NCBI GenBank assembly: GCA_944324905.1
Contig: CALUYB010000002.1
Coordinates: forward strand, 17,834 to 81,833
Direction of reading: 5' to 3'
Length of the DNA stretch: 64,000 nt
Source of the DNA: Candidatus Gastranaerophilales bacterium
Lineage (GTDB): Bacteria > Cyanobacteriota > Vampirovibrionia > Gastranaerophilales > Gastranaerophilaceae
Under the pieces are notes generated by a model. It did not search any database, was not told the origin of the DNA, and worked only from the letters and a program-made list of their open reading frames with translations. Below are positions 1 through 64,000 of the stretch, piece after piece. The number at the start of each line of letters is the position of its first letter. Position 1 is the stretch's first letter. The translations under genes were made by a program, and so were the position numbers.

Positions 1-314
1 AATAATTGCAGGTTAAGGATAACTGTTTTTCTTGATTTTAGTGCTTCAACAATATTGATTGATTCGTTAAAAGCTCTTGGTTCAAATACCATTACTTCAT
101 ATCCGCGGTTTTGACCATGCAGAACTCTTAAATTGTTGCGCTCTCTTGTTTCCATGGGACTTTGTGTTTCAAAATTTCTTTTTAAAACGTTTGAGCCATC
201 TGTTTCATATTCATTTTCATACTCATCGTTTAATTCACCGAATTCATTATCATCCGGATTATCAAAACCGAATAAATTGTATAAAAACTTGAATTTTTCA
301 CCTATGCCTGCCAA
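1..314 (-). CDS. sepF: Cell division protein SepF, N-terminal ~104 codons (3' end runs off the left window edge)
   Basis: Absent from the ORF track because it is truncated. Reverse-strand translation from TTG at 314 (GGAGG 8 nt upstream) gives ...GYEVMVFEPRAFNESINIVEALKSRKTVILNLQL, the conserved SepF core. It lies directly downstream of yggS, as in the common ylmE-sepF arrangement. Confidence 0.8.
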   Translation of the reverse strand, partial: MAGIGEKFKFLYNLFGFDNPDDNEFGELNDEYENEYETDGSNVLKRNFETQSPMETRERNNLRVLHGQNRGYEVMVFEPRAFNESINIVEALKSRKTVILNLQL

Positions 315-328
315 TTTTTTTTCCTCCT

Positions 329-985
329 TTATGAATTTTCAAATAGCGTTCTTCCTAATCTAATGATGGTTGCGCCTTCTTCAAGCGCTATTTTATAGTC
401 ATTACTCATTCCCATTGAGAGTTCTTTTAAGTTGTATCTTTCTTTTAAAGTTCTCATTTGAGAAAAGTACTTTCTAAGCTCTTTTTCATCGTCTACAAGT
501 GGTGCTATGTTCATAAGCCCTTCTAATTTTAGTGAATCAAGCTTTGAAATTTCTTTAATTAAATCATCTGTTTGTAAAGGTGCAATTCCGAATTTTGATT
601 TTTCATCAGCTACATTTACCTGAATTAAAATCTTTTGGACAATTCCTTTTTCTGCCGCGCATTTTGCTATCTCTTTTGCTACTTTCAGCGAGTCTACACT
701 GTGGATATAGTCAAAAAATCCAACTACATGCTTTACTTTGTTCGTTTGTAAATGTCCAATAAAATGATAAGTCGATTTTAGTCGTATTTCATCGTCTAAT
801 TTGCTGATTTTTTCGACAGATTCAAGCGCTCTGCTTTCTCCAAAATCCCTTAAACCTGCCCTGTAAGCGTTTATTATTGCATTTTCATCGTAATACTTTG
901 TTACTGCTACTATCCTTACATTTTTTCTATCAACAATTTTCAAAATACGATTGTAGTTTTTTTGAATCGTGTCATATGTACACAC
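329..985 (-). CDS. yggS: YggS-family pyridoxal-phosphate homeostasis protein (alanine racemase N-terminal fold)
   Basis: 218 aa. The VAVTKY (PLP lysine) ... RDFGESR pattern, overall length and position upstream of sepF are all typical of YggS/YlmE. Confidence 0.88.
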   Translation of the reverse strand: MCTYDTIQKNYNRILKIVDRKNVRIVAVTKYYDENAIINAYRAGLRDFGESRALESVEKISKLDDEIRLKSTYHFIGHLQTNKVKHVVGFFDYIHSVDSLKVAKEIAKCAAEKGIVQKILIQVNVADEKSKFGIAPLQTDDLIKEISKLDSLKLEGLMNIAPLVDDEKELRKYFSQMRTLKERYNLKELSMGMSNDYKIALEEGATIIRLGRTLFENS

Positions 986-1293
986 TTATCATTTCCCCTG
1001 TTCTTGCTGATTTTTGCAAGACCTTTTTATTATATTCCAGTAATTTTCATCTGACAACAATTTGTTGAGTAAACATATTGTTGTTTATACACTTTTTGCC
1101 AAAACATGCATGGGGACATGATTTGCCATGTTTACCCCGAATTAACATTTCTTAATATTCAATGATTATACACTTAACAATGCGTTACAAGTTTAAAATC
1201 GTACATATGTATGAACTTTATTTTAAAATTAACAGCAAAAAAAATAATCAGGGTTTTTGTAGTCTTGTAGTTGTAAATTTGAAAGGATAGGTA

Positions 1294-1824
1294 ATGAATA
1301 TTGGCAAATTATCAAGTGCACAATCTTTTTGCGGCACTGTAAGAATGGACAAAGAAAAAATTGCAAAAGAAATCGCAAAAATCTGCAAAAACGACTCTCA
1401 AGAGCAGCTTGATAGTGTTATTGGAAATATTAATACATTAAAAGACAGGCTCGAAAAACAAACCCCCGCTTCTTCTGATTTTACACTTGATTTATCTGTT
1501 AAACAAGAGTATGCAAGGTTCCATAATGATGTAACAGATTATGACATTGCTATGGGTTGCCGAGAGTACAGTTATGAAGAACATGCAACCAAGCTTTCTG
1601 TATCTGTAAAAAGTAATAACTCTAATAAGATGTATTGGTCAAATGTTAGCCTCGGCTATTGTCTTAATGAAACCCATGGACTTCAAAATAAGACTAGCGG
1701 AGAGGAAATATGGAAACAAGGCTTTAAGCGCATCACAGAAGATATCTTGAGAGATGAAAATATGAGCCATGAAGAAAAGGTATTAAATAAAGACGAGCTT
1801 TCTGTTTTTAACAGACTTGCTTAA
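1294..1824 (+). CDS. Hypothetical protein, 176 aa, no signal peptide or TM segment
   Basis: Clean ORF with AAAGGATAGG upstream of the ATG. No recognisable motif. Its N-terminus MNIGKLSSA resembles that of the FtsH-like protein at 52468. Its stop codon overlaps the stop of convergent pdxJ. Confidence 0.5.
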   Translation: MNIGKLSSAQSFCGTVRMDKEKIAKEIAKICKNDSQEQLDSVIGNINTLKDRLEKQTPASSDFTLDLSVKQEYARFHNDVTDYDIAMGCREYSYEEHATKLSVSVKSNNSNKMYWSNVSLGYCLNETHGLQNKTSGEEIWKQGFKRITEDILRDENMSHEEKVLNKDELSVFNRLA

Positions 1825-2531
1825 ATAATAAGTTCGCGCATTTCTTCAATTGCGCGCTCTAATCCAACAAAAACAGCACGAGAAATAATGCTGTGACCAA
1901 TATTCAGTTCAATAAGTCCATCGATCTGGTGCATACGATGGACATTTTCATAATTAAGCCCATGGCCTGCATTAACCTTTAAACCTAAATTTTGCGCTAG
2001 TGCTGCTGCGGTTTTTAGTTTTTCAAATTCTTCTTTTTCGCGCTCGCTTCCAAAAGCGTTTGCAAAAGCACCTGTGTGTAGTTCAATAAAATCCGCACCG
2101 CAATTGTGAGCAGAGAAAATTTGTTTTTCATCAGGATCTATAAAAAGGCTCACAATAATACCGTTAGCATGCAGCGGTTTTATAAAATCCCTTATATAAT
2201 TTTCTTGCGAGTAAACATCTAAACCGCCCTCGGTTGTAACTTCCTGTCTTTTTTCTGGTACAATGCAGCAGGAGAAAGGTTTATTTTTTACTGCTATTTG
2301 CTGCATTTCAATTGTTGCAGCCATTTCAAGGTTTATATTTGTTTTAATATTTTTTTTGATTTCATCTAAGTCGGAATCTTTAATATGACGCCTGTCTTCC
2401 CTTAGATGAATTGTAATAGCGCTTGCACCTGCTCTTTGAGCTATTATTGCAGCATCAAGTACGCTTGGTTCAACTCCACCGCGAGCGTTTCTGAGTGTTG
2501 CAACGTGATCTATGTTTACTCCTAATTCCAT
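1821..2531 (-). CDS. pdxJ: Pyridoxine 5'-phosphate synthase
   Basis: 236 aa. N-terminus MELGVNIDHVATLRNARGG..EPSVL and the HLREDRRHI motif are classic PdxJ. Confidence 0.95.
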   Translation of the reverse strand: MELGVNIDHVATLRNARGGVEPSVLDAAIIAQRAGASAITIHLREDRRHIKDSDLDEIKKNIKTNINLEMAATIEMQQIAVKNKPFSCCIVPEKRQEVTTEGGLDVYSQENYIRDFIKPLHANGIIVSLFIDPDEKQIFSAHNCGADFIELHTGAFANAFGSEREKEEFEKLKTAAALAQNLGLKVNAGHGLNYENVHRMHQIDGLIELNIGHSIISRAVFVGLERAIEEMRELII

Positions 2532-2664
2532 AGTTCAAATAATATCACATTTTTATTTTTTTTAAAACTGGTACAAATTGACTATTTTACATGGGTTTTG
2601 TGGACTAAATCAAAATTTCATATATAATAATTGTAAAATATTGTTAATTTTATGAGAACATGTC

Positions 2665-5600
2665 GTGATTTGTCCAAAGTGCAAAACTGAAGTAAGCTCT
2701 CAAGATACCATATGCCCCGGATGCGGTCTGAGGCTCAAGTTTAAATGCCCAAGATGCGGAAATTATACAAGAATCGGTTCCTCATCATGCTCTGTGTGCG
2801 GTTTTGCCTTTGTAAAATTCTGTCCTAAATGCGGTAGTGCAAATTACGCATCAAGCCCCGAGTGCAGAAAATGCTCTTATGTTTTTGATAACCCCAAAAA
2901 AGAGCAAGAACATAAAGAAAAAAAACGTGTTGAGCTGAAAAATGAGCAGCCTCAAAAGAAAGTTGAGCAAGTTACAAAAAAAGAGCAAACACCACCGCCC
3001 CAGCAAAAACTGGTTGTTTTTATTGATTTTATAAACCTTGAAACTATTTTTAATAAATATAAAGACGAAGAATTCAGGCAAAAAGTTGTTTTAAATATAA
3101 AAACCTCAATTAAACTTGGTTTTAACGTTTCTTGCGAGTTTATAAATCCGCACACTGTTGTTTTTAAAATACCTCATACAAAGAATTTTAAGTTTCTCGA
3201 TAAGGTAAAATTATTTTCTGATGAATTTGAAAAATTTAACAATATTTTAAATGAAACTTTAGGCGCAGGAATTACCTATAAATATGCGGTTTTAAAGGAA
3301 GATGAGTATAAAGAAGCACTCTCACCAAAACAGCTTGAATCCGGTATAGAAAAAGACATTATAACGTCAGAAGGTGCATATGAACTTCTGTCTTCAGAAA
3401 TTCCATTAATAAAAATATCCCCTGTGTCTTATAAAATGGTCTTTTTAGATCAAAAACCGGTTTTTTCTCAAAGTGAATGCCAAAGAGAAGATGTTGCACT
3501 TGAGATGGTTTTAGATGCAATAAATGATTCAAATAGCGAAATTAAAGCTATCTCAATCAATGCACCGCGCGGTTGCGGAAAGACATATTTGTTGGATTCG
3601 CTATATAAAAGGCTGGATGGTGCTCAGCATATACTTTTAAAGGGGCATTGTTGCGCTCTTACTCAGGTTACTCCTTTGGGGTTAATTCAAGACATTTGTT
3701 TGTCTTTATTTGACTTGTCTTTTGCACCCAGTAGATATGAAAAAAGGGTTCAAGAGCTTAAAAACGCGCTTGGTGAAAATTTATCGGGACATGTTCCTCA
3801 GGAAAAAATTGACACACTTATAAACATTGCATACCCTCTTAAAGAGGCTTATTACGAGTATATTTTAGAAAATAAGAAAAAAACTTTTGAAGATTTAAAA
3901 GATATTTTAGTTTACTTGAAATCTAAAAATCAATTAACCCTTGTAATTGATGATTTTGATTTAATTGATGAAACGTCTTTTGATTTTATAAAATACCTTA
4001 TTGAGTGTGATTACTTTAAATCGGGCGCAAAAATGCTTTTAACTTATCGTAATCAACATGCGATTGCAATGTATATAAATAGTGAAAAATTGCCCAAAAA
4101 TGCTTGTTTAAATATTAATCTTGCACGCAAAGAAGCAAATGACGTGAGGGAATTTATAAAATCACAAATCGGAGATTATAATATTATTCCGCAAGGTGTG
4201 CTAAATCAAATTACGCTCAATGCTCAAGGTAATTTTGCCTATGTAGAACAGGTTTTGTACAGTTTAAAAGAAACAAAAATACTTGCCTTGCAAAATAAAA
4301 CTTTTGCATTTGACCCGTCTCAAAGTGAAATGTACATTACAAATTCGCTAAAAGAGCTTTTAGACGAGCGTTTTACATTTTTAAAAGAAAACCATCGTTT
4401 TGAATATGAATTTTTAATGATTTCATCAATGCTTGGCGGTAAATTTACAAAGTCTTTAATGGAAAAAGTTTTTGCACTTGAGCTTGCAAATTTTGAAAAA
4501 GTTGCTGCATTTTTAGAGAAAAATGGTTATGTAAAAAGGATAACTGAAAATATTTTTGAATTTAAAAACTCTCTTGTTTGGAGTTATGTTTACGCTTGCG
4601 CTAAGGATGACAAGGATATTCTTGAGGCGCAGAAGAAATTACTTAACGAAATTTGTAAAAGAACGGTATCTTCCCCTGCTATACCTGCACTTTTGGCGCA
4701 GGTTACAGGTGAAAAAGACCTTGCATTTAGTTTATGGACAATGAGTTTAAAACTTGCCTCTTATATTGGCGATGTCAGCTTCTACACGCTTTGTCAAAAG
4801 CAAAGTTTAATTTTACTTGAAGATGTAAAACTTGCAAACTTTGAATACATTAAAAACAATATATGCGAGCGTTTGGGTAAGTTGACTTATAATAAAAACC
4901 CAAAAGAGGCTATGGAATACCTTTCTAATGCCATTGTGAGCGCGCAAAAGTCGCAAAATGAAAACAAAGTTGTTGAGTTGAGCGGTTATTTAATTCAAAG
5001 TTGTAAAATTGCTCAAAATTACCCTGCAATAGTAGAAACAGTAGACGCCGTTCTTGCAATTTACTCCAAACCTAAACAGGAGTTGCAAAGAGCGCTCATT
5101 AAAACAAGAAAACTTGAAGCACTTTTGCACCTTGGCAATTGGTCTGAAATAGCAAGCATTGTAAACAACGAAGTAAATCCTGTATTGCAAGATTTTCTAA
5201 GACACCCTAAGAAAAACGAGTTTGCAAGCATAAGAGAAGTTTATGAAGCATGGATTATGGCAAATATTGTACTTGCCGAGTCTTTTGCGCAACAGGGAAG
5301 TCCGCTTGCTTTTGAATTAATTGAAGAAATTCAAAAAGAATTAAATAAAGACAAATCTCATCATTCAACAAGACTTAAGCTGCACCTTGCCCTAGCTCAT
5401 GCTTGCGCGCAAACATCGCGCGGTTTTGTGAAGGATTCAGATGAGATTTTGCAGTCTATTTTAAAAGAGTTTTCATACGCAGTTAATGATTTAAAACTTG
5501 TTTCAAAATGGAATTTAATTGATGTCTTTAATAAAATCTTTGGCGGTAATTTTGAAAACATAAAAGAAGATTTATTTGAAGCGGTTACTTTTGCTAATAA

Positions 5601-6201
5601 CTGTGGGGATGATTATACAAAAAATATCCTAAAAACAATGCTGGCTTATATTCTTTTAAAAGAAAATAACGCCCTGCGCGCGCTTGAGATATGTGCCGAG
5701 CAAATGACGTATTTTTCAGATAAAAAAATAGCCTTTGGTGCGCTTTTAGCTTGGTATATAAGTGCAAAAGCAACACTGTCCTCATCCGGAGCTGACAGGT
5801 GTATAGAAATATGCGAAAAAGCGGTCACAATTTGCGAAAGTGCAAAAATAAGCAGTATAAACTTTAAAATTCTTTTTCAAGAATTGCTTTCAAGAGCTTA
5901 TTTGCAAAAAAATGACTTTGATAACGCAAAAATGTACTGTGAACTTGCTCTGCAGGATGCTAGTGCTAATGAACTTTTGTTCTTGCAAATGAGATTATAT
6001 CGCCTAAGGGCAAATATAATGCAGGATTCAATTGCCCATGTGGAAGATGAGAAAAAACTTGCACTTGCCCAAAATACTGTTAGAATATATGAAAAAGCGC
6101 TTTATTTAGCAGGCCGTTTAGCCCTTGAAAAGCACCAATATACAATTCAAAAGGAGCTAACAGCCTTTAGAGCGTACTGTCAATTAAAACGTATAAGCTA
6201 A
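2665..6201 (+). CDS. Multidomain signalling protein: triple zinc ribbon, degenerate class-III cyclase-like domain, STAND/AAA_16 P-loop NTPase and TPR-like helical repeats
   Basis: GTG start. Residues 1-75 carry six CxxC pairs (CPKC..CPGC..CPRC..CSVC..CPKC..CRKC). A K/E/P-rich linker follows, then VVFIDFINLET (cyclase-like first metal-site strand). Walker A is APRGCGKTYLL (~3562-3585) and Walker B is LTLVIDDFDLIDE. The C-terminal ~650 aa are helical repeats. Confidence 0.7.
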   Translation: MICPKCKTEVSSQDTICPGCGLRLKFKCPRCGNYTRIGSSSCSVCGFAFVKFCPKCGSANYASSPECRKCSYVFDNPKKEQEHKEKKRVELKNEQPQKKVEQVTKKEQTPPPQQKLVVFIDFINLETIFNKYKDEEFRQKVVLNIKTSIKLGFNVSCEFINPHTVVFKIPHTKNFKFLDKVKLFSDEFEKFNNILNETLGAGITYKYAVLKEDEYKEALSPKQLESGIEKDIITSEGAYELLSSEIPLIKISPVSYKMVFLDQKPVFSQSECQREDVALEMVLDAINDSNSEIKAISINAPRGCGKTYLLDSLYKRLDGAQHILLKGHCCALTQVTPLGLIQDICLSLFDLSFAPSRYEKRVQELKNALGENLSGHVPQEKIDTLINIAYPLKEAYYEYILENKKKTFEDLKDILVYLKSKNQLTLVIDDFDLIDETSFDFIKYLIECDYFKSGAKMLLTYRNQHAIAMYINSEKLPKNACLNINLARKEANDVREFIKSQIGDYNIIPQGVLNQITLNAQGNFAYVEQVLYSLKETKILALQNKTFAFDPSQSEMYITNSLKELLDERFTFLKENHRFEYEFLMISSMLGGKFTKSLMEKVFALELANFEKVAAFLEKNGYVKRITENIFEFKNSLVWSYVYACAKDDKDILEAQKKLLNEICKRTVSSPAIPALLAQVTGEKDLAFSLWTMSLKLASYIGDVSFYTLCQKQSLILLEDVKLANFEYIKNNICERLGKLTYNKNPKEAMEYLSNAIVSAQKSQNENKVVELSGYLIQSCKIAQNYPAIVETVDAVLAIYSKPKQELQRALIKTRKLEALLHLGNWSEIASIVNNEVNPVLQDFLRHPKKNEFASIREVYEAWIMANIVLAESFAQQGSPLAFELIEEIQKELNKDKSHHSTRLKLHLALAHACAQTSRGFVKDSDEILQSILKEFSYAVNDLKLVSKWNLIDVFNKIFGGNFENIKEDLFEAVTFANNCGDDYTKNILKTMLAYILLKENNALRALEICAEQMTYFSDKKIAFGALLAWYISAKATLSSSGADRCIEICEKAVTICESAKISSINFKILFQELLSRAYLQKNDFDNAKMYCELALQDASANELLFLQMRLYRLRANIMQDSIAHVEDEKKLALAQNTVRIYEKALYLAGRLALEKHQYTIQKELTAFRAYCQLKRIS

Positions 6202-7089
6202 TTGACACATAAGAAAAAATTAACTAAAATTAATGGCATGAGCTTAGATACACCACAACATATGTACAGCGCGGTTCCCCCAACAAAGTTAAGAAACCGC
6301 GAAGAAAAATTCAGGGAAGCAAAAAACGTTCCTTTCTGGCATTTTATAGGTGATATAGTTTTCCCAAAAATGCTTGAGACACGTTTTTATTCGCTTATGT
6401 ATAAAAATCTCGACAAGCTTGAAAATCGCGACAAAACAAAGGCTACAATCTTTTATGCACCGCATAATAATTGGTGGGACGGTGTTTTGGCTTACAATAT
6501 TGTATATAGAATTGTTAAGAAAGTTATCAAAAAACCGCGTTTTAGATTTATGATTGAGGAAATGAACAGATTTCCTTTGTTCCAATATGTCGGTTGTTTT
6601 CCAATAAATAAAAAATCGCCTCAAGCGTCAATGAAATTTTTGCAATACGCGGTTACAACTCTGAAAGACCCCGATATTGCTTTTTGGATTTTTCCGCAGG
6701 GTATAATTAGACCACCAATGTATCGTCCGGAGGTTTTTCAGTCAGGGCTTGCTTACATTGTAAAAGAAGCTGTTAAAAAATATGGCGGTGTTAATCTTGT
6801 TCCCGTTGCTGTGAATTATACTTTTTTAAGGCAGGACAGGCCAGAAATACTTGTAGAATTTGGCGAACCCAGAGTTATGAATGAGCCGAATTTCAACAGA
6901 AAAGACTTAACATGCACTCTGGAGCGTGAATTTGAGCAATTTTTAGATAAACAACAGGCTGATATTTCAAGTGCAAATTTTGAAGGTTATCATTATTTAT
7001 ATAAGAAAAAACTTAAATGGTGGCGCTACATTGAGCAAAAACTAAAATCAAAAGGTTTAAAGAATAAGCAAATAATAGATTTAAAATAG
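6202..7089 (+). CDS. PlsC-family lysophospholipid/glycerolipid acyltransferase
   Basis: HX4D acyltransferase motif APHNNWWDG and the downstream FPQG block are present. The start is uncertain: TTG at 6202 immediately after the upstream stop, or ATG at 6238. Confidence 0.7.
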   Translation: MTHKKKLTKINGMSLDTPQHMYSAVPPTKLRNREEKFREAKNVPFWHFIGDIVFPKMLETRFYSLMYKNLDKLENRDKTKATIFYAPHNNWWDGVLAYNIVYRIVKKVIKKPRFRFMIEEMNRFPLFQYVGCFPINKKSPQASMKFLQYAVTTLKDPDIAFWIFPQGIIRPPMYRPEVFQSGLAYIVKEAVKKYGGVNLVPVAVNYTFLRQDRPEILVEFGEPRVMNEPNFNRKDLTCTLEREFEQFLDKQQADISSANFEGYHYLYKKKLKWWRYIEQKLKSKGLKNKQIIDLK

Positions 7090-7096
7090 GAAAATT

Positions 7097-8053
7097 ATGA
7101 AAAAATATTCTATCGGAGTGGATTTAGGCGGAACAAAAATACTTGCAGGAATTGTTGAAAAACAAACAGGTAAGGTTGTTTTTGAAGTTAAAAACAAAAC
7201 TAAAAAAGAAAAAGGTAATAAAAAAATTACTGCAAAAATTATTGAAACAATTGAAGAACTTTTGAACAATTCTAATATTTCAAAAGAAGAAATTTCATCA
7301 ATCGGTTTAGGGCTTGCAGGTCAAGTAGATAGAGAAAAAGGCATCCTTATAAATGCGGTTAATTTAGACTGCAAGGATTTAAATATTAAAGAAATTCTTG
7401 AGCAAACGTTTTCAATCCCAGTAAATATAGGAAATGATGTTGAAGTTGCAACTTTTGGCGAGTTGAAATTTGGTGCAGGCAAGGGTTATAAAGATATTGT
7501 TTGTATTTTTGTCGGTACAGGTGTGGGTTCAAGTATTGTAAAAGACGGCAAAATTCACCTTGGCGCAAGTCAAAGCGCAGGGGAAATAGGTCATATTATA
7601 GTAGATTTAAACGGCAGAGCTTGTGCTTGCGGTGGTAACGGTTGTCTTGAGGCTTACGCGTCAAGAACTGCAATTGAAACAAGGATTTTGGGTGCTGTTA
7701 AAAAAGGCAGAAAGTCGGTTATTACTGAACTTACAGATGGCAAAAGCATAAGTTCAAAACACATTAAAAAATCATTAGAAGCACACGATGAGGTTGTAAC
7801 TCAGTATGTAAATGAGGCAATAGACTATCTTTCAGGCGGTATAGCAAGTGTTATAAATTTTTATAATCCTGAGCTTATAATCCTTGGCGGTGGCTTAATT
7901 CAAAGTGTTGAAGATTTTTATCTGCAAACAATTAAAAAAGCTCGTGCAAAATCCTTGCCAACGCCTGCAGCTAAAATAGAATTTAAAAAAGCGGCTCTTG
8001 GCGATTATTCAGGTGTTATCGGTGCAGCGCTATTGGAAGAAAGAGTGCTTTAA
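7097..8053 (+). CDS. glk: ROK-family glucokinase
   Basis: N-terminal IGVDLGGTKILAGIV ATP-binding motif and the ROK zinc signature CACGGNGCLEAYAS. Confidence 0.85.
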   Translation: MKKYSIGVDLGGTKILAGIVEKQTGKVVFEVKNKTKKEKGNKKITAKIIETIEELLNNSNISKEEISSIGLGLAGQVDREKGILINAVNLDCKDLNIKEILEQTFSIPVNIGNDVEVATFGELKFGAGKGYKDIVCIFVGTGVGSSIVKDGKIHLGASQSAGEIGHIIVDLNGRACACGGNGCLEAYASRTAIETRILGAVKKGRKSVITELTDGKSISSKHIKKSLEAHDEVVTQYVNEAIDYLSGGIASVINFYNPELIILGGGLIQSVEDFYLQTIKKARAKSLPTPAAKIEFKKAALGDYSGVIGAALLEERVL

Positions 8054-8062
8054 AAGTATTTT

Positions 8063-11000
8063 ATGCGTGCAGAATTACAAAAAATTAAAATACCCGCCTT
8101 GAAGCGTTTTTTAGGGTTAGAAGGGGTTTATAAACTCTCTCTGACCTCTTTAAACAATCCTTTAAAATTGCTTATTTTCAAGACAATTCTTGATTATGGC
8201 AAAAAAGTTCTCTATATTACCCCAAACGAGCAAAGCGCACTTAAATTTCAAAAAGATTTAGAAAATTTTTGCGAGATTGAAGCAAAAATTTTTCCTTTTC
8301 AAGATATAAATTTTTACGATGATGTAGAAAAAAATTACTATATTTATCAAGAGCAAATCAATGTCCTTTTAGGTGGATATGACATTGTTGCAGCTCCTAT
8401 AAAATCACTGTTTGAAAAATTTCCGACACGAAATTTTTATGAAAAAAATTCCTTTAAAATAAAATTAAATGAAGATGTTGATTATCAAAACCTTATAAAA
8501 TCTCTTTCAAAATTGGGCTATAAGCGTGTTGTAAGTGTTGTGGATGTTGGTGAATTTTGTGTCAGGGGGGATATTTTAGATATTTATACTTTGGATAAAA
8601 ATCCTGTAAGGATAGAGTTTTTTGGTGACACTGTTGAAGATATAAGATTTTTTGACCCAAAAACACAACGCAGTGTTGAAAAAATAAAAGAAATTACAAT
8701 TTATCCTTTATATAAATTTTTGCCCGAAGAAAGCGCGGTAAAAAATTTTAAAAATTCGCTTTTAAACGTTGTGAAAAGCACAAATAATGAGCTTGCAGAG
8801 GATATTTACAATCAAATTTGTGAAAAAATAAATGAGAGCGGATATTTTGACGGTATTGAATATTACCAAAATTATCTGACAAACGCCCTTTGCTCGCCTT
8901 TAGAGTATTTTAGGGATTATGTAATTGTACTGGATGAAACATCGCAAATTTTTGCAAAGTATGAAAATCTTGATAAAGACTTTTGCGAACAGTATCAAAA
9001 AGAAGTTGCATCAAATTTAAAATTACCTCTTTGTGATTTAAATCATATTAAATATGAAGAATTTTCTCGGGATATTAAAAAGTTTAAAACAATAGGTTTT
9101 GATAATTTTTTAGATGATGATTTTGATAAGATGATTGAATTTCAAACATCGCTTACTCCGATTTTTTCTTCTGATGTGGATGAAATAGTGCAATATATTT
9201 CAAATAATTTGAAAAAAAATGCAAAAATTTCAATTTGTACAAATTACCCTAAAAGAATGGAAGAAATTTTAAAAGAAAAAGAAATTTTTTCAAACAGTAT
9301 TGAAATTTCTCCTCCATTAAGCTCAGGCGGCGGTGTTATTGACTTTGACGATAATTTTGAAACACCAAAGGGTAGGTATATATTTTTATCGGACAAGGAG
9401 CTTTTTAATAAACGCTCAAAAGATGTTACGGTTAGAAAATATTCTAAAAACAAACAATCGCAGGATTATATCGATTCAATAAATGACATAAAAGAAGGCG
9501 AATATGTCGTCCATTCTATCCATGGGGTTGGAATTTACAAGGGTCTTACAAAGCAAGAAATCGACGGAGCTAAAAAAGATTATCTTGAAATAGAATTTGC
9601 AAATACAGATAAACTTTTTATGCCTGCAGAACAAATTAATTTATTATATCGTTATCGAGGCTCGGGCTCTGTAAAACCAAAACTTTCAAAAATGGGTGGA
9701 AGTGCTTGGGAGGCTACAAAATCAAAGGCAAAAGCAGAAGTTGAAATAATAGCTCAAGATTTACTTGAACTTTATGCAAAAAGGCAGATGTCGCAAGGTA
9801 TTGCCTTTGAGCCTGATACTACTTGGCAGTTTGAGATGGAAGATGCTTTTGAATTTACCGAAACTCCTGATCAAATGAAGGCAATAGTAGATACAAAAGC
9901 TGATATGGAAGCACCTCGCCCAATGGATAGGCTAATTTGCGCTGATGTTGGTTTTGGTAAAACAGAAATCGCAATAAGAGCAATTTTTAAAGCCGTTATG
10001 TCAGGTAAACAAGCAGCGCTCATTGCGCCTACAACAATTCTTGCACTGCAACATTATCAGACAATTTTCGAACGCTTTAAACCCTTTAGTGTTCGTGTTG
10101 AATTGCTCTCCCGTTTTCGAAGCGCAAAAGAGCAAAAACAAGTTGTAAAAGAAATAAATGAAGGCAGTGTTGATGTTGTAATAGGTACTCACAGACTTTT
10201 AGGTGATGATATTCAATTTAAAAACTTAGGACTTTTAGTAATAGATGAAGAACACAAATTTGGTGTAAGACATAAGGAAAAACTTAAAAAATTCCGTGAA
10301 AATATTGACATACTTGCAATGTCTGCAACTCCTATTCCAAGAACTCTTAATATGGCATTATCAGGTATAAAGGATTTATCTGTTATAAACACTCCTCCAA
10401 AAAACCGCTTAAGCGTTAAAACTTATGTGGGTGAGTTTAATGAAGCTTATTTAAAAAATGCTATAAACCATGAAATTCAGCGCGATGGGCAGGTTTTCTA
10501 CCTTTATAATCGTGTAGAAACTATTTATCAGTTTAGAGATTACCTATCCTCTATTGTGCCAAATGTAAGAATAGCTGTTGCCCATGGACAAATGAAAGAG
10601 GGCGAGCTTGAGCGTATAATGTATGAATTTGCAAACAAAGAATACGACCTTTTGCTATGTACAACAATTATTGAATCAGGACTTGATATTTCAAATGCAA
10701 ATACTATTTTTATCCATGATTCAGATAGATTTGGACTAGCGCAACTCTATCAGCTGAGAGGACGAGTAGGACGTTCTGATAGGCAAGCATATTGCTACTG
10801 TTTTTATAAAAAATCAAAAGAACTCACACCTGATGCTTATAAACGTTTAAATGCCATAAAAGATTTTGAAAGTCTTGGCAGCGGCTATCATATAGCGCTC
10901 AGGGATATTGAAATACGCGGTGTAGGTAATATTCTGGGTTCAAAACAACACGGCCATATGGTAAATGTTGGTTTTGATACATACTGCAATCTTTTAGAAG

Positions 11001-11557
11001 AATGTGTTAACGAACTAAAAGCAAATAAATCTAAGGACCCTTATGCTAAAGAAAAAATTAAAAAACCTCAAAACGCTGTTGTTGATATTAATGTAACAGC
11101 TTATATACCTGATGAGTGGGTAGGCGGTTACGAGCAAAAAATGCTTGAATATAAACGCTTGAGCGATGTTAAAAATGCAGCTGAGCTTGATAATGTTGTA
11201 ATAGGTTTTAAAGACAGGTTTTCAAAATTGCCAGACAGTGTTGAAAATTTAATAAAACTAATACGACTAAGGTTAATTGCAGAGCAAAACGGAATTTCCA
11301 TGATTAGAGAAACTCCTGATAGTATCAGAATATACACCCCTTACAATGAAAGGGAATGGATGTATTTAAGGCGAAAAATTGACTTTTCCTTAACAAAATA
11401 TTTTAAGTTTACAAACCCTCCAAAGTCAGTAACTAACGCTTGCGGCATTTTGCTTATGAATAAAAATAATCTTAATTTTGATGAAGTATTTAACATATTA
11501 ACAGATTTGTTTTATTATATATCTAAAGTAGTATCTGAATTTAAAATTCAAAATTAA
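8063..11557 (+). CDS. mfd: Transcription-repair coupling factor
   Basis: 1164 aa. Carries an RNAP-interaction (CarD-like) block EGEYVVHSIHGVGIY, helicase motif I ADVGFGKTE, motif II DEEHKFGV and QLRGRVGRS. Confidence 0.95.
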   Translation: MRAELQKIKIPALKRFLGLEGVYKLSLTSLNNPLKLLIFKTILDYGKKVLYITPNEQSALKFQKDLENFCEIEAKIFPFQDINFYDDVEKNYYIYQEQINVLLGGYDIVAAPIKSLFEKFPTRNFYEKNSFKIKLNEDVDYQNLIKSLSKLGYKRVVSVVDVGEFCVRGDILDIYTLDKNPVRIEFFGDTVEDIRFFDPKTQRSVEKIKEITIYPLYKFLPEESAVKNFKNSLLNVVKSTNNELAEDIYNQICEKINESGYFDGIEYYQNYLTNALCSPLEYFRDYVIVLDETSQIFAKYENLDKDFCEQYQKEVASNLKLPLCDLNHIKYEEFSRDIKKFKTIGFDNFLDDDFDKMIEFQTSLTPIFSSDVDEIVQYISNNLKKNAKISICTNYPKRMEEILKEKEIFSNSIEISPPLSSGGGVIDFDDNFETPKGRYIFLSDKELFNKRSKDVTVRKYSKNKQSQDYIDSINDIKEGEYVVHSIHGVGIYKGLTKQEIDGAKKDYLEIEFANTDKLFMPAEQINLLYRYRGSGSVKPKLSKMGGSAWEATKSKAKAEVEIIAQDLLELYAKRQMSQGIAFEPDTTWQFEMEDAFEFTETPDQMKAIVDTKADMEAPRPMDRLICADVGFGKTEIAIRAIFKAVMSGKQAALIAPTTILALQHYQTIFERFKPFSVRVELLSRFRSAKEQKQVVKEINEGSVDVVIGTHRLLGDDIQFKNLGLLVIDEEHKFGVRHKEKLKKFRENIDILAMSATPIPRTLNMALSGIKDLSVINTPPKNRLSVKTYVGEFNEAYLKNAINHEIQRDGQVFYLYNRVETIYQFRDYLSSIVPNVRIAVAHGQMKEGELERIMYEFANKEYDLLLCTTIIESGLDISNANTIFIHDSDRFGLAQLYQLRGRVGRSDRQAYCYCFYKKSKELTPDAYKRLNAIKDFESLGSGYHIALRDIEIRGVGNILGSKQHGHMVNVGFDTYCNLLEECVNELKANKSKDPYAKEKIKKPQNAVVDINVTAYIPDEWVGGYEQKMLEYKRLSDVKNAAELDNVVIGFKDRFSKLPDSVENLIKLIRLRLIAEQNGISMIRETPDSIRIYTPYNEREWMYLRRKIDFSLTKYFKFTNPPKSVTNACGILLMNKNNLNFDEVFNILTDLFYYISKVVSEFKIQN

Positions 11558-11575
11558 ATATAAGGAGTAAAATTT

Positions 11576-12700
11576 ATGAAGTTTACAAAAGTATGTTTAA
11601 GTGCATTGTGTTCACTTTTATTGTTTGCAGGCTGCACTTCAAATAATAAAGCTATAATCACTGTAAATGGTGAAGCAATTACAAGAGGTGAATATAATGA
11701 GATGATTAACCTTATTAAAAATAATCCTCAGTTTAAAAATGCACCTGCGGCCGAAAAAGTTGAAACAAGCCCTGTAATGCTAATGACAAAAGAAAGAGTT
11801 GTGCAAGATTTAATTGTTAAAAAACTGCTTAATCAAGAGTATAAAAAGCGTAATATAACAGCAAGTAATGCTGAGATTGAAGCTAAGAAACAAGAAATTA
11901 TTAAGCAACTTGGTTCTGAAGAAAAATTTAATGAAATCTTAAAACAAAACAATGTTTCTCAAAAGAGAATTAAAGAAGATTTAGCTAACGAAGTAAAAAT
12001 TCACAAATTAGTTGAAGCTACATCAGATGTTAAAGTTAGCGATAAAGAAGTAAAAGATTTCTACAACCAAAACAAAGAACGCTTTAATTACCCTGAAAGA
12101 GTAAAAGCATCTCATATTTTAATCGAGGCTAATCCTGAACTTATTAAAAAATCAATAATCGACGCTGATAAAGACGGCAAATTAAGCGCGGCTGATATTG
12201 ATAAAAAAGTAAAAGAAGAAATGGATAAGAAAATGGCTCTTGCTCAAGATGTTAGAGCGCAAGCACTTAAAGATCCAAAGAAATTTGCAGATTTGGCAAA
12301 AAAATATTCTGATGACAAAGGAACCGCTCAAAAAGGAGGAGATTTAGGTTATTTCCCCCGCGAAGCAATGGTTAAAGAATTTTCTGATGTTGCATTCTCA
12401 ATTAAACCTGATACTATTTCAGAAATTGTTGTTACAAGATTTGGAAATCATATAATACTTGTGACAGATAGATCTGCAGCAGGTCTTGCACCTTTTGAAC
12501 AAGTTCAAGGTGAAATTAAAGCTTACATGGAACAAGACAAGAAAATCTCAGCATTGCAAAAGTTGTTTGACGGTTTAAAATCAAATGCAAAAATTGAATT
12601 TAACGATCCGTCATTTAACCCTGAAAATATTCAAAAACAACTAAGAGCTGCAGCGCAAGCAAGTGCTGAAAGCCAAAAAATGATGACACCTGCAAAATAG
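11576..12700 (+). CDS. Parvulin-type peptidyl-prolyl isomerase lipoprotein (PrsA/SurA-like)
   Basis: Lipobox LLFAGC. The rotamase domain runs ASHILIE...GGDLGYF...FGNHIIL. There is a strong GGAG upstream. Confidence 0.85.
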   Translation: MKFTKVCLSALCSLLLFAGCTSNNKAIITVNGEAITRGEYNEMINLIKNNPQFKNAPAAEKVETSPVMLMTKERVVQDLIVKKLLNQEYKKRNITASNAEIEAKKQEIIKQLGSEEKFNEILKQNNVSQKRIKEDLANEVKIHKLVEATSDVKVSDKEVKDFYNQNKERFNYPERVKASHILIEANPELIKKSIIDADKDGKLSAADIDKKVKEEMDKKMALAQDVRAQALKDPKKFADLAKKYSDDKGTAQKGGDLGYFPREAMVKEFSDVAFSIKPDTISEIVVTRFGNHIILVTDRSAAGLAPFEQVQGEIKAYMEQDKKISALQKLFDGLKSNAKIEFNDPSFNPENIQKQLRAAAQASAESQKMMTPAK

Positions 12701-12716
12701 GTAAAGTATAAAAAAA

Positions 12717-12766
12717 TAAAACAGCCGTCGACAACAAAAAAAGTTATTGACGGTTGTTTTATATTT
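12717..12766 (+). terminator. Hairpin terminator downstream of the PPIase gene
   Basis: AAACAGCCGTC ... GACGGTTGTTT stem (one G.U pair, long loop) followed by a T-rich run. It overlaps the 5' extension of ORF 12747, which argues for the later start at 12777. Confidence 0.45.
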
Positions 12767-12776
12767 AAGGAGAAAA

Positions 12777-13241
12777 ATGGGAAAAGTTATTGAAAGAGAT
12801 AAACTTGAAGATCTTTTAAAAGTTTTAAGGTCGCAAAAAAAGATGATTGTTGCAACAAACGGCTGTTTTGACATACTCCACGCCGGGCATGTCCGATACC
12901 TTAAGAAAAGTAAGGCGTTTGGCGATGTTTTAATAGTTGGTTTAAATTCAGACAAATCTGTACGCTCAATTAAAGGTCCAACGCGCCCTATTAACAATGA
13001 AAATGATAGAGCAGAAGTTTTATGTGCGCTGGAGAGTGTAGATTATGTTGTGCTTTTTGATGAGGATTCACCTAAAGATTTGCTTGAAATAATTAAACCC
13101 AATATTTACACAAAAGGGGCTGATTATACCCTAAAAACCTTGCCAGAAGCCGATGTTGTACTTAAAAATAACGGTTGGGTCGAATTTATTGAGCTTGTCG
13201 AAGGAAAATCTACAACAAAAATAATCGACAAAATTAAATAA
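12777..13241 (+). CDS. D-glycero-beta-D-manno-heptose-1-phosphate adenylyltransferase (stand-alone RfaE/HldE domain II, cytidylyltransferase fold)
   Basis: NGCFDILHAGHVRYL (HxGH nucleotidyltransferase motif). The ATG at 12777 is preceded by AAGGAGAAAA. The track's 12747 start lies inside the upstream terminator. Confidence 0.85.
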   Translation: MGKVIERDKLEDLLKVLRSQKKMIVATNGCFDILHAGHVRYLKKSKAFGDVLIVGLNSDKSVRSIKGPTRPINNENDRAEVLCALESVDYVVLFDEDSPKDLLEIIKPNIYTKGADYTLKTLPEADVVLKNNGWVEFIELVEGKSTTKIIDKIK

Positions 13242-13288
13242 TTGTACTAAAATAGACATATTCTAATAGCATTTGAGGAGCAAAAAAG

Positions 13289-14398
13289 GTGAGTAAAAAA
13301 AGTTTTTCGCAAAAAGAAATTTCCGAAATTTTAGGCGGCATTTTAACAGTTGTAAAAGATGGCACAATAGATAAAGTTGCACCGCCTTTGCTTGCTGATG
13401 AAACTACACTGGCACTTGCTTTGGGTGAAGATGAAATAGCTAACCTTGCGCAGACAAAAGCACATGCTGCACTTGTTCCTTTGGGTGTAAACCTTGAAAA
13501 TATTACAACAATTGAGGTTGAACGCCCTAGACTTGCTATGATGAAACTTTTAAATTTATTTTACGAAGGGCCTGACACACCTGTTGGAATTCACCCTTCT
13601 GCTGTTATTCACCCTGAAGCAAAATTAGGTAAAAATGTTTCAATCGGCCCTAATGTAGTAATTTCAAGAGGGGCTGAAATTGGCGACAATACTGCACTTT
13701 TGCCAAATGTATATGTTGGTAAATTTGCAAAAGTAGGTTCAAATTGTCTATTCCACCCGGGGGTAAATGTGGGTGATAGAGTTCAAATTGGCGACAGATG
13801 TATAATTCACCATGGCGCAAGCCTTGGCGCAGATGGTTTCAGCTTTGTAACAGAAACTCCTGATAACATTGAGAGCGCAAGAAAAGAAGGCGAAATTAAA
13901 GGCGGTAAGGAAAACCAAAAAGTATTTAAAATACCTTCACTAGGTTCTGTCGTTATTGGAAATGATGTTGAAATAGGCGCAAATGCTACAATTGACAGAG
14001 GTACAATTGAAAATACTACTGTTGGCGATCAAACAAAAATTGATAACCTTGTTATGATTGGTCACAACTGCAAAATTGGTCGCGCTTGTATGATAGTTTC
14101 TCAAGTAGGTATTGCAGGCTCTTGCGAAATTGGCGACAGGGTTGTAATAGCTGGACAAGCTGGTCTTGCAGATCATATTTCAATTGGTGATGATTCTATT
14201 ATCCTTGCTCAATCAGGTGTAACTAAATCTCACCCTGCAAAAACAGTTCTTATGGGCGCACCTGCAGTACCCAGAAAAGACTTCCTAAAACGTATGAAAT
14301 ACCTAAACGAAGCGGAAGTTATGGTGCAAAAATACAAAAAATATCAACACTTACTAGAAGATTATGAGAAATTTTTAAATGAAGACGGTAAAATCTAA
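13289..14398 (+). CDS. lpxD: UDP-3-O-acylglucosamine N-acyltransferase
   Basis: GTG start after GAGGAG. Long left-handed beta-helix hexapeptide repeats (IGDNT, VGSNC, IGDRC, IGAN...). First gene of the lpxD-lpxC-fabZ-lpxA run. Confidence 0.9.
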
Positions 14399-15209
14399 AA
14401 TTAATGCAAAAGGCAACGGTTTAATGACAAATCTTGAGGCTGAACTTGAGATTTGTCCAAATACATCACAAGAAAAACAAGGTATACGCTTTTTTATAAA
14501 CGACAAAATGATAGAGGCAAAAACCTCAAATGTTGTTTCTTTTGAGCATTTTGTTGTTCTTGCAAACGTTCAGGACGGTGCAGATGCTAAAATTGCTCTT
14601 GTTGAGCATTTTATGGCGGCATGTGCTATTTGCGGAATTGATAATCTTGATGTGCATTTTAAATCACAAGGCTATGAAATCCCCATTATGGATGGCAGTG
14701 CAAAAGTCTGGGTTGATTTATTTAATGAGGCAGGATTTCAGGGCGAACAAGCGCCTGTTAAGCCTATCAACAATCATTTTGTGTTTTCTCATAACAACTC
14801 TATGATTGTGCTTATGCCCAACTCAGGCAAAACAACAATTACCTATGCGGTTAATTATAACCACCCTGATTTAAAAAATCGCTGGGTCAATTTAAATCAA
14901 GATGTAAATATGAACGAAATTATTGAAGCCCGCACTTTTGGATATTTAAAAGACCTTGAAACATTCCAAAAAATGGGTATTTCAAAAGGTGTAACCATTG
15001 AAAACACCGTTGGTATGACAGATGAGGGCGGCTATACAACTAAACTCAGAAGCGAATTTGAACCAGCAAAACACAAAATTCTCGATATTATTGGGGATTT
15101 ATATTTAACAGGAGTAAACCCTCTTGGTTTAAATGCAAATATTCTGGTGAAAGAAGCAGGCCATGGTTTGCATGTTCAATTTGCAAAGAATATTGAAAAA
15201 AGTTTATAA
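14379..15209 (+). CDS. lpxC: UDP-3-O-acyl-N-acetylglucosamine deacetylase
   Basis: VEHFMAA (zinc His), [13 protein letters not shown] and EAGHGLH motifs. Overlaps lpxD by 20 nt. Confidence 0.9.
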
Positions 15210-15227
15210 TTTTATAAAGGAGAAAAG

Positions 15228-15677
15228 ATGGATACAACTACAGATAAGCCTCTTTCCATGGATGTTTTAGAAATAATGGAAATGATTCCGCACAGATACC
15301 CTTTTTTGCTTGTGGATAGAATTACAGAATATGTCCCAGGGAAATATTCAAAAGGCTATAAAAATTTAACAGCAAATGAAATGTTTTTTAACGGACATTT
15401 TCCAAATAATCCTGTAATGCCTGGGGTATTGCAAATTGAGGCTATGGCGCAAACTGCAGCTCCTATACTTTTGTCAATGGAGCAATATAAAGGAAAATTA
15501 GCCCTTTTTGCTGCAGTTGACAAAGTAAGATTTAAAAACATTGTGCGCCCCGGCGACAGGCTTGAGATGGAAACATACATGATAAAAGTTAAAGGGCCTA
15601 TTGCAAAATGCGAAGGACGAGCATATGTTGATGGAAAACTTTGCGTAGAAGCCGAACTTACAATAGCATTAAAATAG
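15228..15677 (+). CDS. fabZ: 3-hydroxyacyl-ACP dehydratase
   Basis: HFPNNPVMPGVLQIEAMAQ active-site block; 149 aa; AAGGAGAAAAG ribosome-binding site. Confidence 0.95.
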   Translation: MDTTTDKPLSMDVLEIMEMIPHRYPFLLVDRITEYVPGKYSKGYKNLTANEMFFNGHFPNNPVMPGVLQIEAMAQTAAPILLSMEQYKGKLALFAAVDKVRFKNIVRPGDRLEMETYMIKVKGPIAKCEGRAYVDGKLCVEAELTIALK

Positions 15678-15690
15678 AAAGTGTGAAAAA

Positions 15691-16506
15691 ATGACAATCC
15701 ATAAGAGTGCAGTTATTTGTGATAGTGCACAAATAGCAAACGATGTTGAAATAGGGCCTAATGTCGTAATTGGCGAAGGAGTAATAATTGAAGCAGGGGT
15801 TAAAATTGGCGCCGGCGCGAATATAGAATTTGCAACAATTGGCGAAGGAACTAAAATTTCCCCTATGGCATCAATCGGTGGCGAACCTCAGGATTTAGGC
15901 TATAAAGGTGAAAAAACAGGTGTTATAATTGGCAAAAACTGTTGGATTAGAGAGTTTGCAACAATTAATAGGGCATCTGGCGAAGGCAATGTTACAAAAA
16001 TCGGTAATAAATGTTTGCTTATGGCATATTCTCATGTTGCTCACAACTGTGAACTTGGCGACGAAGTTATTTTTGCAAATGCCGCAACAATTGGCGGGCA
16101 CGTTAAGGTTGGTTTTGGTGCTTTTTTAGGCGGTCAATCAGTATTCCACCAAAATATTAGAATTGGCGAAATGGCAATAATCTCTGGTGCATCGGCTGCA
16201 AGATTGGATATAATCCCATATTGCAAAGCAGAGGGCATACCAGCACTGCCAATTGGTTTAAATGCCATTGGTTTAAGGCGCAGAGGAGTAGATAAAGCCT
16301 CTCGTGATGCCGTTCATAAAGCCATAAGAATTTTAAGAAGCCCCGAGTATAATACCACACAGGCTCTTGAAGTTATTGAAGAAACAGTTGATAAAAATGA
16401 ATATGTAAATAAACTCGTTGATTTTGTAAAAACCTCAAAACGCGGTGTTACTCTGCGTTTTAAAGATGCTTATTACAAAAACATGGAGGAAGGCGATGAA
16501 CAATAA
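15691..16506 (+). CDS. lpxA: Acyl-ACP--UDP-N-acetylglucosamine O-acyltransferase
   Basis: N-terminal hexapeptide-repeat beta-helix, a helical C-terminal domain, and a position after fabZ. Confidence 0.9.
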   Translation: MTIHKSAVICDSAQIANDVEIGPNVVIGEGVIIEAGVKIGAGANIEFATIGEGTKISPMASIGGEPQDLGYKGEKTGVIIGKNCWIREFATINRASGEGNVTKIGNKCLLMAYSHVAHNCELGDEVIFANAATIGGHVKVGFGAFLGGQSVFHQNIRIGEMAIISGASAARLDIIPYCKAEGIPALPIGLNAIGLRRRGVDKASRDAVHKAIRILRSPEYNTTQALEVIEETVDKNEYVNKLVDFVKTSKRGVTLRFKDAYYKNMEEGDEQ

Positions 16507-17605
16507 AACTATTTTAGAAAAATACGCTCAAATTCTGGTTGATTATTCAACAAAAGTGCAAAAGGGTGACTTAGTGCTAATAAGGGCTGAAAGCTACCAA
16601 TGTCAGCCGCTTGTAAAAGAAATATACAAACGTGTACTTGAATGCGGCGCTAATCCTATTGTAAGGTGCTCAATGGAAGGGCTTGCAGTTGATTTTATTA
16701 AGTATGCAAATGATGAGCAGCTTGCTTATGTTGATCCTATTACAAAACTTGAATATGAAAAAGTTGACAAATACATCTCAATAGGTGCGCCATTTAACGT
16801 AAAATGTATGGCAAAGGCTGATTCTAAAAAAATGGCAAAACGTTCGGCTGCAACTCGTGAACTTTCAACACTTATGCTGAATCGTGCAGCTAAAGGTGAG
16901 CTAAGTTGGGTCATTGCGGACTACCCAACTCAAGCACTTGCGCAAGAAGCTAAAATGTCATTAGATGATTATACAGACTTTATTATTAATTCTTGCTATT
17001 TAGACTTAGATAACCCTATTGAAAAATGGCAACAAATAGGCAAGGAGCAAGATAGGCTCGTCAATCTTATGAATGGCGGTAAAAAACTCCATATAATTGG
17101 CGAAAAAACTGATATTACATTTAGCGTTGAAGGAAGAAAATGGGTAAGTTGCTCAGGACTTAACAATTTCCCTGATGGCGAAATTTTTACATCTCCCGTT
17201 GAAGATAGCGCAAATGGCGAAATTTATTTTGATTTCCCGGCAATCTATCGTGGTAACGAATCCCATAAAATTTGGTTAAAACTTGAAAACGGTAAGGTGG
17301 TTGACGCTAAAGCGGAAAAAGGCGAAGATTTTCTTATCTCAATGCTTGATATGGACGCCGGCAGCCGCTTTGTAGGCGAAATTGCAATTGGCACAAATGA
17401 CAGAGTTCAAGATGTAACAGGAAATATTTTATTTGATGAAAAAATCGGCGGCTCGATTCATATGGCTCTTGGCGCAAGTTACCCTGAAACAGGCGGCAAG
17501 AATGAATCCGGTTTACACTGGGATATTATTAAAAACATGAAAGAAAATTCAAAAATATTCCTTGACGACAAATTAATTTATGAAAACGGAAAATTTGTAA
17601 TTTAA
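16496..17605 (+). CDS. M29-family (AmpS/PepS-type) aminopeptidase
   Basis: MNNKTILEKYAQILVDYSTKVQKGDLVLI is a typical M29 N-terminus. The ATG at 16496 follows GGAGGAAGG. The track's 16445 start would overlap lpxA by 62 nt. Confidence 0.85.
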   Translation: MNNKTILEKYAQILVDYSTKVQKGDLVLIRAESYQCQPLVKEIYKRVLECGANPIVRCSMEGLAVDFIKYANDEQLAYVDPITKLEYEKVDKYISIGAPFNVKCMAKADSKKMAKRSAATRELSTLMLNRAAKGELSWVIADYPTQALAQEAKMSLDDYTDFIINSCYLDLDNPIEKWQQIGKEQDRLVNLMNGGKKLHIIGEKTDITFSVEGRKWVSCSGLNNFPDGEIFTSPVEDSANGEIYFDFPAIYRGNESHKIWLKLENGKVVDAKAEKGEDFLISMLDMDAGSRFVGEIAIGTNDRVQDVTGNILFDEKIGGSIHMALGASYPETGGKNESGLHWDIIKNMKENSKIFLDDKLIYENGKFVI

Positions 17606-17609
17606 TAAA

Positions 17610-18494
17610 ATGAAGCCCAATGACACACTAAATCCTTATATATTGTACCTAGAGGATAATTTAAAATCCATTGTTAAAAAAAACTCTAACGAATTAAAGG
17701 ATGATGTTATTGGGTTTCTTTTTGCAAAATCTAAACGTATTCGCCCGATTTTTACTTATCTTTGCACTCTTTTGCTTGATGAAGAAATCGATAAAGATAT
17801 CCAAAATATCGCACTTTGTATTGAACTTTTGCACAGTGCAACGCTTGTGCATGATGATGTGATTGATGAAAGCACAAAAAGGCGCGAAAATGATAGCTTT
17901 TATTCAAAATTTGGCTCAAAAAAGTCAATAATAATAGGAGATTACCTGCTCTCACTTTGTCTTTTGGTGTTGTCAAAAATTCAAAATACGAAAATATCAG
18001 AAATATTCTCACAAAATATTTTAAAAACGATAAATGGCGAAATTAATCAGTTTGACGCGCGTTTTAAAATTCAGGGCGAGAAAGAATATTTGCAAAAAAC
18101 TGCTGCAAAAACTGCAAATCTTTTTGTCTGTGCTGCTCAATCAGTATGCGAGATTAAAAAAGCAAAACCTGAAATCAAAAATGCTCTTGAACAATTTGCA
18201 TATAACTTTGGTACAGTTTTTCAAATTAATAATGATATTAAAAACTTTTTATCATCTCAAGATGACATAAATAACGGCATTTATACACTGCCTTATATTT
18301 ATTTTAAGCAGGAAAATCCAACTTGTGATATAATTAAGCTTAATAAAAATCAAATTTTCAAATATGCCCAAATGGCACAAAGTAAATCAAAAGAAATAAT
18401 TGAAAATGCCTTTTTGGAGCTTGATTTCAGCAAAAACATAAACGCAAAAGATACCATAAAAAGTATATGTGATGACCTTTTGAGGATTCAATGA
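17610..18494 (+). CDS. trans-Polyprenyl diphosphate synthase family protein with an atypical second Asp-rich motif
   Basis: The first Asp-rich motif LVHDDVIDES is intact (17853-17867). The second-motif position reads FQINNDIKN instead of FQxxDDxxD (18228-18245). Confidence 0.8.
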   Translation: MKPNDTLNPYILYLEDNLKSIVKKNSNELKDDVIGFLFAKSKRIRPIFTYLCTLLLDEEIDKDIQNIALCIELLHSATLVHDDVIDESTKRRENDSFYSKFGSKKSIIIGDYLLSLCLLVLSKIQNTKISEIFSQNILKTINGEINQFDARFKIQGEKEYLQKTAAKTANLFVCAAQSVCEIKKAKPEIKNALEQFAYNFGTVFQINNDIKNFLSSQDDINNGIYTLPYIYFKQENPTCDIIKLNKNQIFKYAQMAQSKSKEIIENAFLELDFSKNINAKDTIKSICDDLLRIQ

Positions 18495-19126
18495 AAAGAG
18501 AAGAATTTTTTAAAGCTGCAAAAGATTTTATAAAAGAAACGGTTGAAACCCTTGTTTTTGTTATAGTTGCGGTAATTTTAATAAGGTTTTTTATAGGAGA
18601 ATTGCGCTGGATTCCATCAGGTTCAATGCATCCTACGTTAATTGAAAAAGACAGGCTTTTTGTTGAAAAAGTATCAAAAGTTGTACGCCCCCTAAAAAGA
18701 GGTGATATAGTAGTATTTTATCCTCCTGATGAAACTCTTAAAAAGGATATATTTTCTGTATTTTCACGTCTAACAGGCATATTTTGTAAGGATATTGCTT
18801 ACATTAAAAGAATAGTTGGCATGGAAGGCGACAAGTTTGAAATCAAACAAGATAAAGATGGCGATTGGTATGTCTATATAAATGATATTCCGCTTGATGA
18901 GCCTTATATCTTGTCAAAAACAGATTGGACACCATGTAGGGATGATATGTACTGCGGGCCTTTTGTAATTCCAGAGGGGCAGTATTTCATGATGGGCGAC
19001 AACAGGGGTAACTCGCAAGACAGCCGTTTTTGGGGATTTTTGCCAAAAGAAAGAGTGATTGGGCGTGCTTATTTTGTATTTTGGCCGCTAAATCGCATCG
19101 AAATGCTCAATAAATATGCAAAATAG
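18491..19126 (+). CDS. lepB: Signal peptidase I
   Basis: SGSMHPTL (catalytic Ser), YIKRIVGMEGD (catalytic Lys box), GDNRGNSQDSR, and an N-terminal TM segment. Confidence 0.9.
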   Translation: MKREEFFKAAKDFIKETVETLVFVIVAVILIRFFIGELRWIPSGSMHPTLIEKDRLFVEKVSKVVRPLKRGDIVVFYPPDETLKKDIFSVFSRLTGIFCKDIAYIKRIVGMEGDKFEIKQDKDGDWYVYINDIPLDEPYILSKTDWTPCRDDMYCGPFVIPEGQYFMMGDNRGNSQDSRFWGFLPKERVIGRAYFVFWPLNRIEMLNKYAK

Positions 19127-19227
19127 CCCTGCTCTAAAGTGTTTGGAGTAATATTTATTCATAATTTGACATAGTAGTGTATTTTGTTGTCTAATTATAG
19201 TAACAGACTTGTCTTTGGAAGTTTTGA

Positions 19228-22200
19228 ATGCGTATTAAACAGTTAGAAATAGATAACTTTAAATCCTTTGCAAACCAATATACGATTCCGTTTTTGGATG
19301 GTTTTACTGTTGTTTCGGGGCCTAACGGCTCAGGCAAAAGTAATATTATTGACAGTATTTTGTTTGCACTTGGCTTGTCAAGCGCGCGTGCGCTGCGCTC
19401 AGAACAGGGTGTCGGGGATTTAATTACTACGCATAACAAAAGAAATGAAGCGTCTGTCAGGGTAACTTTTGCTCTTGATGATGAAGATGAACTTATAATT
19501 ACAAGAAAAATCAAGAGAACTTCTCAAGGTGTGCAGAGTATTTATTATATGAATGATAAACAATGCACACTGACGCAAATCCATACTGAGCTTGAAAAGT
19601 ACAATATTTCACCAAACAGCTACAATGTAATTATGCAAGGTGATGTTACAACAATTGCAAATTGCTCCCCAAAAGAAAGAAGGCAGTATTTAGATGAAAT
19701 AGCAGGTACTGCTGATTTTGACAGGAAAATTACAGCAGCGCAAAAAGAGCTCGAAACTGTTGAAGTTAGGGTGCAAAATTCCATGATTGTAAAAAATGAA
19801 AAAGACGCCAGACTGGAAGAACTCAAGGAAGAAAGAGAAACTGCACTAAAATATAAAGCTTTAAATGATGAAAAAACAGAACTTGAAGGCAAGGTTAATG
19901 TTATAAAATACTTTGATACAAAGCGTTCTTTAGATTTGGTTCATCAAAATATTTTAACTTCAACAAAAGAAATAAAAGTTCAAAATGTTCGCCTTGACGA
20001 AACTGTATCTAAAATTGAAGACAAGAAGGTTAAATACAAAGAAATTTGCGAGATGGTTCGCGCGCAAGGTGAAGACAAGCAGCTTGAGGTTAAAAAACTT
20101 TTAGAAGAAAAAAAGGGTGAGATAAGCCGAAAAGAAACCTCTATTGCGCACAGTGACAAACTTATTTTAGACAATAAAAAAACTGCTCAAAACGCTAAAA
20201 ACGGTATTGAAAATCTGACCCAAAAAAAAGAAGAAATTATAAAAGCAATTGAGGAAAAAGAGCAGCTTATAAAATCTAAAGAGGATGATTTAGAAAAGAA
20301 AAAAACAGAACTTTCTCAAATTCTTCTTGAAATGTCAGGGCTTAATAAAACAGCAGATGAACACATTGAGCGCAGAAACTTCTTAAGAAAAGAGCTGGAT
20401 GCCCTAAAAGATAAAGAAACAGAGCTTATAAAAACAAAACTTCCGCTTGAAAACGAGCTAAATAACCTTCAAAAAGAGCTAAACGAAACAAATAAAAAAA
20501 TAGAAGAACTTGAAGAAGGACAAAAAACCTTTGATAACAAGCGCGACAAACTTGAATTGCAAATTCAAACTTTGCAAAAAGAGCTTGAGGAGTGTAAAAC
20601 TGTTCAGAAAATAACTTTTGAAGATTTAGATAAAACACGCACTCAATTGCAGGACTTAGAGCATAATATTCAACTTTCGCACAGAAAAATAGCAACACTG
20701 GAGGCTAATAAGCAAGCTTATAAAACAGTTGCACTGGGTGCAGGTGTTGAAACAATCATGAATTCTCACCTTGAAGGAGTGCACGCACCTCTAATGCAGT
20801 TGGCAGAGGTTGATGGCGAGTTTAGTGACGCTATTGATGTTGCGATGGGTGGTCGTTCAAGATTTGTAGTAGTTGAAGATGAAAACGTTGCAGCACGTGC
20901 AATTCAAATATTAAAGTCACAAGGTCGCGACAGGGCAACGTTTTTACCGTTAAATAAAATCAAAAAAGCCCCCTCTCGCCTGTCTTTGCCAAAAGATGAA
21001 GGTGTTATTGATTTTGCAATAAATCTTATTGATTTTGATGACAAGTATATTGATGCTTTTTATTTTGCGCTGGGCGAGACGATTGTCGTTGAAAGCCTTG
21101 ACTGTGCCAAAAAATTAATGAGTAAATATAGAGTTGTTACACTCGAAGGGGATATTTTTGAAAAAACAGGTGCTATAACAGGTGGTGCAAGGAAAAGAGC
21201 AACTTCAACATTTGGAAAAGCAGAAGATAAGGAGCTTGAAACATTTAAAAAACGCTTAAGAGCTTTTGAAATTGAATACAAAGAGCTTGAGCAAAAAAGA
21301 AACACTTTAGACAAACGTCTGGAGCAGGTAAGAGCTGATTTTTCAAATGCGTCAAATGTTTATAACAGTGCAAAGTATGAGTTGCAAAATTTAATTAAAG
21401 TTAATTCAGGCGCAAAAGAGGCAATTGAAAAAGGCTTTGCAAGGATTAATGAAATAACCCCAAAAATCAAGGAAAATGAAAAGAAACTTGACTCTATGGA
21501 AGCGCAACACGTTGATATGCTTGATAAAATAACTCAAGTGCAAAGTGAAATAGATGAAGTTGAAAAGCTTATTGATGAAGGGGAGCTAAAAGAGTTAAAA
21601 GAAAAAACTCAAGGTGTTGAAAATCAAATACGTGATTTAGAGCGTGAAATTTTAAATATTCAAAACGACATTGAAAAAGAAAAAAATAATATAAAATTTC
21701 ACGATATGAGTATTAAACAAAGGCAAGATGATATTGTTCGCACAAGCGAAGAAAACGAAAAACTCGAAGAAGACAAGAAAAAATACGCAAAAGAAATTGA
21801 AGAACTTACAGTAGTATTAAAAGAATATGAAGAAAAAATTGAAGAACTTGGTAAAAACCTTGTTCAATTCCAAAAACAACGCGATGAGGCTCAAAATGAG
21901 CTTTTAGAGCTTGAGAAAACAAAAAATAATATTGAAGCTGAACTTGAGAGAATTAACGAACAAATTGAAAGCTCAAAAGCGCGCAGACGCGAGCTTGAAC
22001 CTTTGCTTGAGCAGACTGCAAGGGAATTAGAAGAAGCAGGGGTTAATGTAAAAGAAGTTGAGCCGACAGAAATTTCACTTGATGAAATTAATTCAAAAAT
22101 TCAAAAATTGCAAAAGAAAATGGAAGCGTTGGGTCTTGTAAATATGCGCGCAATCAATGACTATGACAATGTTGCAAGCGCGCTAAATGAATTGACCCAA

Positions 22201-22749
22201 AGAATTGAAACTCTTGAAAAAGAGCGTCTTGAAATTTTTGAGCGCATGAAGGGTTATGAGGTAAATAAAAAAGAAGAATTTTTGAAAACGTTTAATGCGG
22301 TAAATCAAAACTTTAAAGATGTTTTCCCACTGCTTTCAGAAGGTGAAGGGGAACTTGTTCTTGAAAATCCAAGTGATCCTTTCTCGGGTGGTTTGGTCTT
22401 TAAGGCAAGTATTCGCGATAAGAAAAATCAAAAACTTGCATCTATGTCAGGTGGTGAAAAAACCTTGACTGCGCTTGCTTTTGTGTTTGCAATTCAAAGG
22501 TATATGCCAGCACCATTTTACGCGTTTGACGAGGTAGATATGCACCTTGATGGCCCTAATGTTGAAAAATTAGCAAAAATGATTAACATTCAAGCAAAAC
22601 AGACGCAATTTGTGGTTGTAAGTTTAAGAAAACCAATGATTGATTCAGCAGACAGAATGATTGGTGTTACTCAGCGCGGCAAGGGTGTTACAAAAATTTC
22701 AGGTGTAGGTTTAAAAGAGGAAGTAGCTCAAGAAGTAGGAATAGCTTAG
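19228..22749 (+). CDS. smc: Chromosome segregation ATPase SMC
   Basis: 1173 aa. Walker A GPNGSGKSN, long coiled coils, a hinge (GVHAPLMQLAEV...), signature MSGGEKTLTALAF and Walker B FYAFDEVDMHLD. Confidence 0.95.
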   Translation: MRIKQLEIDNFKSFANQYTIPFLDGFTVVSGPNGSGKSNIIDSILFALGLSSARALRSEQGVGDLITTHNKRNEASVRVTFALDDEDELIITRKIKRTSQGVQSIYYMNDKQCTLTQIHTELEKYNISPNSYNVIMQGDVTTIANCSPKERRQYLDEIAGTADFDRKITAAQKELETVEVRVQNSMIVKNEKDARLEELKEERETALKYKALNDEKTELEGKVNVIKYFDTKRSLDLVHQNILTSTKEIKVQNVRLDETVSKIEDKKVKYKEICEMVRAQGEDKQLEVKKLLEEKKGEISRKETSIAHSDKLILDNKKTAQNAKNGIENLTQKKEEIIKAIEEKEQLIKSKEDDLEKKKTELSQILLEMSGLNKTADEHIERRNFLRKELDALKDKETELIKTKLPLENELNNLQKELNETNKKIEELEEGQKTFDNKRDKLELQIQTLQKELEECKTVQKITFEDLDKTRTQLQDLEHNIQLSHRKIATLEANKQAYKTVALGAGVETIMNSHLEGVHAPLMQLAEVDGEFSDAIDVAMGGRSRFVVVEDENVAARAIQILKSQGRDRATFLPLNKIKKAPSRLSLPKDEGVIDFAINLIDFDDKYIDAFYFALGETIVVESLDCAKKLMSKYRVVTLEGDIFEKTGAITGGARKRATSTFGKAEDKELETFKKRLRAFEIEYKELEQKRNTLDKRLEQVRADFSNASNVYNSAKYELQNLIKVNSGAKEAIEKGFARINEITPKIKENEKKLDSMEAQHVDMLDKITQVQSEIDEVEKLIDEGELKELKEKTQGVENQIRDLEREILNIQNDIEKEKNNIKFHDMSIKQRQDDIVRTSEENEKLEEDKKKYAKEIEELTVVLKEYEEKIEELGKNLVQFQKQRDEAQNELLELEKTKNNIEAELERINEQIESSKARRRELEPLLEQTARELEEAGVNVKEVEPTEISLDEINSKIQKLQKKMEALGLVNMRAINDYDNVASALNELTQRIETLEKERLEIFERMKGYEVNKKEEFLKTFNAVNQNFKDVFPLLSEGEGELVLENPSDPFSGGLVFKASIRDKKNQKLASMSGGEKTLTALAFVFAIQRYMPAPFYAFDEVDMHLDGPNVEKLAKMINIQAKQTQFVVVSLRKPMIDSADRMIGVTQRGKGVTKISGVGLKEEVAQEVGIA

Positions 22750-22750
22750 T

Positions 22751-23632
22751 ATGAACAACAGTGTGGAAAGTTTTTACAATAAAAATGATGAAGTTTTAAA
22801 AAATGTCGTAGAGCTTGACTCTACAGTAAATTTTGGTGAGAACTTTGAATTTATTTCAAAAAACGGTATCCAAAAAGACACTAACGTTGATGCTATTGAA
22901 ATCCTTGTAGATTTAGCTCGAAGCGGTAAAATTGACCCTTGGAATATTGATATTGTTGATTTGTATGACAAATATATGCAGCGCTTGAGCGAACTTAATA
23001 TTAAAGATTTAAAATCTGTAGGTAGAGCGCTTTTGTTTACCTCAATTCTTTTAAGATTAAAATCTAATATAATTGAAGGTATTACTTTAGATGACCTTGA
23101 AACAGGCGAAGATGAGTTTTTTGATGATGACGGTTTTGAAGCTGATTACGAGCCTGAGCAGTTGCAGTTGCCCTCGTCAAACGTAATTTCTTTCGATGAA
23201 GTTCTGCAAAGGCGCACAAGCGTTAGGTTAAACCGCAACAGAAACGTTACTTTAAAAGACTTAATCCGTCATTTGGAATTTTACGAGCAGTTAGAGAAAA
23301 AACAAAGCCTGAAAAATACTCTTGAGCGTCAAAAAAGACGTGTTCGCGATTATTCAAAACTAAAGGCAAAAGATATTTTAAATCTTGCGCATGACGAGTA
23401 CATTGAAACAATTGTTGAAAAAATGCGCCAAAATTTAGAGCAAATTTTTAAAAAAGAAGAAAAGATAGAGCTTCGAGAGTTGACACTTTTAGGTTTTGAC
23501 AAAAGCAGTGCTTATATTGCGGTTTTGTTTTTAATGGTAAAAGAAGATATAGATATTATTCAAGAAGATTTTTATGGCAAATTATACGTAACACGCGCTC
23601 AAAAATCATTGGAGGAAGAAGTTGCAAACTGA
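22751..23632 (+). CDS. scpA: Segregation and condensation protein A (kleisin)
   Basis: GKIDPWNIDIVDLYDKYMQRL motif; position between smc and scpB. Confidence 0.9.
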   Translation: MNNSVESFYNKNDEVLKNVVELDSTVNFGENFEFISKNGIQKDTNVDAIEILVDLARSGKIDPWNIDIVDLYDKYMQRLSELNIKDLKSVGRALLFTSILLRLKSNIIEGITLDDLETGEDEFFDDDGFEADYEPEQLQLPSSNVISFDEVLQRRTSVRLNRNRNVTLKDLIRHLEFYEQLEKKQSLKNTLERQKRRVRDYSKLKAKDILNLAHDEYIETIVEKMRQNLEQIFKKEEKIELRELTLLGFDKSSAYIAVLFLMVKEDIDIIQEDFYGKLYVTRAQKSLEEEVAN

Positions 23633-24152
23633 AGAAACAAATGAAATAAATAATCTAAAAGCAAAAGTTGAGGCAGTTTTGTTTGTAACTGCTCGTGCTA
23701 TGCAGCCTCTTGAAATAGCTGAACTTCTTGGTGTTCGTGAGGATGAAGTTGAAAGTGCGCTTTTAGATTTAATGTTTGACTATTCTTCTCGTGAAGGCGC
23801 TCTTGAGATTGATGATGAAGATGGTTATATTATACAAGTAAGAGCTGAACACCTTGATATTGTTGAAAAACTTTGCCCTGTAGATTTAAAACCTGCAGTA
23901 CTAAAAACTTTAACAGTAATTGCACTTAAGGAACCAATCAGACAGTCTGCGCTAAAAGAATTGCGCTCAAATGCCTATGAGCATGTGGCTGAACTTGTTG
24001 AAAAAGGACTTATTTCAAGAACAAAAGACAGGAACGGTCGTTCTTATAATTTAAAAACTACCCCAAAATTTGCAGAATATTTTAAACTTAAGGGGGATGC
24101 AAAAACTTTAGCCAAAATGCTGGACTCAAACAAAGAGCTAAAAGAATTGTAA
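23622..24152 (+). CDS. scpB: Segregation and condensation protein B
   Basis: TTG start overlapping scpA. VEAVLFVTARAMQPLEIAELLGV is a ScpB winged-helix N-terminus. Confidence 0.88.
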   Translation: MQTEETNEINNLKAKVEAVLFVTARAMQPLEIAELLGVREDEVESALLDLMFDYSSREGALEIDDEDGYIIQVRAEHLDIVEKLCPVDLKPAVLKTLTVIALKEPIRQSALKELRSNAYEHVAELVEKGLISRTKDRNGRSYNLKTTPKFAEYFKLKGDAKTLAKMLDSNKELKEL

Positions 24153-24238
24153 TTTTGCCTGTTGCATTTTGTTGGATATTTTTAGTATAATTTTAATGTC
24201 TTAATTGACATTGATATTAAAATTTTAAGGAGAACAAA

Positions 24239-24418
24239 ATGAAAGTTAAAATCGAAGAAGGCTGCATTGCTTGCGGCGCATGCGAATCATTCTGCCCTGA
24301 TGTTTTCAAAGTAGAAGATGTTGCCACAGTTAATGAAGCTGGTGTTGCAGGTAACGAAGACTGCGTTAAAGAAGCAGCTGACGCTTGCCCTGTAAGTGTT
24401 ATTTCTGTTGAAGAATAA
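24239..24418 (+). CDS. Small single-cluster [4Fe-4S] ferredoxin (59 aa)
   Basis: Below the ORF-track size cut-off. Translation is MKVKIEEGCIACGACESFCPDVFKV...DCVKEAADACPVSVISVEE, with a CxxCxxC...CP pattern. AAGGAGAACAAA lies upstream and a terminator hairpin follows directly. Confidence 0.8.
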   Translation: MKVKIEEGCIACGACESFCPDVFKVEDVATVNEAGVAGNEDCVKEAADACPVSVISVEE

Positions 24419-24434
24419 TAGCTTTTAAAAAGTT

Positions 24435-24472
24435 AATTGCGCCCAGAGTTTAGGCTTTGGGCGCAATTTTTT
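24435..24472. terminator. Bidirectional rho-independent terminator between the ferredoxin gene and the convergent membrane-protein gene
   Basis: AATTGCGCCCA (24435-24445) pairs with TGGGCGCAATT (24458-24468), followed by TTTTTT. The stop codon of the minus-strand gene lies in the loop. Confidence 0.75.
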
Positions 24473-25823
24473 CTCTAAAATTGTCAAAAGTAATATCAAG
24501 AGTAGGAATTTCTAAGTCTTGATTTTTAACGTTATGACGTTTTTGATATTCTTTATTTATTGCCTTGCCTATTGTGTTTGCAATAAATGTTGCAACCGCA
24601 CCAAAAGCAATTGCTTTCATGCCTGTATACATTTTCATTGTTGCAAAAGTTGTAGATAACATACCAAGCCCAAGTGGGACGCCGGTTGTAAGGGCTGCTT
24701 CAACTCTTTGGTTTTTATCTTCTGCCTGAGCCAAGTAAACGCCCAGCATGCCTGTTGTGCCTATCAAGCCTAAAATATCGTTTGGTGCGCTGCCTATTTT
24801 TACATCTCGAATTTTGTCGAATAAATCGTTACCTTCTGTTCTAATTGCATTGTTTAGTGACTTTTGTGCATTTGTTTTTGCATTAATTAGGTTGTTAAGC
24901 GTTTTTTCATCAACCGAGCTTCTTAATAAATCGATAATCTCATCATCATTTTTAAGTATCAAGTCGCGGTTTTCTCTTAGTTTATTAATGTAGGTTGCTT
25001 TTTGTGTTTTTACCATATCTTCTGCAACAAACTCACCAAAACCGCTTATGTCGTGTTCTTTAAACATTTTTTTAATAAGTGAAGTAAATTTATCTCTAAC
25101 TTCAACAGCAATTCCTCTATCGCCAATGTTGTCCATAATGTTTTCAATTTCTTTTGCTCTTGTTGAAACATTTTCGGCCATAAAGTTTTCTGCAATAATT
25201 TTATTTCTTTGAGCAATTTTAGCTTTTACGCTGTCGTCTGTTACATCTTTTAAAAGCTCCGCCAGTTTATTGTCAAAAATTTTGTAAGCGTTGTTTGCGC
25301 GCCTGTAAGCTGATTGCGTCATACTGACGCCTGTATTTGTGTACATTTGAGAAGTTTTCTGCGCAAAACCTCTTAAAATCGGGAATTTATTTAAAAATGG
25401 CAACAAATAGCAGTCTTTAATGTTTGCTGTGTTGTTTAAAAAGTTGCTGATTTTTAATATTTTACCTTCTCTTTTACTTAACGTAACATTTTCTTTTAAC
25501 TTTGTCATATTTAAAATATGATCACCGTTTTTGTTTATTTTTTCGCCAAGTATTTCTTTTACTTTTTTGTTAAAACCGCGCGCCCTTGTTAAAACGCTAA
25601 GTAGTGCAATTGCACCTGCTGCACCAATTGATATTTTTGCAATTAATGAGCGTTTTGACTTTGGCTTTTCTTCTTTTGTATCAGTTTTTTTATTGGTATT
25701 TTCAGCAGGAATTTCAACCACATCTTCTTTAACTTCTAAAGTTGGTTTTTTCTCATAAGTTAAATACTTCGGGTTAATTTGTGAATAGTCTGTATTGTTT
25801 TGTATTGGTGCGTTATTAATCAT
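24450..25823 (-). CDS. Hypothetical membrane protein: one N-proximal TM, long K/E/N-rich helical region, three C-terminal Gly/Ala-rich TM segments
   Basis: 457 aa. TM candidates are LIAKISIGAAGAIALLSVL, ILGLIGTTGMLGVYLA, TTGVPLGLGMLSTTFATM and AIAFGAVATFIANTIG. No family motif recognised. Confidence 0.6.
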   Translation of the reverse strand: MINNAPIQNNTDYSQINPKYLTYEKKPTLEVKEDVVEIPAENTNKKTDTKEEKPKSKRSLIAKISIGAAGAIALLSVLTRARGFNKKVKEILGEKINKNGDHILNMTKLKENVTLSKREGKILKISNFLNNTANIKDCYLLPFLNKFPILRGFAQKTSQMYTNTGVSMTQSAYRRANNAYKIFDNKLAELLKDVTDDSVKAKIAQRNKIIAENFMAENVSTRAKEIENIMDNIGDRGIAVEVRDKFTSLIKKMFKEHDISGFGEFVAEDMVKTQKATYINKLRENRDLILKNDDEIIDLLRSSVDEKTLNNLINAKTNAQKSLNNAIRTEGNDLFDKIRDVKIGSAPNDILGLIGTTGMLGVYLAQAEDKNQRVEAALTTGVPLGLGMLSTTFATMKMYTGMKAIAFGAVATFIANTIGKAINKEYQKRHNVKNQDLEIPTLDITFDNFREKIAPKA

Positions 25824-25885
25824 TACCTAATAAATATAGTTATATATTATATAAAAACTTGTGACTTGTAAAAATTGCCATAAGG

Positions 25886-26992
25886 TTATTTGTTGCGTCT
25901 TTTCTTTTTCTTTTTGTCTGCAAGTTTTTCTTCAAGGTCTGATTTTGCATTGTCTATTGAATATTTTGCAAGAGGTTTTTTTGTTCTTTTGTCATAAAAA
26001 ACAAGCCAGTGATGTTTTTTTCTGTCATTTACACAAAAAGACAATTTGCCCACCACTCTATCCCCCGGGCCTATATTTTTAAACCATAGGGATGTATCTC
26101 CAAAAGGGGATGGGAAAAAGGTTGATTTTGTATCATTTACAAGTGCTATATCAAAGGCTGAAAAGGTATTTTGTGTGTAGTTGTCAATTCCTAATGAAAG
26201 TGTTATTGTGTTATCTTCTCCAAATGGGTCTTTTTCATACACTACACTGTTTATTCTTACATTTAATCCATCAAGCCTTAGTTCTTCTTGCCTAAAAGCA
26301 TCTTTTGAAAAAACAGGCAAATCAACATCAGACATTACTTTTATTTTTAGTTCGTCCCCGGGTTGGATAAGCACCCCGTCGCCTTTTCTTAGTATTGCAA
26401 CAGTAAGCCCTGCAACCCCCCCTATTGCAGCACCACCTGCAAGAGTGTAACCGTTAGATGCAATTGCAGCCTCAATTCCAAGCATATTGAGTGCTACAAA
26501 GCCGCCAATTACGCCACCTGCAAGAGTATAACCCACATGTTCCCCTATAGCTTTTGCTGTACCTTTTGCAAGGTTTTCTCTTGTTGAAACAGACGCTTTA
26601 ATTGGAATTTGCCTGCCATCAGGAGTTACAAGGTAGTCAAAATCCATTACAATATAGCCATCTCGACCCATGTTTTTTGCCTCTTGCATGTACTGTACTT
26701 TACCATGAGCAATTGAGCCTTTTGGAATAATAATACCTTTGTCGCTTGTAACATCTTCCGATACTTCAGCAAAAAACTCGTCCCCTTCTTGCGTATAGCC
26801 TGAGCTTAAAACTTGCGACACAGTCATTTTTATAATGTCTTTTTGCTCAAGTTTTTCTACTTCGCCTGTAAATAATTTTTTATCAAGCTCCTCTTTTTTT
26901 GTGTCAGTATGCTCAATGTGACCCTCAATTGCAGCATGACACAAGGGTGTAAACATAAACATTATTAAAAGTAAGCAAATAAACCTTTTCAA
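25886..26992 (-). CDS. Hypothetical secreted protein with a central glycine-zipper segment and a beta-rich C-terminal domain
   Basis: Signal peptide MKRFICLLLIMFMFTPLCHA. Duplicated GYTLAGG(V/A)IGG glycine-zipper. Lys-rich tail KKKKKRRNK. Confidence 0.6.
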   Translation of the reverse strand: MKRFICLLLIMFMFTPLCHAAIEGHIEHTDTKKEELDKKLFTGEVEKLEQKDIIKMTVSQVLSSGYTQEGDEFFAEVSEDVTSDKGIIIPKGSIAHGKVQYMQEAKNMGRDGYIVMDFDYLVTPDGRQIPIKASVSTRENLAKGTAKAIGEHVGYTLAGGVIGGFVALNMLGIEAAIASNGYTLAGGAAIGGVAGLTVAILRKGDGVLIQPGDELKIKVMSDVDLPVFSKDAFRQEELRLDGLNVRINSVVYEKDPFGEDNTITLSLGIDNYTQNTFSAFDIALVNDTKSTFFPSPFGDTSLWFKNIGPGDRVVGKLSFCVNDRKKHHWLVFYDKRTKKPLAKYSIDNAKSDLEEKLADKKKKKRRNK

Positions 26993-27122
26993 AAACTCTC
27001 CCTAAATCCTTGTAATAACAATTATAATACAATAAAGCAGCTAAAACTACATAAAACTTAAAAAAATAGTTTAAAAGTATCAAATTATGCTAAAATACCC
27101 ATGAAATTTAGGAGGAGCAAGT

Positions 27123-27458
27123 ATGAGCGATAATTGTATTTTTTGTAAAATCGCAAATGGTCAAATACCAACAGACTTTGTATATGAAAGCAAAAATGTT
27201 GTTGTATTTAAGGATATAAATCCGCAAGCACCTGTACATTTGCTTGTTGTGCCTAAGGTTCATATTGAAACTTTAAATGATTTAAACGACAAAGAGCTAA
27301 GTGCTGAGCTTTTTTGCGCAATAAAAGAAGCAACAAAAAAGCTTGAAATAAGTGAGTATAGAACAGTAATAAATACAGGAAAAACCGCGGGGCAAGAAGT
27401 TTTTCACTTGCATATTCATGTTATGGCAGGCAGGGATTTTTCTTGGCCTGCAGGCTAA
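27123..27458 (+). CDS. HIT-family (histidine triad) nucleotide hydrolase
   Basis: 111 aa. CIFCKI N-terminus and HLHIHVMAG histidine triad. GGAGGAG ribosome-binding site. Confidence 0.9.
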   Translation: MSDNCIFCKIANGQIPTDFVYESKNVVVFKDINPQAPVHLLVVPKVHIETLNDLNDKELSAELFCAIKEATKKLEISEYRTVINTGKTAGQEVFHLHIHVMAGRDFSWPAG

Positions 27459-27542
27459 AAAAGTTAATTTTTGTAAAATGATTTTGATTTAGCGCAATAA
27501 CAACAAAAAAAATGCCTTATTTAAAATATAAGGAGGAAGTTT

Positions 27543-27698
27543 ATGTATAGTGAAAATTTTATGCGATATTTAATTGCATATCAAAATGAAGATTTAAAGC
27601 TGAGCGAACCTGAATTTAAAAAAGAAAAAAGACCTCTTATGATTGATTTAACAGGTGTAAAGTATGCTAGTGTTCCCATCAGAAATAGGGCAAAATAA
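27543..27698 (+). CDS. Candidate small protein (51 aa), unknown function
   Basis: ATG preceded by AAGGAGGAAG at ideal spacing. Translation is MYSENFMRYLIAYQNEDLKLSEPEFKKEKRPLMIDLTGVKYASVPIRNRAK. It overlaps the start of the next gene by 35 nt in another frame. Confidence 0.35.
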   Translation: MYSENFMRYLIAYQNEDLKLSEPEFKKEKRPLMIDLTGVKYASVPIRNRAK

Positions 27699-28227
27699 AA
27701 AATTAATCAGGCAATTTTGTAAAGAAAAAAGGCAAGAGCTTTTTTTAAGTGGTGAGCTGGATAAGATTTCAAAGTTAATTACAAATAATATTTTAAACTC
27801 TGAAATATTTAAAAATTCAAAACATATTATGCTGTTTTATCCCTTAAAAGATGAAATAAATCTTTTAGGGCTTTTAAAATGTCAGGATAAAATTTTTTAT
27901 TTTCCAAAGTGCGAAGGAAAAAATTTGCTTGTTTGCCCAAATTGTAATGAATTTAAAAATAATAAATATTCAATACCTGAGCCGATTTCAGAGCCTATTA
28001 AAAATCTGGAGATTTTAGACATTGTTTTTACACCAGCACTGTGTGTGGATGAAAATCTTTACAGATTAGGCTATGGCGGCGGTTATTATGACAGATTTTT
28101 TGCACAAAGAGATTTAAGGGCTAAAAAAATTGTGCCAATAAGCGAGAAATTTATTTGTAAAAATTTAGTGCATGAAAAATTTGACCTGCCTTGTGATGGA
28201 ATTGTTAGTGAATTTAAATTTCTATAA
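27664..28227 (+). CDS. 5-formyltetrahydrofolate cyclo-ligase
   Basis: KKLIRQFCKEKRQEL N-terminus and the family signature GYGGGYYDRF. Confidence 0.85.
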   Translation: MLVFPSEIGQNKKLIRQFCKEKRQELFLSGELDKISKLITNNILNSEIFKNSKHIMLFYPLKDEINLLGLLKCQDKIFYFPKCEGKNLLVCPNCNEFKNNKYSIPEPISEPIKNLEILDIVFTPALCVDENLYRLGYGGGYYDRFFAQRDLRAKKIVPISEKFICKNLVHEKFDLPCDGIVSEFKFL

Positions 28228-28311
28228 TATTAGCAATCATCAAGTCTTTGTGGCTAATTAAAATATTTAAATATCTGTTTTATTTTTGTCATGAAAAAAA
28301 AGGAGAAAATC

Positions 28312-28899
28312 ATGACAGCAAGGGAAATTGAAGGTACAAAAACTGAGCAAAATTTAATGAAAGCATTCATTGGCGAGTCAATGGCAAGAAACAGATACAC
28401 TTACTTTGCAAAAGTTGCAAAAGATGAGGGATATGAGCAAATAGCAGGTATTTTTCTTGAAACAGCAGACAACGAAAAAGAACATGCAAAAAGATTTTTT
28501 AAATTTTTTGGCAAAGATAACATACCAATTGAAATATCAGATATCATTTGCCCTACAGGCTTGAGTGACACAGTTGTAAATCTTGAAAATGCAATTAAGG
28601 GTGAACATGAGGAAAACACAAAACTTTACCCTGAATTTGCACGTATTGCAAGAGAAGAAGGGTTCGACTCAATTGCCGCTTGTTTTGAGGCAATTGTTTA
28701 CGCTGAGCGCGCCCATGAGAAAAGATATTTAGCTTTTTTAAATAACTTAAGAAACGACACAGTCTTTAAAAGAGATTATCCAATAACTTGGAAATGCAGA
28801 AATTGCGGCTATGCTGCAGAATCAGCTCAAGCACCGCAGGTTTGTCCTGCTTGTTTGCATCCTATGTCTTATTTTGAAGCTTACTGCGATAATTACTAA
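28312..28899 (+). CDS. rbr: Rubrerythrin
   Basis: GTKTEQNLMKAFIGESMARNRY diiron four-helix-bundle start, EHAKRF / E..H pairs, and a C-terminal rubredoxin-like CRNCGY...CPAC. The ATG at 28312 follows AAGGAGAAAATC. Confidence 0.9.
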   Translation: MTAREIEGTKTEQNLMKAFIGESMARNRYTYFAKVAKDEGYEQIAGIFLETADNEKEHAKRFFKFFGKDNIPIEISDIICPTGLSDTVVNLENAIKGEHEENTKLYPEFARIAREEGFDSIAACFEAIVYAERAHEKRYLAFLNNLRNDTVFKRDYPITWKCRNCGYAAESAQAPQVCPACLHPMSYFEAYCDNY

Positions 28900-28904
28900 A
28901 ATTG

Positions 28905-28948
28905 TAAAGCACTTAGAACAGATTGTTTTAAGTGCTTTATTTTGTTTT
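28905..28948 (+). terminator. Rho-independent terminator after rubrerythrin
   Basis: Perfect 11-bp stem TAAAGCACTTA / TAAGTGCTTTA (28905-28915 / 28929-28939) followed by TTTTGTTTT. Confidence 0.7.
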
Positions 28949-28971
28949 ATGTTTGTAATAACATTTGCAGT

Positions 28972-29979
28972 ATGAAAGTATATTTAGGTATAGATGTCGG
29001 TTCGGTTACAACAAAACTGGCAGTAATAGATGAAAACGGTAAATACATTGATTCTTACATGTTAAGAACATCGGGTCAGCCTGTAAAAGCTGTGCAAAAC
29101 GGGCTTAGTGAGTTGTTAAAAAAATCACTATGTGATTATGAAGTATGCTCGGTAGGTACAACAGGTAGCGGCAGAAACCTTGCAGGGGCTTTAGTTGGTG
29201 CCGATGTTATAAAAAATGAAATAACGGCACATGCTGTTGCGGCGTCTGTTATTGTCCCAGGGGTTCAGACTATCCTTGAAATTGGCGGACAAGACAGTAA
29301 AATAATTATTTTGCGCGACGGCATTGTAACGGATTTTGCAATGAACACTGTTTGTGCTGCAGGAACGGGGAGTTTTCTTGACCAACAAGCAGGCAGGCTA
29401 AATGTTAAAATCGAAGACTTTGGAACAATTGCACTGCAGTCTACTTCTCCTGCCAGAATTGCAGGTCGTTGCGGCGTTTTTGCAGAGTCTGATTTAATCC
29501 ATAAACAGCAATTGGGCTATCCTGTTGAAGATTTGCTATATGGACTTTGTCAGGCGCTTGTTAGAAATTATTTATCAAATCTTGCTTTAGGTAAGGAACT
29601 TTTGCCAATAGTAACATTCCAAGGCGGTGTCGCAACAAATAAAGGCATGGTCAAAGCCTTTGAAGAAGCTTTAGGTTGCGAGATTGTAGTTCCTCCAAAT
29701 CATCAAACAATGGGTGCAATAGGTGCAGCATTGCTTGCTATGGAGCAACATCAGTTTACAAACGAGCAAACAAAATTCAAGGGTTGGCAAACAAAAGACA
29801 TGCATTTTAACTCTGTAACATGCACTTGTGAAGGTTGTTCAAATAATTGCGAAGTAATCTCAATTGTCGAAGGTGACATTGAACCGCTAAAACCAGGGGA
29901 AGCTCATAAAATTACTGATGTAAAAGGTAATTTAATTGCTCGTTGGGGTGGAACTTGCGGAAGATGGGATATAGGATAA
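28972..29979 (+). CDS. BadF/BadG/BcrA/BcrD-type ATPase (2-hydroxyacyl-CoA dehydratase activase-like) with a Cys-rich C-terminal extension
   Basis: MKVYLGIDVGSVTTKLAVID, ITAHA, EIGGQDSK, the cluster-bridging CAAGTGSF and GRCGVFAESD. The C-terminus carries CTCEGCSNNCE...GGTCGRWD. Confidence 0.8.
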   Translation: MKVYLGIDVGSVTTKLAVIDENGKYIDSYMLRTSGQPVKAVQNGLSELLKKSLCDYEVCSVGTTGSGRNLAGALVGADVIKNEITAHAVAASVIVPGVQTILEIGGQDSKIIILRDGIVTDFAMNTVCAAGTGSFLDQQAGRLNVKIEDFGTIALQSTSPARIAGRCGVFAESDLIHKQQLGYPVEDLLYGLCQALVRNYLSNLALGKELLPIVTFQGGVATNKGMVKAFEEALGCEIVVPPNHQTMGAIGAALLAMEQHQFTNEQTKFKGWQTKDMHFNSVTCTCEGCSNNCEVISIVEGDIEPLKPGEAHKITDVKGNLIARWGGTCGRWDIG

Positions 29980-29987
29980 TTTGATAC

Positions 29988-30020
29988 AAAAAAACCGCCC
30001 TTTTGGGCGGTTTTAAATTT
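29988..30020. terminator. Bidirectional rho-independent terminator
   Basis: AAAACCGCCC TTTT GGGCGGTTTT (29991-30014), flanked by A-runs and T-runs, between convergent genes. Confidence 0.8.
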
Positions 30021-30021
30021 T

Positions 30022-31146
30022 CTAAGCACTTACTTTGCTTTTTGCTTTTTCTACACACTCGATAAGGGTTTTTGCAACTGTTCTTTGTTCTTCTTCTGTA
30101 ATTTCAGCAAACATTGGTAAAGATAGAACAAGTTTTGTATTTTTTTCAGTGTTAGGCAGCAAGCCTTCTTTTAAACCAAGGTGAGCGTGTACTTTTTGCA
30201 AGTGCAGTGGTACAGGGTAGTATATCATAGCGCCGATACCATTTTCCTGTAAAAGTTTATGAACTTCATCGCGGTTTGGAACTTTAACGGTATATTGGTG
30301 ATAAACGCAGTATGTGTTGTCAAGCTCTTTTGGTGTTTCTATGTCTTTTGCGTCTTTAAATAATTCATTATAATAAGCAGCATGTTCGCGTCTTTTCTTG
30401 TTCCATTCGTCAATGTAGTTTAATTTTACTCTTAAAATTGCTGCTTGAATTTCATCTAATCTTGAATTTACACCGATTTCATCGTGGTAATATCTGATAG
30501 CACCACCATGGTTTCTAAGTGCTATCATGCGATTTTTAAGGAATTCGCTATTTGTTACTGCAAGACCGCCATCGCCCATTGTACCAAGATTTTTAGTAGG
30601 ATAAAAACTAAAGCAGCCAATATCACCAAAAGTACCGACTTTTTTACCTTTGTATTCTGCGCCAATTGCTTGACAAGCATCTTCTATTACAAATAAATCA
30701 TGTCTTTTTGCGATATCCATAATTACATCCATATTGCAAGGTTGTCCGTACAAGTGAACAGGCAAAATTGCTTTTGTTCTAGGCGTAATTTTTGATTCTA
30801 TTTCATTAACGTCAATGTTAAATGTATCAGGATCGATATCTACAAATACCGGTTTTGCGCCAACAATACCGATTGCTTCTGTTGTTGCAACAAAAGTAAA
30901 TGCTACTGTTATAACTTCGTCGCCCGCGCCAATGTCTAAAGCTCTTAGTGCAAGATGCAAAGCATCTGTACCACTGTTTAGTGTTACTGCATTTTTTACA
31001 TCCAAAAATTTTGCAATTTCTTCTTCAAAGGCTTTACAGTTTTTGCCCAAAATGTATGAGCCGCTTCTTAAAACTTCTACAACTTCTTTTTCAACTTCTG
31101 CCCCAACTGTTGCATACTGTCTTTTTGAATCAATAATAGGTATCAT
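30022..31146 (-). CDS. DegT/DnrJ/EryC1/StrS-family PLP-dependent sugar aminotransferase
   Basis: 374 aa. GDEVITVAFTFVAT, DACQAIGA and the SFYPTKNLG PLP-lysine block. GGGAGAG ribosome-binding site. Confidence 0.9.
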   Translation of the reverse strand: MIPIIDSKRQYATVGAEVEKEVVEVLRSGSYILGKNCKAFEEEIAKFLDVKNAVTLNSGTDALHLALRALDIGAGDEVITVAFTFVATTEAIGIVGAKPVFVDIDPDTFNIDVNEIESKITPRTKAILPVHLYGQPCNMDVIMDIAKRHDLFVIEDACQAIGAEYKGKKVGTFGDIGCFSFYPTKNLGTMGDGGLAVTNSEFLKNRMIALRNHGGAIRYYHDEIGVNSRLDEIQAAILRVKLNYIDEWNKKRREHAAYYNELFKDAKDIETPKELDNTYCVYHQYTVKVPNRDEVHKLLQENGIGAMIYYPVPLHLQKVHAHLGLKEGLLPNTEKNTKLVLSLPMFAEITEEEQRTVAKTLIECVEKAKSKVSA

Positions 31147-31216
31147 ATTTTACTCTCCCGATACTAACTTAATTATATGTTAGCACAAAATTAAAAGCTC
31201 TTAACATAATCTTTAT

Positions 31217-31264
31217 GAACAAAAAAGCGCATCAAATACCCTATAAAGTGTATAAAATGCGCTT
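31217..31264 (-). terminator. Putative terminator downstream of the flagellin gene
   Basis: 9-bp stem AAAGCGCAT / ATGCGCTTT (31223-31231 / 31256-31264) with a large 24-nt loop. The minus strand reads a T-run after the stem. Confidence 0.4.
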
Positions 31265-31304
31265 TAATGTGTGCTTTATGGAGAGAAATTTGGGTTAATT
31301 TCTG

Positions 31305-32231
31305 CTATATTAGGCTTAATGCCAATGAAGGTAATTGGTTAGCTTGTGTTAACATTGAACCTGAAACTTGTTCAAGTATTTGTTGTTTTATCATTTCAGA
31401 GCTTGCTTCTGCAACGTCTGTATCTGTAATTCTTGATTTAGCAGTTGTTATATTTTCAACAGTAATTGTTAAATTATCATATGTTGATGTCATTCTGTTC
31501 AAATAACCGCCTAAAAGACCCCTTGCTTCGGTTACATTTGTAATTGCTGCTTGAATTGTATCCATATATGCCCTAAAATTATCGCCTGTGGGGTCAAAAT
31601 CTCCACTGGTTGGGTCTAATTCAGGTGGTAAAATAATACCATCTACTGTTCCTGAGTCTGTTGTTGTCCCAATACCCAGTGTTGACAGGTGGCAGTCCGT
31701 AAATGCTCCTGAAATATCAAGAGTATTTAAAGGATTATCTGCGTTTTGAGTATCAGAGTAAGGGCCGATTTGAACGATGAATCTTTTGTCTGGATCATTT
31801 GGGTCAAATGTTCCATCTAACATTGTTCTTCCGTTAAATTGTGTTGATTGTGCGACAACATTAATGTCTTCCAATCTTTGCTGAACTTCCACAAGAATTG
31901 CTTTTCTTGATTCGACACTGTTTGTGTCGTTTGCACCTTGGATTAAAAGTTCGTTAATTCTTTGCAAGTGATCACCGATTGTAATCATCCCGCCCTCTGC
32001 TACTGCTGCAAAGTTTTGTGCGTCTTGCACGTTGTCCATTGCTCTGTTTGAGCCATTAATTTGGACTCTCATGTTTTCTGAAATCACAAGCCCTGCTGCA
32101 TCGTCACCGGCGTTGTTAATTCTTTTACCGGTTGTTAGTTGCTGCATAGCCTTTTGTAAAGCACTGAGTGACTTGTTAAGGCTGTTTTGGGCAATTAGTG
32201 ATGGTACGTTAGTGTTTACTGAAATTGCCAT
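31305..32231 (-). CDS. fliC: Flagellin
   Basis: N-terminus MAISVNTNVPSLIAQNSLNKS...RINNAGDDAAGL and C-terminus ...EASSEMIKQQILEQVSGSMLTQANQLPSLALSLI are canonical D0/D1 flagellin ends. The variable region is short and T/D/G-rich. Confidence 0.92.
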   Translation of the reverse strand: MAISVNTNVPSLIAQNSLNKSLSALQKAMQQLTTGKRINNAGDDAAGLVISENMRVQINGSNRAMDNVQDAQNFAAVAEGGMITIGDHLQRINELLIQGANDTNSVESRKAILVEVQQRLEDINVVAQSTQFNGRTMLDGTFDPNDPDKRFIVQIGPYSDTQNADNPLNTLDISGAFTDCHLSTLGIGTTTDSGTVDGIILPPELDPTSGDFDPTGDNFRAYMDTIQAAITNVTEARGLLGGYLNRMTSTYDNLTITVENITTAKSRITDTDVAEASSEMIKQQILEQVSGSMLTQANQLPSLALSLI

Positions 32232-32261
32232 TTTTCTCTCCTAAGTTTTTCCACAAAAAAG

Positions 32262-32288
32262 TTGTCGAACAAATTTTCTTATACTTTA
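32262..32288 (-). promoter_or_regulatory. Putative sigma-28 (FliA)-type promoter of the flagellin gene
   Basis: The minus strand reads TAAAGTAT-N11-TTCGACAA, compared with the consensus TAAAGTTT-N11-GCCGATAA. It lies ~30 nt upstream of the ribosome-binding site. Confidence 0.5.
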
Positions 32289-32426
32289 GTTTGTCTTTCT
32301 TATACTAAAGTTGCACATTTTTCCTAAAATGCTTTAATAACGTGCATTTTGCCCCTTTAAGGGCATTATTTAAATATCCTCCATATAATGTAGAAAAAAC
32401 TTATTTTGTGTTAAAATAAGCTTGCT

Positions 32427-33146
32427 ATGCCTCATTTTTTTATAAATTCTAATAACATTTCAAACAAAATAATAACAATTAATGATAAGGAAACCTTAAA
32501 ACATTTATCTGAGTCGTTAAGGCTTAGCTGTGGTGAGGATTTAAAGCTGATTGATGAGAATGAAATTCAATACGAAACTGTTGTTTTTGAAATTACAAAA
32601 AAAACAATAAGGACAAAAATTAAAAAATATTACCCGTCAACGCGTAAATTAAATTATGATTTACATCTTGTTCAAAGCGTTCTAAAGCCTGACGCACAGG
32701 GTCTTTTAATCTCAAATGCTACTCAATGTGGTGTTAGCAAGATTATTCCCATTTTGAGTGACAACTGTGCTGTTTCAAAAAAAATGCTTATAGAAAAAAC
32801 GCAAAAATGGCAAAAAATTTCAAATGAAGCAGCAAAACAGTGTGAAAGGGCTAATTTGGCTCAAGTTGAGTGTATTGGTGATTTAAGTGTTTTAAAAGAG
32901 TATAAAAATAACAATATTCTTGTTTTTGCTGAAAAATATGCCAATATTACATTACAGGAGTCTTTGACTGATGTTGATAAAACCTGCCCTATTGCAGTAG
33001 TAATCGGACCTGAGGGCGGTTTTAGCGAGAGAGAATTTGAATTTTTTAAAGAAAATAATTATAAGTTAATAAGTTTGGGAGAGTTAATATTCAAAGCTCC
33101 AAACGCAGTTGTGGCGGGAATTTCTAATATTGTAACGAGGCTTTAA
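32427..33146 (+). CDS. rsmE: 16S rRNA (uracil1498-N3)-methyltransferase
   Basis: 239 aa; SPOUT-type C-terminal block VVIGPEGGFSEREFEF. Confidence 0.85.
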   Translation: MPHFFINSNNISNKIITINDKETLKHLSESLRLSCGEDLKLIDENEIQYETVVFEITKKTIRTKIKKYYPSTRKLNYDLHLVQSVLKPDAQGLLISNATQCGVSKIIPILSDNCAVSKKMLIEKTQKWQKISNEAAKQCERANLAQVECIGDLSVLKEYKNNNILVFAEKYANITLQESLTDVDKTCPIAVVIGPEGGFSEREFEFFKENNYKLISLGELIFKAPNAVVAGISNIVTRL

Positions 33147-33147
33147 A

Positions 33148-34509
33148 ATGAATAGCGTCCATGATGTTGAAAATATTATAAAATCAGATATTCAAATAAA
33201 TAAAATTAAAGATATTCTTGAAAAATACAACTGTTTTCTTGTTGGTGGTTGTATTCGCGATTATTTTTTGTCTAAAACTACTCCTGATAGAGATATTGTT
33301 ACACTGGGCAGTTCTTGTGATTTAGCCCTTGATATTGCGCAAAAAACCGGCGGAACTTTTATTGAATTGGACAGTGAAAATCAAATTTATAGAGTTGTAT
33401 TGCAGGACAAAATTGCATACTTTGATATTTCACATGCTCTTGAGGATGATATTTTAAAAGACGCTAAAAGGCGTGATTTTACGCTAAATTCTATATTTTA
33501 CGATTTTAAAGAACAAAAAATTTTTGACCCATGTGATGGTGTTGATTCGCTTTTAAAAAATGTATTAAAAACCCACAGTTTAAAAAACTTTGATGATGAT
33601 CCGTTAAGAATGCTAAGGGTTTTCAGGTTTATTGCGCAGTATAATTTTAATTTGGATGATGAAATTTTAAATTATATAGAGCAAGAAAAGAAAAATATAG
33701 AAAAATGTGCTAAAGAACGAGTTAATCAAGAACTTGTTAAGCTTTTTGGGGGCAAATACGCGCCTGAGGCATTATTGTTGGCTGATGATTGCAAATTTTT
33801 AAGTGAGATTTTTCCTTTTGTGGATGAAATTAAGAAAATTCCACCAAATACTCACCATCATTTGGATTTATTTCATCATTGTATCGAAACCATGCGCACT
33901 GTTCACACAAATAATCCTATGCTTAAACTTGCTGCTTTTTGTCATGACATAGGCAAGCCTAAAACTCACACTATTGAACCATCCGGCAGACATCGCTTTA
34001 TAGGGCATGATAAAGTTGGCGCAGAACTTATTAAGCCTATTCTTGCAAATCTTAAGTTTTCAAAAAAACAAATTGAGTATATAAGTTTAATGGTTGCAAA
34101 TCATATATATCCTTCAGCCCTTATGAGTGGTGAGGATGTGCAAGAAAAAGCAATGATAAGATTTATAAGAAAGTTAAATCCATATATTGAAGATATTATT
34201 GAGCTGGCGCGTGCTGATAGACTATGCGCCAGAGGTCCTTTGGTTAGCGATGAAATGGTAGAGAATAATTTAAATAATCTTGATAAGCTTTATAATTTTT
34301 ATTTAAAAATAAAGCCAAGGCTTGAGGCATTGCCAAAGTTGCTTGATGGCAGGGAAATTATGGAAAATTTAAACATTAAACCTTCACCTGTTTTAGGGAA
34401 AATTATAAATGCGCTGGAAGAAGAACAAATTGAAGGAAGGATAAAAACAAAAGAGGAAGCGGAAAAGTTTGTGAATGAGTGGTTTGCGCAGAATTGTAAA
34501 GATATGTAA
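33148..34509 (+). CDS. cca: CCA-adding tRNA nucleotidyltransferase with an HD domain
   Basis: GGCIRDYFL..DRDIV nucleotidyltransferase head, RRDFTLNS motif, and HD region HHHLDLFHH...CHDIGKP. Confidence 0.85.
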   Translation: MNSVHDVENIIKSDIQINKIKDILEKYNCFLVGGCIRDYFLSKTTPDRDIVTLGSSCDLALDIAQKTGGTFIELDSENQIYRVVLQDKIAYFDISHALEDDILKDAKRRDFTLNSIFYDFKEQKIFDPCDGVDSLLKNVLKTHSLKNFDDDPLRMLRVFRFIAQYNFNLDDEILNYIEQEKKNIEKCAKERVNQELVKLFGGKYAPEALLLADDCKFLSEIFPFVDEIKKIPPNTHHHLDLFHHCIETMRTVHTNNPMLKLAAFCHDIGKPKTHTIEPSGRHRFIGHDKVGAELIKPILANLKFSKKQIEYISLMVANHIYPSALMSGEDVQEKAMIRFIRKLNPYIEDIIELARADRLCARGPLVSDEMVENNLNNLDKLYNFYLKIKPRLEALPKLLDGREIMENLNIKPSPVLGKIINALEEEQIEGRIKTKEEAEKFVNEWFAQNCKDM

Positions 34510-34654
34510 CAAAAATAAATAATTCTGCAATTTTATACTTTTTATATACTTTATATATATGTAAGAGATAAATAAAATAAAAAGAAAAATAAGCAACCCT
34601 TAGATATATAATTCACACTAACTTCCTAACCTTCCCTTCCTATAAAAAAGTATT

Positions 34655-34678
34655 ACTCCCCTAAAGGGAGTTTTTTTT
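34655..34678. terminator. Hairpin plus T8 terminator about 145 nt downstream of cca
   Basis: ACTCCC CTAAA GGGAGT followed by TTTTTTTT. There is also a T-run on the opposite strand. Confidence 0.6.
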
Positions 34679-34917
34679 ATACTAAATTGGGACTTGACCG
34701 AAAGTTTTGTTCGGTGTAGATTTATATTGTTGTTTTTACAAAGGCGAGTGGTGCTATCCGAGTGAAACGAGGATATGAGGAATCTCAAAAAACCAATTTC
34801 GCCTGATGAATTGAAAATTGAATAGCAGATTTTGCGAGGCGTGGCAGCGAAGCGAACGCCGTATGCGAGCAAGCCTGTTGAAGGTTGCGAGCCCGCAATA
34901 ATCCAAGAGTAGATTTT

Positions 34918-35002
34918 GGGCGAGTGGCGAAATTGGTAGACGCGCTAGATTTAGGATCTTGTGCAGCAATGCGTGGGGGTTCGATTCCCTTCTCGCCCAC
35001 CA
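34918..35002 (+). tRNA. tRNA-Leu (anticodon TAG), long variable arm, CCA encoded
   Basis: Acceptor GGGCGAG/CTCGCCC. D arm GCGAAATTGGTAGACGC. Anticodon loop TTTAGGA. T loop GTTCGATTCC. 3' end is ACCA. Confidence 0.9.
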
Positions 35003-35007
35003 TACAA

Positions 35008-35031
35008 AGAGGGTCAAAGACCCTCTTTTTT
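35008..35031 (+). terminator. Rho-independent terminator of tRNA-Leu
   Basis: AGAGGGTC AAA GACCCTCT followed by TTTTTT. Confidence 0.8.
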
Positions 35032-35737
35032 AATGCTTAAATTAAATAAACGCGTCATCCTGAACTTGTTTCAGGATCTTATTAGTAATTGTCTAGAGCA
35101 TAAAGTGGATAAGACCCTGAAATAAATTCAGGATGACAGGTTGAGTGTTCAGGGTGACAGGTTGAGTGTTCAGGGTGACAGGTTGGCAATTCAGGGTGAC
35201 CTATTTACTCGAAAACCCCCTCTTTTTTAATGCTTAAATTAAATAAACGCGTCATCCTGAACTTGTTTCAGGATCTTATTAGTAATTGTCTAGAGCATAA
35301 AGTGGATAAGACCCTGAAATAAATTCAGGGTGATAAGTTGGGTGTTCATGGTGACAGGTTGATAATTCAGGGTGACAGGTTGGGTGTTCAGGGCGTCAGG
35401 TTGTAATTCAGGGTGACCTATTTACTCGAAAACCCCTCTTTTTTAATGCTTAAATTACATAAACGCGTCATCCTGAACTTGTTTCAGGATCTTATTAGTA
35501 ATTGTCTAGAGCATAAAGTGGATAAGACCCTGAAATAAATTCAGGGTGACAGGTTGGGTGTTCAGTGTTACAGGTTGGCAATTCAGGGTGACAAGTTGGT
35601 AATTCAGGGTGACAGGTTGGGTGTTCAGTGTTACAGGTTGGCAATTCAGGGTGACAGGTTGGGTGTTCAGTGTTACAGGTTGGCAATTCAGGGTGACATA
35701 TTTACTTAAAAACCCCTCTTTTCTAATGCTTGAATTC
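35021..35737. repeat. Nested tandem-repeat array: three units (197, 216 and 280 bp), each with two palindromes and a run of 21-bp direct repeats
   Basis: Unit boundaries CCCTCTTTTTTAATGCTTAAATTA occur at 35021, 35218 and 35434, plus a degenerate fourth boundary at 35714. There are 17 phased copies of TTCAGGGTGACAGGTTGNNNN, starting at 35127, 35324 and 35540. Palindromes are ATCCTGAA-N5-TTCAGGAT and ACCCTGAA-N5-TTCAGGGT. Confidence 0.95.
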
Positions 35738-35789
35738 TATTCCCCACTTATGTAATTTATTTTTTACCCCTTTATCTTATTATCTGATA

Positions 35790-37052
35790 ATGCAAAGAAT
35801 TATCAGAAACACTCTTTTAAATTATCTGCCCAAAGATTTGATAACCGAGCAAAATGTTAATCCGTTGCGAATTTATGAGCTAAATAATGCTGATATTAAA
35901 AATGGTAAAATAATTTACCTCATGCAAAGAGAAATCCGCCCTTTTGACAATTTCGCACTTCAATTTTGTCAGGAAATGGCTGCTAAATTGGGCATGCCAT
36001 ATAAAATTATTTGTCCGAAATTTTCTTGCGATTATATGCCAAAAGAAAATTTTATAAACAATCAAATTGAGCATGTTAAAGGTGAATTTTTAAAAAAGAA
36101 TATCGACTTTAGTCTTTTTATTGGCAACAGTTCTGAGCTTTTTAAATATTTGCAAAACGAACAAATTGCAATGTTGATTGTTGATTTTAGTCCTATTTTA
36201 AATCGAGATAAGCTAAAAAAATTTCCATTTAAAGTATATGAGGTTGACTCGCATAATATAATTCCTGCACGCTTTTTGTCAGATAAACAAGAGTATGGCG
36301 CATCTACAATCAGAAGAAAAATCTATAAAAATATTTACCCGTTTTTTACAAAATATAAAGAAAAATCACCTATATCACCCTACTTGCAGGATTTTATAGA
36401 AAATAAACTGCCATATTATGCAAAATACCGAAATGACCCGACAAAAAATGTTCAGTCAGGATTATCAAAATATTTAAATCTGGGCTTTATTTCCTCTCAA
36501 AGAGTTGCTCTTGAAGTTTTTAGTGCAGATGTAAGTGATGAAAACAAGGAGGCTTTTTTTGAAGAATTAATTGTACAAATGAGTCTTGCAGACAACTTTT
36601 GTCTTTATTGCAGTGATTTTAAAAGCTTAAAATGTATACAAAATTGGGCAAAAAATACAATTTTAGAACATAAAAATGATATTAGGGAGTATATTTACTC
36701 AACTAACGCCCTTGAGGAGGCTAAAACTCACGACAAGCTTTGGAATGCAACGCAAAAACAACTTGTGTGCGATGGTGTAATCCATGGGTATTTAAGAATG
36801 TATTGGGCAAAGCAAATTGCAAAGTGGACAAAAACCGCTCAAGATGCACTTGATGTTGCAATTTATTTGAATGATAAATATGCATACGACTCACCCTCAT
36901 CAAACGGTTATGCAGGAATTTTGTGGTCGATTGGTGCTTTGCATGATAGAGCTTTTGTAAATCGCTATTTGACAGGCAAAATCAGAACCATGACATATAA
37001 ATCTATAAGCAAGAAATTTGATATAAATAAATACATTGATAAATACCAATAA
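35790..37052 (+). CDS. phr: Class II deoxyribodipyrimidine (CPD) photolyase
   Basis: IYLMQREIRPFDNFALQF matches the class II YWMxRDxRxxDNWAL block. The C-terminus has LWNATQ...HGYLRMYWAKQIAKWT. The ATG at 35790 is preferred over the TTG at 35730, which lies in the repeat boundary. Confidence 0.85.
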   Translation: MQRIIRNTLLNYLPKDLITEQNVNPLRIYELNNADIKNGKIIYLMQREIRPFDNFALQFCQEMAAKLGMPYKIICPKFSCDYMPKENFINNQIEHVKGEFLKKNIDFSLFIGNSSELFKYLQNEQIAMLIVDFSPILNRDKLKKFPFKVYEVDSHNIIPARFLSDKQEYGASTIRRKIYKNIYPFFTKYKEKSPISPYLQDFIENKLPYYAKYRNDPTKNVQSGLSKYLNLGFISSQRVALEVFSADVSDENKEAFFEELIVQMSLADNFCLYCSDFKSLKCIQNWAKNTILEHKNDIREYIYSTNALEEAKTHDKLWNATQKQLVCDGVIHGYLRMYWAKQIAKWTKTAQDALDVAIYLNDKYAYDSPSSNGYAGILWSIGALHDRAFVNRYLTGKIRTMTYKSISKKFDINKYIDKYQ

Positions 37053-37143
37053 TATGCTCAAAAAGCATAATTAAGTATTTATTATAAGTATTTGCTATTT
37101 TTTAAAAAAGCCTCATAATAAGAATAACAAATAAGGAGGATTT

Positions 37144-37680
37144 ATGAAAAAAGTTCTTATTCTGGCAACCAGCCCAAGGAAAAATGGTAATTCAACCTTG
37201 CTTGCGCAAGAATTTCAAAAGGGCGTGCAAGAAGCTGGAAATTCTGCAGAAATTATTTATCTTTGCGAAAAAAATATAAACTTCTGTAAGGGTTGCCTAA
37301 GTTGTATAAGGACTAAAAAATGCATTATTGACGATGATATGGGAGAAATTTTAGAAAAAATTAAAACTTCTGATGTTATTGTTTTTGCGACTCCAATTTA
37401 TTATTATGAAATGTCAGGGCAAATGAAAACCCTTATAGATAGGACAAATCCATTGTTTGAGTCAGATTACCCCTTTAGAGATATTTATCTTTTAGCAACT
37501 GCCGCCGATAGTGGCGAATACTGCGCAGATGGGGCAATTAAAGGACTTGAAGGTTGGATAGCATGTTTTAGTAAAACAAATTTAAAAGGTGTCATAAAAG
37601 GCTTTGGTGTAACTTCAGCAGGGGACATAAAGGGTCATAAAGCCCTTATTGAAGCATACAATGCAGGAAAAAATGTTTAA
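37144..37680 (+). CDS. Flavodoxin-fold FMN reductase / iron-sulfur flavoprotein-like protein
   Basis: MKKVLILATSPRKNGNS N-terminus, Cys cluster CEKNINFCKGCLSC, and PIYYYEMSGQMKTLIDR. AAGGAGGA ribosome-binding site. Confidence 0.8.
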   Translation: MKKVLILATSPRKNGNSTLLAQEFQKGVQEAGNSAEIIYLCEKNINFCKGCLSCIRTKKCIIDDDMGEILEKIKTSDVIVFATPIYYYEMSGQMKTLIDRTNPLFESDYPFRDIYLLATAADSGEYCADGAIKGLEGWIACFSKTNLKGVIKGFGVTSAGDIKGHKALIEAYNAGKNV

Positions 37681-38354
37681 AACATATTTTTAAGATTTTC
37701 ACTAATTTTAAAACTTGCCTCAGTTGTAGCTTTAATATCCTCAATTGTAAAATAAGGGTTAATTTCTGTCATTAAAAGGCCCTGTTTTGTAACCTCAAAT
37801 ACGCATTTTTCAGTAATTATCATATCGACTTCAGCTGAGGCTGTTAATGGCAAGTCGCACCTTTTAACAATTTTTATTTGACCTTTTGAGGTGTGCTCCA
37901 TAACCACAATAACCCTTTTAGAACCTACAACAAGATCCATAGAGCCGCCCATCCCGGGGACAAGTTTATTAGGTATCATCCAGCTTGCAAGGTTTCCTTC
38001 TTCATCTACTTGTAATGCGCCTAAAACCGTTGCGTCGATATGTCCGCCGCGCATAATAGTAAAAGCCATCTGTGTATCATAAAAGCAGCAGCCTTTAATG
38101 GGCTCTACAAAAGCACCGCCGGCGTTAATTACTCGAGGATCGGGACTTTCGCCCTGATGAAGTCTGCCTGCACCTAAAAGTCCGTTTTCCGATTGAAAAA
38201 TAACACCCATCTCATCAGGCACATAGTTTGCAATCTCTGTTGGCAAGCCTATACCAAGAGTAACGACATCACCTCTTTTAAACTCCTGAGCCGCTCTTTT
38301 TGCAATAATTTCTCTGATTTTTTCTTTTGTTAGTTCAACTTGTGCAACAGGCAT
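37677..38354 (-). CDS. 3-oxoacid / acetate CoA-transferase, subunit B
   Basis: Catalytic-glutamate motif FQSENGLLG and GMGGSMDLV; abuts subunit A. Confidence 0.9.
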   Translation of the reverse strand: MPVAQVELTKEKIREIIAKRAAQEFKRGDVVTLGIGLPTEIANYVPDEMGVIFQSENGLLGAGRLHQGESPDPRVINAGGAFVEPIKGCCFYDTQMAFTIMRGGHIDATVLGALQVDEEGNLASWMIPNKLVPGMGGSMDLVVGSKRVIVVMEHTSKGQIKIVKRCDLPLTASAEVDMIITEKCVFEVTKQGLLMTEINPYFTIEDIKATTEASFKISENLKNMF

Positions 38355-39005
38355 TTATTTTTCCTCCCGTTTTACAATGTAATCGACAAAAAGCCCCGGA
38401 ATTACAACCTCATTAGGCTCAAGGCAGTCAACTATTTCATCAGCTTGCACAATAACGGTATCTGCTGCTGTTGCCATAACTGTGTTGAAATTTCTTGTTG
38501 TTCCATAAAATGAAACGTTGCCGAATTTATCAACTTTTGTACCGTAAATTAATGCAAAATCAGCCCCAAGCGGTTTTTCAAATATAAACTTTTTTCCGTC
38601 AACCTCTAGTGTTTTTTTATTTTCTTCAAGTATTGTTCCAATTCCCGTTTGAGTAAGTACTCCGCCTAAACCTGCGCCTTTTGCTCGAATTTTTTCAACC
38701 AAAGTACCCATAGGAATTAACTCTACATCAATTTCGCCATCATGCATTTGCTTGCCTGTTTCAGGGTTTGTGCCAATGTGAGCTGCTATTACTCTTTTAA
38801 CCATTTTGTTTGTAATAATCTTGCCCTTATCAACATTTGGATAAGATGTATCATTACAAATCATTGTAAGATTTTTTTTGCCCTGCAAAACAAGTTCATC
38901 TATTAATTTATCAGGCGCACCACAACTTAAAAAGCCCCCAACCATAATAGTTGCACCGTCTTTAATTAAACTTATTGCTTCCTTTGCACTCGTTATCTTT
39001 TTCAT
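38355..39005 (-). CDS. 3-oxoacid / acetate CoA-transferase, subunit A
   Basis: IKDGATIMVGGFLSCGAPDKLIDEL N-terminus typical of AtoD/ScoA/CtfA. Confidence 0.9.
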   Translation of the reverse strand: MKKITSAKEAISLIKDGATIMVGGFLSCGAPDKLIDELVLQGKKNLTMICNDTSYPNVDKGKIITNKMVKRVIAAHIGTNPETGKQMHDGEIDVELIPMGTLVEKIRAKGAGLGGVLTQTGIGTILEENKKTLEVDGKKFIFEKPLGADFALIYGTKVDKFGNVSFYGTTRNFNTVMATAADTVIVQADEIVDCLEPNEVVIPGLFVDYIVKREEK

Positions 39006-39038
39006 AGCGTTTCTTGAAAAAATATACCATAAATTTTT

Positions 39039-40241
39039 TTATAACACAATTTGCGTACCAACAATTAACTTATGTGAATCAGGTTTTGCGTCATTTTGGC
39101 AATAAACATAATTAAAAATTAATTTTAAAGCCTGTCCTTTTAAATAGTAATTTACGCCTGCACTATATTCTCTTTGGTTGTTGTCGCGTTTTGTTTTATC
39201 GGGATTAAACTGGTCGTAACGTGCAAGGAGTTCTATTTTTTTGGTTAGATGATAACCAAGTGTTGCATAAAAACCTTCTGTACCCTTGTTTGTTGGTCCG
39301 CTGCCACCGTTAGAGCCGTCAGAGTTTGCATATTCTGCTCTTGCCCAGAATTTTTTATATTCATAGCTAAGTGCAGCTCCCGTCATAAAGTAATCAATAG
39401 AGTGTCTTCTGCCTGCTACAATACCGCCCCCTGCAACGATTTTACCCCATTTGCCATCTGTTTTACCCAACGGTTTAATATTTACCCAGCCGTCAAATTC
39501 TAGCCCTGGGAAGAATTCTTGAAAGAAAGTATCTGAGCTGTAACCGCCAAAATCGTAATCTACAAGGGAGTAATCACCCCTGACTCTCAGACCAAATTTT
39601 CTTACATTAGCGAGATTTCTTGAAATTTGCGAACGTGCTACAAAAGGTAATGTATATGGAGATTGCGCACCTTCATAACCAACTCCGGGGCGAGAGTTAC
39701 CTATTAAAATATTGTGATGAGGTATTCTGTTTGTTTCAAAATAAGCATCCTGTATTAACTGTTGAAAAAAGCCATGGGCGTGGGTCGGAGTCGGGTCTAG
39801 CATTAAACGAAAACCTTCTTTTCTGCCTCTGAATTTTCCGTCAAATATGATGTTTATGAGTGCCATATTAAACTTTGTGTCAGTATCTGCGTTTTCGCTC
39901 ATTTGTGTTGTAATGTTACCTTGCAGAGCAACCCAAGTATGAAAACTCTCTAGCGGTCCCTTATCAAAAGTCATAGTAAGTTGTTTTTTAAGCAACTGCG
40001 AAGGGACATCCGTACGCTCAATTTGCAATTCCCACACATCTTTTGGAGCGCTCATTAAATTTGACAAAAAAGTATCTTTTTCTTTTTGGATATCTTGTTC
40101 AAATTCTTCTTTTGTCTGTCCTGTTATATTTTCTATAAAATCGCCATCAGGATTTTCTTCAAGCTTAATTTCTTCCTCAATGGCAAAAACTTGAGGAACA
40201 AATATAAAAAGAAAAATAATGCTCAATAAAATCTTTTTCAT
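39039..40241 (-). CDS. Outer-membrane beta-barrel porin (OprO/P-like)
   Basis: Signal peptide MKKILLSIIFLFIFVPQVFA. The C-terminal half shows alternating aromatic/hydrophilic beta-strand patterns (YSAGVNYYLKGQALKLIFNYVY). No Shine-Dalgarno sequence is evident. Confidence 0.6.
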   Translation of the reverse strand: MKKILLSIIFLFIFVPQVFAIEEEIKLEENPDGDFIENITGQTKEEFEQDIQKEKDTFLSNLMSAPKDVWELQIERTDVPSQLLKKQLTMTFDKGPLESFHTWVALQGNITTQMSENADTDTKFNMALINIIFDGKFRGRKEGFRLMLDPTPTHAHGFFQQLIQDAYFETNRIPHHNILIGNSRPGVGYEGAQSPYTLPFVARSQISRNLANVRKFGLRVRGDYSLVDYDFGGYSSDTFFQEFFPGLEFDGWVNIKPLGKTDGKWGKIVAGGGIVAGRRHSIDYFMTGAALSYEYKKFWARAEYANSDGSNGGSGPTNKGTEGFYATLGYHLTKKIELLARYDQFNPDKTKRDNNQREYSAGVNYYLKGQALKLIFNYVYCQNDAKPDSHKLIVGTQIVL

Positions 40242-40245
40242 AGCT

Positions 40246-40277
40246 GCAAAAAATAGGGCACTAATTAAGTGCCCTAT
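40246..40277 (-). terminator. Rho-independent terminator after the FNT channel gene
   Basis: 10-bp stem ATAGGGCACT / AGTGCCCTAT (40253-40277). The minus strand continues with TTTTTTG. Confidence 0.8.
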
Positions 40278-40282
40278 AAACT

Positions 40283-41155
40283 TTATTTCATGTCCTTGCC
40301 GTGGTCATCTCTTAAATATGCAGTCCAGAATAGTAAAACCACAAACACAAAAGCACCAACCATATTACCTAAAGTAACAGGCAACAAGTTGCCTAAAAGG
40401 AATGATTTAATGTTTAAAGTTGCAAGTTGATCAGGAGTTAAGCCTGAAGCAAGCGCAACAGCAGGAGTTGCTTTTAAGAATAAGCCATTAGAGATAAAGT
40501 ACATATTTGCAATACTGTGCTCGTAACCTGAAGCAACGAATGTTGTAATTGGGAAGAAAATTGCAAATATTTTACCTATAACGTGGCGAGAGGATGAAGC
40601 CATCCAAATAGCAAGACATACAAGCCAGTTACATAAAATACCTCTTGTAAATGCTTCAACAAATGTTAAGTTTACTTTTGTATAAGCAGTTGTTAAACCT
40701 AAAACACCTAATGCTTCATGGGAGTTATGTGAGCAGCCTGTAAAGTATATAATTGTAGCTAAAAGTACCGAGCCGACAAAGTTACCAATATAAACAATCG
40801 TCCAGTTTCTAAGTAATTTTGCAAGGCTTGTTTTCTTTTCAATTACTGAAAAAGTCATCATAACGTTACCTGTAAAAAGTTCTGCACCTGTCAGGACAAC
40901 CATCATAAGACCTGTAGCAAATGTCATCGCTCCGATTAACTTTGCAAAACCCCAGCTAACAGCTTCCGTTCCTGTCATAACATTAAGGGAAACTTGTGCA
41001 CCAAAGGCAATTAGAGCGCCTGCTGCTATTGCAAGTACAAAAGTTTTTGATTTTCTAAAGTTTGCTTTTGCAGGCATGACTTTGTCTGCAATTTCATGCG
41101 CCACATGATTTGGCGAGATACAGTCTTTTGTATCTAAATTTTGTTGTGTTTCCAT
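40283..41155 (-). CDS. Formate/nitrite transporter (FNT) family channel, FocA-like
   Basis: 290 aa with six TM segments. N-terminal KSKTFVLAIAAGALIAFGA and the FNT block ASGYEHSIANMYF. Confidence 0.85.
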   Translation of the reverse strand: METQQNLDTKDCISPNHVAHEIADKVMPAKANFRKSKTFVLAIAAGALIAFGAQVSLNVMTGTEAVSWGFAKLIGAMTFATGLMMVVLTGAELFTGNVMMTFSVIEKKTSLAKLLRNWTIVYIGNFVGSVLLATIIYFTGCSHNSHEALGVLGLTTAYTKVNLTFVEAFTRGILCNWLVCLAIWMASSSRHVIGKIFAIFFPITTFVASGYEHSIANMYFISNGLFLKATPAVALASGLTPDQLATLNIKSFLLGNLLPVTLGNMVGAFVFVVLLFWTAYLRDDHGKDMK

Positions 41156-41347
41156 TTTTTTCTCCTGTTCACTCTTTATTTAGCATTAACAATTCCGCAA
41201 AAGACATCTTTTGCGATTATACGGTGCATATAGTCCCTATACGGCTCTGTATAAAATTCTTAAGTTGTTAATGACCAAAGTCGCAACAAAAATTTTATAT
41301 CGAAAAATTTTATTTTCAAGCAAAAAATTTTGTAATAAAAAACAAGC

Positions 41348-41376
41348 TTGACATTAGCTTTTGTTAGTTTTATAAC
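41348..41376 (+). promoter_or_regulatory. Sigma-70-type promoter for the hydrogenase-like operon
   Basis: TTGACA (41348-41353), a 17-nt spacer, then TATAAC (41371-41376). Confidence 0.6.
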
Positions 41377-41388
41377 ACCATTTGTTAT

Positions 41389-43395
41389 ATGTACAGCCGA
41401 ATTTTTGGGATGGAAGTAATGAATAATTTTTTTATAGGAATTTTATTTTTTATACTGAGCGGGTTTATTGCAAGTATTTTTCGAAAAGAAAATAAAATTA
41501 AAATACTGAGCATTTTGTGTTTTATAGGTTCTTTATTCTGTTTAACTCCGGCAGTAAGTGTGCTTTTTAGCGGTCAAAATTTAATCACAGAGTGCAATTT
41601 TAATCCCATTTTTGGGACAATAAACTTTACACTTGATCCACTAAGTGCTTTTTTTGTAGTTGTAATAAGTGTAATGAGCCTTATGGGGGTAATTTATTCA
41701 AAGGGTTATTTAAAACCATATCTTGATAAAGTAAAAAATATTAATTCTCATTTAATATTTTTACCTTTACTTATAGCTTCAATGTTACTTGTGGTAAGTT
41801 GTCAAAATGCTTTTGCATTTTTAATTTTTTGGGAAATAATGTCCTTAAGCTCATTTTTCCTTGTTATATTTGAATCAGACAAAAAGGACGTCTTGAAAGC
41901 CGGAATAAAATACCTTGTTTTCATGCACATTTCTGTAATTTTTATAATAATTGCTTTTGCGCTTTGTGCAATAAATGCAGGCGGATATGACTTTAGTTTA
42001 TTTTCTCAAGTTTTAAGAGAAAATTCACATTTGGCAAATCTAGTTTTTGCTTTTGCATTCATTGGTTTTGGCACAAAGGCAGGTTTTGTACCTTTTCACA
42101 ACTGGTTGCCAGATGCACACCCTGCAGCACCAAGCCATGTCAGCGCAATTATGTCAGGAGTTATGATAAAAACAGGTATTTATGGAATTTTAAGAGTTCT
42201 ATCTTTTTATGCAACACCATCTAAAGCACTTGCATTTGCTGTTCTTATAATTTCCGTTATATCGGCACTTTATGGGGTTTTATATGCCATAACCCAGCAT
42301 GACCTAAAAAGACTTTTGGCTTACCACTCTATTGAAAATATAGGTATAATAGGGATTGGCACAGGAGTAGGTATGTTAGGTCTTGCATACGGACAAATAC
42401 AAATTGCTCTTATTGGTTTTGCAGGTGCAATTTTACACATATTAAACCACTCAATATTCAAAGAACTTTTATTCTTGAGCGCAGGCAGCGTTTATATTAA
42501 AACACATACTCGTGATATTGAAATCTTAGGCGGGTTAATAAAATCAATGCCATTTAGTGCGGTGTTATTTCTAATAGGCTCTGTCGCAATTTGTGGTCTA
42601 CCTCCATTTAACGGCTTTATCAGTGAATTTTTAATATACTTTTCAATGTTAAAATGTCTGGCAGTTAAAGATTTCTTTGTGCTTATTGCACTGTTATTTT
42701 CCATTGCAGGATTGGCATTGGTTGGTACAATGGCTGTCTTGTGCTTTACAAAAGCATTCAGCATAATATTTTTAGGAATGCCAAGAAGTGAAAATGCAAA
42801 AGCACCGACATCGGATTGCGAAAAGTCAATGCTTATGCCTATGGGATTTTTAGCAATTTTAACGCTGTTAATAGGCATTTTCCCTCAGTATGTATTTGAT
42901 GTTGTGCTAAAACCGGCTGCAACTGTTGCAAATACAAGCATAATGCCAATCGGAACCTGTGCAGATTTAATGCAGACAATTTCACTGTGCGCATTTGGCT
43001 TTATTGCTTTTGTAATTATACTTTTACTGTTTAAACTTAAATTTTCAGGTAAAGTTCAAATGCACGACACCTGGGGTTGCGGTTATGATAGAGCAAATAA
43101 TCGCATGCAATACAGTGCATCCTCCTATGCAAGCCCGTTTTTATCGATGTTAAGACCTTTATTTAAAAAGATTTTCGACATTGAAAAACCAAAACAACTT
43201 TTCCCGAAATCTGCACACTTTAGCTTGCATATAGATGATATTGAAGAAGCTTATGTTATTAATCCGCTTGTTAAATTTGACGAATGGTTCTTGTCAAAAT
43301 TTGAAGCTATACAAAGTGGTAATATTCAAAGTTACATAAAATACGGGCTAATATTTTTAGTTTTAATAATAATCGGAAGTTTGTTTATAGGATAA
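41389..43395 (+). CDS. Antiporter-like membrane subunit (HyfB/HycC/NuoL family) of a group-4 hydrogenase-related complex
   Basis: 668 aa, polytopic. Carries the WLPDAHPAAPSHVSA and LAYHSIENIG blocks of the Mrp/NuoL family. The start is uncertain (41389, 41410 or 41419), because the predicted promoter would leave almost no leader for 41389. Confidence 0.85.
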   Translation: MYSRIFGMEVMNNFFIGILFFILSGFIASIFRKENKIKILSILCFIGSLFCLTPAVSVLFSGQNLITECNFNPIFGTINFTLDPLSAFFVVVISVMSLMGVIYSKGYLKPYLDKVKNINSHLIFLPLLIASMLLVVSCQNAFAFLIFWEIMSLSSFFLVIFESDKKDVLKAGIKYLVFMHISVIFIIIAFALCAINAGGYDFSLFSQVLRENSHLANLVFAFAFIGFGTKAGFVPFHNWLPDAHPAAPSHVSAIMSGVMIKTGIYGILRVLSFYATPSKALAFAVLIISVISALYGVLYAITQHDLKRLLAYHSIENIGIIGIGTGVGMLGLAYGQIQIALIGFAGAILHILNHSIFKELLFLSAGSVYIKTHTRDIEILGGLIKSMPFSAVLFLIGSVAICGLPPFNGFISEFLIYFSMLKCLAVKDFFVLIALLFSIAGLALVGTMAVLCFTKAFSIIFLGMPRSENAKAPTSDCEKSMLMPMGFLAILTLLIGIFPQYVFDVVLKPAATVANTSIMPIGTCADLMQTISLCAFGFIAFVIILLLFKLKFSGKVQMHDTWGCGYDRANNRMQYSASSYASPFLSMLRPLFKKIFDIEKPKQLFPKSAHFSLHIDDIEEAYVINPLVKFDEWFLSKFEAIQSGNIQSYIKYGLIFLVLIIIGSLFIG

Positions 43396-43401
43396 GATAA
43401 A

Positions 43402-44319
43402 ATGGCAATTAAAATTTTAAACATATTAATAGTTTTATTTGTTCCGTTTTTAATGCTTGGTGTTATTAAAAAAACAAAAGCATTTTGGGGCGGAAGATAC
43501 GGTGCATCAGTATTTCAGCCGTTGTATGATTTTATAAAGTTAATGAAAAAAGATTTTGTGATAAGTAAAACTACAAGCGGTGTCTTTAGAATTACGCCTG
43601 TTATAGTCATTGCAAGTGTGCTTTTTGCAGCTTTATTTGTACCTTTGGCTTCATCAAGCGCAATAATTAACATAGAGGCCGGTTTTATAGTTTTTGCTTA
43701 TATTTTAAGCTTTTCAAAATTTTTCTCACTAATTTCCGCTATGGATACAGGCAGCAGTTTTGAAGGTATGGGAGCATCCCGTGAAGCTTGTTTTACAACA
43801 ATTGTTGAACCTGCATTTTTTATGCTCTTAGCCTCTATTATGGCACTGAGCGGAAATTATACTTTTGATTCTCTTGGAAAAATCATTGAAAACGCAGGCG
43901 GATATGGAATTTTAATCTGTATTTTTGCAATACTTGTACTTTTTATAATGATTTTAACTGAAGGTTCAAGGGTTCCTGTTGATGACCCTGCAACACACCT
44001 TGAATTAACTATGATTCATGAAGTTATGATTTTAGATAACTCGGCATCTGATTTAGCTCTTATCAGTTGGGCAAACGGTATAAAAATGCTATTGTTATCA
44101 TCTTTAATTGCTGCAATTGTTATTCCTCAGGGTATTGGTACGGGACTTTCAATTTGTGCTTACCTTGGTTTAATGTTTTTAATTTCCGTTATAATCGGAA
44201 CTATTGAGTCCGCAACAGCAAGAATAAGGATGTCGCACGTTTTTGAATTTGTTTTTATAATGAGTTCATTTGCGCTTATTGTTCTGTCTTTGGTTGCTGC
44301 AAGGATGTTTGGAGGCTAA
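43402..44319 (+). CDS. NuoH/HyfC/HycD-like membrane subunit
   Basis: 305 aa, polytopic. EGSRVPVDDPATHLELTMIHE resembles the conserved HycD/NuoH loop. Confidence 0.8.
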   Translation: MAIKILNILIVLFVPFLMLGVIKKTKAFWGGRYGASVFQPLYDFIKLMKKDFVISKTTSGVFRITPVIVIASVLFAALFVPLASSSAIINIEAGFIVFAYILSFSKFFSLISAMDTGSSFEGMGASREACFTTIVEPAFFMLLASIMALSGNYTFDSLGKIIENAGGYGILICIFAILVLFIMILTEGSRVPVDDPATHLELTMIHEVMILDNSASDLALISWANGIKMLLLSSLIAAIVIPQGIGTGLSICAYLGLMFLISVIIGTIESATARIRMSHVFEFVFIMSSFALIVLSLVAARMFGG

Positions 44320-44322
44320 TTT

Positions 44323-44976
44323 ATGGAAAACGGTTTTATAATACTTTTTGGTCTTACAATGTTGTATTTGGCAGCAACAAGCAGGATTGTATCTCACGTT
44401 AGATTGCTTGTTTTGCAAGGAATTCTACTGTTCTTAATTTGCGCTTGCCACTTTGAACACCAAAGTGCGCTTAATATAACTTTTTTAACGGTTGAAACAT
44501 TAATTGTTAAAACAATTGTAATTCCCTGGTTTTTATTTAAAGTATTGAAAAAAACAAAAGCCAACAGGGATGTTGGTGCAAATATACCGCATTTTTACTG
44601 TCTTGTAAGCGCAAGTATAATTTTACTTTGCGGATTTTTGCTACCCAACCACTTTTTTAATTCAGATACGATGAAAATGATTTCTCCTTTGTATTTCGGG
44701 GTATCGCTTGCAACAATTATCATAAGCTTATGGCTGATTACAATTAAGCATAAAATTATCTCTAACGTAATTGAGTTTATTACAATGGAAAACGGTATTT
44801 TCTTACTGTCGTTATCTGTTGCAAAAGAAATGCCTGTCCTTGTAAATATGGGTGTTCTGCTAGATGTATTTATAGCAATTTATATTCTTGGATTATTTAT
44901 AAATGAAATTAACAGAGAATTTAAAGATTTAGAAGTTTCTAACCTGTCAGATTTAAAGGATTACAGCAATGATTAA
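44323..44976 (+). CDS. HyfE-like small membrane subunit (NuoK-related)
   Basis: 217 aa (HyfE-like size), multi-TM; position between the HyfC-like and HyfF-like genes. Confidence 0.7.
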   Translation: MENGFIILFGLTMLYLAATSRIVSHVRLLVLQGILLFLICACHFEHQSALNITFLTVETLIVKTIVIPWFLFKVLKKTKANRDVGANIPHFYCLVSASIILLCGFLLPNHFFNSDTMKMISPLYFGVSLATIIISLWLITIKHKIISNVIEFITMENGIFLLSLSVAKEMPVLVNMGVLLDVFIAIYILGLFINEINREFKDLEVSNLSDLKDYSND

Positions 44977-46399
44977 CGCAATATTAATATTTCCGATAGT
45001 TGCCTGCATTTTAATGGCAATAATTAAAAAAAGAGTATTTGACTGTGCAATGGTTAATTTATATGCCATTTTACACGTGGTTTCTACTGTGCTTTTGGCA
45101 ATGGGAATAGGCAAAGAGGGCAATATTCCGTATTTTACCGTTGATAATACAAATCTTATATTTTTAATAATTTTGTCCTTGGTATTTTTAATGGTGGCAA
45201 TATACAACAACGGATATGTAAAAACACTTGAATATCCCGATAAAAAAATAGGTCATTATTCTTTTATGATAATGGTTTTTGTTCTGGCAATGACAGGAAC
45301 TGTTTTATCAAGTAATTTAGGTATTGCGTGGATTTTTGTTGAAGCAACGACACTATCAAGTGCGTATTTAATTTATTTCAATAAAACCAAACACTCAATA
45401 GAAGCGGCTTGGAAATATGTTTTCATCTGCTCAATTGGTATTGCGCTTGCTTTTGTAGGTATAATATTTTTAAATATTGCTCAAGGTGATATAAATACTC
45501 TGGATTTTGCACAATTGTATAAACACGCAAATACATTTGACCCGTTCTGGCTCAAGATGTCTTTTGTATTTATGCTTTTTGGTTTTGGTACAAAAATGGG
45601 GCTTGCACCGGTTCACTTTTGGTTGCCGGACGCTCACTCTGAAGCACCATCACCAATATCAGCACTTTTGTCTGCTACTTTATTGAACTCAGCATTTTTG
45701 GTAATTGTAAGAGTATTTAAAGTTTTAGATATTGCGCAATGCGACCAGTGGGCAAGAATAATGCTTTTAATTTGCGGTTTTGTATCACTATTTGTAACTG
45801 CAGTTTTTGTATACCATATAAAAAATTACAAAAGAATGCTTGCTTATTCCTCAATTGAAAATATGGGAATTTTGGCAATAGGTACAGCTTTGGGTGGCGC
45901 TGCTTTATATGCGGTGATTTTACATTTAATCGGACACTCACTTGCAAAAGCATCATTCTTTTTAACATCAGGCAATGTGCTAGAGCTTTTTGGCACAAAA
46001 AGAATTAAATCAGTCAGCGGTATTATGGAGGCTGACAAGAAAACAGGTTGGCTATGGTTGTTTTCATTCCTTGCGATTTGCGCATTCCCAACATCTGTTT
46101 TATTTATAAGCGAGTTTTTAATGGTAAAAACCATGATATGTGATGGGCACTATATATTGTGCGCATTATTCGTGCTGCTATTAACAATAATACTTTGGGG
46201 TATTGCAAAAGTTACGCTAAAAATGACTTTTGGAAAATTAAGCGAGGATAAAGCGCAAGCTGTAATGGAAAACAAAACTAAAGTTACGTTTTGCAAGTTT
46301 GCACCGCAATTTATAATGCTTTTAATAGTATTTACATTAGGTATTTATGTTCCGCCGTTTTTAAATAATATTATAAACTGCGCTATGGCAGGATTTTAG
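44969..46399 (+). CDS. Antiporter-like membrane subunit (HyfF/NuoM-N family)
   Basis: 476 aa. WLPDAHSEAPSPISA and LAYSSIENMG blocks. Overlaps the upstream gene by 8 nt. Confidence 0.85.
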   Translation: MINAILIFPIVACILMAIIKKRVFDCAMVNLYAILHVVSTVLLAMGIGKEGNIPYFTVDNTNLIFLIILSLVFLMVAIYNNGYVKTLEYPDKKIGHYSFMIMVFVLAMTGTVLSSNLGIAWIFVEATTLSSAYLIYFNKTKHSIEAAWKYVFICSIGIALAFVGIIFLNIAQGDINTLDFAQLYKHANTFDPFWLKMSFVFMLFGFGTKMGLAPVHFWLPDAHSEAPSPISALLSATLLNSAFLVIVRVFKVLDIAQCDQWARIMLLICGFVSLFVTAVFVYHIKNYKRMLAYSSIENMGILAIGTALGGAALYAVILHLIGHSLAKASFFLTSGNVLELFGTKRIKSVSGIMEADKKTGWLWLFSFLAICAFPTSVLFISEFLMVKTMICDGHYILCALFVLLLTIILWGIAKVTLKMTFGKLSEDKAQAVMENKTKVTFCKFAPQFIMLLIVFTLGIYVPPFLNNIINCAMAGF

Positions 46400-46410
46400 G
46401 GGATAATAAA

Positions 46411-47874
46411 ATGAACTGGATTAAAACAAAAAATAATACAAAAATTAATCTTAATGAAATTCCTACTCTTAAAATTAATGAATTAAGAGAGGAGATAATA
46501 AGCCTAAATAAAAGACCAATCGGCTTTTTTGGAAAAGACTGGGGCTATGGCACAACAAGACTTTTTGTAGTTCTTGCAGATGATGAAAATGGTGACTTGT
46601 ATGTTTCATCGGCACTTTTTGGGCAAAATGAAAAAGAATATGAATCGTTAACTCAAGTTCTGCCTGCGTTTCATATATTTGAAAGAGAATTTTATGAGCA
46701 ATTTGGGATAAAACCACTTAATCACCCTTGGTTAAAACCATTAAGAAAAAACCAAAAAAATTATCAATTTTTTGAAATGGAAGGCGAAGAAGTCCACCAA
46801 GTTGCAGTTGGGCCAATTCACGCGGGTGTTATTGAACCTGGACACTTTAGGTTTATGTGCAATGGTGAAACGGTTTATCACCTTGAAATCATGCTTGGTT
46901 ATCAAAATAGGGGTGTTGAAGATTTGATGGTTAAACATCCTACAAATCAGCTTGCAGAGTCTGTTTGTGGTGATAGTGTAATTGCGCACAACCTTGCATA
47001 TTCAAAGGTTATGGAGGTATTGAAAGATATTAAGGTTTCAAAAAGAGCGCAATTAATAAGAACTCTTGCGCTTGAAATGGAACGAGCTGCAATACATATT
47101 GGTGACTTAGGCGCAATAGCAGGTGATATCGCCTATCTTATGGGTGCATCAGTCTTTGGTGCAACAAGGACTCTTGTAATAAACACTATGCTTGAGTTTT
47201 CGGGAAGTCGTTTTGGTAGAGGACTTGTAACTGTTGGCGGTGTTAATTTTGATATAGATAATGAAAAAATCGAACGTGCTGTAAAAACACTTACAAAAGT
47301 TGAAAAAGATGTTGAACGTATGGTTAAAACTATGCTTAAAAATACATCTGTTATGTCAAGGTTAGAAAAAACAGGCGTTGTAAGCCAAGAAAAAGCTCGT
47401 GAAATAGGACTTGTCGGCATGGCAGCACGTGCTTGCGGAATTATTTTAGATTCTCGTTTTGACTTTGCTGATGAATGTTTTAAAAATCTTGCCCTACCAA
47501 GAAAAATATTTAAAGGCAAAGGCGATGTTAACGCAAGATTTCAACTGAGATATCAGGAAACAATGGAATCCTTATCCATTGCAAAAAGGATACTTGAAAT
47601 GCTTAAAAACGGCTACAGGGAGGAAGTTTTAACAAAGAACGAAAATTTACTTTGTGCTGATTCAATGGCAATTTCAATAACAGAGGGCTGGAGAGGCGAA
47701 GTAGTTCATATTGCATTAACGGATATGAACGGTACGCTTTCAAGATATAAAATTAAAGACCCGTCGTTTAACAACTGGTATGGTCTGGCACTTGCCGTCA
47801 GAAACAACGGAGTGTCGGATTTTCCATTGTGCAACAAGAGTTTTAACCTATCATACTGCGGGAATGATTTATAA
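46411..47874 (+). CDS. NuoC-NuoD / HycE-HyfG-like 'large subunit' lacking both canonical NiFe-binding CxxC motifs
   Basis: VGPIHAGVIEPGHFRF is the hallmark of group-4 large subunits and NuoD. The N-terminal motif position reads SVCGDSVIAH and the C-terminus reads FPLCNKSFNLSYCGNDL-stop. There is no CxxC anywhere in the 487 aa. Confidence 0.85.
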   Translation: MNWIKTKNNTKINLNEIPTLKINELREEIISLNKRPIGFFGKDWGYGTTRLFVVLADDENGDLYVSSALFGQNEKEYESLTQVLPAFHIFEREFYEQFGIKPLNHPWLKPLRKNQKNYQFFEMEGEEVHQVAVGPIHAGVIEPGHFRFMCNGETVYHLEIMLGYQNRGVEDLMVKHPTNQLAESVCGDSVIAHNLAYSKVMEVLKDIKVSKRAQLIRTLALEMERAAIHIGDLGAIAGDIAYLMGASVFGATRTLVINTMLEFSGSRFGRGLVTVGGVNFDIDNEKIERAVKTLTKVEKDVERMVKTMLKNTSVMSRLEKTGVVSQEKAREIGLVGMAARACGIILDSRFDFADECFKNLALPRKIFKGKGDVNARFQLRYQETMESLSIAKRILEMLKNGYREEVLTKNENLLCADSMAISITEGWRGEVVHIALTDMNGTLSRYKIKDPSFNNWYGLALAVRNNGVSDFPLCNKSFNLSYCGNDL

Positions 47875-47885
47875 GGAAGAAAATT

Positions 47886-48641
47886 ATGTTTGATACACTA
47901 AAATCAAGAATTTACCAAGGGAATCAATTTATAAAAGATATTCAAAATGCGCCTATACGCTCTCAGTTCAGAGGCTTGCCAAAGTTATGCAATTCTGATT
48001 GTAACAACTGCAGTGCATGTCTTAATATTTGTCCGACAGGCGCACTAAAATTAAATCCACTATCAATTGATATGGGAAAATGCACTTTTTGCGGTGCTTG
48101 TAAAAACGTATGCAAAACAGGCGCAATTGATTTTTCAAATTTTTACAAACTTTCTGCAACAAGTAGAGATAAGCTTGTTATAACAGAAAATATGACAGAA
48201 GAAGAATTTTCAAAAGTTGCAATTGAAGTTAAAAAAGAAATTAAAAAAGTTTTTGGCAGGTCTTTAAAGTTAAGACAAGTATCCGCTGCAGGGTGCAATG
48301 GTTGCGAAATGGAGCTTAACGCTTGTTCTAACGTAAACTTTGATATGGGCAGGTTTGGCATAGATTTTGTTGCCTCCCCTCGCCATGCGGATGGGCTTGT
48401 GATTACTGGGCCAATTTCAAAAAATATGGCATATGCACTTGAGGATTGTTATAAATCAACGCCAGACCCTAAAGTTGTTATTCTCTGCGGTGCTTGTGCA
48501 ATTTCAGGTGGAGTTTTTCAAGATAGCAGCGAACTTAACAGGGAATTTCTGGAAAAATATCCTATAGATTTGTATATTGCGGGTTGTCCGGTACATCCGC
48601 TGACTTTCATAAACGGTGTTTTAGGTTTAATTGGAAGATAA
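47886..48641 (+). CDS. Fusion of a 2x[4Fe-4S] ferredoxin-like domain (HycF/HyfH/NuoI-like) to a NuoB/HycG/HyfI-like small subunit
   Basis: The N-terminal domain carries CNNCSACLNICP and CTFCGACKNVC. The C-terminal domain carries GCNGCEME, LCGACAISGG and GCPVHP, the four ligands of the proximal cluster. Confidence 0.85.
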   Translation: MFDTLKSRIYQGNQFIKDIQNAPIRSQFRGLPKLCNSDCNNCSACLNICPTGALKLNPLSIDMGKCTFCGACKNVCKTGAIDFSNFYKLSATSRDKLVITENMTEEEFSKVAIEVKKEIKKVFGRSLKLRQVSAAGCNGCEMELNACSNVNFDMGRFGIDFVASPRHADGLVITGPISKNMAYALEDCYKSTPDPKVVILCGACAISGGVFQDSSELNREFLEKYPIDLYIAGCPVHPLTFINGVLGLIGR

Positions 48642-48645
48642 TTAA

Positions 48646-48678
48646 AATCCCGCTTAATTAGCGGGATTTAATTTTTAT
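48646..48678. terminator. Bidirectional terminator between the hydrogenase-like operon and metY
   Basis: AAATCCCGCT TAATT AGCGGGATTT (48646-48670) followed by a T-rich run. Confidence 0.75.
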
Positions 48679-49940
48679 ATTGCATTTAGCGCATCGTCGA
48701 TGTCTTTTAAAATATCCTCAACATTTTCAAGACCAACCGAAAGTCTTACGAGCCCCGGGTTTATGCCGCAAGCTACAAGTTGTTCATCGCTTAATTGCCT
48801 GTGAGTCGCTGAAGCAGGATGAAGTACGCAAGTTCTAATGTCTGCCACATGAACCTCATTTGAAGCCATTTTGAGGCTGTCCATAAACTTGATTCCATTT
48901 GCTTTTCCGCCTTTTATGTTAACTGCCATTACTCCACTTTGTCCGTTTGGCAAGTATTTTTGTGCTAAAGAGTAATATTTATTACCCTCTAACCCAGGAT
49001 AATTAACACTTTCTACTTTTGGATGATTAGACAAGTATTTTGCAACGGTTATTGCATTTTTACAGTATCTTTCCATTCTCACTGCAAGTGTTTCAAGACC
49101 CAAGTTCAGCAAAAATCCGCTATGACCGGAAGGATATGCGCCAAAATCACGCATTAATTGCATTCTTGCCTTAATAATATAAGGTGCAAAAGCGTAATCA
49201 CGAGTATAAATTGTTCCATGGTAGGATTCATCAGGCTCGCAAAACTCGCTAAATTTGCCGTTTGTATAGTCAAATTTGCCACCATCTACAATTACACCGC
49301 CAACTTGCAGCGCATGCCCGTCCATATATTTTGATGTTGAATGTATTACAACATCTGCACCAAAGTCAATTGGTTTGCATAAAATCGGCGTTGCAAAAGT
49401 GTTATCCACAATAAGCGGCAAGCCGTTTTTGTGTGCAACATGTGCAAATTTTTCAATGTCAAAAATCTGCAACGACGGATTTGTAAGGGTTTCACCAAAA
49501 ATCGCTTTTGTATTCGGTTTAATTTTTGCTTGAATTTCATCCTCATTAGCGTCAACATCAACAAAAATGCACTCAATTCCAAGCTTTTTTAAAGTATAGG
49601 CAAAAAGATTTACTGTACCGCCATAAATTGCACTTGCACTTACAAAACTGTCCCCTGCTTGGCATAGGTTTAAAATCGACATTAATGATGCCATTTGTCC
49701 GGAAGATGTGCACATTGCAGCTACGCCATGCTCTAAATCGGCGATTTTTTTCTCAACAGCGTCAACTGTTGGGTTTGTAAAGCGCGAATAAATGTGTGCT
49801 TTAGTAGGATCATCAAAAACAGCCGCTATTTCATCTGTTGAATTAAATCTAAAAGTTGTACTTTGATAAATCGGCATTACTCTTGGACCGCCATTTTCGG
49901 GAGTGTAGCCGGAGTGTAGACATTTTGTTTCATCTCTCAT
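48675..49940 (-). CDS. metY: O-acetylhomoserine sulfhydrylase / aminocarboxypropyltransferase
   Basis: 421 aa Cys/Met-metabolism PLP enzyme. Carries HSTSKYMDGH (PLP Lys), RFTNPT and RLSVGLE blocks. Confidence 0.88.
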   Translation of the reverse strand: MRDETKCLHSGYTPENGGPRVMPIYQSTTFRFNSTDEIAAVFDDPTKAHIYSRFTNPTVDAVEKKIADLEHGVAAMCTSSGQMASLMSILNLCQAGDSFVSASAIYGGTVNLFAYTLKKLGIECIFVDVDANEDEIQAKIKPNTKAIFGETLTNPSLQIFDIEKFAHVAHKNGLPLIVDNTFATPILCKPIDFGADVVIHSTSKYMDGHALQVGGVIVDGGKFDYTNGKFSEFCEPDESYHGTIYTRDYAFAPYIIKARMQLMRDFGAYPSGHSGFLLNLGLETLAVRMERYCKNAITVAKYLSNHPKVESVNYPGLEGNKYYSLAQKYLPNGQSGVMAVNIKGGKANGIKFMDSLKMASNEVHVADIRTCVLHPASATHRQLSDEQLVACGINPGLVRLSVGLENVEDILKDIDDALNAI

Positions 49941-50028
49941 AATAAATTACCTCAGCTTTATTTTAAAATAATACCATGTCCATATTTTTTGTGTTATTAA
50001 ATAAATACACATATTGAAAGGATGCAAG

Positions 50029-50649
50029 ATGAAAGTATTACTGATTAATTCAAGTGCACATGAAAAAGGCTGTACATACAGGGCTTTAAGCGAGGTTGCA
50101 AAATCGCTCAACAAAGAAGGCATTGAAACAGAAATTGTGCAGTTAAAAGACCCTATTAATGACTGTATCGGCTGTGGTGCCTGCAAAAAAACAGGCGAGT
50201 GTGTAATTAAAAATGATATGGTTAATGATTTTGTAAAAAAGGCAAAAGACTTTGATGGCTTTGTTTTTGGCTCACCTGTGTACTACGCCCACCCGTCAGG
50301 CAGACTTTTATCTTTTATGGATAGAATTTTTTACTCCGGCTCAAGTGCTTTTGCGTATAAACCCGCAGCAGCAGTCGTAAGCGCAAGGCGTGGAGGCACA
50401 ACAGCGTCATTAGATGTTATTATGAAACATTTTATGATTAACAAAATGCCTGTAATTTCTTCAAGTTATTGGAATATGGTGCATGGAAATAAGCCGGAGC
50501 AAGTGGAAGAAGATTTAGAAGGTTTACAAACAATGCGTATGTTAGGGCAAAATATGGCTTGGATTTTAAAATGCATTGAAGCGGGTAAAAACAATGGAAT
50601 TAGTGTACCTGTACCTGAAGAAAAAATTTGGACAAATTTTATTAGATAG
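50029..50649 (+). CDS. Flavodoxin-fold NAD(P)H-dependent FMN reductase / iron-sulfur flavoprotein-like protein
   Basis: MKVLLINSSAHEKGCT, the CIGCGACKKTGEC cysteine cluster, and GSPVYYAHPSG. The ATG at 50029 follows AAAGGA. Confidence 0.8.
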   Translation: MKVLLINSSAHEKGCTYRALSEVAKSLNKEGIETEIVQLKDPINDCIGCGACKKTGECVIKNDMVNDFVKKAKDFDGFVFGSPVYYAHPSGRLLSFMDRIFYSGSSAFAYKPAAAVVSARRGGTTASLDVIMKHFMINKMPVISSSYWNMVHGNKPEQVEEDLEGLQTMRMLGQNMAWILKCIEAGKNNGISVPVPEEKIWTNFIR

Positions 50650-51519
50650 TTAGATAAAATACAGAATAATGCCCGATAAGGCGCTTATTAAAAATAGTGA
50701 TAAAACAAGGACAATAGAATCTTTTATGTCCTTGTTTTTAGTTATTACAACCCATATTCCAAGCCCTGCGTTTGCACAAAGCCCTGCTATGACAGAATAA
50801 AAAGCAATTACGCCTTTTGCATAAAGCATTACAAGTGCAACTGATATTGCACAATTTGGTATTAAACCAAAAAGCGCTGCTATTACAGGCTGCATAGGCG
50901 AGTTAGACATCAGATATTCGCCAAGTGCCTCTGCAGAACCACATTTAGTTATGACCACATTTATTGCAAAAGTGATTAAAAATATAAATAAACCTATGCT
51001 TATGGTGTGTACAATAGGGTGTAAAATTAAATCCTTGCTTACTTTGCTTTCAAGGGTGTGACTGCAACAGCCTTTTTGCGAAAGTTCATCAATTTTTTGT
51101 TCTAAAATATTTTTTTGTGGGAAAAAGTAATCAAAAGCGTAACCTGCAACTATGCCGATGGTGATTTTTATTGCAATTATTGGTAATACAAGTTTATACT
51201 GTTCAGGCATGGAAAGTAGTACGGGTATTGCTTCATCTGATGTTGACAGGTAAACCGCAAGTAAAGTACCACGAGAAATTAAGCCCTTGATGTAGAGCAC
51301 ACTTGCAATAATGGAAAAACCGCACTGCGGAAAAGATGCAACAACAGAACCTATTAGTGGTGCAAGTTTTCCTGATTTTTTAACAAAAGCTAAAACTTTA
51401 TCAAAATAAAAATACTCAATAAATTCTATAACAACAAAAGTTATAAATAATATTGGTATAATTGAAATTAAATCCGCTAAAGCTTTGATTAAAGAATTGT
51501 TTAAAATAATGCCTGACAT
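50650..51519 (-). CDS. Polytopic membrane protein, probably ArsP_2/DUF2899-type putative metal(loid) exporter
   Basis: 289 aa with about 10 hydrophobic segments. Paired motifs FPQCGFS and LIPNCAIS and a central GCCSH loop. The family assignment is from memory only. Confidence 0.5.
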   Translation of the reverse strand: MSGIILNNSLIKALADLISIIPILFITFVVIEFIEYFYFDKVLAFVKKSGKLAPLIGSVVASFPQCGFSIIASVLYIKGLISRGTLLAVYLSTSDEAIPVLLSMPEQYKLVLPIIAIKITIGIVAGYAFDYFFPQKNILEQKIDELSQKGCCSHTLESKVSKDLILHPIVHTISIGLFIFLITFAINVVITKCGSAEALGEYLMSNSPMQPVIAALFGLIPNCAISVALVMLYAKGVIAFYSVIAGLCANAGLGIWVVITKNKDIKDSIVLVLSLFLISALSGIILYFI

Positions 51520-51572
51520 AACAAGGATTTTATTACGTCAGGACAATATTTTCATCAACCGTTTTTGGGATT

Positions 51573-52310
51573 TTAAAAGTTTTTTAATTTCTCATCTATT
51601 TCTTTTTTAGAAAGTGATTTTTTGCACAAATACCAATCATAACATGTTATATTTTGCGCACGTTTTTCTTCATCGCTCATTTGATAAGCTTTTTTGTCAG
51701 GTGGCACAATAACATCATCTCCTTCTTGCCAATTGGCAGGCGTTGCAACCTCAAAAGCTTTTGTCACTTGCAGTGCACTAACCAGTCTTAAAATTTCATC
51801 TAAATTTCTACCAATTGTTTGCGGATAGTAAATAATGGCGTGAATATTGCCTCTCGGGCAAATGACAAAAACGGCACGTACTGTTTTTGTATCGTTTTGC
51901 AACATTCCGTATTTGCGCGCGATTTCGCCATTTTTATCATCAATTAAGGGAAAGGTAATTTGTGTACCCATTTTCTCACTCATTGATAAAATCCAACTTT
52001 TGTGAGATTCAAGGTTATCAACAGATAAGCCTATTAATTCTGTATTAATTTCTTTAAATTTATCGTAGTATCTTTGAAATGCCATAAGCTCAGTTGTACA
52101 AACAGGCGTAAAATCTGCAGGATGAGAAAATAAAATAACCCATTTACCATCATAATCGCAAGGAAAATTTACTGTCCCATTTGTTGTGTCTGCGCTAAAA
52201 AATGGCGCTCTATCACCAATTAGGGGCATTCTGTACATATTTTTAGCAGCCTTAACCCCAAGGACAGTTGCTCCTATTGCTCCTGCTGCAAGTAATATTT
52301 TTTTAAACAT
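51573..52310 (-). CDS. 1-Cys peroxiredoxin (Prx6-like) with an N-terminal signal/anchor sequence
   Basis: FSHPADFTPVCTTE peroxidatic-Cys motif, preceded by MFKKILLAAGAIGATVLGVKAAKN. Confidence 0.85.
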   Translation of the reverse strand: MFKKILLAAGAIGATVLGVKAAKNMYRMPLIGDRAPFFSADTTNGTVNFPCDYDGKWVILFSHPADFTPVCTTELMAFQRYYDKFKEINTELIGLSVDNLESHKSWILSMSEKMGTQITFPLIDDKNGEIARKYGMLQNDTKTVRAVFVICPRGNIHAIIYYPQTIGRNLDEILRLVSALQVTKAFEVATPANWQEGDDVIVPPDKKAYQMSDEEKRAQNITCYDWYLCKKSLSKKEIDEKLKNF

Positions 52311-52467
52311 TTTTACCTCTTTCTTTTTTTGAATTTATAAATCTTATTGGTAAAAATAACATCCCCCTAAAGGAGAGATATTAAAATTTGTAAAAAATGC
52401 TAAGAATTTTTATTTTTTTAGCAAAAAATATTTTTCAAGGAATTTGTACAAGAAAACGAGGATAAAA

Positions 52468-55400
52468 ATGAGAATAGATAAAATTTCAAGTGCATACGGA
52501 CAAAATTATTTAAACAAATTAAACAAAAAAAGCGGGTACAAATTTCAAACCTACCCAGTGATTAATGATTTACCTAATGCAAATAGTGCTTATTTTAATA
52601 TAAATTTTTCAGGGTCTTACGAAAAAGCAAACCTTAAAAAGTTTTCAGATAATCAGGAAAAATTTACTTTAATTGCAAATAAAACATGGAATAAAACCAG
52701 ATACATAGCAAAAAAATTTAATCATTCTCAAATAACTTCAGAGCACTTATATGTTGTGGTTTTGAACGATTTAATTAAATATATTGATAAATTAAATTCC
52801 GGTGTAAGACATGAAGAAGAAAAACAATATTCCGCACCTGTTACTTTAGAGGCATTTTTTGGTAGGCGAGAAATTTTTGAGGATAAAGAAGCAAGAACAA
52901 AATTAAAGGAAATATTGGAAAAATATCTGAAAGAAGGATTGAGGGATTTAAAAAATAATGACAGAATTCCAAAAGCAGGCATATTCGAGCCAAGACTTTC
53001 ACCAAGATTGGCGGCTGATTTAAACAAGGGCTTTGAAGTGAAAGAATCTACTTATGAGACAGGCTTATTTAGTGATGATGTTTTCTTGCTTGCTTTGCTT
53101 GCAGGTAGTGACAATAAAATTGTAAAAAAATTCCGCGAAATGGATTTTGAAGTACAAAAGGCAACAATGGTGGAAGATAATTCAGTAAACCAAAAAAATC
53201 ACTTGCCATTTTATGACAATCTTGCAGATAAACTTTGGAAAAACATTGACCTTGGAAATGATATGTATATTACATATGAGGGTGAAAATAAAGAGTCTTC
53301 AAAACATTTGATTTCGAGTTTTACAAATTTAATTAATAAACCAAATCAAAAATACAATAATTTAAATGCTCAAAATACAAAAATTGTGGTGTTTAACCAA
53401 TATGGGATATATTCTGCAATTGAAAATTATGTTGAAGAAGCAAAAAAACATCCCGAAACAACATACGTGTTAATGTATGACTTTGCAGATGTTGCAAAGA
53501 GTAATGCTTTGGCGGAGGAAAGAGCTGAAATTGGGTTAAATGAAAATGAGTTAAAACTTTTGGAAAATTCACAAGTCCCAAATGTTAGAATGGTGATGAT
53601 TTCAAACAAAGATGCCTATTATGCAAACGCTCAGCAAAGTCCAATTATTAAAAAGAGCTTAGCTCATTATGGTGTGCTTTCAATTCCTATGATTAACTCA
53701 AGCGATGCAAAAGAAATACTGGCAAGCGAAAATGGTAAAAAATACATAGAAAAAAGAATAAATAAAGAAATCGATTTGCAAGCGATAAGTCAAGTTATCG
53801 ATTTTACGAATAAAACAGAGGGTTATTATCCTGAAAAAGCGCTAAGTTATGTCGATAAAATGGCATCTTATTATATCGACAAAAAACAACTAACGTTTGA
53901 AGACGTTCAAAGTTATGAAAAAGAGATTGGAGACATTCAACAAAAAAGCGACAGTTCTCAGAGTGATTTTAAAATAACTTTTAATACAGGCAAAAATCTT
54001 GATGATATTATTGGCAATCCTATGACAAAAGCAGAGGCTAAAAGTATCGTAAACCAGATTTTAATGAAAAGAAAGGGTGGAACAAAAGGGTTTATAACAT
54101 TTTTAAATAATGGGAGTTCATACGGTGGCGGCAGAAGGCACACTGCACAATGTATCGCAGGGGAAGCTCAAATACCTATGATTACAGTAAATGCACGTGA
54201 TTTCGCCCTAAAAGATATTGATGCGCTTAGCATGAATGCTAATTTGTCGGAAATAAAAATCAAGAAGCTTTTTGATATGGCAAAGGCTCAAGCAAGTGTT
54301 AATAAAAATAAAACAGCAATGATATTTATTGAAAACTTTGATAACTTTGCATCTAATCCACTGTATGGGGTTTCATCAATATATGAACAAAAAGCATTTT
54401 CGCAACTGCTTGAAGAAATGGATAAATTAAGAGATCAAGACGATGTAAACATTGTGGTTATAGGTTCTCTTAACTATCCGAATTTGCTTGATGAAAATGT
54501 TATGAAACCATATAAATTTTTAGATCAAATAATTGTTTATTCTCCACAGGATAATCGCGATAGAGAAGATGTCCTAAGATATTATGCAAATAAAAACGGT
54601 TTAAAAATAGGTGAAACGCCTGAAGAAAAAGATAAAATATTAAAAAATGCCTCAGAAACAACTATGGGCTTTAGTGTGGTAGATATAATATATTTGCTTG
54701 AAAAAGCTGAACAAGTTTCAAAAGAAAGAGGCAAGGAATTTATCGATAAAGCTGATATTACAGAGGCCTTTTTGCAAACAACAACGGGCAGACCATCTTC
54801 AAGAGAATATTCTTCACACAGAAATGCTATTGTTGCAAAACATGAATGCGGACATGCCCTAACTCTTCAAGTTATGCATGATATAGCAAAAAAAGAAAAT
54901 AAACCTTGGCATTTGCCTGATAAGATTAATTTTATTACTCTTGATCCAAGAGGAAATTATGGTGGTGCAATGTATCCAAAGGATTCTGAAAATGAAGAAT
55001 ATAGTTTTGAAAAAGTGTTTTCAGAAATGGTTTGCGACTTTGGTGGTTATTCGTCCGAAAAACGTTTTTACAATATGCAGGGTAGCTGGGGTATAACTCA
55101 AGATATGTCAATGGCAACCGAAGTTGCAAGGCTTGCAGTTGAGAAAATGGGCATGGGTGCTAAAACCGGAAGAATTTCAATCGATTCAAATCCGTATATG
55201 CAAACATTTATTTCAGACAGCATGAAAGATAAAATCAATTCAGATATTGAAGTGATGCTTAAAAATGCAGAGTATGTTTCTAATGAAATTGTAAGCACTT
55301 ATGCTGATTTTATTGAGCAATTTGGCGAAAAATATCAAGACAAAGTAGGAACAGGCGAGTGCATAATTATGTCTGATGAATTTCAAGAACAGCTTGAGAA

Positions 55401-55509
55401 CTGGAAAAATTCTTTAAGTTGGGATAAAAAACAAAAACTTTTAGAGTTGGAAAATAAAATTTTAGATGTAATTGAAAAAACTAAAAAAGGTGAGCTTGTA
55501 AAACAATAA
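52468..55509 (+). CDS. Soluble FtsH-like protein: Clp_N-like repeats, degenerate AAA+ module and M41-type HExxH peptidase domain
   Basis: ATG at 52468 after GAGGA. ITSEHLYVVVLND and DDVFLLALLAG are Clp_N-like. The Walker A position reads NNGSSYGGGRRHT and Walker B reads MIFIENFDNF. HECGH lies at 54841-54855, followed by LDPRGNYGG and GITQDMSMATEVA, which parallel FtsH IPRGxALG and GASNDIxxAT. Confidence 0.75.
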   Translation: MRIDKISSAYGQNYLNKLNKKSGYKFQTYPVINDLPNANSAYFNINFSGSYEKANLKKFSDNQEKFTLIANKTWNKTRYIAKKFNHSQITSEHLYVVVLNDLIKYIDKLNSGVRHEEEKQYSAPVTLEAFFGRREIFEDKEARTKLKEILEKYLKEGLRDLKNNDRIPKAGIFEPRLSPRLAADLNKGFEVKESTYETGLFSDDVFLLALLAGSDNKIVKKFREMDFEVQKATMVEDNSVNQKNHLPFYDNLADKLWKNIDLGNDMYITYEGENKESSKHLISSFTNLINKPNQKYNNLNAQNTKIVVFNQYGIYSAIENYVEEAKKHPETTYVLMYDFADVAKSNALAEERAEIGLNENELKLLENSQVPNVRMVMISNKDAYYANAQQSPIIKKSLAHYGVLSIPMINSSDAKEILASENGKKYIEKRINKEIDLQAISQVIDFTNKTEGYYPEKALSYVDKMASYYIDKKQLTFEDVQSYEKEIGDIQQKSDSSQSDFKITFNTGKNLDDIIGNPMTKAEAKSIVNQILMKRKGGTKGFITFLNNGSSYGGGRRHTAQCIAGEAQIPMITVNARDFALKDIDALSMNANLSEIKIKKLFDMAKAQASVNKNKTAMIFIENFDNFASNPLYGVSSIYEQKAFSQLLEEMDKLRDQDDVNIVVIGSLNYPNLLDENVMKPYKFLDQIIVYSPQDNRDREDVLRYYANKNGLKIGETPEEKDKILKNASETTMGFSVVDIIYLLEKAEQVSKERGKEFIDKADITEAFLQTTTGRPSSREYSSHRNAIVAKHECGHALTLQVMHDIAKKENKPWHLPDKINFITLDPRGNYGGAMYPKDSENEEYSFEKVFSEMVCDFGGYSSEKRFYNMQGSWGITQDMSMATEVARLAVEKMGMGAKTGRISIDSNPYMQTFISDSMKDKINSDIEVMLKNAEYVSNEIVSTYADFIEQFGEKYQDKVGTGECIIMSDEFQEQLENWKNSLSWDKKQKLLELENKILDVIEKTKKGELVKQ

Positions 55510-55561
55510 CCTTGTGGGCTAATTTACCCTAATTAAAATGCGCACTATAATCTCAATAAAA

Positions 55562-56911
55562 ATGAGGATTATGGTGCGCAAATTTCTTATAATATTTTTG
55601 ATTTTTCTTATTTTGCCCGCTTTTGCAAAAAGTGAGCAAGCACTTGATTTTAATAAAAGAATATCCTACATTAACCTTAATTTTTGGCGAAAATTTAATG
55701 ACGAGTATTTAATTTACTACATTTTAGAGGCAACAAAAAACAATCATAAAGCAAAAAGCGCACTATACAAAAGCGAGCAATTCAGGCAAAATATAAAGCT
55801 TAGCTTTGCAAATCAACTACCATCGCTAAGTGTTGCGGCAAATTATTTAGGTTTAAAAGTTCCAATGCTTGATAATTTTGCAGTCAAGAAAAATGGATTT
55901 ATTTTGCCCTTTGAATTTAACTATGAGGCTGATTTGCTGCTTAAAAACAGAGATAAAACAAAATCTCAAGAAAAACTCTACAAGGCGCAGTTGTATGATG
56001 AAAAAACAGTTTATATAATGCTTGCGGCAGATGTTGCAACGACTTATATAAATATTTTAAAATTCGATAAAACGCTTGAGCTGCAAGAAAAAATTGTCCA
56101 AAACAAGGGGGAGATTTTAAAAAGAGTAGATAAAAAATACAAATGCGGGACTATTTCAAAAACAGAATTAAATGATGCAAAAAAAGATTTTGCAAGCGAA
56201 AATCAAGAGCTTGAAAATATAAAAAAACAAAGAACACTGCTTTTAGATAACCTTGCCTTGCTTTGCGCCAAAAGTGCTTATAATATTGATGAGTTTAAAA
56301 GGGGTGATTTTGATAATTTTGCACAAAACTTAGTTATGCCTGATGAAATTTCATCGGATTTAGTTTTTAATCGTCCAGATGTTTTGGCTGCTCTTGAGAA
56401 ATTAAAAAGTGCAAAAATAGATATTCTCGTTGCAAAAAAAGATTTTTTCCCAACCTTTAATATTCGAGGCATCTACGCTTTTAACACCTTTGGTCCTGGA
56501 AATTTTTTCTCTTGGGGTGCAACTTTAGCAACGCTTGTGGCCGGTGCTACTCAGGGAATTTTCGAAGGCGGCAGAAAAGTTGCAAATTTAAAATTTCAAA
56601 AAGCTTATTATAACGAGCTTTTTGAGAATTTTTTGCACAGTGATTTAAATGCAATTAAAGAGGTAAATGACGCGCTGTATCAGGCAAAATACGATTTAAA
56701 AATATTAAATGAAGCAACAGAAAAGTTTGCTGCCCAAAAAAGTAATTTTGAGCTAGAAAAATCGCGTTATAAAAACGGAGTAAGTGATTTTATTTCTTTG
56801 TTAAATGAAAGTTCTCAAGTGCTTTTAGAGGGGCAAAATTATATAGAGAAAAAAACACAAAAGTTTTTAGATATGGTTTCCCTTTATAAATCTGTAGGGG
56901 GCGCGCTGTGA
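55562..56911 (+). CDS. TolC-like outer-membrane efflux protein
   Basis: Signal peptide FLIIFLIFLILPAFA. Two helical OEP repeats with a typical NRPDVLAA...L..A block. The start is ambiguous (55538, 55562 or 55571). Confidence 0.8.
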   Translation: MRIMVRKFLIIFLIFLILPAFAKSEQALDFNKRISYINLNFWRKFNDEYLIYYILEATKNNHKAKSALYKSEQFRQNIKLSFANQLPSLSVAANYLGLKVPMLDNFAVKKNGFILPFEFNYEADLLLKNRDKTKSQEKLYKAQLYDEKTVYIMLAADVATTYINILKFDKTLELQEKIVQNKGEILKRVDKKYKCGTISKTELNDAKKDFASENQELENIKKQRTLLLDNLALLCAKSAYNIDEFKRGDFDNFAQNLVMPDEISSDLVFNRPDVLAALEKLKSAKIDILVAKKDFFPTFNIRGIYAFNTFGPGNFFSWGATLATLVAGATQGIFEGGRKVANLKFQKAYYNELFENFLHSDLNAIKEVNDALYQAKYDLKILNEATEKFAAQKSNFELEKSRYKNGVSDFISLLNESSQVLLEGQNYIEKKTQKFLDMVSLYKSVGGAL

Positions 56912-57783
56912 AACACAAAAAAATATTAATTGCATTAGCGGTTATCCTTTTAATTTTTTTGATTGTTTTTATTTATTTAAAATTAAACAAGAAAAACCCT
57001 GATATTTTAACTTTGTATGGAAATATTGAAATACGTCAGGTCGACTTAGGTTTTAGGGTTGAAGGACGCGTTAAAAAACTTTTAAAAGAAGAAGGGGATG
57101 AAGTTAAAAAAGGCGAATTGCTTGCAATTTTAGATGATGTTACCTACAGGGCAAAATATGAAAAATCCCTGCAAGATATAAATTTGTACAAAGCGCAAAG
57201 TGAAAATGCTGATTTAATTTATAAAAGAAATATAGAACTTTGCGCAGATGGCACAACCTCTAAGCAGGATTGTGACGGTTTTACAAGGAACAAAAAGGCG
57301 TCATACGCAAAGGTAGAATCAGAAAAGAAGCAAAATAGAATTTATAAAGATGATTGGGACAATACAAAAATTTACGCTCCAAATGATGGAATTGTAACAA
57401 CCAGAATAGTTGAAGAAGGCGCTGTTGTGAATATTTCGACACCTGTTTATACAATTTCATTAAACAAACCTGTTTGGATTAGGACATATGTCAGCGAAAG
57501 AGATTTAGGAAATATAAAATACAACATGAAAGCTCAGGTTTTAACTGACACAATCGACCCAAAAACAGGCAAAAAACGAGAATATCAGGGTAGAATAGGT
57601 TATATTTCACCTGTTGCGGAATTTACCCCGAAAACTGTGCAAACACAGGAGCTAAGGACAGATTTAGTATATCGCATTAGAGTTTATGTTGATGAAGGTG
57701 ACAAGTTTTTAAGACAAGGTATGCCAACAACTATACAAATTAACTTATTGCAGGATAACAATGACAGTAGCAATCGAAATTGA
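56908..57783 (+). CDS. HlyD-family periplasmic adaptor (YbhG-like)
   Basis: GTG start overlapping the upstream stop. N-terminal TM segment, then GNIEIRQVDLGFRVEGRV and LRQGMPTTIQI. Confidence 0.85.
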   Translation: MKHKKILIALAVILLIFLIVFIYLKLNKKNPDILTLYGNIEIRQVDLGFRVEGRVKKLLKEEGDEVKKGELLAILDDVTYRAKYEKSLQDINLYKAQSENADLIYKRNIELCADGTTSKQDCDGFTRNKKASYAKVESEKKQNRIYKDDWDNTKIYAPNDGIVTTRIVEEGAVVNISTPVYTISLNKPVWIRTYVSERDLGNIKYNMKAQVLTDTIDPKTGKKREYQGRIGYISPVAEFTPKTVQTQELRTDLVYRIRVYVDEGDKFLRQGMPTTIQINLLQDNNDSSNRN

Positions 57784-59272
57784 AAATCTGAATTATAAAT
57801 TTAAAAACAGTAAAACTTTTGCCCTTAAAGACATATGTGCAAAAATTAAAAAGGGTGTAATAACAGGTATAATAGGGCCTGACGGTTCAGGCAAAACAAC
57901 TCTTTTAAGGAGTATAACAGGGCTTTTATTGCCTCAAGGCGGTAGTATTAAAACTTTTGACTTTAGTCCTGTAGAACAGCAAGAAAAAATTAATAAAATT
58001 TTAGGTTATATGCCTCAGAAATTCGGGCTTTATGAGGACTTAAGCGTAGAAGAAAATCTGGAACTGTATGCACAACTAAAGGAGTTGCCGGAAGAAAACA
58101 GGGAACAAACTTTTGAAAAACTCTATCGTTTTACCAATCTTGACCCCTTTAAAAAAAGGCTTGCAGGCAAACTTTCAGGCGGAATGAAACAAAAGTTGGG
58201 TCTTGCTTGCGCGCTTTTAGGCAAGCCTGATTTACTTGTGCTTGATGAACCCTCGGTTGGAGTAGACCCTATTTCAAGGAAAGAACTGATGAATATGGTG
58301 CGCGAGCTTTCATCAGGCGATACGACAACAATATGGTCAACTGCATATATGGACGAGGCTCAAAGTTTTGATTTTTGCATTGTTTTAAATGGCGGCGAAA
58401 TTATATACAATGGAACACCCTCAGGGCTTGGCAGCGATACTAAAACTTTTGAAAACCGCGTTATTGAGCTTATGGGCGGATACAAGGAAAGAAAAACACC
58501 TCTTGCGGATGATTTTGTACTAAAAGAAACAGGAGTTGATTGCCCCGTTAGTGCCATTGGACTTGAGAAAAAATACGGTGATTTTTATGCTGTTAAAAAT
58601 AACACTTTTTGTATCCAAAAAGGTGAAATATTTGGACTACTAGGTCCAAATGGTGCAGGAAAATCCACCTCTTTTAAAATGATGTGCGGACTTATAACCC
58701 CGAGTGCAGGCAAGGCGGAGATTATGGGTGTCGATATAGTAAAAAATCCATCTAAAGCTCGCTCATTTATTGGCTATATGGCACAAAAGTTTTCTCTTTA
58801 CGGTAATTTAGATGTCTTAGGAAATCTTGACTTTTTTGCAAGTATATATGGACTTTCAGGCAAGAAAAAAGAAAAGGAAATAAAAAAAGTTATTGAAACT
58901 TTTGAACTTGAGCCTTTTTTAAAGCAAGACACAAAAGAATTGCCGCTTGGCTTCAAGCAGAGATTAGCTCTAGCATGCGCTATTATGCACAAACCGCCGG
59001 TTTTATTTTTGGATGAACCGACTTCAGGTGTTGATCCTATTGCGAGAAAAGAATTTTGGTCGCATATAAAAGCTCTTTCAAAAAAAGGTGTCACAACAAT
59101 GGTGACTACGCATTTTATGGATGAGGCGCGCTACTGTGACAGAATTAGCCTGTTTTATAACGGTGAAACAATAGCCATAGGGACTGTTGAGGAGCTAATA
59201 AAAAGTGCACAGGTAAATACTATGGAGGAGGCTTTTTGCGTTTTAATTGAGAGGTCTAAAATGAATGAGTAG
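57761..59272 (+). CDS. Tandem-domain ABC ATPase (YbhF-like)
   Basis: Two complete nucleotide-binding domains: GPDGSGKTT / LSGGMKQKL / LVLDEP and GPNGAGKST / LPLGFKQRL / LFLDEP. Confidence 0.9.
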   Translation: MTVAIEIENLNYKFKNSKTFALKDICAKIKKGVITGIIGPDGSGKTTLLRSITGLLLPQGGSIKTFDFSPVEQQEKINKILGYMPQKFGLYEDLSVEENLELYAQLKELPEENREQTFEKLYRFTNLDPFKKRLAGKLSGGMKQKLGLACALLGKPDLLVLDEPSVGVDPISRKELMNMVRELSSGDTTTIWSTAYMDEAQSFDFCIVLNGGEIIYNGTPSGLGSDTKTFENRVIELMGGYKERKTPLADDFVLKETGVDCPVSAIGLEKKYGDFYAVKNNTFCIQKGEIFGLLGPNGAGKSTSFKMMCGLITPSAGKAEIMGVDIVKNPSKARSFIGYMAQKFSLYGNLDVLGNLDFFASIYGLSGKKKEKEIKKVIETFELEPFLKQDTKELPLGFKQRLALACAIMHKPPVLFLDEPTSGVDPIARKEFWSHIKALSKKGVTTMVTTHFMDEARYCDRISLFYNGETIAIGTVEELIKSAQVNTMEEAFCVLIERSKMNE

Positions 59273-60371
59273 ACTTTTTGCGCTAATTAAAAAAGAATTT
59301 TTTCAAATTACAAGAGATCCCTCAAGTGTAATGATAGCTTTTATTATGCCCCTTATGCTGTTGATAATTTATATGTATGGGGTAAATCTTGATACATCAA
59401 GGGTAAAGCTAGGGTTAAAATTTGAGGATACAAGCCCTGAACTTTCTACCCTTATGGAGTCTTTTAGTAAAAGTAAATTTGTAAGGGCAAGAATATATCA
59501 AGACAGAAAGCTGATGTATAAGGATTTAATAAGTGGCAAGATTAACGGTTTTGTAATTATACCAAATGATTTTTTAAAAAATATCCAAAGAAAAAGAGCT
59601 GCTGATGTGCAAATTGTGACAGACGGTTCTGAGGTTAACCTTTCTAATTATGTAAAAAGTTACCCTATGAGCATTATTAGTCAGTGGGTAAGTGAGAGCT
59701 CTTATAAGTATAATTTTCAAAAACCAATTTTGCAGGCGCAAATTCGCTATTGGTATAATCAGGATATTAACAGTCACCATTTTATTCTCCCTGGGTCATT
59801 AGCGATTACCATGACTTTAATTGGGATGCTTTTAACCACTCTTGTTTTGGCTCGCGAGTGGGAAAGGGGTACAATGGAGGCACTTTTGTCTACCCATGTT
59901 AGAAGGTCAGACATATTTTTGAGCAAATATATTCCTTATTTTATACTTGGTATGCTTTCTATGTCTTTTAATGTTTTTGTGTGCGTTAAAATTTTTAAAA
60001 TCCCTTTTTATGGCAGTTATATTGTACTTTTTGGGGTGTGCGCATTGTTTTTGTTTTCTGCTTTAGGGATAGGGCTTTTAATATCCTCAAATTTTAAAGA
60101 CCAATTTTTAGCAAGTCAAACAGCTTTATCTATTGGTTTTTTGCCGGCATTAATGCTCTCAGGGCTTACTTTTCCAATAGATTCAATGCCTGAAATATTG
60201 CAGAATATAACTAAAATAATCCCCACAAGGTATTTTGTGGCTTTTATCCAAAGCGAGTTTTTAGCAGGCACCGTTTGGGAAATTGTGCTTATAAATTCAA
60301 TATTTTTAATATTTTTGGGCACTATTTGCGCATTTTTAGTTTATAAAAACATAAAAACAAGGGTTGAGTAA
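59265..60371 (+). CDS. ABC-2 type permease (YbhS/YbhR-like)
   Basis: N-terminal KKEFFQITRDPSS, a large extracytoplasmic loop and five further TM segments. Confidence 0.85.
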   Translation: MSRLFALIKKEFFQITRDPSSVMIAFIMPLMLLIIYMYGVNLDTSRVKLGLKFEDTSPELSTLMESFSKSKFVRARIYQDRKLMYKDLISGKINGFVIIPNDFLKNIQRKRAADVQIVTDGSEVNLSNYVKSYPMSIISQWVSESSYKYNFQKPILQAQIRYWYNQDINSHHFILPGSLAITMTLIGMLLTTLVLAREWERGTMEALLSTHVRRSDIFLSKYIPYFILGMLSMSFNVFVCVKIFKIPFYGSYIVLFGVCALFLFSALGIGLLISSNFKDQFLASQTALSIGFLPALMLSGLTFPIDSMPEILQNITKIIPTRYFVAFIQSEFLAGTVWEIVLINSIFLIFLGTICAFLVYKNIKTRVE

Positions 60372-61471
60372 TGTTTAAAAGAATTATTGCACTTGTAAAA
60401 AAAGAATTTATAATCATATGGCGCGACCCGAAAAGTCGTATGCTGATTATAATTCCGCCAATTTTACAACTTTTTATATTTGCTTATGCAATGACAATGG
60501 AGGTTAGAAACATTGACGTTGCTATATTAGACAGGGCAAATACTCTTGAATCCAGAGAACTTATTTCAAGATTTGAAAGTTCAAGATGGTTTAGGAATTT
60601 TGTATATGTAAAAAATGAAAATGAATTAAGAAAACAAATTGAAACTAAAAAATCTCATATGGCTCTTGAGATAAATAATGATTTTTCAAAAAATATAAAA
60701 AGCGGTAAGGGTGCAAATGTTCAGGTTATAACTGATGGCAGACAGACAAATACTGCTGCAATAGCAGGAGGATATGCAAATGAAATTATAAATAATTATT
60801 CTCAAGAGTTATCAAAAGGAAAAGCTGCGCAAATAAACTTTCAAACAAGGAGCTGGTATAATGAAAACCTTGAGTATATTTACTACACTTTAGCTTCGCT
60901 TGTTGTGCTGCTCGCAATGGTGATAACTCTTTTGTTGACTTCGCTTTCTATTGCGCGCGAAAGGGAGCTTGGAACTTTTGACCAGCTTATAGTTTCACCT
61001 TGCACCCCTTTTGAGATATTAGCAGGGAAAACAATTGCGCCAATGGGCATTGCGCTTAGTTTGAGTATTTTTATGGCGCTTGTTGCGGTTATTCATTTTA
61101 AAATGCCATTTAGGGGCTCAATTATTTTGTATTTAATAAGCACAGTGGTTGCAATTTTATCTATAACAGGTGTTGGGCTTTTTGTTTCAGCTCTTTCAAA
61201 AACTCAGCAGCAGGCAATTTTAGGCGCATTTACCTTTCAAACTCCAGCCTCACTGCTCTCGGGTTTTATCTCGCCGATTGAGGATATGCCTAAATTTTTT
61301 CAGTATTTAACTTATCTTGATCCGCTAAGGTTTTATATGGTAATAGGTAAGGGCATATTCTTTAAAAATATGCCCTTACATGATGTTTTAATAAATATCA
61401 TACCACTATGTGCTATTGCGCTTGTGACTCTAAGTGCTGCAATGTGGCTGTTTAACAAACAATTGGATTGA
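60371..61471 (+). CDS. ABC-2 type permease (YbhS/YbhR-like), paralogue of the upstream gene
   Basis: KKEFIIIWRDPKS N-terminus and the same topology. Start codon overlaps the upstream stop. Confidence 0.85.
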   Translation: MFKRIIALVKKEFIIIWRDPKSRMLIIIPPILQLFIFAYAMTMEVRNIDVAILDRANTLESRELISRFESSRWFRNFVYVKNENELRKQIETKKSHMALEINNDFSKNIKSGKGANVQVITDGRQTNTAAIAGGYANEIINNYSQELSKGKAAQINFQTRSWYNENLEYIYYTLASLVVLLAMVITLLLTSLSIARERELGTFDQLIVSPCTPFEILAGKTIAPMGIALSLSIFMALVAVIHFKMPFRGSIILYLISTVVAILSITGVGLFVSALSKTQQQAILGAFTFQTPASLLSGFISPIEDMPKFFQYLTYLDPLRFYMVIGKGIFFKNMPLHDVLINIIPLCAIALVTLSAAMWLFNKQLD

Positions 61472-61524
61472 CATATGTAAATTATTAATATAATATTTTA
61501 AAGGGATTGAGTAAGGATGTGAAT

Positions 61525-62208
61525 ATGAAAAAAATAATTATTTTACTTGCTATGTTTTTTATAGCAATACCATCGCAAGCACTTACCATTGATTATACAA
61601 AAGATGGTAGCGCACAAGCTTTGGTTAGTAAAATCGGGTTTAATATTTTGAATGCAAACAGAATACCTCAAAGAATGGTTTTTTATGTAAAGCCTGATAA
61701 GAAAGTCGTAAATGCTGTTACCTATTTTAGGGATAGGCAAATCGTTGTATATGGTGGCTTATTGACATATTCTGACAACGAAGATGAATTGGCGGCGGTG
61801 ATAGCACATGAAATATCGCATGCAATAGATTCTTATGACGGTGTGTTAAGGGGATTTTTCTCGCCTGTTACTTATTCTCTAAAACCAAAAAAATACGAAT
61901 ATAAGGCAGATAAAAGAGCCGTAGATTTTGTTGTTAAGGCAGGGTATAACCCACTTGCTTTTATTACAATAATGAACAAAATTGATTCTCAACCACGTTA
62001 TGAATTATTTAGTACACACCCGCTTTGCTCTAGAAGGCTTGCTGCAGTTTATGAGTATATCTATACAAAATACCCACAATATCTTGTGCAAAATGAATAT
62101 AAAGACAATATTTATTACCAGAATTTTTTACTTACATCCAGGGAAAATAGGTTAAAATTACAAGAAAAAGTTAAAAATAATTCCAAAAAAAGAATTAAAT
62201 ATTTGTAG
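61525..62208 (+). CDS. M48-family zinc metallopeptidase with a signal peptide
   Basis: MKKIIILLAMFFIAIPSQA signal peptide. HEISHAID HExxH motif with a downstream E/ADKRAV block. Confidence 0.75.
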   Translation: MKKIIILLAMFFIAIPSQALTIDYTKDGSAQALVSKIGFNILNANRIPQRMVFYVKPDKKVVNAVTYFRDRQIVVYGGLLTYSDNEDELAAVIAHEISHAIDSYDGVLRGFFSPVTYSLKPKKYEYKADKRAVDFVVKAGYNPLAFITIMNKIDSQPRYELFSTHPLCSRRLAAVYEYIYTKYPQYLVQNEYKDNIYYQNFLLTSRENRLKLQEKVKNNSKKRIKYL

Positions 62209-62217
62209 AAAGTTATT

Positions 62218-62919
62218 ATGAAAAGATTTTTTTCTTTAATTTTATGTTTGTGTTTTTGCTTGGATTGTACCATTGTATTTGCACAGCCTATAGTTGATGA
62301 GTTTGCAAACTCGTCATTAGATAAAAATTTACGTGTTATTCACAGTAAAGCAAGCCCTATTTATGATGATTTGGTGTTAAACACACTAAATCCCAATTTA
62401 AGGGTTAAAGAACAAAAGATAGCCCCAATAGTTGACGATTTTGCATTATCAACTCTTAGTCCCGATTTAAAAATTGAAAGAAGTAATTTAAACAAGTATG
62501 ATTTTGAAAATATAGAAAGAATGGTTGTAAAAATTTCTCCTGTAAATTATGTTACAACAAGGAGAAAATTATACGAAGGACAGCCTATTGATTTTATAGT
62601 TAAAGAAGACATATATTTTGGCGATGTCAAAATTTCAAAAGGAACTCCTGTAAAGGCAAGGGTTGAAACAATTTCTAAAAATGAAGCCTACGGAGTTCCT
62701 GCTGATTTAATTATAGACAATTTTGTTGTTAATAATATGCCACTTGAGGGGCAAATTAAAATTGTTGGTGCAAATCGTGCGCTATGGGTCTATCCTATAG
62801 GTTGGGTTTTGATGCCGTTTTGTTTTGCTGGTTTGCTTGTTTTTCCAATAAGAGGTGGGCATGCAAAACTTAGACCCTCAAATACTTTTGAAGTTTATTT
62901 TGAAAAATTAGCGCATTAA
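62218..62919 (+). CDS. Hypothetical secreted protein with three 23-residue N-terminal tandem repeats and a hydrophobic C-terminal segment
   Basis: Signal peptide ending VFAQ. Repeats fit PI(V/Y)D(E/D).....L...L(R/K)(V/I) at 62287-62493. WVLMPFCFAGLLVF lies near the C-terminus. Confidence 0.6.
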   Translation: MKRFFSLILCLCFCLDCTIVFAQPIVDEFANSSLDKNLRVIHSKASPIYDDLVLNTLNPNLRVKEQKIAPIVDDFALSTLSPDLKIERSNLNKYDFENIERMVVKISPVNYVTTRRKLYEGQPIDFIVKEDIYFGDVKISKGTPVKARVETISKNEAYGVPADLIIDNFVVNNMPLEGQIKIVGANRALWVYPIGWVLMPFCFAGLLVFPIRGGHAKLRPSNTFEVYFEKLAH

Positions 62920-62924
62920 AATAT

Positions 62925-63209
62925 CTAAATTCTATTGTGCCAAACGCCGCCATCTCTGTCTATTATAGCGTCATAGAATGACCAAAATCTAAAAATACCT
63001 GTCAAACCTAAAAGAGCGTGCGTTACAACTTTATCTTCATGCTGGTCGTTTACAATTTGACCCAATCCCGGCCAAATTAAAAGTGACAGTAAACTTGCGC
63101 CAACCGATCTTGCGCTGACATGACCATCAACCCCATGGGTTCCTGCAAAACAAGGGGTAGCAAGTGTTAACATGTAAAAAAGCATTAAAATTGATAAAAT
63201 CTTTTTCAT
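62925..63209 (-). CDS. Small hypothetical exported/membrane protein (PGLGQ motif)
   Basis: MKKILSILMLFYMLTLATPCFA signal peptide after GGAGGA. Motif LLIWPGLGQIVN. Confidence 0.55.
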   Translation of the reverse strand: MKKILSILMLFYMLTLATPCFAGTHGVDGHVSARSVGASLLSLLIWPGLGQIVNDQHEDKVVTHALLGLTGIFRFWSFYDAIIDRDGGVWHNRI

Positions 63210-63231
63210 AAATAATCCTCCAGACATTTTT

Positions 63232-63786
63232 CTACTTTATAAGTGCTTGTACCTCTTTAAAATACGGACATTTTGCTCCTTTTAACCATCCAAAAAGAAC
63301 AATTTCAAGAGAGCAGATTTTTGCGCCGTTTTGTCTTAAAAGTTCCATTGCGCATTTAAATTCAGATTTTTTTCTTGAAGCGCAAACGTCTTTTACAACA
63401 TACACTTCAAAACCTTCTTTAATAAGTGCCACAGCAGTTTGCAAAACACAAATGTGAGATTCTATACCGCAAATAACTATTTGTTTTTTGTTGTGACTTT
63501 TTATTGTGCTTAAAAATCCATCTTCTAAAAGCGCGTTGAAAGCGGTTTTTTCAACAGGCATGTATTTCTCACCAAGTGTATCTCTTATGCCTTGTATAGT
63601 TTGCCCCAAGCCCTTTGGATACTGTTCTGTTACAATTGTGTCTATTCCTAAGACCTTTGCAGCTGCAACAAGTTTTTGAGAGTTTTCGACCATCTGAGCG
63701 CAAACGTCATCGTCAAGCATTGTTGTAAGTTTGTCTTGAATATCAATAATTAAAACCAGCGAATCCAAAGTATTTAACATTTTCAT
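63232..63786 (-). CDS. Isochorismatase-family cysteine hydrolase
   Basis: LVLIIDIQDKL (catalytic Asp strand) and ICGIESHICVLQTA (catalytic Cys). Confidence 0.85.
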   Translation of the reverse strand: MKMLNTLDSLVLIIDIQDKLTTMLDDDVCAQMVENSQKLVAAAKVLGIDTIVTEQYPKGLGQTIQGIRDTLGEKYMPVEKTAFNALLEDGFLSTIKSHNKKQIVICGIESHICVLQTAVALIKEGFEVYVVKDVCASRKKSEFKCAMELLRQNGAKICSLEIVLFGWLKGAKCPYFKEVQALIK

Positions 63787-63843
63787 ACCTCACTTAATGA
63801 TTATATTCAGTATATCAAAAAATTTTATATACTTAAAGTAATT

Positions 63844-64000
63844 TTAGTAAGGTAACATAAAACCAAGTGTTGTATTGCCGTTTTGAGATGTTGCAAGCAC
63901 ATAACCGCAGTGCGCGTTTATTATTCTTTGTGCCAAATGCAGTCTTATTGCAGAGCCTATTTTATTAAATTTTGCTACGCCTTGCGGTGATTTATCAAAA
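63844..64000 (-). CDS. Sensor histidine kinase, C-terminal 51 codons (5' part lies beyond the right window edge)
   Basis: Reverse-strand translation gives ...FDKSPQGVAKFNKIGSAIRLHLAQRIINAHCGYVLATSQNGNTTLGFMLPY-stop. This has the shape of the G2-box/ATP-lid end of an HATPase_c domain. Confidence 0.6.
   Translation of the reverse strand, partial: FDKSPQGVAKFNKIGSAIRLHLAQRIINAHCGYVLATSQNGNTTLGFMLPY

Follow-up and report, generated by a model that had tools for sequence, protein, structure and literature searches.

Introduction

In Pseudomonas and E. coli, REPs with a GTAG tag are moved by RAYT, a Y1 transposase of the IS200/IS605 type. CGTC-tagged REPs were defined by Di Nocera, De Gregorio and Rocco in 2013 (BMC Genomics 14:522, PMC3733652) as repeats with a CGTC tag (or TGTC or CCTC), an 8-9-bp stem opening with A and T, a loop of 4-5 nt and a short tail. 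They occur mainly as head-to-head dimers; the survey detected no dedicated transposase and no RAYT with such repeats at its flanks (PMC3733652). Most CGTC repeats lie just 3' of coding regions, and many were argued to be transcribed (PMC3733652).

The Ssn family (CDD cd10448) was described by Chenal et al. in 2025 (Nat Commun 16:2388, PMC11893778) as a family of small GIY-YIG proteins that are site-specific single-strand DNA endonucleases, with E < 1e-10 as the criterion for a homologue. Ssn proteins bind NTS/SRM hairpins, NTS being the recognition sequence of Neisseria SsnA, as single-stranded DNA only, and they cut a few nucleotides 5' of the tag (PMC11893778). The ssn genes are typically bracketed by their repeats, and the Neisseria Ssn modulates transformation (PMC11893778). 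Cleavage also takes place on separate stem halves and on halves joined by long loops, and SsnA digests synthetic concatemers of first halves in vitro (PMC11893778). For finding SRM, the regular expression HGTCWYN(0-2)YYVSBRHN(0-5)WNVSBRGN(0-2)RNCYNB was given, a search tool built from 29 genomes rather than a functional definition (PMC11893778).

Here we analyse a nested repeat array next to a tRNA-Leu gene of a gut bacterium (Candidatus Gastranaerophilales). The window, by which we mean the whole stretch of DNA that was analysed, is 64,000 nucleotides long. We conclude that the array is very probably a BIME-like cluster of CGTC-REP/SRM hairpins, which serve as the DNA partners of the only Ssn-family nuclease that the genome encodes. 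An earlier note on this DNA had named membership in a described repeat family as a point against its own reading; the unit does fall into such a family, CGTC-REP/SRM, with a known partner nuclease.

Results

Three units between a tRNA gene and a photolyase-like gene

The genome holding the array (G000) is metagenome-assembled, with a size of 1.66 Mb, 34% G+C and an estimated completeness of 99.5%. The array starts within the terminator of the tRNA gene and ends ahead of a photolyase-like gene (Table 1), for which a comparison with Pfam gave no match; the other neighbours are an RsmE-like methyltransferase, a CCA-adding/poly(A) polymerase-type enzyme and an FMN reductase. Rfam returned only chance microRNA-like matches to the array and no described RNA family. 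Over kilobases, this genome has a nucleotide identity of 66-80% with loci of Gastranaerophilales, Vampirovibrio or Melainabacteria, and the metagenome runs that contain its sequence come from chicken gut.

Table 1. Positions of the array, its modules and its neighbours in the window, and of the ssn-type gene on another contig of the same genome
Feature	Position	Strand	Description and basis
tRNA-Leu (anticodon TAG)	34918..35002	+	ARAGORN; Rfam tRNA, 53.9 bits; neighbour of the array, outside the repeat
Terminator stem of the tRNA	35008..35032	+	AGAGGGTC-AAA-GACCCTCT plus T-run; direct reading
Unit 1 (197 bp)	35021..35217		Boundary repeat first, then hairpin A, spacer, hairpin B and 4 tags, one every 21 bp
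Unit 2 (216 bp)	35218..35433		Same modules as unit 1; 5 tags, one 20-bp step
Unit 3 (280 bp)	35434..35713		Same modules as unit 1; 8 tags, 42-bp 'ab' superperiod
Boundary repeat, degenerate last copy	35714..35737		CCCTCTTTTCTAATGCTTGAATT; direct reading
Hairpin A, unit 1	35053..35078	+	Tag cGTC, 8-bp stem ATCCTGAA/TTCAGGAT, loop CTTGT, tail C
Hairpin A, units 2 and 3	35250-35275; 35466-35491		
Hairpin B, unit 1	35114..35138	-	GTCA(T/C)CCTGAA-TTTAT-TTCAGGGTC; complete tagged hairpin
Hairpin B, units 2 and 3	35311-35335; 35527-35551		
First-half array, unit 1	35127..35200	-	Tag GTC, 5' arm ACCCTGAA, C-rich 10-nt linker
First-half arrays, units 2 and 3	35324-35417; 35540-35697	-	
Class II photolyase-like gene	35790..37052	+	TIGR00591, E 2e-109; downstream neighbour only
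ssn-type gene	G000:C4:123735-124022		95-aa single-domain GIY-YIG; PF01541, E 1.3e-15; no other domain

The earlier note had read the array as units of 197, 216 and 280 bp, each with two palindromes, followed by 4, 5 and 8 copies of a 21-bp repeat and with a 42-bp superperiod, and all of this is in the sequence. Its description of MITE-like inverted ends, with no transposase, integrase or cas gene near the array, was likewise confirmed. Each unit opens with the 3' half of the terminator stem (CCCTCTTTTTTAATGCTTAAATT), which forms the direct repeat at every unit boundary, plus about 10 nt. Hairpin A (GTCATCCTGAA-CTTGT-TTCAGGATC) follows, then a conserved spacer of about 35 nt and hairpin B (GACCCTGAA-ATAAA-TTCAGG(G/A)TGAC). 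Behind these stand the tags TTCAGGGTGAC, one every 21 bp, which in unit 3 run in the order a b c a b a b d (eight tags being the count as assembled). Tandem Repeats Finder reported a period of 216 with a score of 892, and a 17-mer was found in 15 copies in the window, allowing up to 3 mismatches, where 0.06 were expected.

The 21-mers do not form a repeat of their own. On the strand where hairpin B carries its tag, they are extra first halves stacked before one complete hairpin, with 3, 4 and 7 of them lying 5' of hairpin B in units 1, 2 and 3. The whole unit is a gene-less head-to-head heterodimer with its tags pointing outward, A on the plus strand and B on the minus strand. A and B are inverted copies of each other that differ at two stem positions, and since each difference is compensated inside its own hairpin, each hairpin is selected to fold alone. 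In single-stranded form, a unit can also pair A with B along one long hairpin, the fold of minimum free energy (z = -4.0 and -3.3).

A repeat family dispersed in the genome and across phyla

The genome-wide search for the motif that the earlier note had proposed was run and proved decisive, as it placed the motif at about 22 loci in the 1.66-Mb genome. There are 102 copies of the core motif in 22 clusters, which are mosaics of the same modules. A tagged-hairpin finder counted about 83 intact tagged hairpins, 39 with the stem ACCCTGAA, 32 with ATGCTGAA, 5 with ATGCCGAA and 4 with ATCCTGAA. The commonest stem is ATGCTGAA for type A and ACCCTGAA for type B, the second stem position in the B type being C in place of T, and three of the four genome copies of the ATCCTGAA stem are in this array. 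Genome-wide, the base ahead of GTC is T in 66 cases and C in 57; the loop is CTTGT (48), TTTAT (27) or CTCGT (7), and the tail is C plus T or A.

First-half arrays number 61 in the genome and accompany about 60% of the hairpins. A complete hairpin stands at the end of 50 of the 61, and in most of the rest the final hairpin is broken by a nested insert. The number of tags per array is 2 in 37 arrays, 3 in 17, 4 in five, 5 in one and 8 in one; the two largest, with 5 and 8 tags, and one of the five 4-tag arrays make up the present locus. Half-sites are spaced by 21 (32 cases), 22 (37) or 23 nt (17) across the genome, and there is therefore no strict helical phase. The spacing of 21 bp, about two helical turns, that the earlier note had stressed is thus not a fixed phase of the helix.

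We also scanned the exact 25-nt hairpin B against one genome per prokaryotic species. It was found in at least 120 DNA stretches, distributed over many phyla. The hosts among the matches listed include Pedobacter and other Bacteroidota, Sphingomonadales, Thermodesulfovibrionia (Nitrospirota), Treponema (Spirochaetes), Endomicrobium, candidate-phyla bacteria and Gastranaerophilales/Melainabacteria, and in almost all of the matches listed hairpin A lies 12-90 nt upstream of B. The first-half layout was present in 10 of 261 perfect hairpins at the cross-phylum loci (about 4%, among the matches listed); its hosts outside this genus include Sphingomonadales, Dadabacteria, Magasanikbacteria and Mesonia. 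A literature search for the 15-mer CTGAACTTGTTTCAG as a text string found it in no paper. With 11-mer strings, COI barcode primers swamped the matches.

An Ssn-type nuclease gene bracketed by the same hairpins

Three genes in the genome match GIY-YIG, namely UvrC, a YhbQ-like gene and a gene on contig C4 that encodes a 95-aa protein; the last lies outside the window and on a different contig from the array. Its size and single domain agree with the roughly 94 aa of a single-domain Ssn protein. The C4 gene is bracketed by the hairpins: several of type A precede it, and one of type B, together with first halves, follows it. Near YhbQ-like GIY-YIG genes there are no hairpins of this kind. The bracketed arrangement, hairpins on both the 5' and the 3' side of the gene, recurs at about 20 homologue loci in relatives, which show GTCAT–palindrome–ATC before the gene and GAT–palindrome–ATGAC after it. 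Palindrome cores and stems vary by lineage within this constant GTCAT...ATGAC frame. The bracketed cassette in the relatives indicates that the units in the window are gene-less A–spacer–B miniatures of it.

Gene and hairpin also tend to occur in the same genomes. Among 41 relatives, 20 have both hairpin B and a strong homologue of the gene, 4 have the hairpin only, 2 the gene only and 15 neither (Fisher p = 6e-6, uncorrected for phylogeny). Two of the four hairpin-only relatives are incomplete assemblies.

As a stand-in for a comparison with SsnA, we used the proteins encoded beside the exact NTS consensus in metagenome loci, one of whose genes has NTS on both sides. The C4 protein is 48-54% identical to these NTS-adjacent proteins, with E values from 1e-27 to 3e-32, and its residues Y8, Y19 and E66 have the same spacing as the catalytic Y6, Y17 and E64. 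A sequence comparison of the C4 nuclease with the PDB gave no match. The published SRM expression matches NTS and none of the CTGAA-core hairpins; its single match in the genome is a chance one. In the literature, nothing relevant was found that ties GIY-YIG to REP or MITE elements, or that concerns COG2827/UPF0213/YhbQ, and such repeats go unmentioned in the 2006 GIY-YIG phylogenomics paper.

Between species, the C4-type protein keeps an identity of 96-98%, against 52-95% for the photolyases of the same species. However, the genes flanking ssn are also unusually similar (87-93% nucleotide identity), so that the signal of a horizontal transfer of ssn is only suggestive.

The hairpins fit both the published CGTC-REP class and the Ssn arrangement of a gene between two hairpins, and the association of gene and hairpin is therefore a rediscovery of a published system. 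The suggestion in the earlier note that this is a protein-binding array is probably right.

Alternative readings and the history of the locus

CGTC-REPs are often assumed to act as RNA 3'-end stabilisers or terminators. If the hairpins here acted mainly in this way, on the tRNA-Leu transcript or on those of upstream genes, the association with a nuclease could still stand, as the two readings are compatible. In fact, hairpin A scores as terminator-like three times, and many cross-phylum copies, among the matches listed, stand directly after stop codons, in keeping with the position of CGTC-REPs just 3' of coding regions and the argument that many are transcribed (PMC3733652). However, a terminator of the tRNA itself already precedes the array, SsnA shows no binding to RNA (PMC11893778), and a role in RNA would leave both the first-half arrays and the link to ssn unexplained. 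We consider it unlikely that RNA is the main site of action.

A double-stranded binding array, whether an iteron for replication, a control region for the photolyase gene or a contingency switch, might be suspected from the regular 21-bp half-sites and from a copy number that varies by species, with one unit against three and 4 tags against 4, 5 and 8. This reading is very unlikely. About 60 such arrays with a spacing of 21-23 nt are found in unrelated contexts and no rep gene accompanies this one, and the array ends before the best promoter-like site of the photolyase gene (35763-35791). Moreover, the tested Ssn proteins do not bind double-stranded DNA (PMC11893778). The iteron of the earlier note in particular is at odds with the spread of the motif, which reaches about 22 loci in the genome and many phyla.

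The earlier note had also proposed serial insertion at an att-like site next to the tRNA, that is, several independent insertions of a MITE. The borders of each unit do carry the same 23-bp direct repeat of terminator origin, much like a target duplication, and 4 of 24 multi-tag clusters lie less than 600 nt from a tRNA where 0.63 are expected, a comparison that is uncorrected for the intergenic bias of both features. The sister species G005 points to a different history. There, the tRNA-Leu gene is followed by one 4-tag unit, flanked on both sides by the direct repeat CCCCTCTTTTTTAATGCT, and then by the photolyase gene, whose product is 95% identical. The three units in the window have two substitutions in common that are absent from the G005 unit, and they differ among themselves at 2 of 117 positions. 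They are 98% identical with flanking non-hairpin DNA included, and independent insertions would not copy the flanks. The shared substitutions and near-identity of the units imply that the tripling took place after the species split. Both features thus indicate a single insertion followed by tandem amplification from one to three units in this lineage, with unequal exchange between the flanking direct repeats as the likely route. Most clusters, furthermore, are away from tRNAs. Nor do the repeats match MITEs of a DDE transposon, as isolated copies lack a fixed-length target-site duplication; at the isolated copies C2:160137, C7:4210 and C7:7096 no flanking direct repeat was found, and the 23-bp direct repeat is peculiar to the tRNA-Leu locus. 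Serial insertion is likewise very unlikely, and we reject it along with the iteron reading.

Beyond this locus, nearly all clusters of G005 are found at loci orthologous to clusters of G000 (about 92% nucleotide identity), with a different inner structure. Cluster loci are old, and their content is dynamic. Between the clusters of the two species, no fresh insertion and no clean presence/absence pair was found. In more distant species, the synteny at the photolyase gene differs.

Dispersed copies might, in principle, have been falsely stacked in tandem by short-read assembly, as the genome is metagenome-assembled and contigs of relatives often break at these clusters. We give this possibility very little weight. 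The ATCCTGAA stem variant is specific to this locus, and exact short unitigs from at least three independent chicken-gut runs span the variants of unit 2 and the junction between units 2 and 3; runs X2 and X3 hold exact unitigs over 35218-35333 and 35304-35463. In addition, G005 independently has a unit at the same site. Some unitig joints that hinted at fewer units were discarded, being out of register and of low likeness, and they probably come from other copies of the repeat.

Least likely of all, and already largely refuted, is a REPIN/BIME mobilised by a RAYT of the IS200/IS605 type, for although the mosaic clusters and the inverted doublet that folds as one single-stranded hairpin give a REPIN-like layout, a search for Y1_Tnp (PF01797) had no match in this 99.5%-complete genome while six control genomes were positive by the same search, the tag is CGTC rather than GTAG, and the 2013 survey detected no RAYT with CGTC repeats at its flanks (PMC3733652).

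Discussion

How the nuclease and its hairpins may act

We favour a cluster of CGTC-REP/SRM hairpins that partner the C4 nuclease. By analogy with the published Ssn proteins, this nuclease would bind a hairpin only where the DNA is single-stranded, during replication, repair or DNA uptake, and it would nick the DNA a few nucleotides 5' of the tag, as four tested homologues do. Its specificity for the CTGAA core would be an extrapolation from the same proteins. Because SsnA cuts split stem halves, each first half is a possible cut site; a stacked first half might pair with the single 3' arm and thereby offer an alternative site of cleavage.

The growth of the array can be retraced in part. The common ancestor with G005 had a single unit between direct repeats of 18-23 bp that derive from the tRNA terminator. 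In the present lineage this unit then became three, presumably by unequal recombination between the direct repeats. The 21-mers may plausibly have grown by slippage, in part as 42-bp 'ab' pairs.

To our knowledge, no strand-transfer chemistry is known for Ssn, and we know of no established mechanism by which its repeats are copied. It is conceivable, if rather doubtful, that the first-half arrays are a direct footprint of Ssn action rather than of random slippage. The DNA would then be nicked repeatedly 5' of the tag, and after each nick the hairpin would be the site of re-synthesis or template switching. If this were true, the arrays would provide the first genomic evidence for the growth of these repeats and would constitute natural multi-cut substrates. 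This genus, with the layout at about 60% of its hairpins as against about 4% elsewhere, would then be a natural model for the spread of CGTC-REPs without a transposase.

Independently of that idea, the transposase-free multiplication of CGTC repeats gains a testable handle in the first-half arrays and in the recent amplification from one unit to three. The Melainabacteria, gut-dwelling non-photosynthetic relatives of cyanobacteria, are added to the hosts of Ssn and its hairpins. The published SRM search motif misses the CTGAA-core variant, which is very widespread. For annotation it is relevant that the hairpins yield recurrent spurious peptides and break short-read assemblies.

Comparison with known systems

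REPIN/BIME elements and their RAYT (Bertels and Rainey 2011; Nunvar 2010; Ton-Hoang 2012) resemble the present repeats in several respects. Both form inverted doublets of tagged palindromes that make one long hairpin, both are arranged in mosaic clusters whose loci stay the same from one species to another, and in both a single-copy partner gene is itself flanked by the repeats. They differ in the partner, which here is a GIY-YIG nuclease instead of an HUH/Y1 transposase, and in the tag, which is CGTC instead of GTAG.

The repeats also resemble the CGTC-REPs. Hairpin A (cGTC-ATCCTGAA) and hairpin B (tGTC-ACCCTGAA on the minus strand) have an unpaired (C/T)GTC tag, an 8-bp stem opening with A and T (ATCCTGAA, ATGCTGAA or ACCCTGAA), a 5-nt loop and a short tail. 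Head-to-head dimers predominate, both in the window and at nearly all of the cross-phylum loci listed, and here they are heterodimers with different stems. As in the published class, the repeats are intergenic, often stand directly after genes and have no associated tyrosine transposase. Judged by stem and loop lengths only, the nearest family is CGTC-2. In contrast, head-to-tail arrangements were negligible and clusters rare in the 2013 survey, whereas clusters and head-to-tail arrays of first halves dominate here, and the Melainabacteria were not among the five phyla that it lists for CGTC repeats.

With Ssn, and with SsnA of Neisseria meningitidis in particular, the present system has in common a GIY-YIG protein of about 95 aa that consists of one domain and has its catalytic Tyr, Tyr and Glu at equal spacing, and a gene with inverted tagged hairpins on either side (CGTCAT, palindrome, ATC). 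Hairpins without a gene, present in tens of copies both scattered and clustered, and the co-occurrence of gene and repeat across genomes are further points of agreement. However, the core here is CTGAA/TTCAG and richer in A and T than the published palindrome, the host is a gut Melainabacterium and not a proteobacterium, and 60% of the hairpins come with first-half arrays at 21-23 nt, which are absent from the 2025 paper. Neither the first-half arrays nor the divergent CTGAA core is mentioned in Di Nocera 2013 or in Chenal 2025. The class of hairpin and the nuclease system were already known; what is particular to the repeats described here is their first-half arrays and their CTGAA core.

Results and discussion

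Some of the hairpins related to the array of the window, CGTC-tagged REP (SRM) elements, are interrupted at a fixed place, the start of the 3' arm, where an insert of 45-60 nt is found, as in GTCATGCTGAATTTATTT[gactgcttttgccaaaatctttgattttgtgcaaaatgtccctatccggg]CAGCATC (insert bracketed). Two insert types, with 16 copies in all, occur in G000, the genome holding the window, and hairpins of Pedobacter and Lutibacter carry inserts at the same position that are unrelated in sequence. The loop of the hairpin apparently serves as a target for nested insertions. In addition, many hairpin clusters are adjoined by G+C-rich repeat modules (...GCGAAGCTTGAAAGCAAGCGAC...), whose core is present in 11 copies, and a patch related to these modules lies 5' of tRNA-Leu. 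Many contigs of the relatives stop within at most a few hundred bases of hairpin clusters, and the hairpin repeats are probably a main cause of assembly breaks in the genus.

Locations of hairpin-associated features and of the segments compared
Feature	Source	Location
Hairpins with insert	G000	C1:125660-125850, C1:207640-208130, C8:31019-31563, C18:4130-4400
Hairpins with insert	Further loci	L010, L027, L124
G+C-rich modules	G000	C1:99486-99740, C1:122749-123000, C1:177429-177680, C10:60-200
Patch related to modules	Window	~34830-34895
Contig ends near clusters	G005 (sister species)	C34, C9, C25, C27, C30
Contig ends near clusters	G012 (relative)	C103
Contig ends near clusters	G010 (relative)	C78
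tRNA-upstream segment	Window	34743-34917
tRNA-upstream repeats	G005	L130 1-200
tRNA-upstream repeats	G010	L134 1-215
Photolyase-like gene	Window	35790-37052
ssn segment	G000	C4:122100-124100
Head-to-head hairpin dimer	G000	C7:4150-4300

In the window, the segment 5' of tRNA-Leu opens by repeating the 5' end of that tRNA (GGCGAGTGG...); in the sister species it consists of two tandem repeats of ~92 nt, each starting with GGGCGAGTGG, and in G010 two repeats precede a tRNA-Ala gene, each starting with that tRNA's own 5' end (GGGGGATTAGCTCAGT). Variants of the segment without 110-204 nt occur among metagenome unitigs. An element with tRNA genes as its targets could have left these sequences behind as partial duplications of the tRNAs.

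The photolyase-like protein encoded downstream of the array has no Pfam match, even at E = 10; its residues 198-419 are matched at 2e-109 by the class II photolyase model TIGR00591 of NCBIfam, under the model's curated cut-off, and its divergent part is the N-terminal half. Among species whose photolyases share 52-95% identity, the protein encoded by ssn, the single Ssn-type GIY-YIG nuclease gene of G000, is 96-98% identical. When the ssn segment was compared with L150, L151 and L154, the flanking genes showed 87-93% nucleotide identity, unusually high against 68-85% at the photolyase locus. The whole segment could have been exchanged recently, or the region could merely be slow-evolving.

Finally, one dimer of head-to-head hairpins (GTCATTCTGAA...TTCAGGGTGAC) is apparently not intergenic but placed within an open reading frame, a position resembling that of the intragenic RPE/CGTC repeats of Rickettsia.

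Follow-up and report, generated by a model that had tools for sequence, protein, structure and literature searches.

A six-gene Ehr operon without a NiFe site in a Gastranaerophilales bacterium: a possible ferredoxin-linked ion pump

The operon analysed here almost certainly encodes an Ehr (energy-converting hydrogenase-related) complex, and not a hydrogenase or formate hydrogenlyase. Its large subunit has lost the NiFe site, and a ferredoxin-linked ion pump is the explanation that we favour overall, at somewhat better than an even chance. If this is true, the complex would provide membrane potential to an organism with no Rnf, complex I or quinone pathway. To the first-pass annotation of this DNA, which had described a complex-I-like module, we add the loss of the NiFe ligands, a named family and a fused ferredoxin-like domain that suggests a ferredoxin partner. 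Ehr is already known from gut Melainabacteria, as a passage of Di Rienzi et al. 2013 attests; modest new details are a FocA-type channel and porin as a conserved neighbour and a corrected ehrA start.

Organization of the ehr operon

Within the window (the whole 64,000-nt stretch of DNA analysed, from whose first letter positions are counted), six closely packed plus-strand ORFs lie between a conserved promoter and a hairpin terminator. Genes were assigned by Pfam and NCBIfam profile matches.

41156..41347, no strand: control region shared by the divergent genes on either side, with blocks of high conservation (ATACGGTGCATATA, TATACGGCTCTGTATA and others)
41348..41376, plus strand: candidate sigma-70-type ehr promoter, TTGACA at 41348-41353, 17-nt spacer, TATAAC at 41371-41376
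41410..43395, plus strand (ORF opens at 41389): ehrA, HyfB/HycC-type antiporter-like subunit, 661 or 658 aa
43402..44319, plus strand: ehrB, NuoH/HyfC/HycD-like membrane subunit, 305 aa
44323..44976, plus strand: ehrC, HyfE-like small membrane subunit, 217 aa
44969..46399, plus strand: ehrD, HyfF/NuoM-N-like antiporter-like subunit, 476 aa
46411..47874, plus strand: ehrL, fused NuoC+NuoD/HycE-like large subunit without NiFe site, 487 aa
47886..48641, plus strand: ehrS, 2x[4Fe-4S] ferredoxin-like domain fused to NuoB/HycG-like small subunit, 251 aa
48645..48669, no strand: bidirectional intrinsic-terminator-like hairpin between ehrS and a convergent O-acetylhomoserine sulfhydrylase gene

From ehrA to ehrS, the products are HyfB/HycC-like, NuoH-like, HyfE-like, HyfF-like, NuoC+D-like and ferredoxin+NuoB-like, and the ORFs are separated by 6, 3, −8 (an overlap), 11 and 11 nt. 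EhrA contains Proton_antipo_M (PF00361) and PF00662; its best model is NF005086 (hydrogenase 4 subunit B, 588 bits) and its best PDB match the formate hydrogenlyase subunit HycC (7z0s_C, 7e-68, residues 16-593). EhrB is covered over its whole length by PF00146 (NADHdh, 2.6e-32). EhrC has NF008556 (hydrogenase 4 membrane subunit, 2.6e-18) as its match, under the curated cut-off; its C-terminal half is weakly NuoK/MrpC-like (PF00420, 16 bits; Mbs MrpC-like chain 6u8y_G, E=0.28), and the M-E-x-G glutamate aligns in this weak comparison. EhrD combines PF00361 with a match to NF005044 (hydrogenase 4 subunit F, 320 bits), so that the operon has two antiporter-like subunits (PF00361), EhrA and EhrD. 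EhrL contains PF00329 (Complex1_30kDa) and PF00346 (Complex1_49kDa), and EhrS contains Fer4 and PF01058 (Oxidored_q6). The gene order, tight packing and pair of antiporter-like subunits reported earlier are thus borne out by ORF coordinates and profiles. The order is unchanged and free of frameshifts in 73 species loci, and is the same in environmental loci.

The antiporter-like identity of the first gene, previously read as a NuoL-like gene of 668 aa, holds, but not its start at 41389. This ATG is not conserved among relatives while the N-terminus MEVMNNFF/MNNFF is, and hence the true start is probably 41410 or 41419. The TTGACA-N17-TATAAC promoter noted before is present; its hexamers and most of its spacer are invariant in eight genus-level orthologous intergenic regions (mean column identity 79%), although as a bare pattern it does not exceed chance in AT-rich DNA (31 promoter-like hits versus 32.3 expected). 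Blocks ATACGGTGCATATA, TATACGGCTCTGTATA and others of the control region are likewise invariant in eight genus-level loci, and an Rfam search of 41156..41347 matched no family, the fluoride riboswitch included. A bidirectional terminator had also been proposed, and the hairpin at 48645-48669 agrees with it: a perfect 10-bp stem with 5 GC pairs, T-rich tails on both strands and convergent genes on either side.

Loss of the NiFe site in EhrL

The best PDB matches of EhrL are MbhL (6cfw_L, 5e-39) and HycE (7z0s_E, 3e-37). Three of the four NiFe-binding cysteines are gone: the RxCGxC motif has become SVCGDS, and SYCG stands in place of the C-terminal CxxC. The protein ends in GNDL, with no C-terminal extension. 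Without these ligands, the module is no hydrogenase and can neither produce nor consume H2.

The Ehr family is a broad one (569 clusters at E<1e-30). Nearly all of 118 full-length EhrL representatives (35-60% identity) have (A/C/S)GD(S/T) and a terminal NKSFNLSY(C/S/A)GxDL, and true CGxC and CxxC are kept in only a few, at ~35% identity. Invariant across the family are HAGxIEPGHFRF, the motif of a hydrogenase-type proton path, and the pocket motifs GD(S/T) and NKSFNLSY, which suggests some chemistry at the old active site.

Genome-wide absences

The whole assembly, a Gastranaerophilales (Melainabacteria) MAG that is 99.5% complete, was searched. The host belongs to a lineage of gut relatives of cyanobacteria. 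HypD, HycI and a NiFe large subunit were not found in the assembly, and a molybdopterin enzyme (PF00384) is absent from it; therefore the genome has no formate dehydrogenase, and the complex can be ruled out as a hydrogenase or formate hydrogenlyase. The same four are missing from nearly all of 40 relatives, with HypD in 0 of 41 Gastranaerophilales and PF00384 in only 1 of 41 relatives. The first-pass annotation had reported no fdhF, hyp or hycI in the window and had named such genes elsewhere in the genome as grounds for refutation; their absence extends to the entire assembly. Pyruvate formate-lyase (PFL), Rnf and a second NuoD were not found in the assembly either, the last being absent also from the genus of the host, and searches for MenB and the futalosine pathway (Mqn) came up empty both here and in 24 genomes of the family. 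As sources or sinks of ferredoxin, the genome has two POR_N enzymes and three FeFe hydrogenase paralogues, and an F-type ATPase is probably present.

The suggested comparison of gene neighbourhoods, carried out on 143 orthologous or homologous loci, revealed no additional redox subunit conserved beside the six ehr genes. Together, the genome-wide absences and the lone six-gene loci support the earlier idea of a self-contained ion-translocating redox module.

Conservation of redox clusters and pump residues

EhrS has kept its full complement of 12 Fe-S cysteines (two CxxCxxCxxxC motifs together with C137, C140, C204 and C234). Among 77 sequences of the order, C49, C66, C69, C72 and the four proximal-cluster cysteines are invariant, and the outer ferredoxin-type cluster has been lost in about half; all three clusters are kept here. 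EhrA and EhrD both retain the TM5 Glu, TM7 Lys, TM8 His/Lys and TM12 Glu of the complex I, Mbh and Mrp pumps (EhrD as aligned to MbsH and MbhH). All six genes evolve under purifying selection, with dN/dS of 0.02-0.13. With intact cysteines, intact pump residues and low dN/dS, the complex looks functional.

The loss of catalytic ligands from EhrL could be taken to mean that the operon is a decaying, functionless relic of a former hydrogenase. This is barely credible: the selection data contradict it, as do the invariant order without frameshifts in the 73 species loci, the conserved promoter and the breadth of the family.

In one sub-branch of environmental Ehr, the proximal-cluster ligands are replaced by Asp/Asp/Asn. 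Because cluster ligands have been lost in some EhrS branches, the Ehr family as a whole may be able to do without electron flow. This sub-branch and the outer-cluster loss in half of the order were counted against the ferredoxin pump. The persistence of such branches, the two intact antiporter-like subunits and the want of a recognisable acceptor site in EhrL would all suit an Mrp-type cation/proton antiporter whose Fe-S clusters act only as a sensor or gate responding to how reduced the ferredoxin pool is, with no net electron throughput and no acceptor. We regard such an antiporter as unlikely, given that throughout the order the proximal cluster and one of the ferredoxin-type clusters never vary, that all three are kept here, and that the invariance of HAGxIEPGHFRF, GD(S/T) and NKSFNLSY speaks for active-site chemistry.

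Relation to known complexes

Ehr complexes, such as GSU0739-45 of Geobacter sulfurreducens, were reportedly described by Coppi in 2005 and Marreiros et al. in 2013. The complex agrees with this family in gene set and order, an EhrL without CxxC ligands, NuoB-type proximal [4Fe-4S] ligands and the lack of maturation machinery. The naming used for Geobacter GSU0739-45 (EhrA NuoL-like, EhrC HyfE-like, EhrL, EhrS; PMC7894505) matches the set here, and Melainabacteria sequences fall in the Ehr clade according to a section of PMC6349859. A passage of Di Rienzi 2013 eLife (PMC3787301) lists the same six-subunit complex of gut Melainabacteria among membrane-energising systems, and cites Marreiros 2013 for it. 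No Ehr complex has been characterised biochemically (PMC10284858, PMC7894505). Geobacter has a matching set of subunits under matching names, with EhrB NuoH-like and EhrD antiporter-like; its EhrL also lacks the NiFe cysteines, and dedicated maturation genes are missing from both. In contrast, there is a single ehrA here, against two in Geobacter and many environmental loci, and the host is a gut fermenter without quinone or formate dehydrogenase. The relevant passages of Di Rienzi 2013 and Matheus Carnevali et al. 2019 (PMC3787301, PMC6349859) describe a similar situation, namely Gastranaerophilales with a six-gene complex and no Rnf or formate dehydrogenase. The Melainabacteria genomes in those passages, however, also carry an 11-subunit complex I, whereas this genome and genus have no second NuoD.

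EhrA resembles HycC/HyfB of Escherichia coli over its full length, C-terminal extension included; EhrC and EhrD resemble HyfE and HyfF, and the large subunit is a NuoC-NuoD fusion as in HycE. Unlike in Hyc and Hyf, the NiFe cysteines are absent, the operon lacks HyfA/HycB and the genome lacks FdhF, hyp and HycI. Antiporter-like subunits number two here, one in Hyc and three in Hyf, and the HycF-like and HycG-like parts fused in EhrS are separate in Hyc/Hyf (HycF/HyfH, HycG/HyfI). A group 4a formate hydrogenlyase was rejected, as the operon differs from it in NiFe CxxC, Hyp/HycI, FDH-H and subunit number. Ech (group 4e) was also rejected: it has a single EchA where two antiporter-like subunits occur here, and a NiFe-binding EchE where EhrL has no NiFe ligands.

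Mbh (6cfw) and Mbs/Mbx (6u8y) of Pyrococcus furiosus are ferredoxin-fed, ion-translocating kin, with NuoB, NuoD, NuoI and NuoH modules in common. Mbs offers a precedent, being a NiFe-less relative in which another acceptor, sulfane sulfur, is reduced. These complexes have 13-14 subunits with Mrp-type small subunits, compared with six genes here, and MbhL retains the NiFe site that EhrL does not. Identity with Mbs/Mbx was rejected on gene number (six versus ~13 subunits) and the weak match of EhrL to the Mbs large subunit (7e-13). Complex I and cyanobacterial NDH-1 share homologous core modules, and NDH-1 is also ferredoxin-fed; Ehr, unlike them, has no NuoA, NuoJ, separate NuoK or NuoI. They were rejected on the basis of six genes versus at least 11 core subunits, no quinone Tyr/His and no MenB/Mqn.

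Proposed mechanism

The fused ferredoxin-like domain of EhrS points to ferredoxin as the redox partner. We infer this partner, and likewise which way the electrons run, that ions are pumped and that an acceptor exists, and put a forward, ferredoxin-oxidising pump at a little short of an even chance. The 2-oxoacid:ferredoxin oxidoreductases of the fermenting host would generate reduced ferredoxin, which would dock at the ferredoxin-like domain of EhrS. Up to two [4Fe-4S] clusters would then relay electrons to the NuoB-type proximal cluster, and these would continue to a pocket formed by EhrL, EhrS and EhrB, where an acceptor would be reduced. The resulting change in charge and protonation at the pocket would drive H+ or Na+ export via EhrB/EhrC and via EhrA and EhrD. 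No electron acceptor can be named, and there is no NAD(P)-binding module, both of which count against a ferredoxin pump. Without a NiFe site, protons are excluded as acceptor.

Quinone is an unlikely acceptor, given that MenB and the futalosine pathway are missing and that Tyr87 and His38 of Thermus thermophilus Nqo4 align with Ser189 and Ile141 of EhrL. A ferredoxin:quinone oxidoreductase like photosynthetic NDH-1, relying on menaquinone or one of its precursors that the cell would scavenge in the gut, is accordingly very improbable. One UbiA-family prenyltransferase in the genome shows weak MenA similarity, and the futalosine pathway occurs in some Ehr-bearing families of the order; the MenA-like hits, however, are far under curated cut-offs (75 versus 277 bits), the quinone-ligating positions are not conserved, MenB and Mqn are absent from genome and family alike, and gut Melainabacteria are reported, in a passage of Di Rienzi 2013 (PMC3787301), to be without quinol-oxidising terminal reductases.

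Electrons might instead run uphill. An ion gradient built by ATPase, pyrophosphatase or decarboxylases would push them onto ferredoxin and from there to the FeFe hydrogenases, as proposed for the same complex of gut Melainabacteria in a passage of Di Rienzi et al. 2013 (PMC3787301). Complex-I-like machines are reversible, and the genome has FeFe hydrogenases requiring reduced ferredoxin and probably an ATPase. The reverse mode is nonetheless improbable. Something would have to donate electrons at the EhrL pocket, as in the forward mode something has to accept them, and no donor can be identified; NADH module, formate dehydrogenase and quinol are all absent, and reduced ferredoxin is already supplied by the cell's 2-oxoacid oxidoreductases.

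A conserved anion channel and porin beside ehr

Three features lie on the other side of the control region:

40283..41155, minus strand: FocA-type FNT anion channel, 290 aa, divergent from ehrA (PF01226, TIGR00790)
39039..40241, minus strand: outer-membrane porin-like beta-barrel, 400 aa, downstream of the FNT gene (weak Porin_O_P, OMP_b-brl)
37677..39005, minus strand: AtoD/AtoA-type CoA-transferase subunits A and B, downstream of the porin (PF01144, NF007394, TIGR02429, TIGR02428)

The divergent FNT gene seen earlier was thereby confirmed. It matches PF01226 at 1e-75 and exceeds the TIGR00790 cut-off; among PDB entries it matches FocA (1e-55), the hydrosulfide channel (4e-23) and NirC (6e-20). 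The E. coli hyf operon, too, includes an FNT gene, focB, which is its last. Formate had been suggested only by the channel gene beside ehrA; no molybdopterin enzyme, and hence no formate dehydrogenase, occurs in the genome. A formate-linked complex would be either a Hyf-type formate hydrogenlyase or a formate dehydrogenase-Ehr supercomplex, the latter hypothesised for Margulisbacteria/Saganbacteria in a section of PMC6349859. The membrane subunits do score highest against Hyf B, E and F models, the conserved divergent neighbour is a FocA-type channel, and the Ehr subunits of Geobacter reach higher levels on formate (PMC7894505). For the genome here, such a complex is contradicted by the absent molybdopterin enzyme (found in so few relatives), NiFe ligands, HypD/HycI and PFL, and we consider it highly improbable.

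Of 63 species loci, 40 have the FNT gene upstream of ehrA in divergent orientation, and the porin accompanies it in all 40; channel and porin are the sole conserved ehr neighbour, though formate dehydrogenase is absent. The divergent FNT/ehr arrangement persists across the whole Gastranaerophilales EhrL tree, with all other neighbours shuffled, and one genome of the genus (99% complete) is without both Ehr and FNT. FNT, porin and CoA-transferase form a probable operon; their arrangement is conserved in the genus, and loci L031, L038 and L078 have the same genes near ehr arranged otherwise. This FocA-porin neighbourhood is not discussed in the passages of Di Rienzi 2013 and Matheus Carnevali et al. 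2019 that deal with the complex.

Three observations bear on a further idea: the divergent arrangement is kept, Ehr and FNT are jointly missing from one genome, and the genome here has neither formate dehydrogenase nor PFL. Channel, porin and Ehr would form one functional unit linking the traffic of weak-acid anions, be it formate or another short-chain carboxylate, to membrane energisation without a Mo-formate dehydrogenase, which we offer as a long shot. In one version, the membrane potential generated by Ehr may drive the anions out electrogenically via the channel; in a bolder one, the remodelled EhrL pocket may act directly on an imported anion.

The ehr operon

On its forward strand, the window encodes a six-gene complex-I-like operon, ehrA-B-C-D-L-S, that is real and already known. 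The six genes match the energy-converting hydrogenase-related (Ehr) complex of Geobacter (GSU0739-45), with its NuoL-like EhrA, HyfE-like EhrC, EhrL and EhrS. Ehr complexes were first named in Geobacter and are related to Ech and complex I, mostly without the NiFe cysteines; they lie close to the group 4f hydrogenases and their function is described as unknown (PMC7894505, PMC3569383, PMC10284858). HydDB filters them out as non-hydrogenases (PMC5037454). ORFs and Pfam/NCBIfam assignments agree on all six genes, which the first-pass annotation had read correctly, down to its count of two antiporter-like subunits.

Features of the ehr locus and its divergent neighbours
37677-41155, -, FNT (FocA-type channel), porin-like beta-barrel and AtoD/AtoA-type CoA-transferase subunits, head to tail
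41348-41376, candidate promoter TTGACA-N17-TATAAC (sequence reading)
41389-43395 (ORF), +, ehrA, HyfB/HycC-type antiporter-like subunit (PF00361, PF00662; hydrogenase-4 subunit B model, 588 bits)
43402-44319, +, ehrB, NuoH-like subunit (PF00146)
44323-44976, +, ehrC, HyfE-like small membrane protein (Pfam/NCBIfam)
44969-46399, +, ehrD, HyfF/NuoM-N-like antiporter-like subunit (Pfam/NCBIfam)
46411-47874, +, ehrL, fused NuoC+NuoD-like protein (PF00329, PF00346)
47886-48641, +, ehrS, 2x[4Fe-4S] ferredoxin domain joined to a NuoB-like domain (Fer4, PF01058)
48645-48669, hairpin terminator, perfect 10-bp stem with T-rich tails on both strands

The six ORFs are spaced by 6, 3, -8, 11 and 11 nt, and the hairpin that follows them bears out the proposed bidirectional terminator. 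The proposed promoter is also present. Promoter-like strings occur in the window at chance frequency (31 found versus 32.3 expected), yet neither TTGACA nor TATAAC varies among eight orthologous intergenic regions from the genus, evidence in favour of a genuine ehr promoter. The operon had been given as 41389-48641; its six genes stand, but its start does not, the ATG at 41389 being unconserved. Because ehrA orthologues begin MEVMN.../MNxFF..., translation most likely starts at 41410 or 41419, and this also makes for a plausible leader after the -10 box.

EhrL lacks a NiFe site

The best matches of EhrL were Pyrococcus MbhL (6cfw_L, 5e-39) and HycE of the E. coli formate hydrogenlyase (7z0s_E, 3e-37), its similarity to complex I NuoD being far lower. 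In alignments with MbhL and HycE, EhrL has SVCGDS in place of the N-terminal RxCGxC and SYCG in place of the C-terminal CxxC; therefore, three of the four NiFe-ligating cysteines are gone. The surviving first cysteine is variable within the order (C, N, A or V). In an alignment of 118 full-length cluster representatives from a 1.8-billion-protein library, the relatives at 35-60% identity nearly all have (A/C/S)GD(S/T) and NKSFNLSY(C/S/A)GxDL, ending exactly there, and true CGxC and CxxC were seen only in a few sequences at ~35% identity. EhrL still has the hydrogenase-type HAGxIEPGHFRF loop, along with many charged residues that are invariant.

The first-pass reading of a module without donor or maturation genes holds for the whole assembly (1.66 Mb, 24 contigs, rated 99.5% complete), a single fragmented, high-quality MAG on which these absences rest. 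Searches of it for fdhF-hycB and hyp/hycI together with a canonical large subunit were negative: we found no HypD, HycI endopeptidase or NiFe large subunit, no Rnf, no NuoD homologue other than EhrL and no molybdopterin oxidoreductase, and therefore no formate dehydrogenase (FDH) of the usual kind. With the NiFe cysteines missing and HypD, HycI, PF00374 and PF00384 absent from the genome, a formate hydrogenlyase or hydrogenase was rejected. Matheus Carnevali et al. 2019 place Ehr in Melainabacteria and float an FDH-Ehr complex for sister phyla (PMC6349859). Such a complex was rejected for Gastranaerophilales, as a molybdopterin enzyme is present in just 1 of 41 genomes of the order; HypD is present in none of the 41. 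The only hydrogenases detected in the window's own genome are three FeFe-hydrogenase large-subunit paralogues, clustered within 9 kb (G000:C3:143178-151982).

Distribution and selection

At E<1e-30, the same library yielded 569 EhrL clusters (50% identity), and 510 species-representative genomes contain EhrL relatives. The top 80 of the 510 show 68-97% identity and come almost all from animal-gut MAGs labelled Gastranaerophilales, Melainabacteria or Vampirovibrio, the nearest among them being Candidatus Galligastranaerophilus. In a 41-genome sample of the order, whose members are related and not independent samples, an ehr orthologue is carried by 14 of the 15 genomes of the genus, including G013, where a truncated contig bears ehrA-D; in the rest of the order its occurrence is patchy. 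The congener without the operon, G009, is 99% complete, and in a DNA-level empty-site search the ehr flanks were likewise unmatched there.

The A-B-C-D-L-S order holds without exception in the 73 loci whose contigs let it be read, and likewise in 80 environmental loci at 40-49% identity, in which ehrA is sometimes duplicated or split. Pairwise comparison with six congeners gave dN/dS values of 0.02-0.13 for each ehr gene, with ~0.05 for the 'dead' large subunit. Given these values and the invariant gene order, strong purifying selection acts on the operon, which is no relic.

Cofactors, putative ion path and probable redox partner

EhrS has both CxxCxxCxxxC motifs and all four proximal-cluster cysteines of the NuoB type. 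All 77 EhrS from the order keep the proximal ligands and one cluster of ferredoxin type (C49, C66, C69, C72), while about half have lost two to four cysteines of the other (C39, C42, C45, C76). The outer ferredoxin-type cluster is, as judged from these alignments, dispensable. In 16 of 68 aligned environmental EhrS (loci L092-L171), Asp/Asp/Asn stand at three proximal-ligand positions, and this sub-branch has probably lost the proximal cluster.

HycC aligns with almost the whole of EhrA, and MbsH and MbhH align with EhrD. The residues that make up the ion path of complex I, Mbh and Mrp (TM5 Glu, TM7 Lys, TM8 His/Lys and TM12 Glu) are retained in both EhrA and EhrD. EhrC is HyfE-like, its C-terminal half weakly resembling NuoK/MrpC. 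That Ehr is a redox-gated antiporter is a live alternative to the ferredoxin-oxidising pump favoured below.

A NuoI-like module is the ferredoxin entry point in Ech, Mbh and NDH-1. Since EhrS has a ferredoxin-like domain fused to it, ferredoxin is, by analogy with these systems, most likely the partner of Ehr. The genome offers a source of ferredoxin in two 2-oxoacid:ferredoxin oxidoreductase alpha subunits and consumers in the three FeFe paralogues; it probably also encodes an ATP synthase. Because ferredoxin is the likely partner and is both supplied and consumed, we favour Ehr as a ferredoxin-oxidising ion pump. The opposite direction, in which an ion gradient would drive ferredoxin reduction, is also a live reading and is put forward for the complex of gut Melainabacteria by Di Rienzi et al. 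2013 (PMC3787301).

Protons were excluded as the acceptor for a ferredoxin-oxidising pump, and quinone is an unlikely one: neither MenB nor the futalosine pathway turned up in the own genome or in 24 genomes of its family, the sole UbiA-type protein of the genome scores far below MenA cut-offs, and where Nqo4 has the quinone ligands Tyr87 and His38, EhrL has Ser and Ile. No NAD(P) module was found.

The FocA-type channel and its neighbours

The divergent FNT protein is FocA-like: it matches FocA structures at 1e-55, but the hydrosulfide channel and NirC at 4e-23 and 6e-20, respectively, which makes a hydrosulfide or nitrite channel unlikely. FNT and the porin gene are the only neighbours conserved with ehr, lying divergently upstream in 40 of the 63 species loci with enough upstream sequence to judge; beyond these and, in some, the CoA-transferase, Gastranaerophilales loci showed no extra conserved partner genes. 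On the EhrL tree, the divergent arrangement occurs across the whole order with about six state changes, at least three of them forced by well-supported branches; the linkage looks ancestral and lost several times. In the 41-genome sample, FNT is absent from most of the genomes outside the genus that carry Ehr, which counts against a necessary Ehr-FNT link.

The channel had been taken as a hint of formate. It is indeed FocA-like and conserved, but a formate link of Ehr is poorly supported, as FDH is absent and pyruvate formate-lyase (PFL) is missing from the assembly, where neither an HMM search nor tblastn with the PFL of a congener detected it. PFL is present in 13 of the 15 congeners (missing from G005 and G007); the channel is retained regardless. 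G009 has PFL and lacks both Ehr and FNT. The absence of PFL here and the gene content of G009 weaken the case for FNT as an exporter of PFL-made formate. In the genus, the AtoD/AtoA-type CoA-transferase genes follow FNT and porin on the same strand, which points to short-chain carboxylates more generally; the 37677-41155 genes are a probable operon for their traffic and activation. The same CoA-transferase genes adjoin ehr in other arrangements at three Gastranaerophilales loci (L031, L038, L078).

In the control region (41156-41347), the blocks ATACGGTGCATATA, TATACGGCTCTGTATA, AAGTTGTTAATGACCAAAGTC and AAAATTTTATATCG are invariant across eight congeners, match no Rfam family and are probably operator/promoter elements of the FNT operon. 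Rfam searches revealed no riboswitch, fluoride or other, in this region or in 12 environmental Ehr loci, and no fluoride riboswitch anywhere in the window. In 13 environmental loci (for example, L092:4340-5014), ehrA is immediately preceded, in the same orientation, by a gene fusing HTH_17 and PTS EIIA-2 (PtsN-like) domains, which is absent from Gastranaerophilales loci; its product is a candidate dedicated regulator.

Significance

Ehr is widespread, under strong selection and evolutionarily between membrane hydrogenases and complex I. This genus, a quinone-free fermenter, has no other complex-I-like or Rnf-like machine; Ehr may therefore be the main redox-driven membrane energiser of the cell, which makes gut Gastranaerophilales a clean genomic background for questions of Ehr function. 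The locus itself adds little that is new; its worth is as a well-documented Ehr example, and as a pointer to a FocA-type channel that may accompany Ehr whether or not formate dehydrogenase is present. The modest additions are the genome-wide negatives, a genus without a second complex-I-like module, a FocA-porin neighbourhood that is deeply conserved in the absence of FDH, the dispensable outer ferredoxin-type cluster of EhrS and the corrected start codon.

The window also contains a class-2 photolyase-like gene (35730-37052; TIGR00591, 367 bits, below cut-off), its host being by appearance an obligately anaerobic gut bacterium.

Follow-up and report, generated by a model that had tools for sequence, protein, structure and literature searches.

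The window, by which we mean the whole stretch of 64,000 nucleotides analyzed here, comes from a gut bacterium of the Gastranaerophilales (Melainabacteria/Vampirovibrionia) and contains a tight operon of six genes on the forward strand (41389-48641), which we call ehrA-B-C-D-L-S and of which ehrL is the fifth. The first gene, ehrA (41389..43395), encodes a HyfB/NuoL-like antiporter-type subunit of 668 aa that matched the Pfam domain Proton_antipo_M (2e-56) and, under the curated cutoff, the NCBIfam model of hydrogenase 4 subunit B (3e-176); it keeps E149, K230, K261, H350, H354, K358 and E413, matching HyfB. It is followed by ehrB (43402..44319), encoding a HyfC/NuoH-like membrane anchor of 305 aa (Pfam NADHdh, 3e-32), and by ehrC (44323..44976), encoding a HyfE-like small membrane subunit of 217 aa (NCBIfam HyfE, 3e-18, under the cutoff), the 3' end of which overlaps the start of ehrD by 8 nt. 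The product of ehrD (44969..46399) is again an antiporter-type subunit, HyfF/NuoN-like and 476 aa long (Proton_antipo_M, 3e-48; hydrogenase 4 subunit F, 4e-95, under the cutoff), in which E125, K209, H319, H323, K327 and E382 match HyfF. Next come ehrL (46411..47874), a NuoC+NuoD fusion of 487 aa that forms a large subunit from which the four NiFe cysteines are missing, and ehrS (47886..48641), in which a HyfH/NuoI-like 2x[4Fe-4S] domain is fused to a HyfI/NuoB-like small subunit (251 aa). A bidirectional terminator-like hairpin (48645..48669, assigned to no strand), recognized by a consensus match only, closes the operon; its stem of 10 bp contains 5 GC pairs, and T-rich tails follow on either strand.

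Divergent from the operon lies a gene for a focA-type formate channel (40283..41155, reverse strand; Pfam Form_Nir_trans, 1e-75; NCBIfam FocA, 2e-77), and beyond it a gene for an outer-membrane porin-like protein of 400 aa (39039..40241, reverse strand; Pfam Porin_O_P and OMP_b-brl). The operon was present in all 80 related Gastranaerophilales genome loci, its six genes being kept in 73-80 of them, and the identical six-gene order recurred in the distant carriers P0140 and P0177 (48% and 42% identity by phmmer). Of the 63 loci with a long enough flank, 35 had focA directly upstream. When all ORFs of the 80 loci were clustered, the recurring ones were the six operon genes, focA together with the porin gene (41/80) and CoA-transferase genes (12-13/80); we regard the porin gene as an associated neighbor and not as a core part. 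No conserved redox partner was adjacent in the 80 loci or in P0140 and P0177. Neither formate dehydrogenase (FDH) nor HycB/HyfA nor NuoE/F was encoded in the operon or its flanks across the 80 loci, and the maturation genes hypA-F and hycI were absent from the same flanks. They were also absent from the ORFs of at least 100 aa in the window, almost all of which were annotated, the unscanned remainder being a few antisense ORFs nested inside annotated genes.

The large subunit

Translation of ehrL gave 487 aa followed by a stop. Residues 133-148 (46807..46854, forward strand) form the beta1-beta2 loop motif VGPIHAGVIEPGHFRF, which includes E142 and was invariant in 134 homologs. At the L1 site, E183-S-V-C186-G-D188-S189-V-I-A-H193 (46957..46989, forward strand; codons of C186 at 46966-46968 and of S189 at 46975-46977), EhrL has AESVCGDSVIAH where HycE has DRVCGICGFAH. 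The group 4 pattern R-x-C-G-x-C-x-x-x-H has become S-V-C-G-D-S-V-I-A-H, with Ser189 in place of the second Cys and Ser184 in place of the Arg. The L2 site and C-terminus read N475-K-S-F-N-L-S481-Y-C483-G484-N-D-L487-stop (47833..47874, forward strand; S477 to stop at 47839-47874), so that the protein ends in SFNLSYCGNDL-stop where HycE has SLDPCYSCTDR, and the group 4 pattern D-P-C-x-x-C has become N-L-S-Y-C-G. Because S-F-N-L-S-Y-C-G-N-D-L falls directly under S-L-D-P-C-Y-S-C-T-D-R of HycE, the two L2 cysteines are replaced by Ser481 and Gly484. The nearby C483 is out of register in the alignments, one residue ahead of the second L2 ligand position. The cysteines of EhrL are at residues 150, 186, 342, 356, 415, 474 and 483, and therefore no CxxC exists in the protein. 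L487 is aligned with HycE R537, the residue after which HycI cuts, and the maturation extension is absent. It is also missing in the closest CxxC-bearing relatives, which end in ...C-Y-x-C-x-D-R-stop, and its absence is not special to EhrL.

An earlier note on this DNA, made from the letters alone, had described the motifs, the codons and the lack of both CxxC and extension in this way, and all of these statements were borne out by the translation and the alignments. A mis-registration of L1 and L2 was ruled out, because three independent alignments were concordant: phmmer to PDB entries, MAFFT with E. coli HycE, HyfG and NuoCD, and a family alignment of 134 sequences. Against solved structures, phmmer placed laesvCgdSviaH of EhrL under laermCgiCsfsH of MbhL and lsdrvCgiCgfaH of HycE. 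S189, S481 and G484 were invariant in the 134 close homologs, and the dN/dS of ehrL was 0.04-0.08, indicating strong purifying selection; together these values ruled out a pseudogene or an assembly error. The best PDB matches of EhrL were MbhL (5e-39) and HycE (3e-37), with MbsL far weaker (7e-13). An AF2 model (pLDDT 96.6) confirmed the fold and had HycE as its top match (7z0s_E, TM 0.89, rmsd 2.5 Å).

The small subunit

EhrS matched the Pfam domains Fer4 and Oxidored_q6 and was aligned to HycF/HyfH/NuoI in its first part and to HycG/HyfI/NuoB in its second. Its ferredoxin-type Cys motifs (47988..48113, forward strand) would supply the ligands of a distal cluster (C39, C42, C45 and C76) and of a medial cluster (C49 with C66, C69 and C72), as assigned by analogy with MbsN (PMC8165549). 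The medial ligands were invariant in 76 of 76 orthologs, and the distal ones were missing in roughly 25% to 40% of them, depending on the ligand. Because the distal cluster is degenerate in so many orthologs, the point at which electrons enter is uncertain. The proximal [4Fe-4S] ligands C137-N-G-C140, C204 and C234 (48294..48587, forward strand) have the CxxC spacing of hydrogenases, and all four were invariant, again in 76/76. The GCNGCE of EhrS is aligned with CNGC/CNAC of HycG/HyfI, where E. coli NuoB has CC.

Conservation and phylogeny

Relatives of EhrL made up 569 clusters (50% identity) at E <= 1e-30, and 510 stretches encoding such a relative were found in a collection of species-representative genomes. 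The family signature was computed from 109 representative clusters. At L1 it reads E-x-x-[A/S/C]-G-D-[S/T], with D188 at 94%, whereas the relatives that bear CxxC have E-R-x-C-G-x-C. At the C-terminus it reads N-K-S-F-N-L-S-Y-x-G-x-D-L-stop, with S481 at 93%, G484 at 94% and L487 at 86%, and the relatives keeping the NiFe ligands have N-K-S-F-[EN]-L-C-Y-[SA]-C-x-D-R-stop. E142 was conserved at 93% in the same clusters. At the level of sequence, all four NiFe cysteines are thus replaced, and a very large family has kept the same pattern of replacement. The two cysteines left near the former site behaved differently. C186 was V, N or T in 25 of the 134 close homologs and Cys in 15 of the 109 family clusters; C483 was S, A or T in 84 of the 134 and Cys in 44 of the 109. 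Across the family both were present in 8 cases, only one in 36 and 13, and neither in 60, so that they do not co-occur.

In a crude neighbor-joining tree, which has no support values, unlabeled representatives and no reference Ehr or 4f labels, EhrL fell deep within a large clade without CxxC, the CxxC-bearing relatives lay near the base of that clade, and E. coli HycE and HyfG stood outside. No clustering with proven [NiFe] hydrogenases, which would have told against the earlier reading, was therefore seen. Ehr has been placed close to group 4f (PMC10284858).

Comparison with known systems

The closest known system is the Ehr complex of Geobacter sulfurreducens (EhrA-B-C-D-L-S, GSU0739-45), likewise a six-gene membrane complex with a large subunit that lacks the NiFe cysteines. 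It shares with our operon the NuoL-like, NuoH-like, HyfE-like and NuoM/N-like subunits as well as the large and small ones, and in both cases maturation genes are not adjacent. Ehr was reportedly described as a family by Coppi in 2005 and by Marreiros et al. in 2013. The properties of that family were all found here, namely a large subunit homologous to group 4 and NuoD but without NiFe cysteines, the full set of subunits and, as far as the crude tree goes, a place in the non-CxxC clade; no family-defining difference was seen. Two details are particular to the lineage: the N-terminal 2x[4Fe-4S] domain of EhrS, with all clusters intact in our sequence, and the focA and porin genes upstream of about half of the relatives.

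The CxxC-bearing relatives (P0206, P0239, P0247, P0252, P0257, P0259 and P0284), for which the label group 4f-like comes from the literature, are 32-36% identical to EhrL. They share the gene order (loci L087 and L090), the beta1-beta2 loop and the end N-K-S-F-x-L-x-Y-x-x-x-D-[RL]-stop without extension. However, they keep E-R-x-C-G-x-C and C-Y-x-C, where EhrL has E-S-V-C-G-D-S and S-Y-C-G and no NiFe site. Among the E. coli formate hydrogenlyase (FHL) and hydrogenase 4 proteins, HyfB (35%) and HyfF (34%) are nearest to the membrane subunits and have a common pattern of charged residues, and a formate channel gene adjoins the operon, comparable to focB in hyf. Unlike the E. coli enzymes, EhrL has neither the NiFe cysteines nor the C-terminal extension, the HyfH and HyfI homologs are fused, and HyfA/HycB, HyfD, HyfJ/HycH, HycI and FdhF are absent.

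The sulfane-sulfur reductase MBS (Mbx) of Pyrococcus furiosus (6u8y) is likewise hydrogenase-derived and ferredoxin-dependent, with an incomplete set of NiFe cysteines, and it shows that such complexes can work with an acceptor other than protons. The earlier note had called the protein Ehr/Mbs-like. The large subunit, the six-gene operon and the tree agree with the first half of this label; the second half is not supported, considering the lack of an Mrp module, the four-Cys GCNGCE and the weak match to MbsL. MBS has 13 subunits including the Mrp-type sodium module (MbsA-G), in comparison with six Hyf-type genes between focA and the terminator here. Its proximal motif is shortened, leaving three Cys and one open iron (PMC7684303), while EhrS has, by sequence, a four-Cys CNGC motif. 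MBS also lacks the Glu equivalent to MbhL E21, the role of which has been described (PMC7684303), whereas EhrL keeps it as E142.

NuoD (Nqo4) of complex I has the same fold and has also lost the four NiFe cysteines, and the NuoC+NuoD fusion resembles E. coli NuoCD. The residues of the quinone enzyme are nevertheless not found in EhrL. In the HMMER alignment to 2fug_4, Nqo4 His38 corresponds to Ile141, which is 92% conserved, and Tyr87 to Ser189; HMMER and MAFFT disagree on the register around Tyr87, which makes the call for the Tyr less certain, and no conserved Tyr occurs at 186-190. The tandem Cys-Cys of NuoB (cluster N2) contrasts with C-N-G-C of EhrS, and homologs of NuoA, J, K, E, F and G are absent from the operon.

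Function of the complex

We believe that the ORF at 46411-47874 encodes EhrL of a Hyf/group-4f-derived Ehr complex that works as a ferredoxin-linked, ion-translocating oxidoreductase, and we give this reading a probability of about 0.6. With the NiFe site lost, the complex should therefore neither make nor use H2, and the earlier view of the protein as something other than a conventional H2-evolving [NiFe] enzyme is supported by the replacement of the four cysteines. HydDB leaves out Ehr for the reason that it does not metabolize H2 (PMC5037454). The donor, the acceptor, the direction and the ion are all matters that we infer. Reduced ferredoxin would bind to the N-terminal, NuoI-like domain of EhrS. 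Its electrons would be relayed by two or three [4Fe-4S] clusters as far as the proximal cluster, which is of the hydrogenase type, and would from there reach a putative proton-consuming acceptor in the remodeled pocket of EhrL (D188, S189, S481 and E142). Reduction of this acceptor would drive the translocation of H+ or Na+ via EhrA and EhrD; alternatively, the reaction may be reversed at the cost of the membrane potential.

On the evidence, protons at a NiFe site are disfavored, and so are a quinone site of the complex I type and an open-iron cluster of the MBS type. As a tentative suggestion, the pocket formed by Asp188, Ser/Thr189 and Ser481 might be a real catalytic site, with protons supplied by Glu142 and electrons by the proximal cluster, acting on a putative acceptor that is neither a proton nor a quinone. 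If so, gut fermenters without quinones and cytochromes, such as the Gastranaerophilales, would possess a ferredoxin-driven respiratory chain made of one enzyme, and the neighboring focA and porin genes might tie this chain to the handling of formate.

Group 4 enzymes such as Ech are reversible, which would favor an operation in the opposite direction; sugar fermenters usually have reduced ferredoxin in excess rather than in shortage, which counts against it. A proton or sodium motive force would in this case push electrons from a putative donor onto ferredoxin, for the use of an FeFe hydrogenase and of biosynthesis, as proposed by Di Rienzi et al. 2013 (PMC3787301). The intact pump residues and Fe-S wire agree with the proposal, as does the reported lack of Rnf in the genomes (PMC3787301). 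However, the donor would be no better defined than the acceptor of the forward reaction, and the sequence holds no sign of direction, and we consider reverse operation rather improbable.

A redox-inert relic appears more doubtful still. The hydrogenase-like arm would then be structural or regulatory, and the complex would be a cation/proton antiporter of the Mrp/Hyf type, with gating that perhaps depends on whether its clusters are oxidized or reduced. The intact antiporter-like subunits, the lack of any acceptor or partner gene near the 80 loci or in the distant carriers, and the loss of the distal cluster from many orthologs would all be explained. It is difficult, however, to see why an inert arm would keep invariant proximal and medial ligands in 76/76 orthologs, residues conserved at 86-94% over the 109 clusters in place of the NiFe ligands, the Glu equivalent to MbhL E21, and a large subunit with a dN/dS as low as 0.04-0.08.

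The neighboring focA raises the question of formate. The complex could be the membrane part of a formate-oxidizing or formate-exporting system, either an FDH-Ehr complex, as has been hypothesized (PMC6349859), or a vestigial FHL-2. The divergent focA adjoins the operon in 35/63 loci, focB ends the hyf operon of E. coli, and Ehr subunits of Geobacter were more abundant on formate (PMC7894505). Yet focA is missing in 44% of the neighborhoods, no gene for FDH, HycB/HyfA or NuoE/F was seen in the operon or flanks of the 80 loci, and FDH complexes were reported missing in gut Melainabacteria (PMC3787301); a formate-linked role is thus very unlikely. That the protein is still a hydrogenase, or binds some other metal through C186 and C483, as the earlier note thought plausible from the one Cys in or beside each former ligand motif, is scarcely credible and was rejected, because these cysteines vary within the order, occur in only 15/109 and 44/109 clusters and not jointly, C483 is off the register of the ligand positions, neither hyp nor hycI was found among the window ORFs of at least 100 aa, and the two Cys retained in MBS are non-catalytic (PMC7684303).

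The Ehr complex itself is not new to the lineage. Di Rienzi et al. 2013 (PMC3787301) had reported the same complex, with the loss of the NiFe motifs, in gut Melainabacteria, and Ehr was reported in other Melainabacteria in 2019 (PMC6349859). The discovery value is small, because the 2013 paper had already described both the motif loss and the complex of six subunits in this lineage. Ehr complexes are nevertheless widespread and have an evolutionary place between membrane hydrogenases and complex I. The Gastranaerophilales are useful for their study, because the reported lack of quinones, cytochromes, Rnf and FDH in gut Melainabacteria genomes (PMC3787301) narrows the candidates for the acceptor. 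In annotation, Ehr genes should be kept apart from [NiFe] hydrogenases, and the "NiFe hydrogenases" described earlier for gut Gastranaerophilales (PMC4040986) may be the same Ehr complex.

Sequence and conservation of EhrL

The open reading frame at 46411-47874 (+) translates into 487 aa and a stop codon. Its product, the hydrogenase-type large subunit EhrL, contains seven cysteines (150, 186, 342, 356, 415, 474 and 483) and no CxxC; residues 133-148 read VGPIHAGVIEPGHFRF. The earlier note had reported that both NiFe-ligand motifs are broken, which translation and alignment register agree in confirming, and its coordinates were exact (C186, 46966-46968; S189, 46975-46977; S477 to stop, 47839-47874). 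In a phmmer search of all PDB chains, the top matches were MbhL (6cfw_L, 5e-39) and E. coli HycE (7z0s_E, 3e-37), and those to Nqo4 of complex I (4e-20) and MbsL (7e-13) were far weaker. These alignments placed the first ligand motif (L1), laesvCgdSviaH, against laermCgiCsfsH of MbhL and lsdrvCgiCgfaH of HycE, and the C-terminus, S-F-N-L-S-Y-C-G-N-D-L, against S-L-D-P-C-Y-S-C-T-D-R of HycE. When EhrL was aligned by MAFFT with HycE, HyfG and NuoCD of E. coli (from NC_000913), the C-terminal register was the same. C186, at the first NiFe ligand position, is the only ligand cysteine left; the other three positions are occupied by Ser189, Ser481 and Gly484, and C483 is out of register by one residue. 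Because the last residue aligns with HycE R537, the HycI cleavage point, EhrL has no maturation extension.

S189, S481, G484 and the stretches 133-150 and 469-482 were invariant or nearly so in 134 close homologues, and the dN/dS of ehrL was 0.04-0.08 against six orthologues. In 109 representative clusters without CxxC, the family pattern at L1 was E183(89%)-x-x-[A47/S41/C15]-G187(94%)-D188(94%)-[S51/T38], and that of the C-terminus was N475-K-S477-F-N-L480-S481(93%)-Y482-[C44/S30/A24]-G484(94%)-x-D486-L487(86%)-stop. C186 was V, N or T in 25 of the 134 close homologues and C483 was S, A or T in 84, and across the family the two showed no co-occurrence (both in 8, a single one in 36 and 13, neither in 60). 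The NiFe cysteines have thus given way to particular residues that are themselves conserved, among them a new acidic one, D188, and the leftover C186 and C483 are incidental. The idea that they imply a new metal site is not supported by these counts.

Two other cysteines, C150 (46858-46860) and C474 (47830-47832), were present in 134/134 and 133/134 of the close homologues, respectively; NiFe-type relatives have V or A at the former position and I or V at the latter. The two co-occur in the family: of 115 representatives, 54 had both, 36 had neither and 25 were mixed. This is no more than a lead, since related sequences are not independent. C150 and C474 may form a contact pair.

Seven relatives in the same match list keep E-R-x-C-G-x-C-x-x-x-H and N-K-S-F-[E/N]-L-C-Y-[S/A]-C-x-D-R-stop, and are real NiFe-type sequences that lack the C-terminal extension; the ehr gene order is common to the CxxC relatives (checked at loci L087 and L090). 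In a crude BLOSUM62 neighbour-joining tree, rooted on NuoCD and without support values, EhrL fell deep inside the non-CxxC clade, with the CxxC relatives near its base and HycE and HyfG outside.

An AF2 model of EhrL built from a 101-sequence alignment (pLDDT 96.6, pTM 0.95) was nearest to HycE (TM 0.89, rmsd 2.5 A) and then to E. coli NuoCD. E142, the glutamate equivalent to MbhL E21, was kept in 93% of the family (109 clusters). In HMMER alignments, the position of Nqo4 H38, the quinone-binding histidine of complex I, is Ile141, and that of Nqo4 Y87 is Ser189, although the register near Y87 is alignment-dependent. As judged from the sequences, the pocket is remodelled yet conserved, with the proton-delivery glutamate still there and the NiFe ligands absent.

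The ehr operon and its distribution

The ehrL gene, encoding a NuoC+NuoD fusion, is the fifth of six co-oriented and tightly packed genes, with gaps of 3-11 nt and one pair overlapping by 8 nt. It is preceded on the + strand by ehrA (41389-43395, 668 aa, closest to the HyfB/NuoL-like type), ehrB (43402-44319, 305 aa, HyfC/NuoH-like), ehrC (44323-44976, 217 aa, HyfE-like) and ehrD (44969-46399, 476 aa, HyfF/NuoN-like), and is followed by ehrS (47886-48641, +, 251 aa), in which a ferredoxin-type 2x[4Fe-4S] domain is fused to a NuoB-type small subunit. A terminator-like hairpin (48645-48669) lies directly 3' of the operon. Upstream and divergent are a focA-type formate channel gene (40283-41155, -) and, paired with it, a porin-like outer-membrane gene (39039-40241, -). 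No hyp or hycI gene was found among the window ORFs of at least 100 aa.

EhrA and EhrD retain the TM5 Glu, TM7 Lys, TM11 His/His/Lys and TM12 Glu in the exact HyfB/HyfF pattern, so that both antiporter-like modules are intact. The four proximal ligands of EhrS (C137-N-G-C140, C204 and C234) were all present and invariant in 76/76 orthologues, with spacing of the hydrogenase type (HycG CNGC, HyfI CNAC), unlike the tandem CC of complex I. They also differ from the shortened proximal motif of MbsJ, which leaves an open iron (PMC7684303). With clusters assigned on the model of MbsN (PMC8165549), the medial ligands C49, C66, C69 and C72 were likewise invariant in 76/76 orthologues. The window encodes all four distal ligands, C39, C42, C45 and C76 (residues 35-76, 47988-48113); depending on the ligand, they are missing from some 25-40% of the EhrS orthologues in Gastranaerophilales (including loci L015-L080). 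The Fe-S wire is intact, and the distal cluster is dispensable.

With each GTDB species represented by a single genome, a scan gave 510 stretches that encode EhrL relatives, of which the best 80 (68-97% identity to EhrL) were compared. Where a lineage was named, these were mostly MAGs of Gastranaerophilales or Melainabacteria from the guts of animals and humans; the remainder were labelled only "uncultured bacterium" or with other bin names. The six genes were kept in order in 73-80 of the 80 loci, the shortfalls being contig ends. The focA gene was immediately upstream of the operon in 35 of the 63 loci with enough flank, the focA-porin pair occurred in 41/80 and CoA-transferase genes were near ehr in 12-13/80; there were no other recurrent neighbours. 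An exhaustive search of representatives clustered at 50% identity gave 4805 clusters with E <= 1e-3, of which 569 reached E <= 1e-30. In two distant carriers, P0140 (48%) and P0177 (42% identity, phmmer), the six-gene operon again stands alone, and the genomic surroundings are unrelated. In the P0140 carrier, the gene of a 110-aa CGGC-domain protein lies directly 3' of ehrS (L084 12260-12592; L085; L086); in the window, ehrS is not followed by such a gene.

Classification and possible function

EhrL does not show the defining features of group-4 hydrogenases, and neither those of MBS nor those of complex I were found; the EhrS proximal motif and the E21-equivalent glutamate of EhrL set Ehr apart from both. 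Of the two affinities proposed in the earlier note, "Ehr-like" is supported by homology in the absence of the NiFe cysteines, by the arrangement in six genes and by a place among non-CxxC sequences near 4f-like hydrogenases, and Ehr has been placed next to group 4f (PMC10284858). "Mbs-like" is not supported, given the four-cysteine hydrogenase-type proximal motif and the retained glutamate.

The finding is already known, because the gut-Melainabacteria complex was published in 2013 by Di Rienzi et al. (PMC3787301), Ehr complexes in Melainabacteria were covered by Matheus Carnevali et al. 2019 (PMC6349859) and HydDB explicitly leaves out Ehr as not metabolising H2 (PMC5037454). What we add is incremental and comprises the replacement signature across the family (D188, S/T189, S481, G484 and L487 being conserved), the non-conservation of the leftover cysteines, the proximal motif and glutamate by which Ehr differs from MBS and complex I, the dispensability of the distal cluster and the focA-porin synteny. 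Part of these may already be in print, e.g. in Marreiros et al. 2013.

We suggest that electrons from ferredoxin would enter at the NuoI-like domain of EhrS and pass through the proximal cluster to an acceptor within the EhrL pocket or close to it, a redox step that would be coupled to H+ or Na+ movement in either direction. A rival reading, suggested by Di Rienzi et al. (PMC3787301), is that pmf drives ferredoxin reduction. A formate-linked role is another idea: focA adjoins the operon, E. coli hyf also carries focB and Geobacter Ehr was more abundant on formate (PMC7894505). However, no formate dehydrogenase gene was found in the flanks of the 80 loci, nor were NuoE/F, HycB or hyp genes, and gut Melainabacteria are reported to be without formate dehydrogenase, as well as quinones, cytochromes and Rnf (PMC3787301). 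The complex might also be a redox-inert antiporter. The evidence is against a complex-I-type quinone site in a lineage reported without quinones, against MBS-type catalysis at an open-iron cluster given the four-cysteine motif of EhrS, and against H+ reduction at a NiFe site whose ligands are absent.

Other genes in the window

The remaining genes are housekeeping ones (Mfd, SMC/ScpAB, lipid A genes, flagellin, rubrerythrin and ABC transporters). Pfam searches gave no hit at E <= 1e-5 for 24450-25823 (-, 457 aa), 25886-26992 (-, 368 aa) and 35730-37052 (+, 440 aa), and no counterpart of the last was detected in the flanks of the 80 loci. Two FMN_red-family genes (NADPH-dependent FMN reductase/flavodoxin-like; 37144-37680, + and 50014-50649, +) flank the ehr region, and they and a 1-Cys peroxiredoxin gene (51573-52310, -) were kept only in the closest relatives (5-7/80 loci). 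The 1178-aa protein of 2665-6201 (+) has a double zinc ribbon at its N-terminus, together with an ATPase domain of the AAA_16 (STAND-like) type; its remainder is unannotated. In the 1021-aa protein of 52444-55509 (+), the AAA and Peptidase_M41 (FtsH-type) domains are confined to the C-terminal half (residues 563-961), and it is far longer than the usual FtsH because of about 550 extra N-terminal residues that have no Pfam match.
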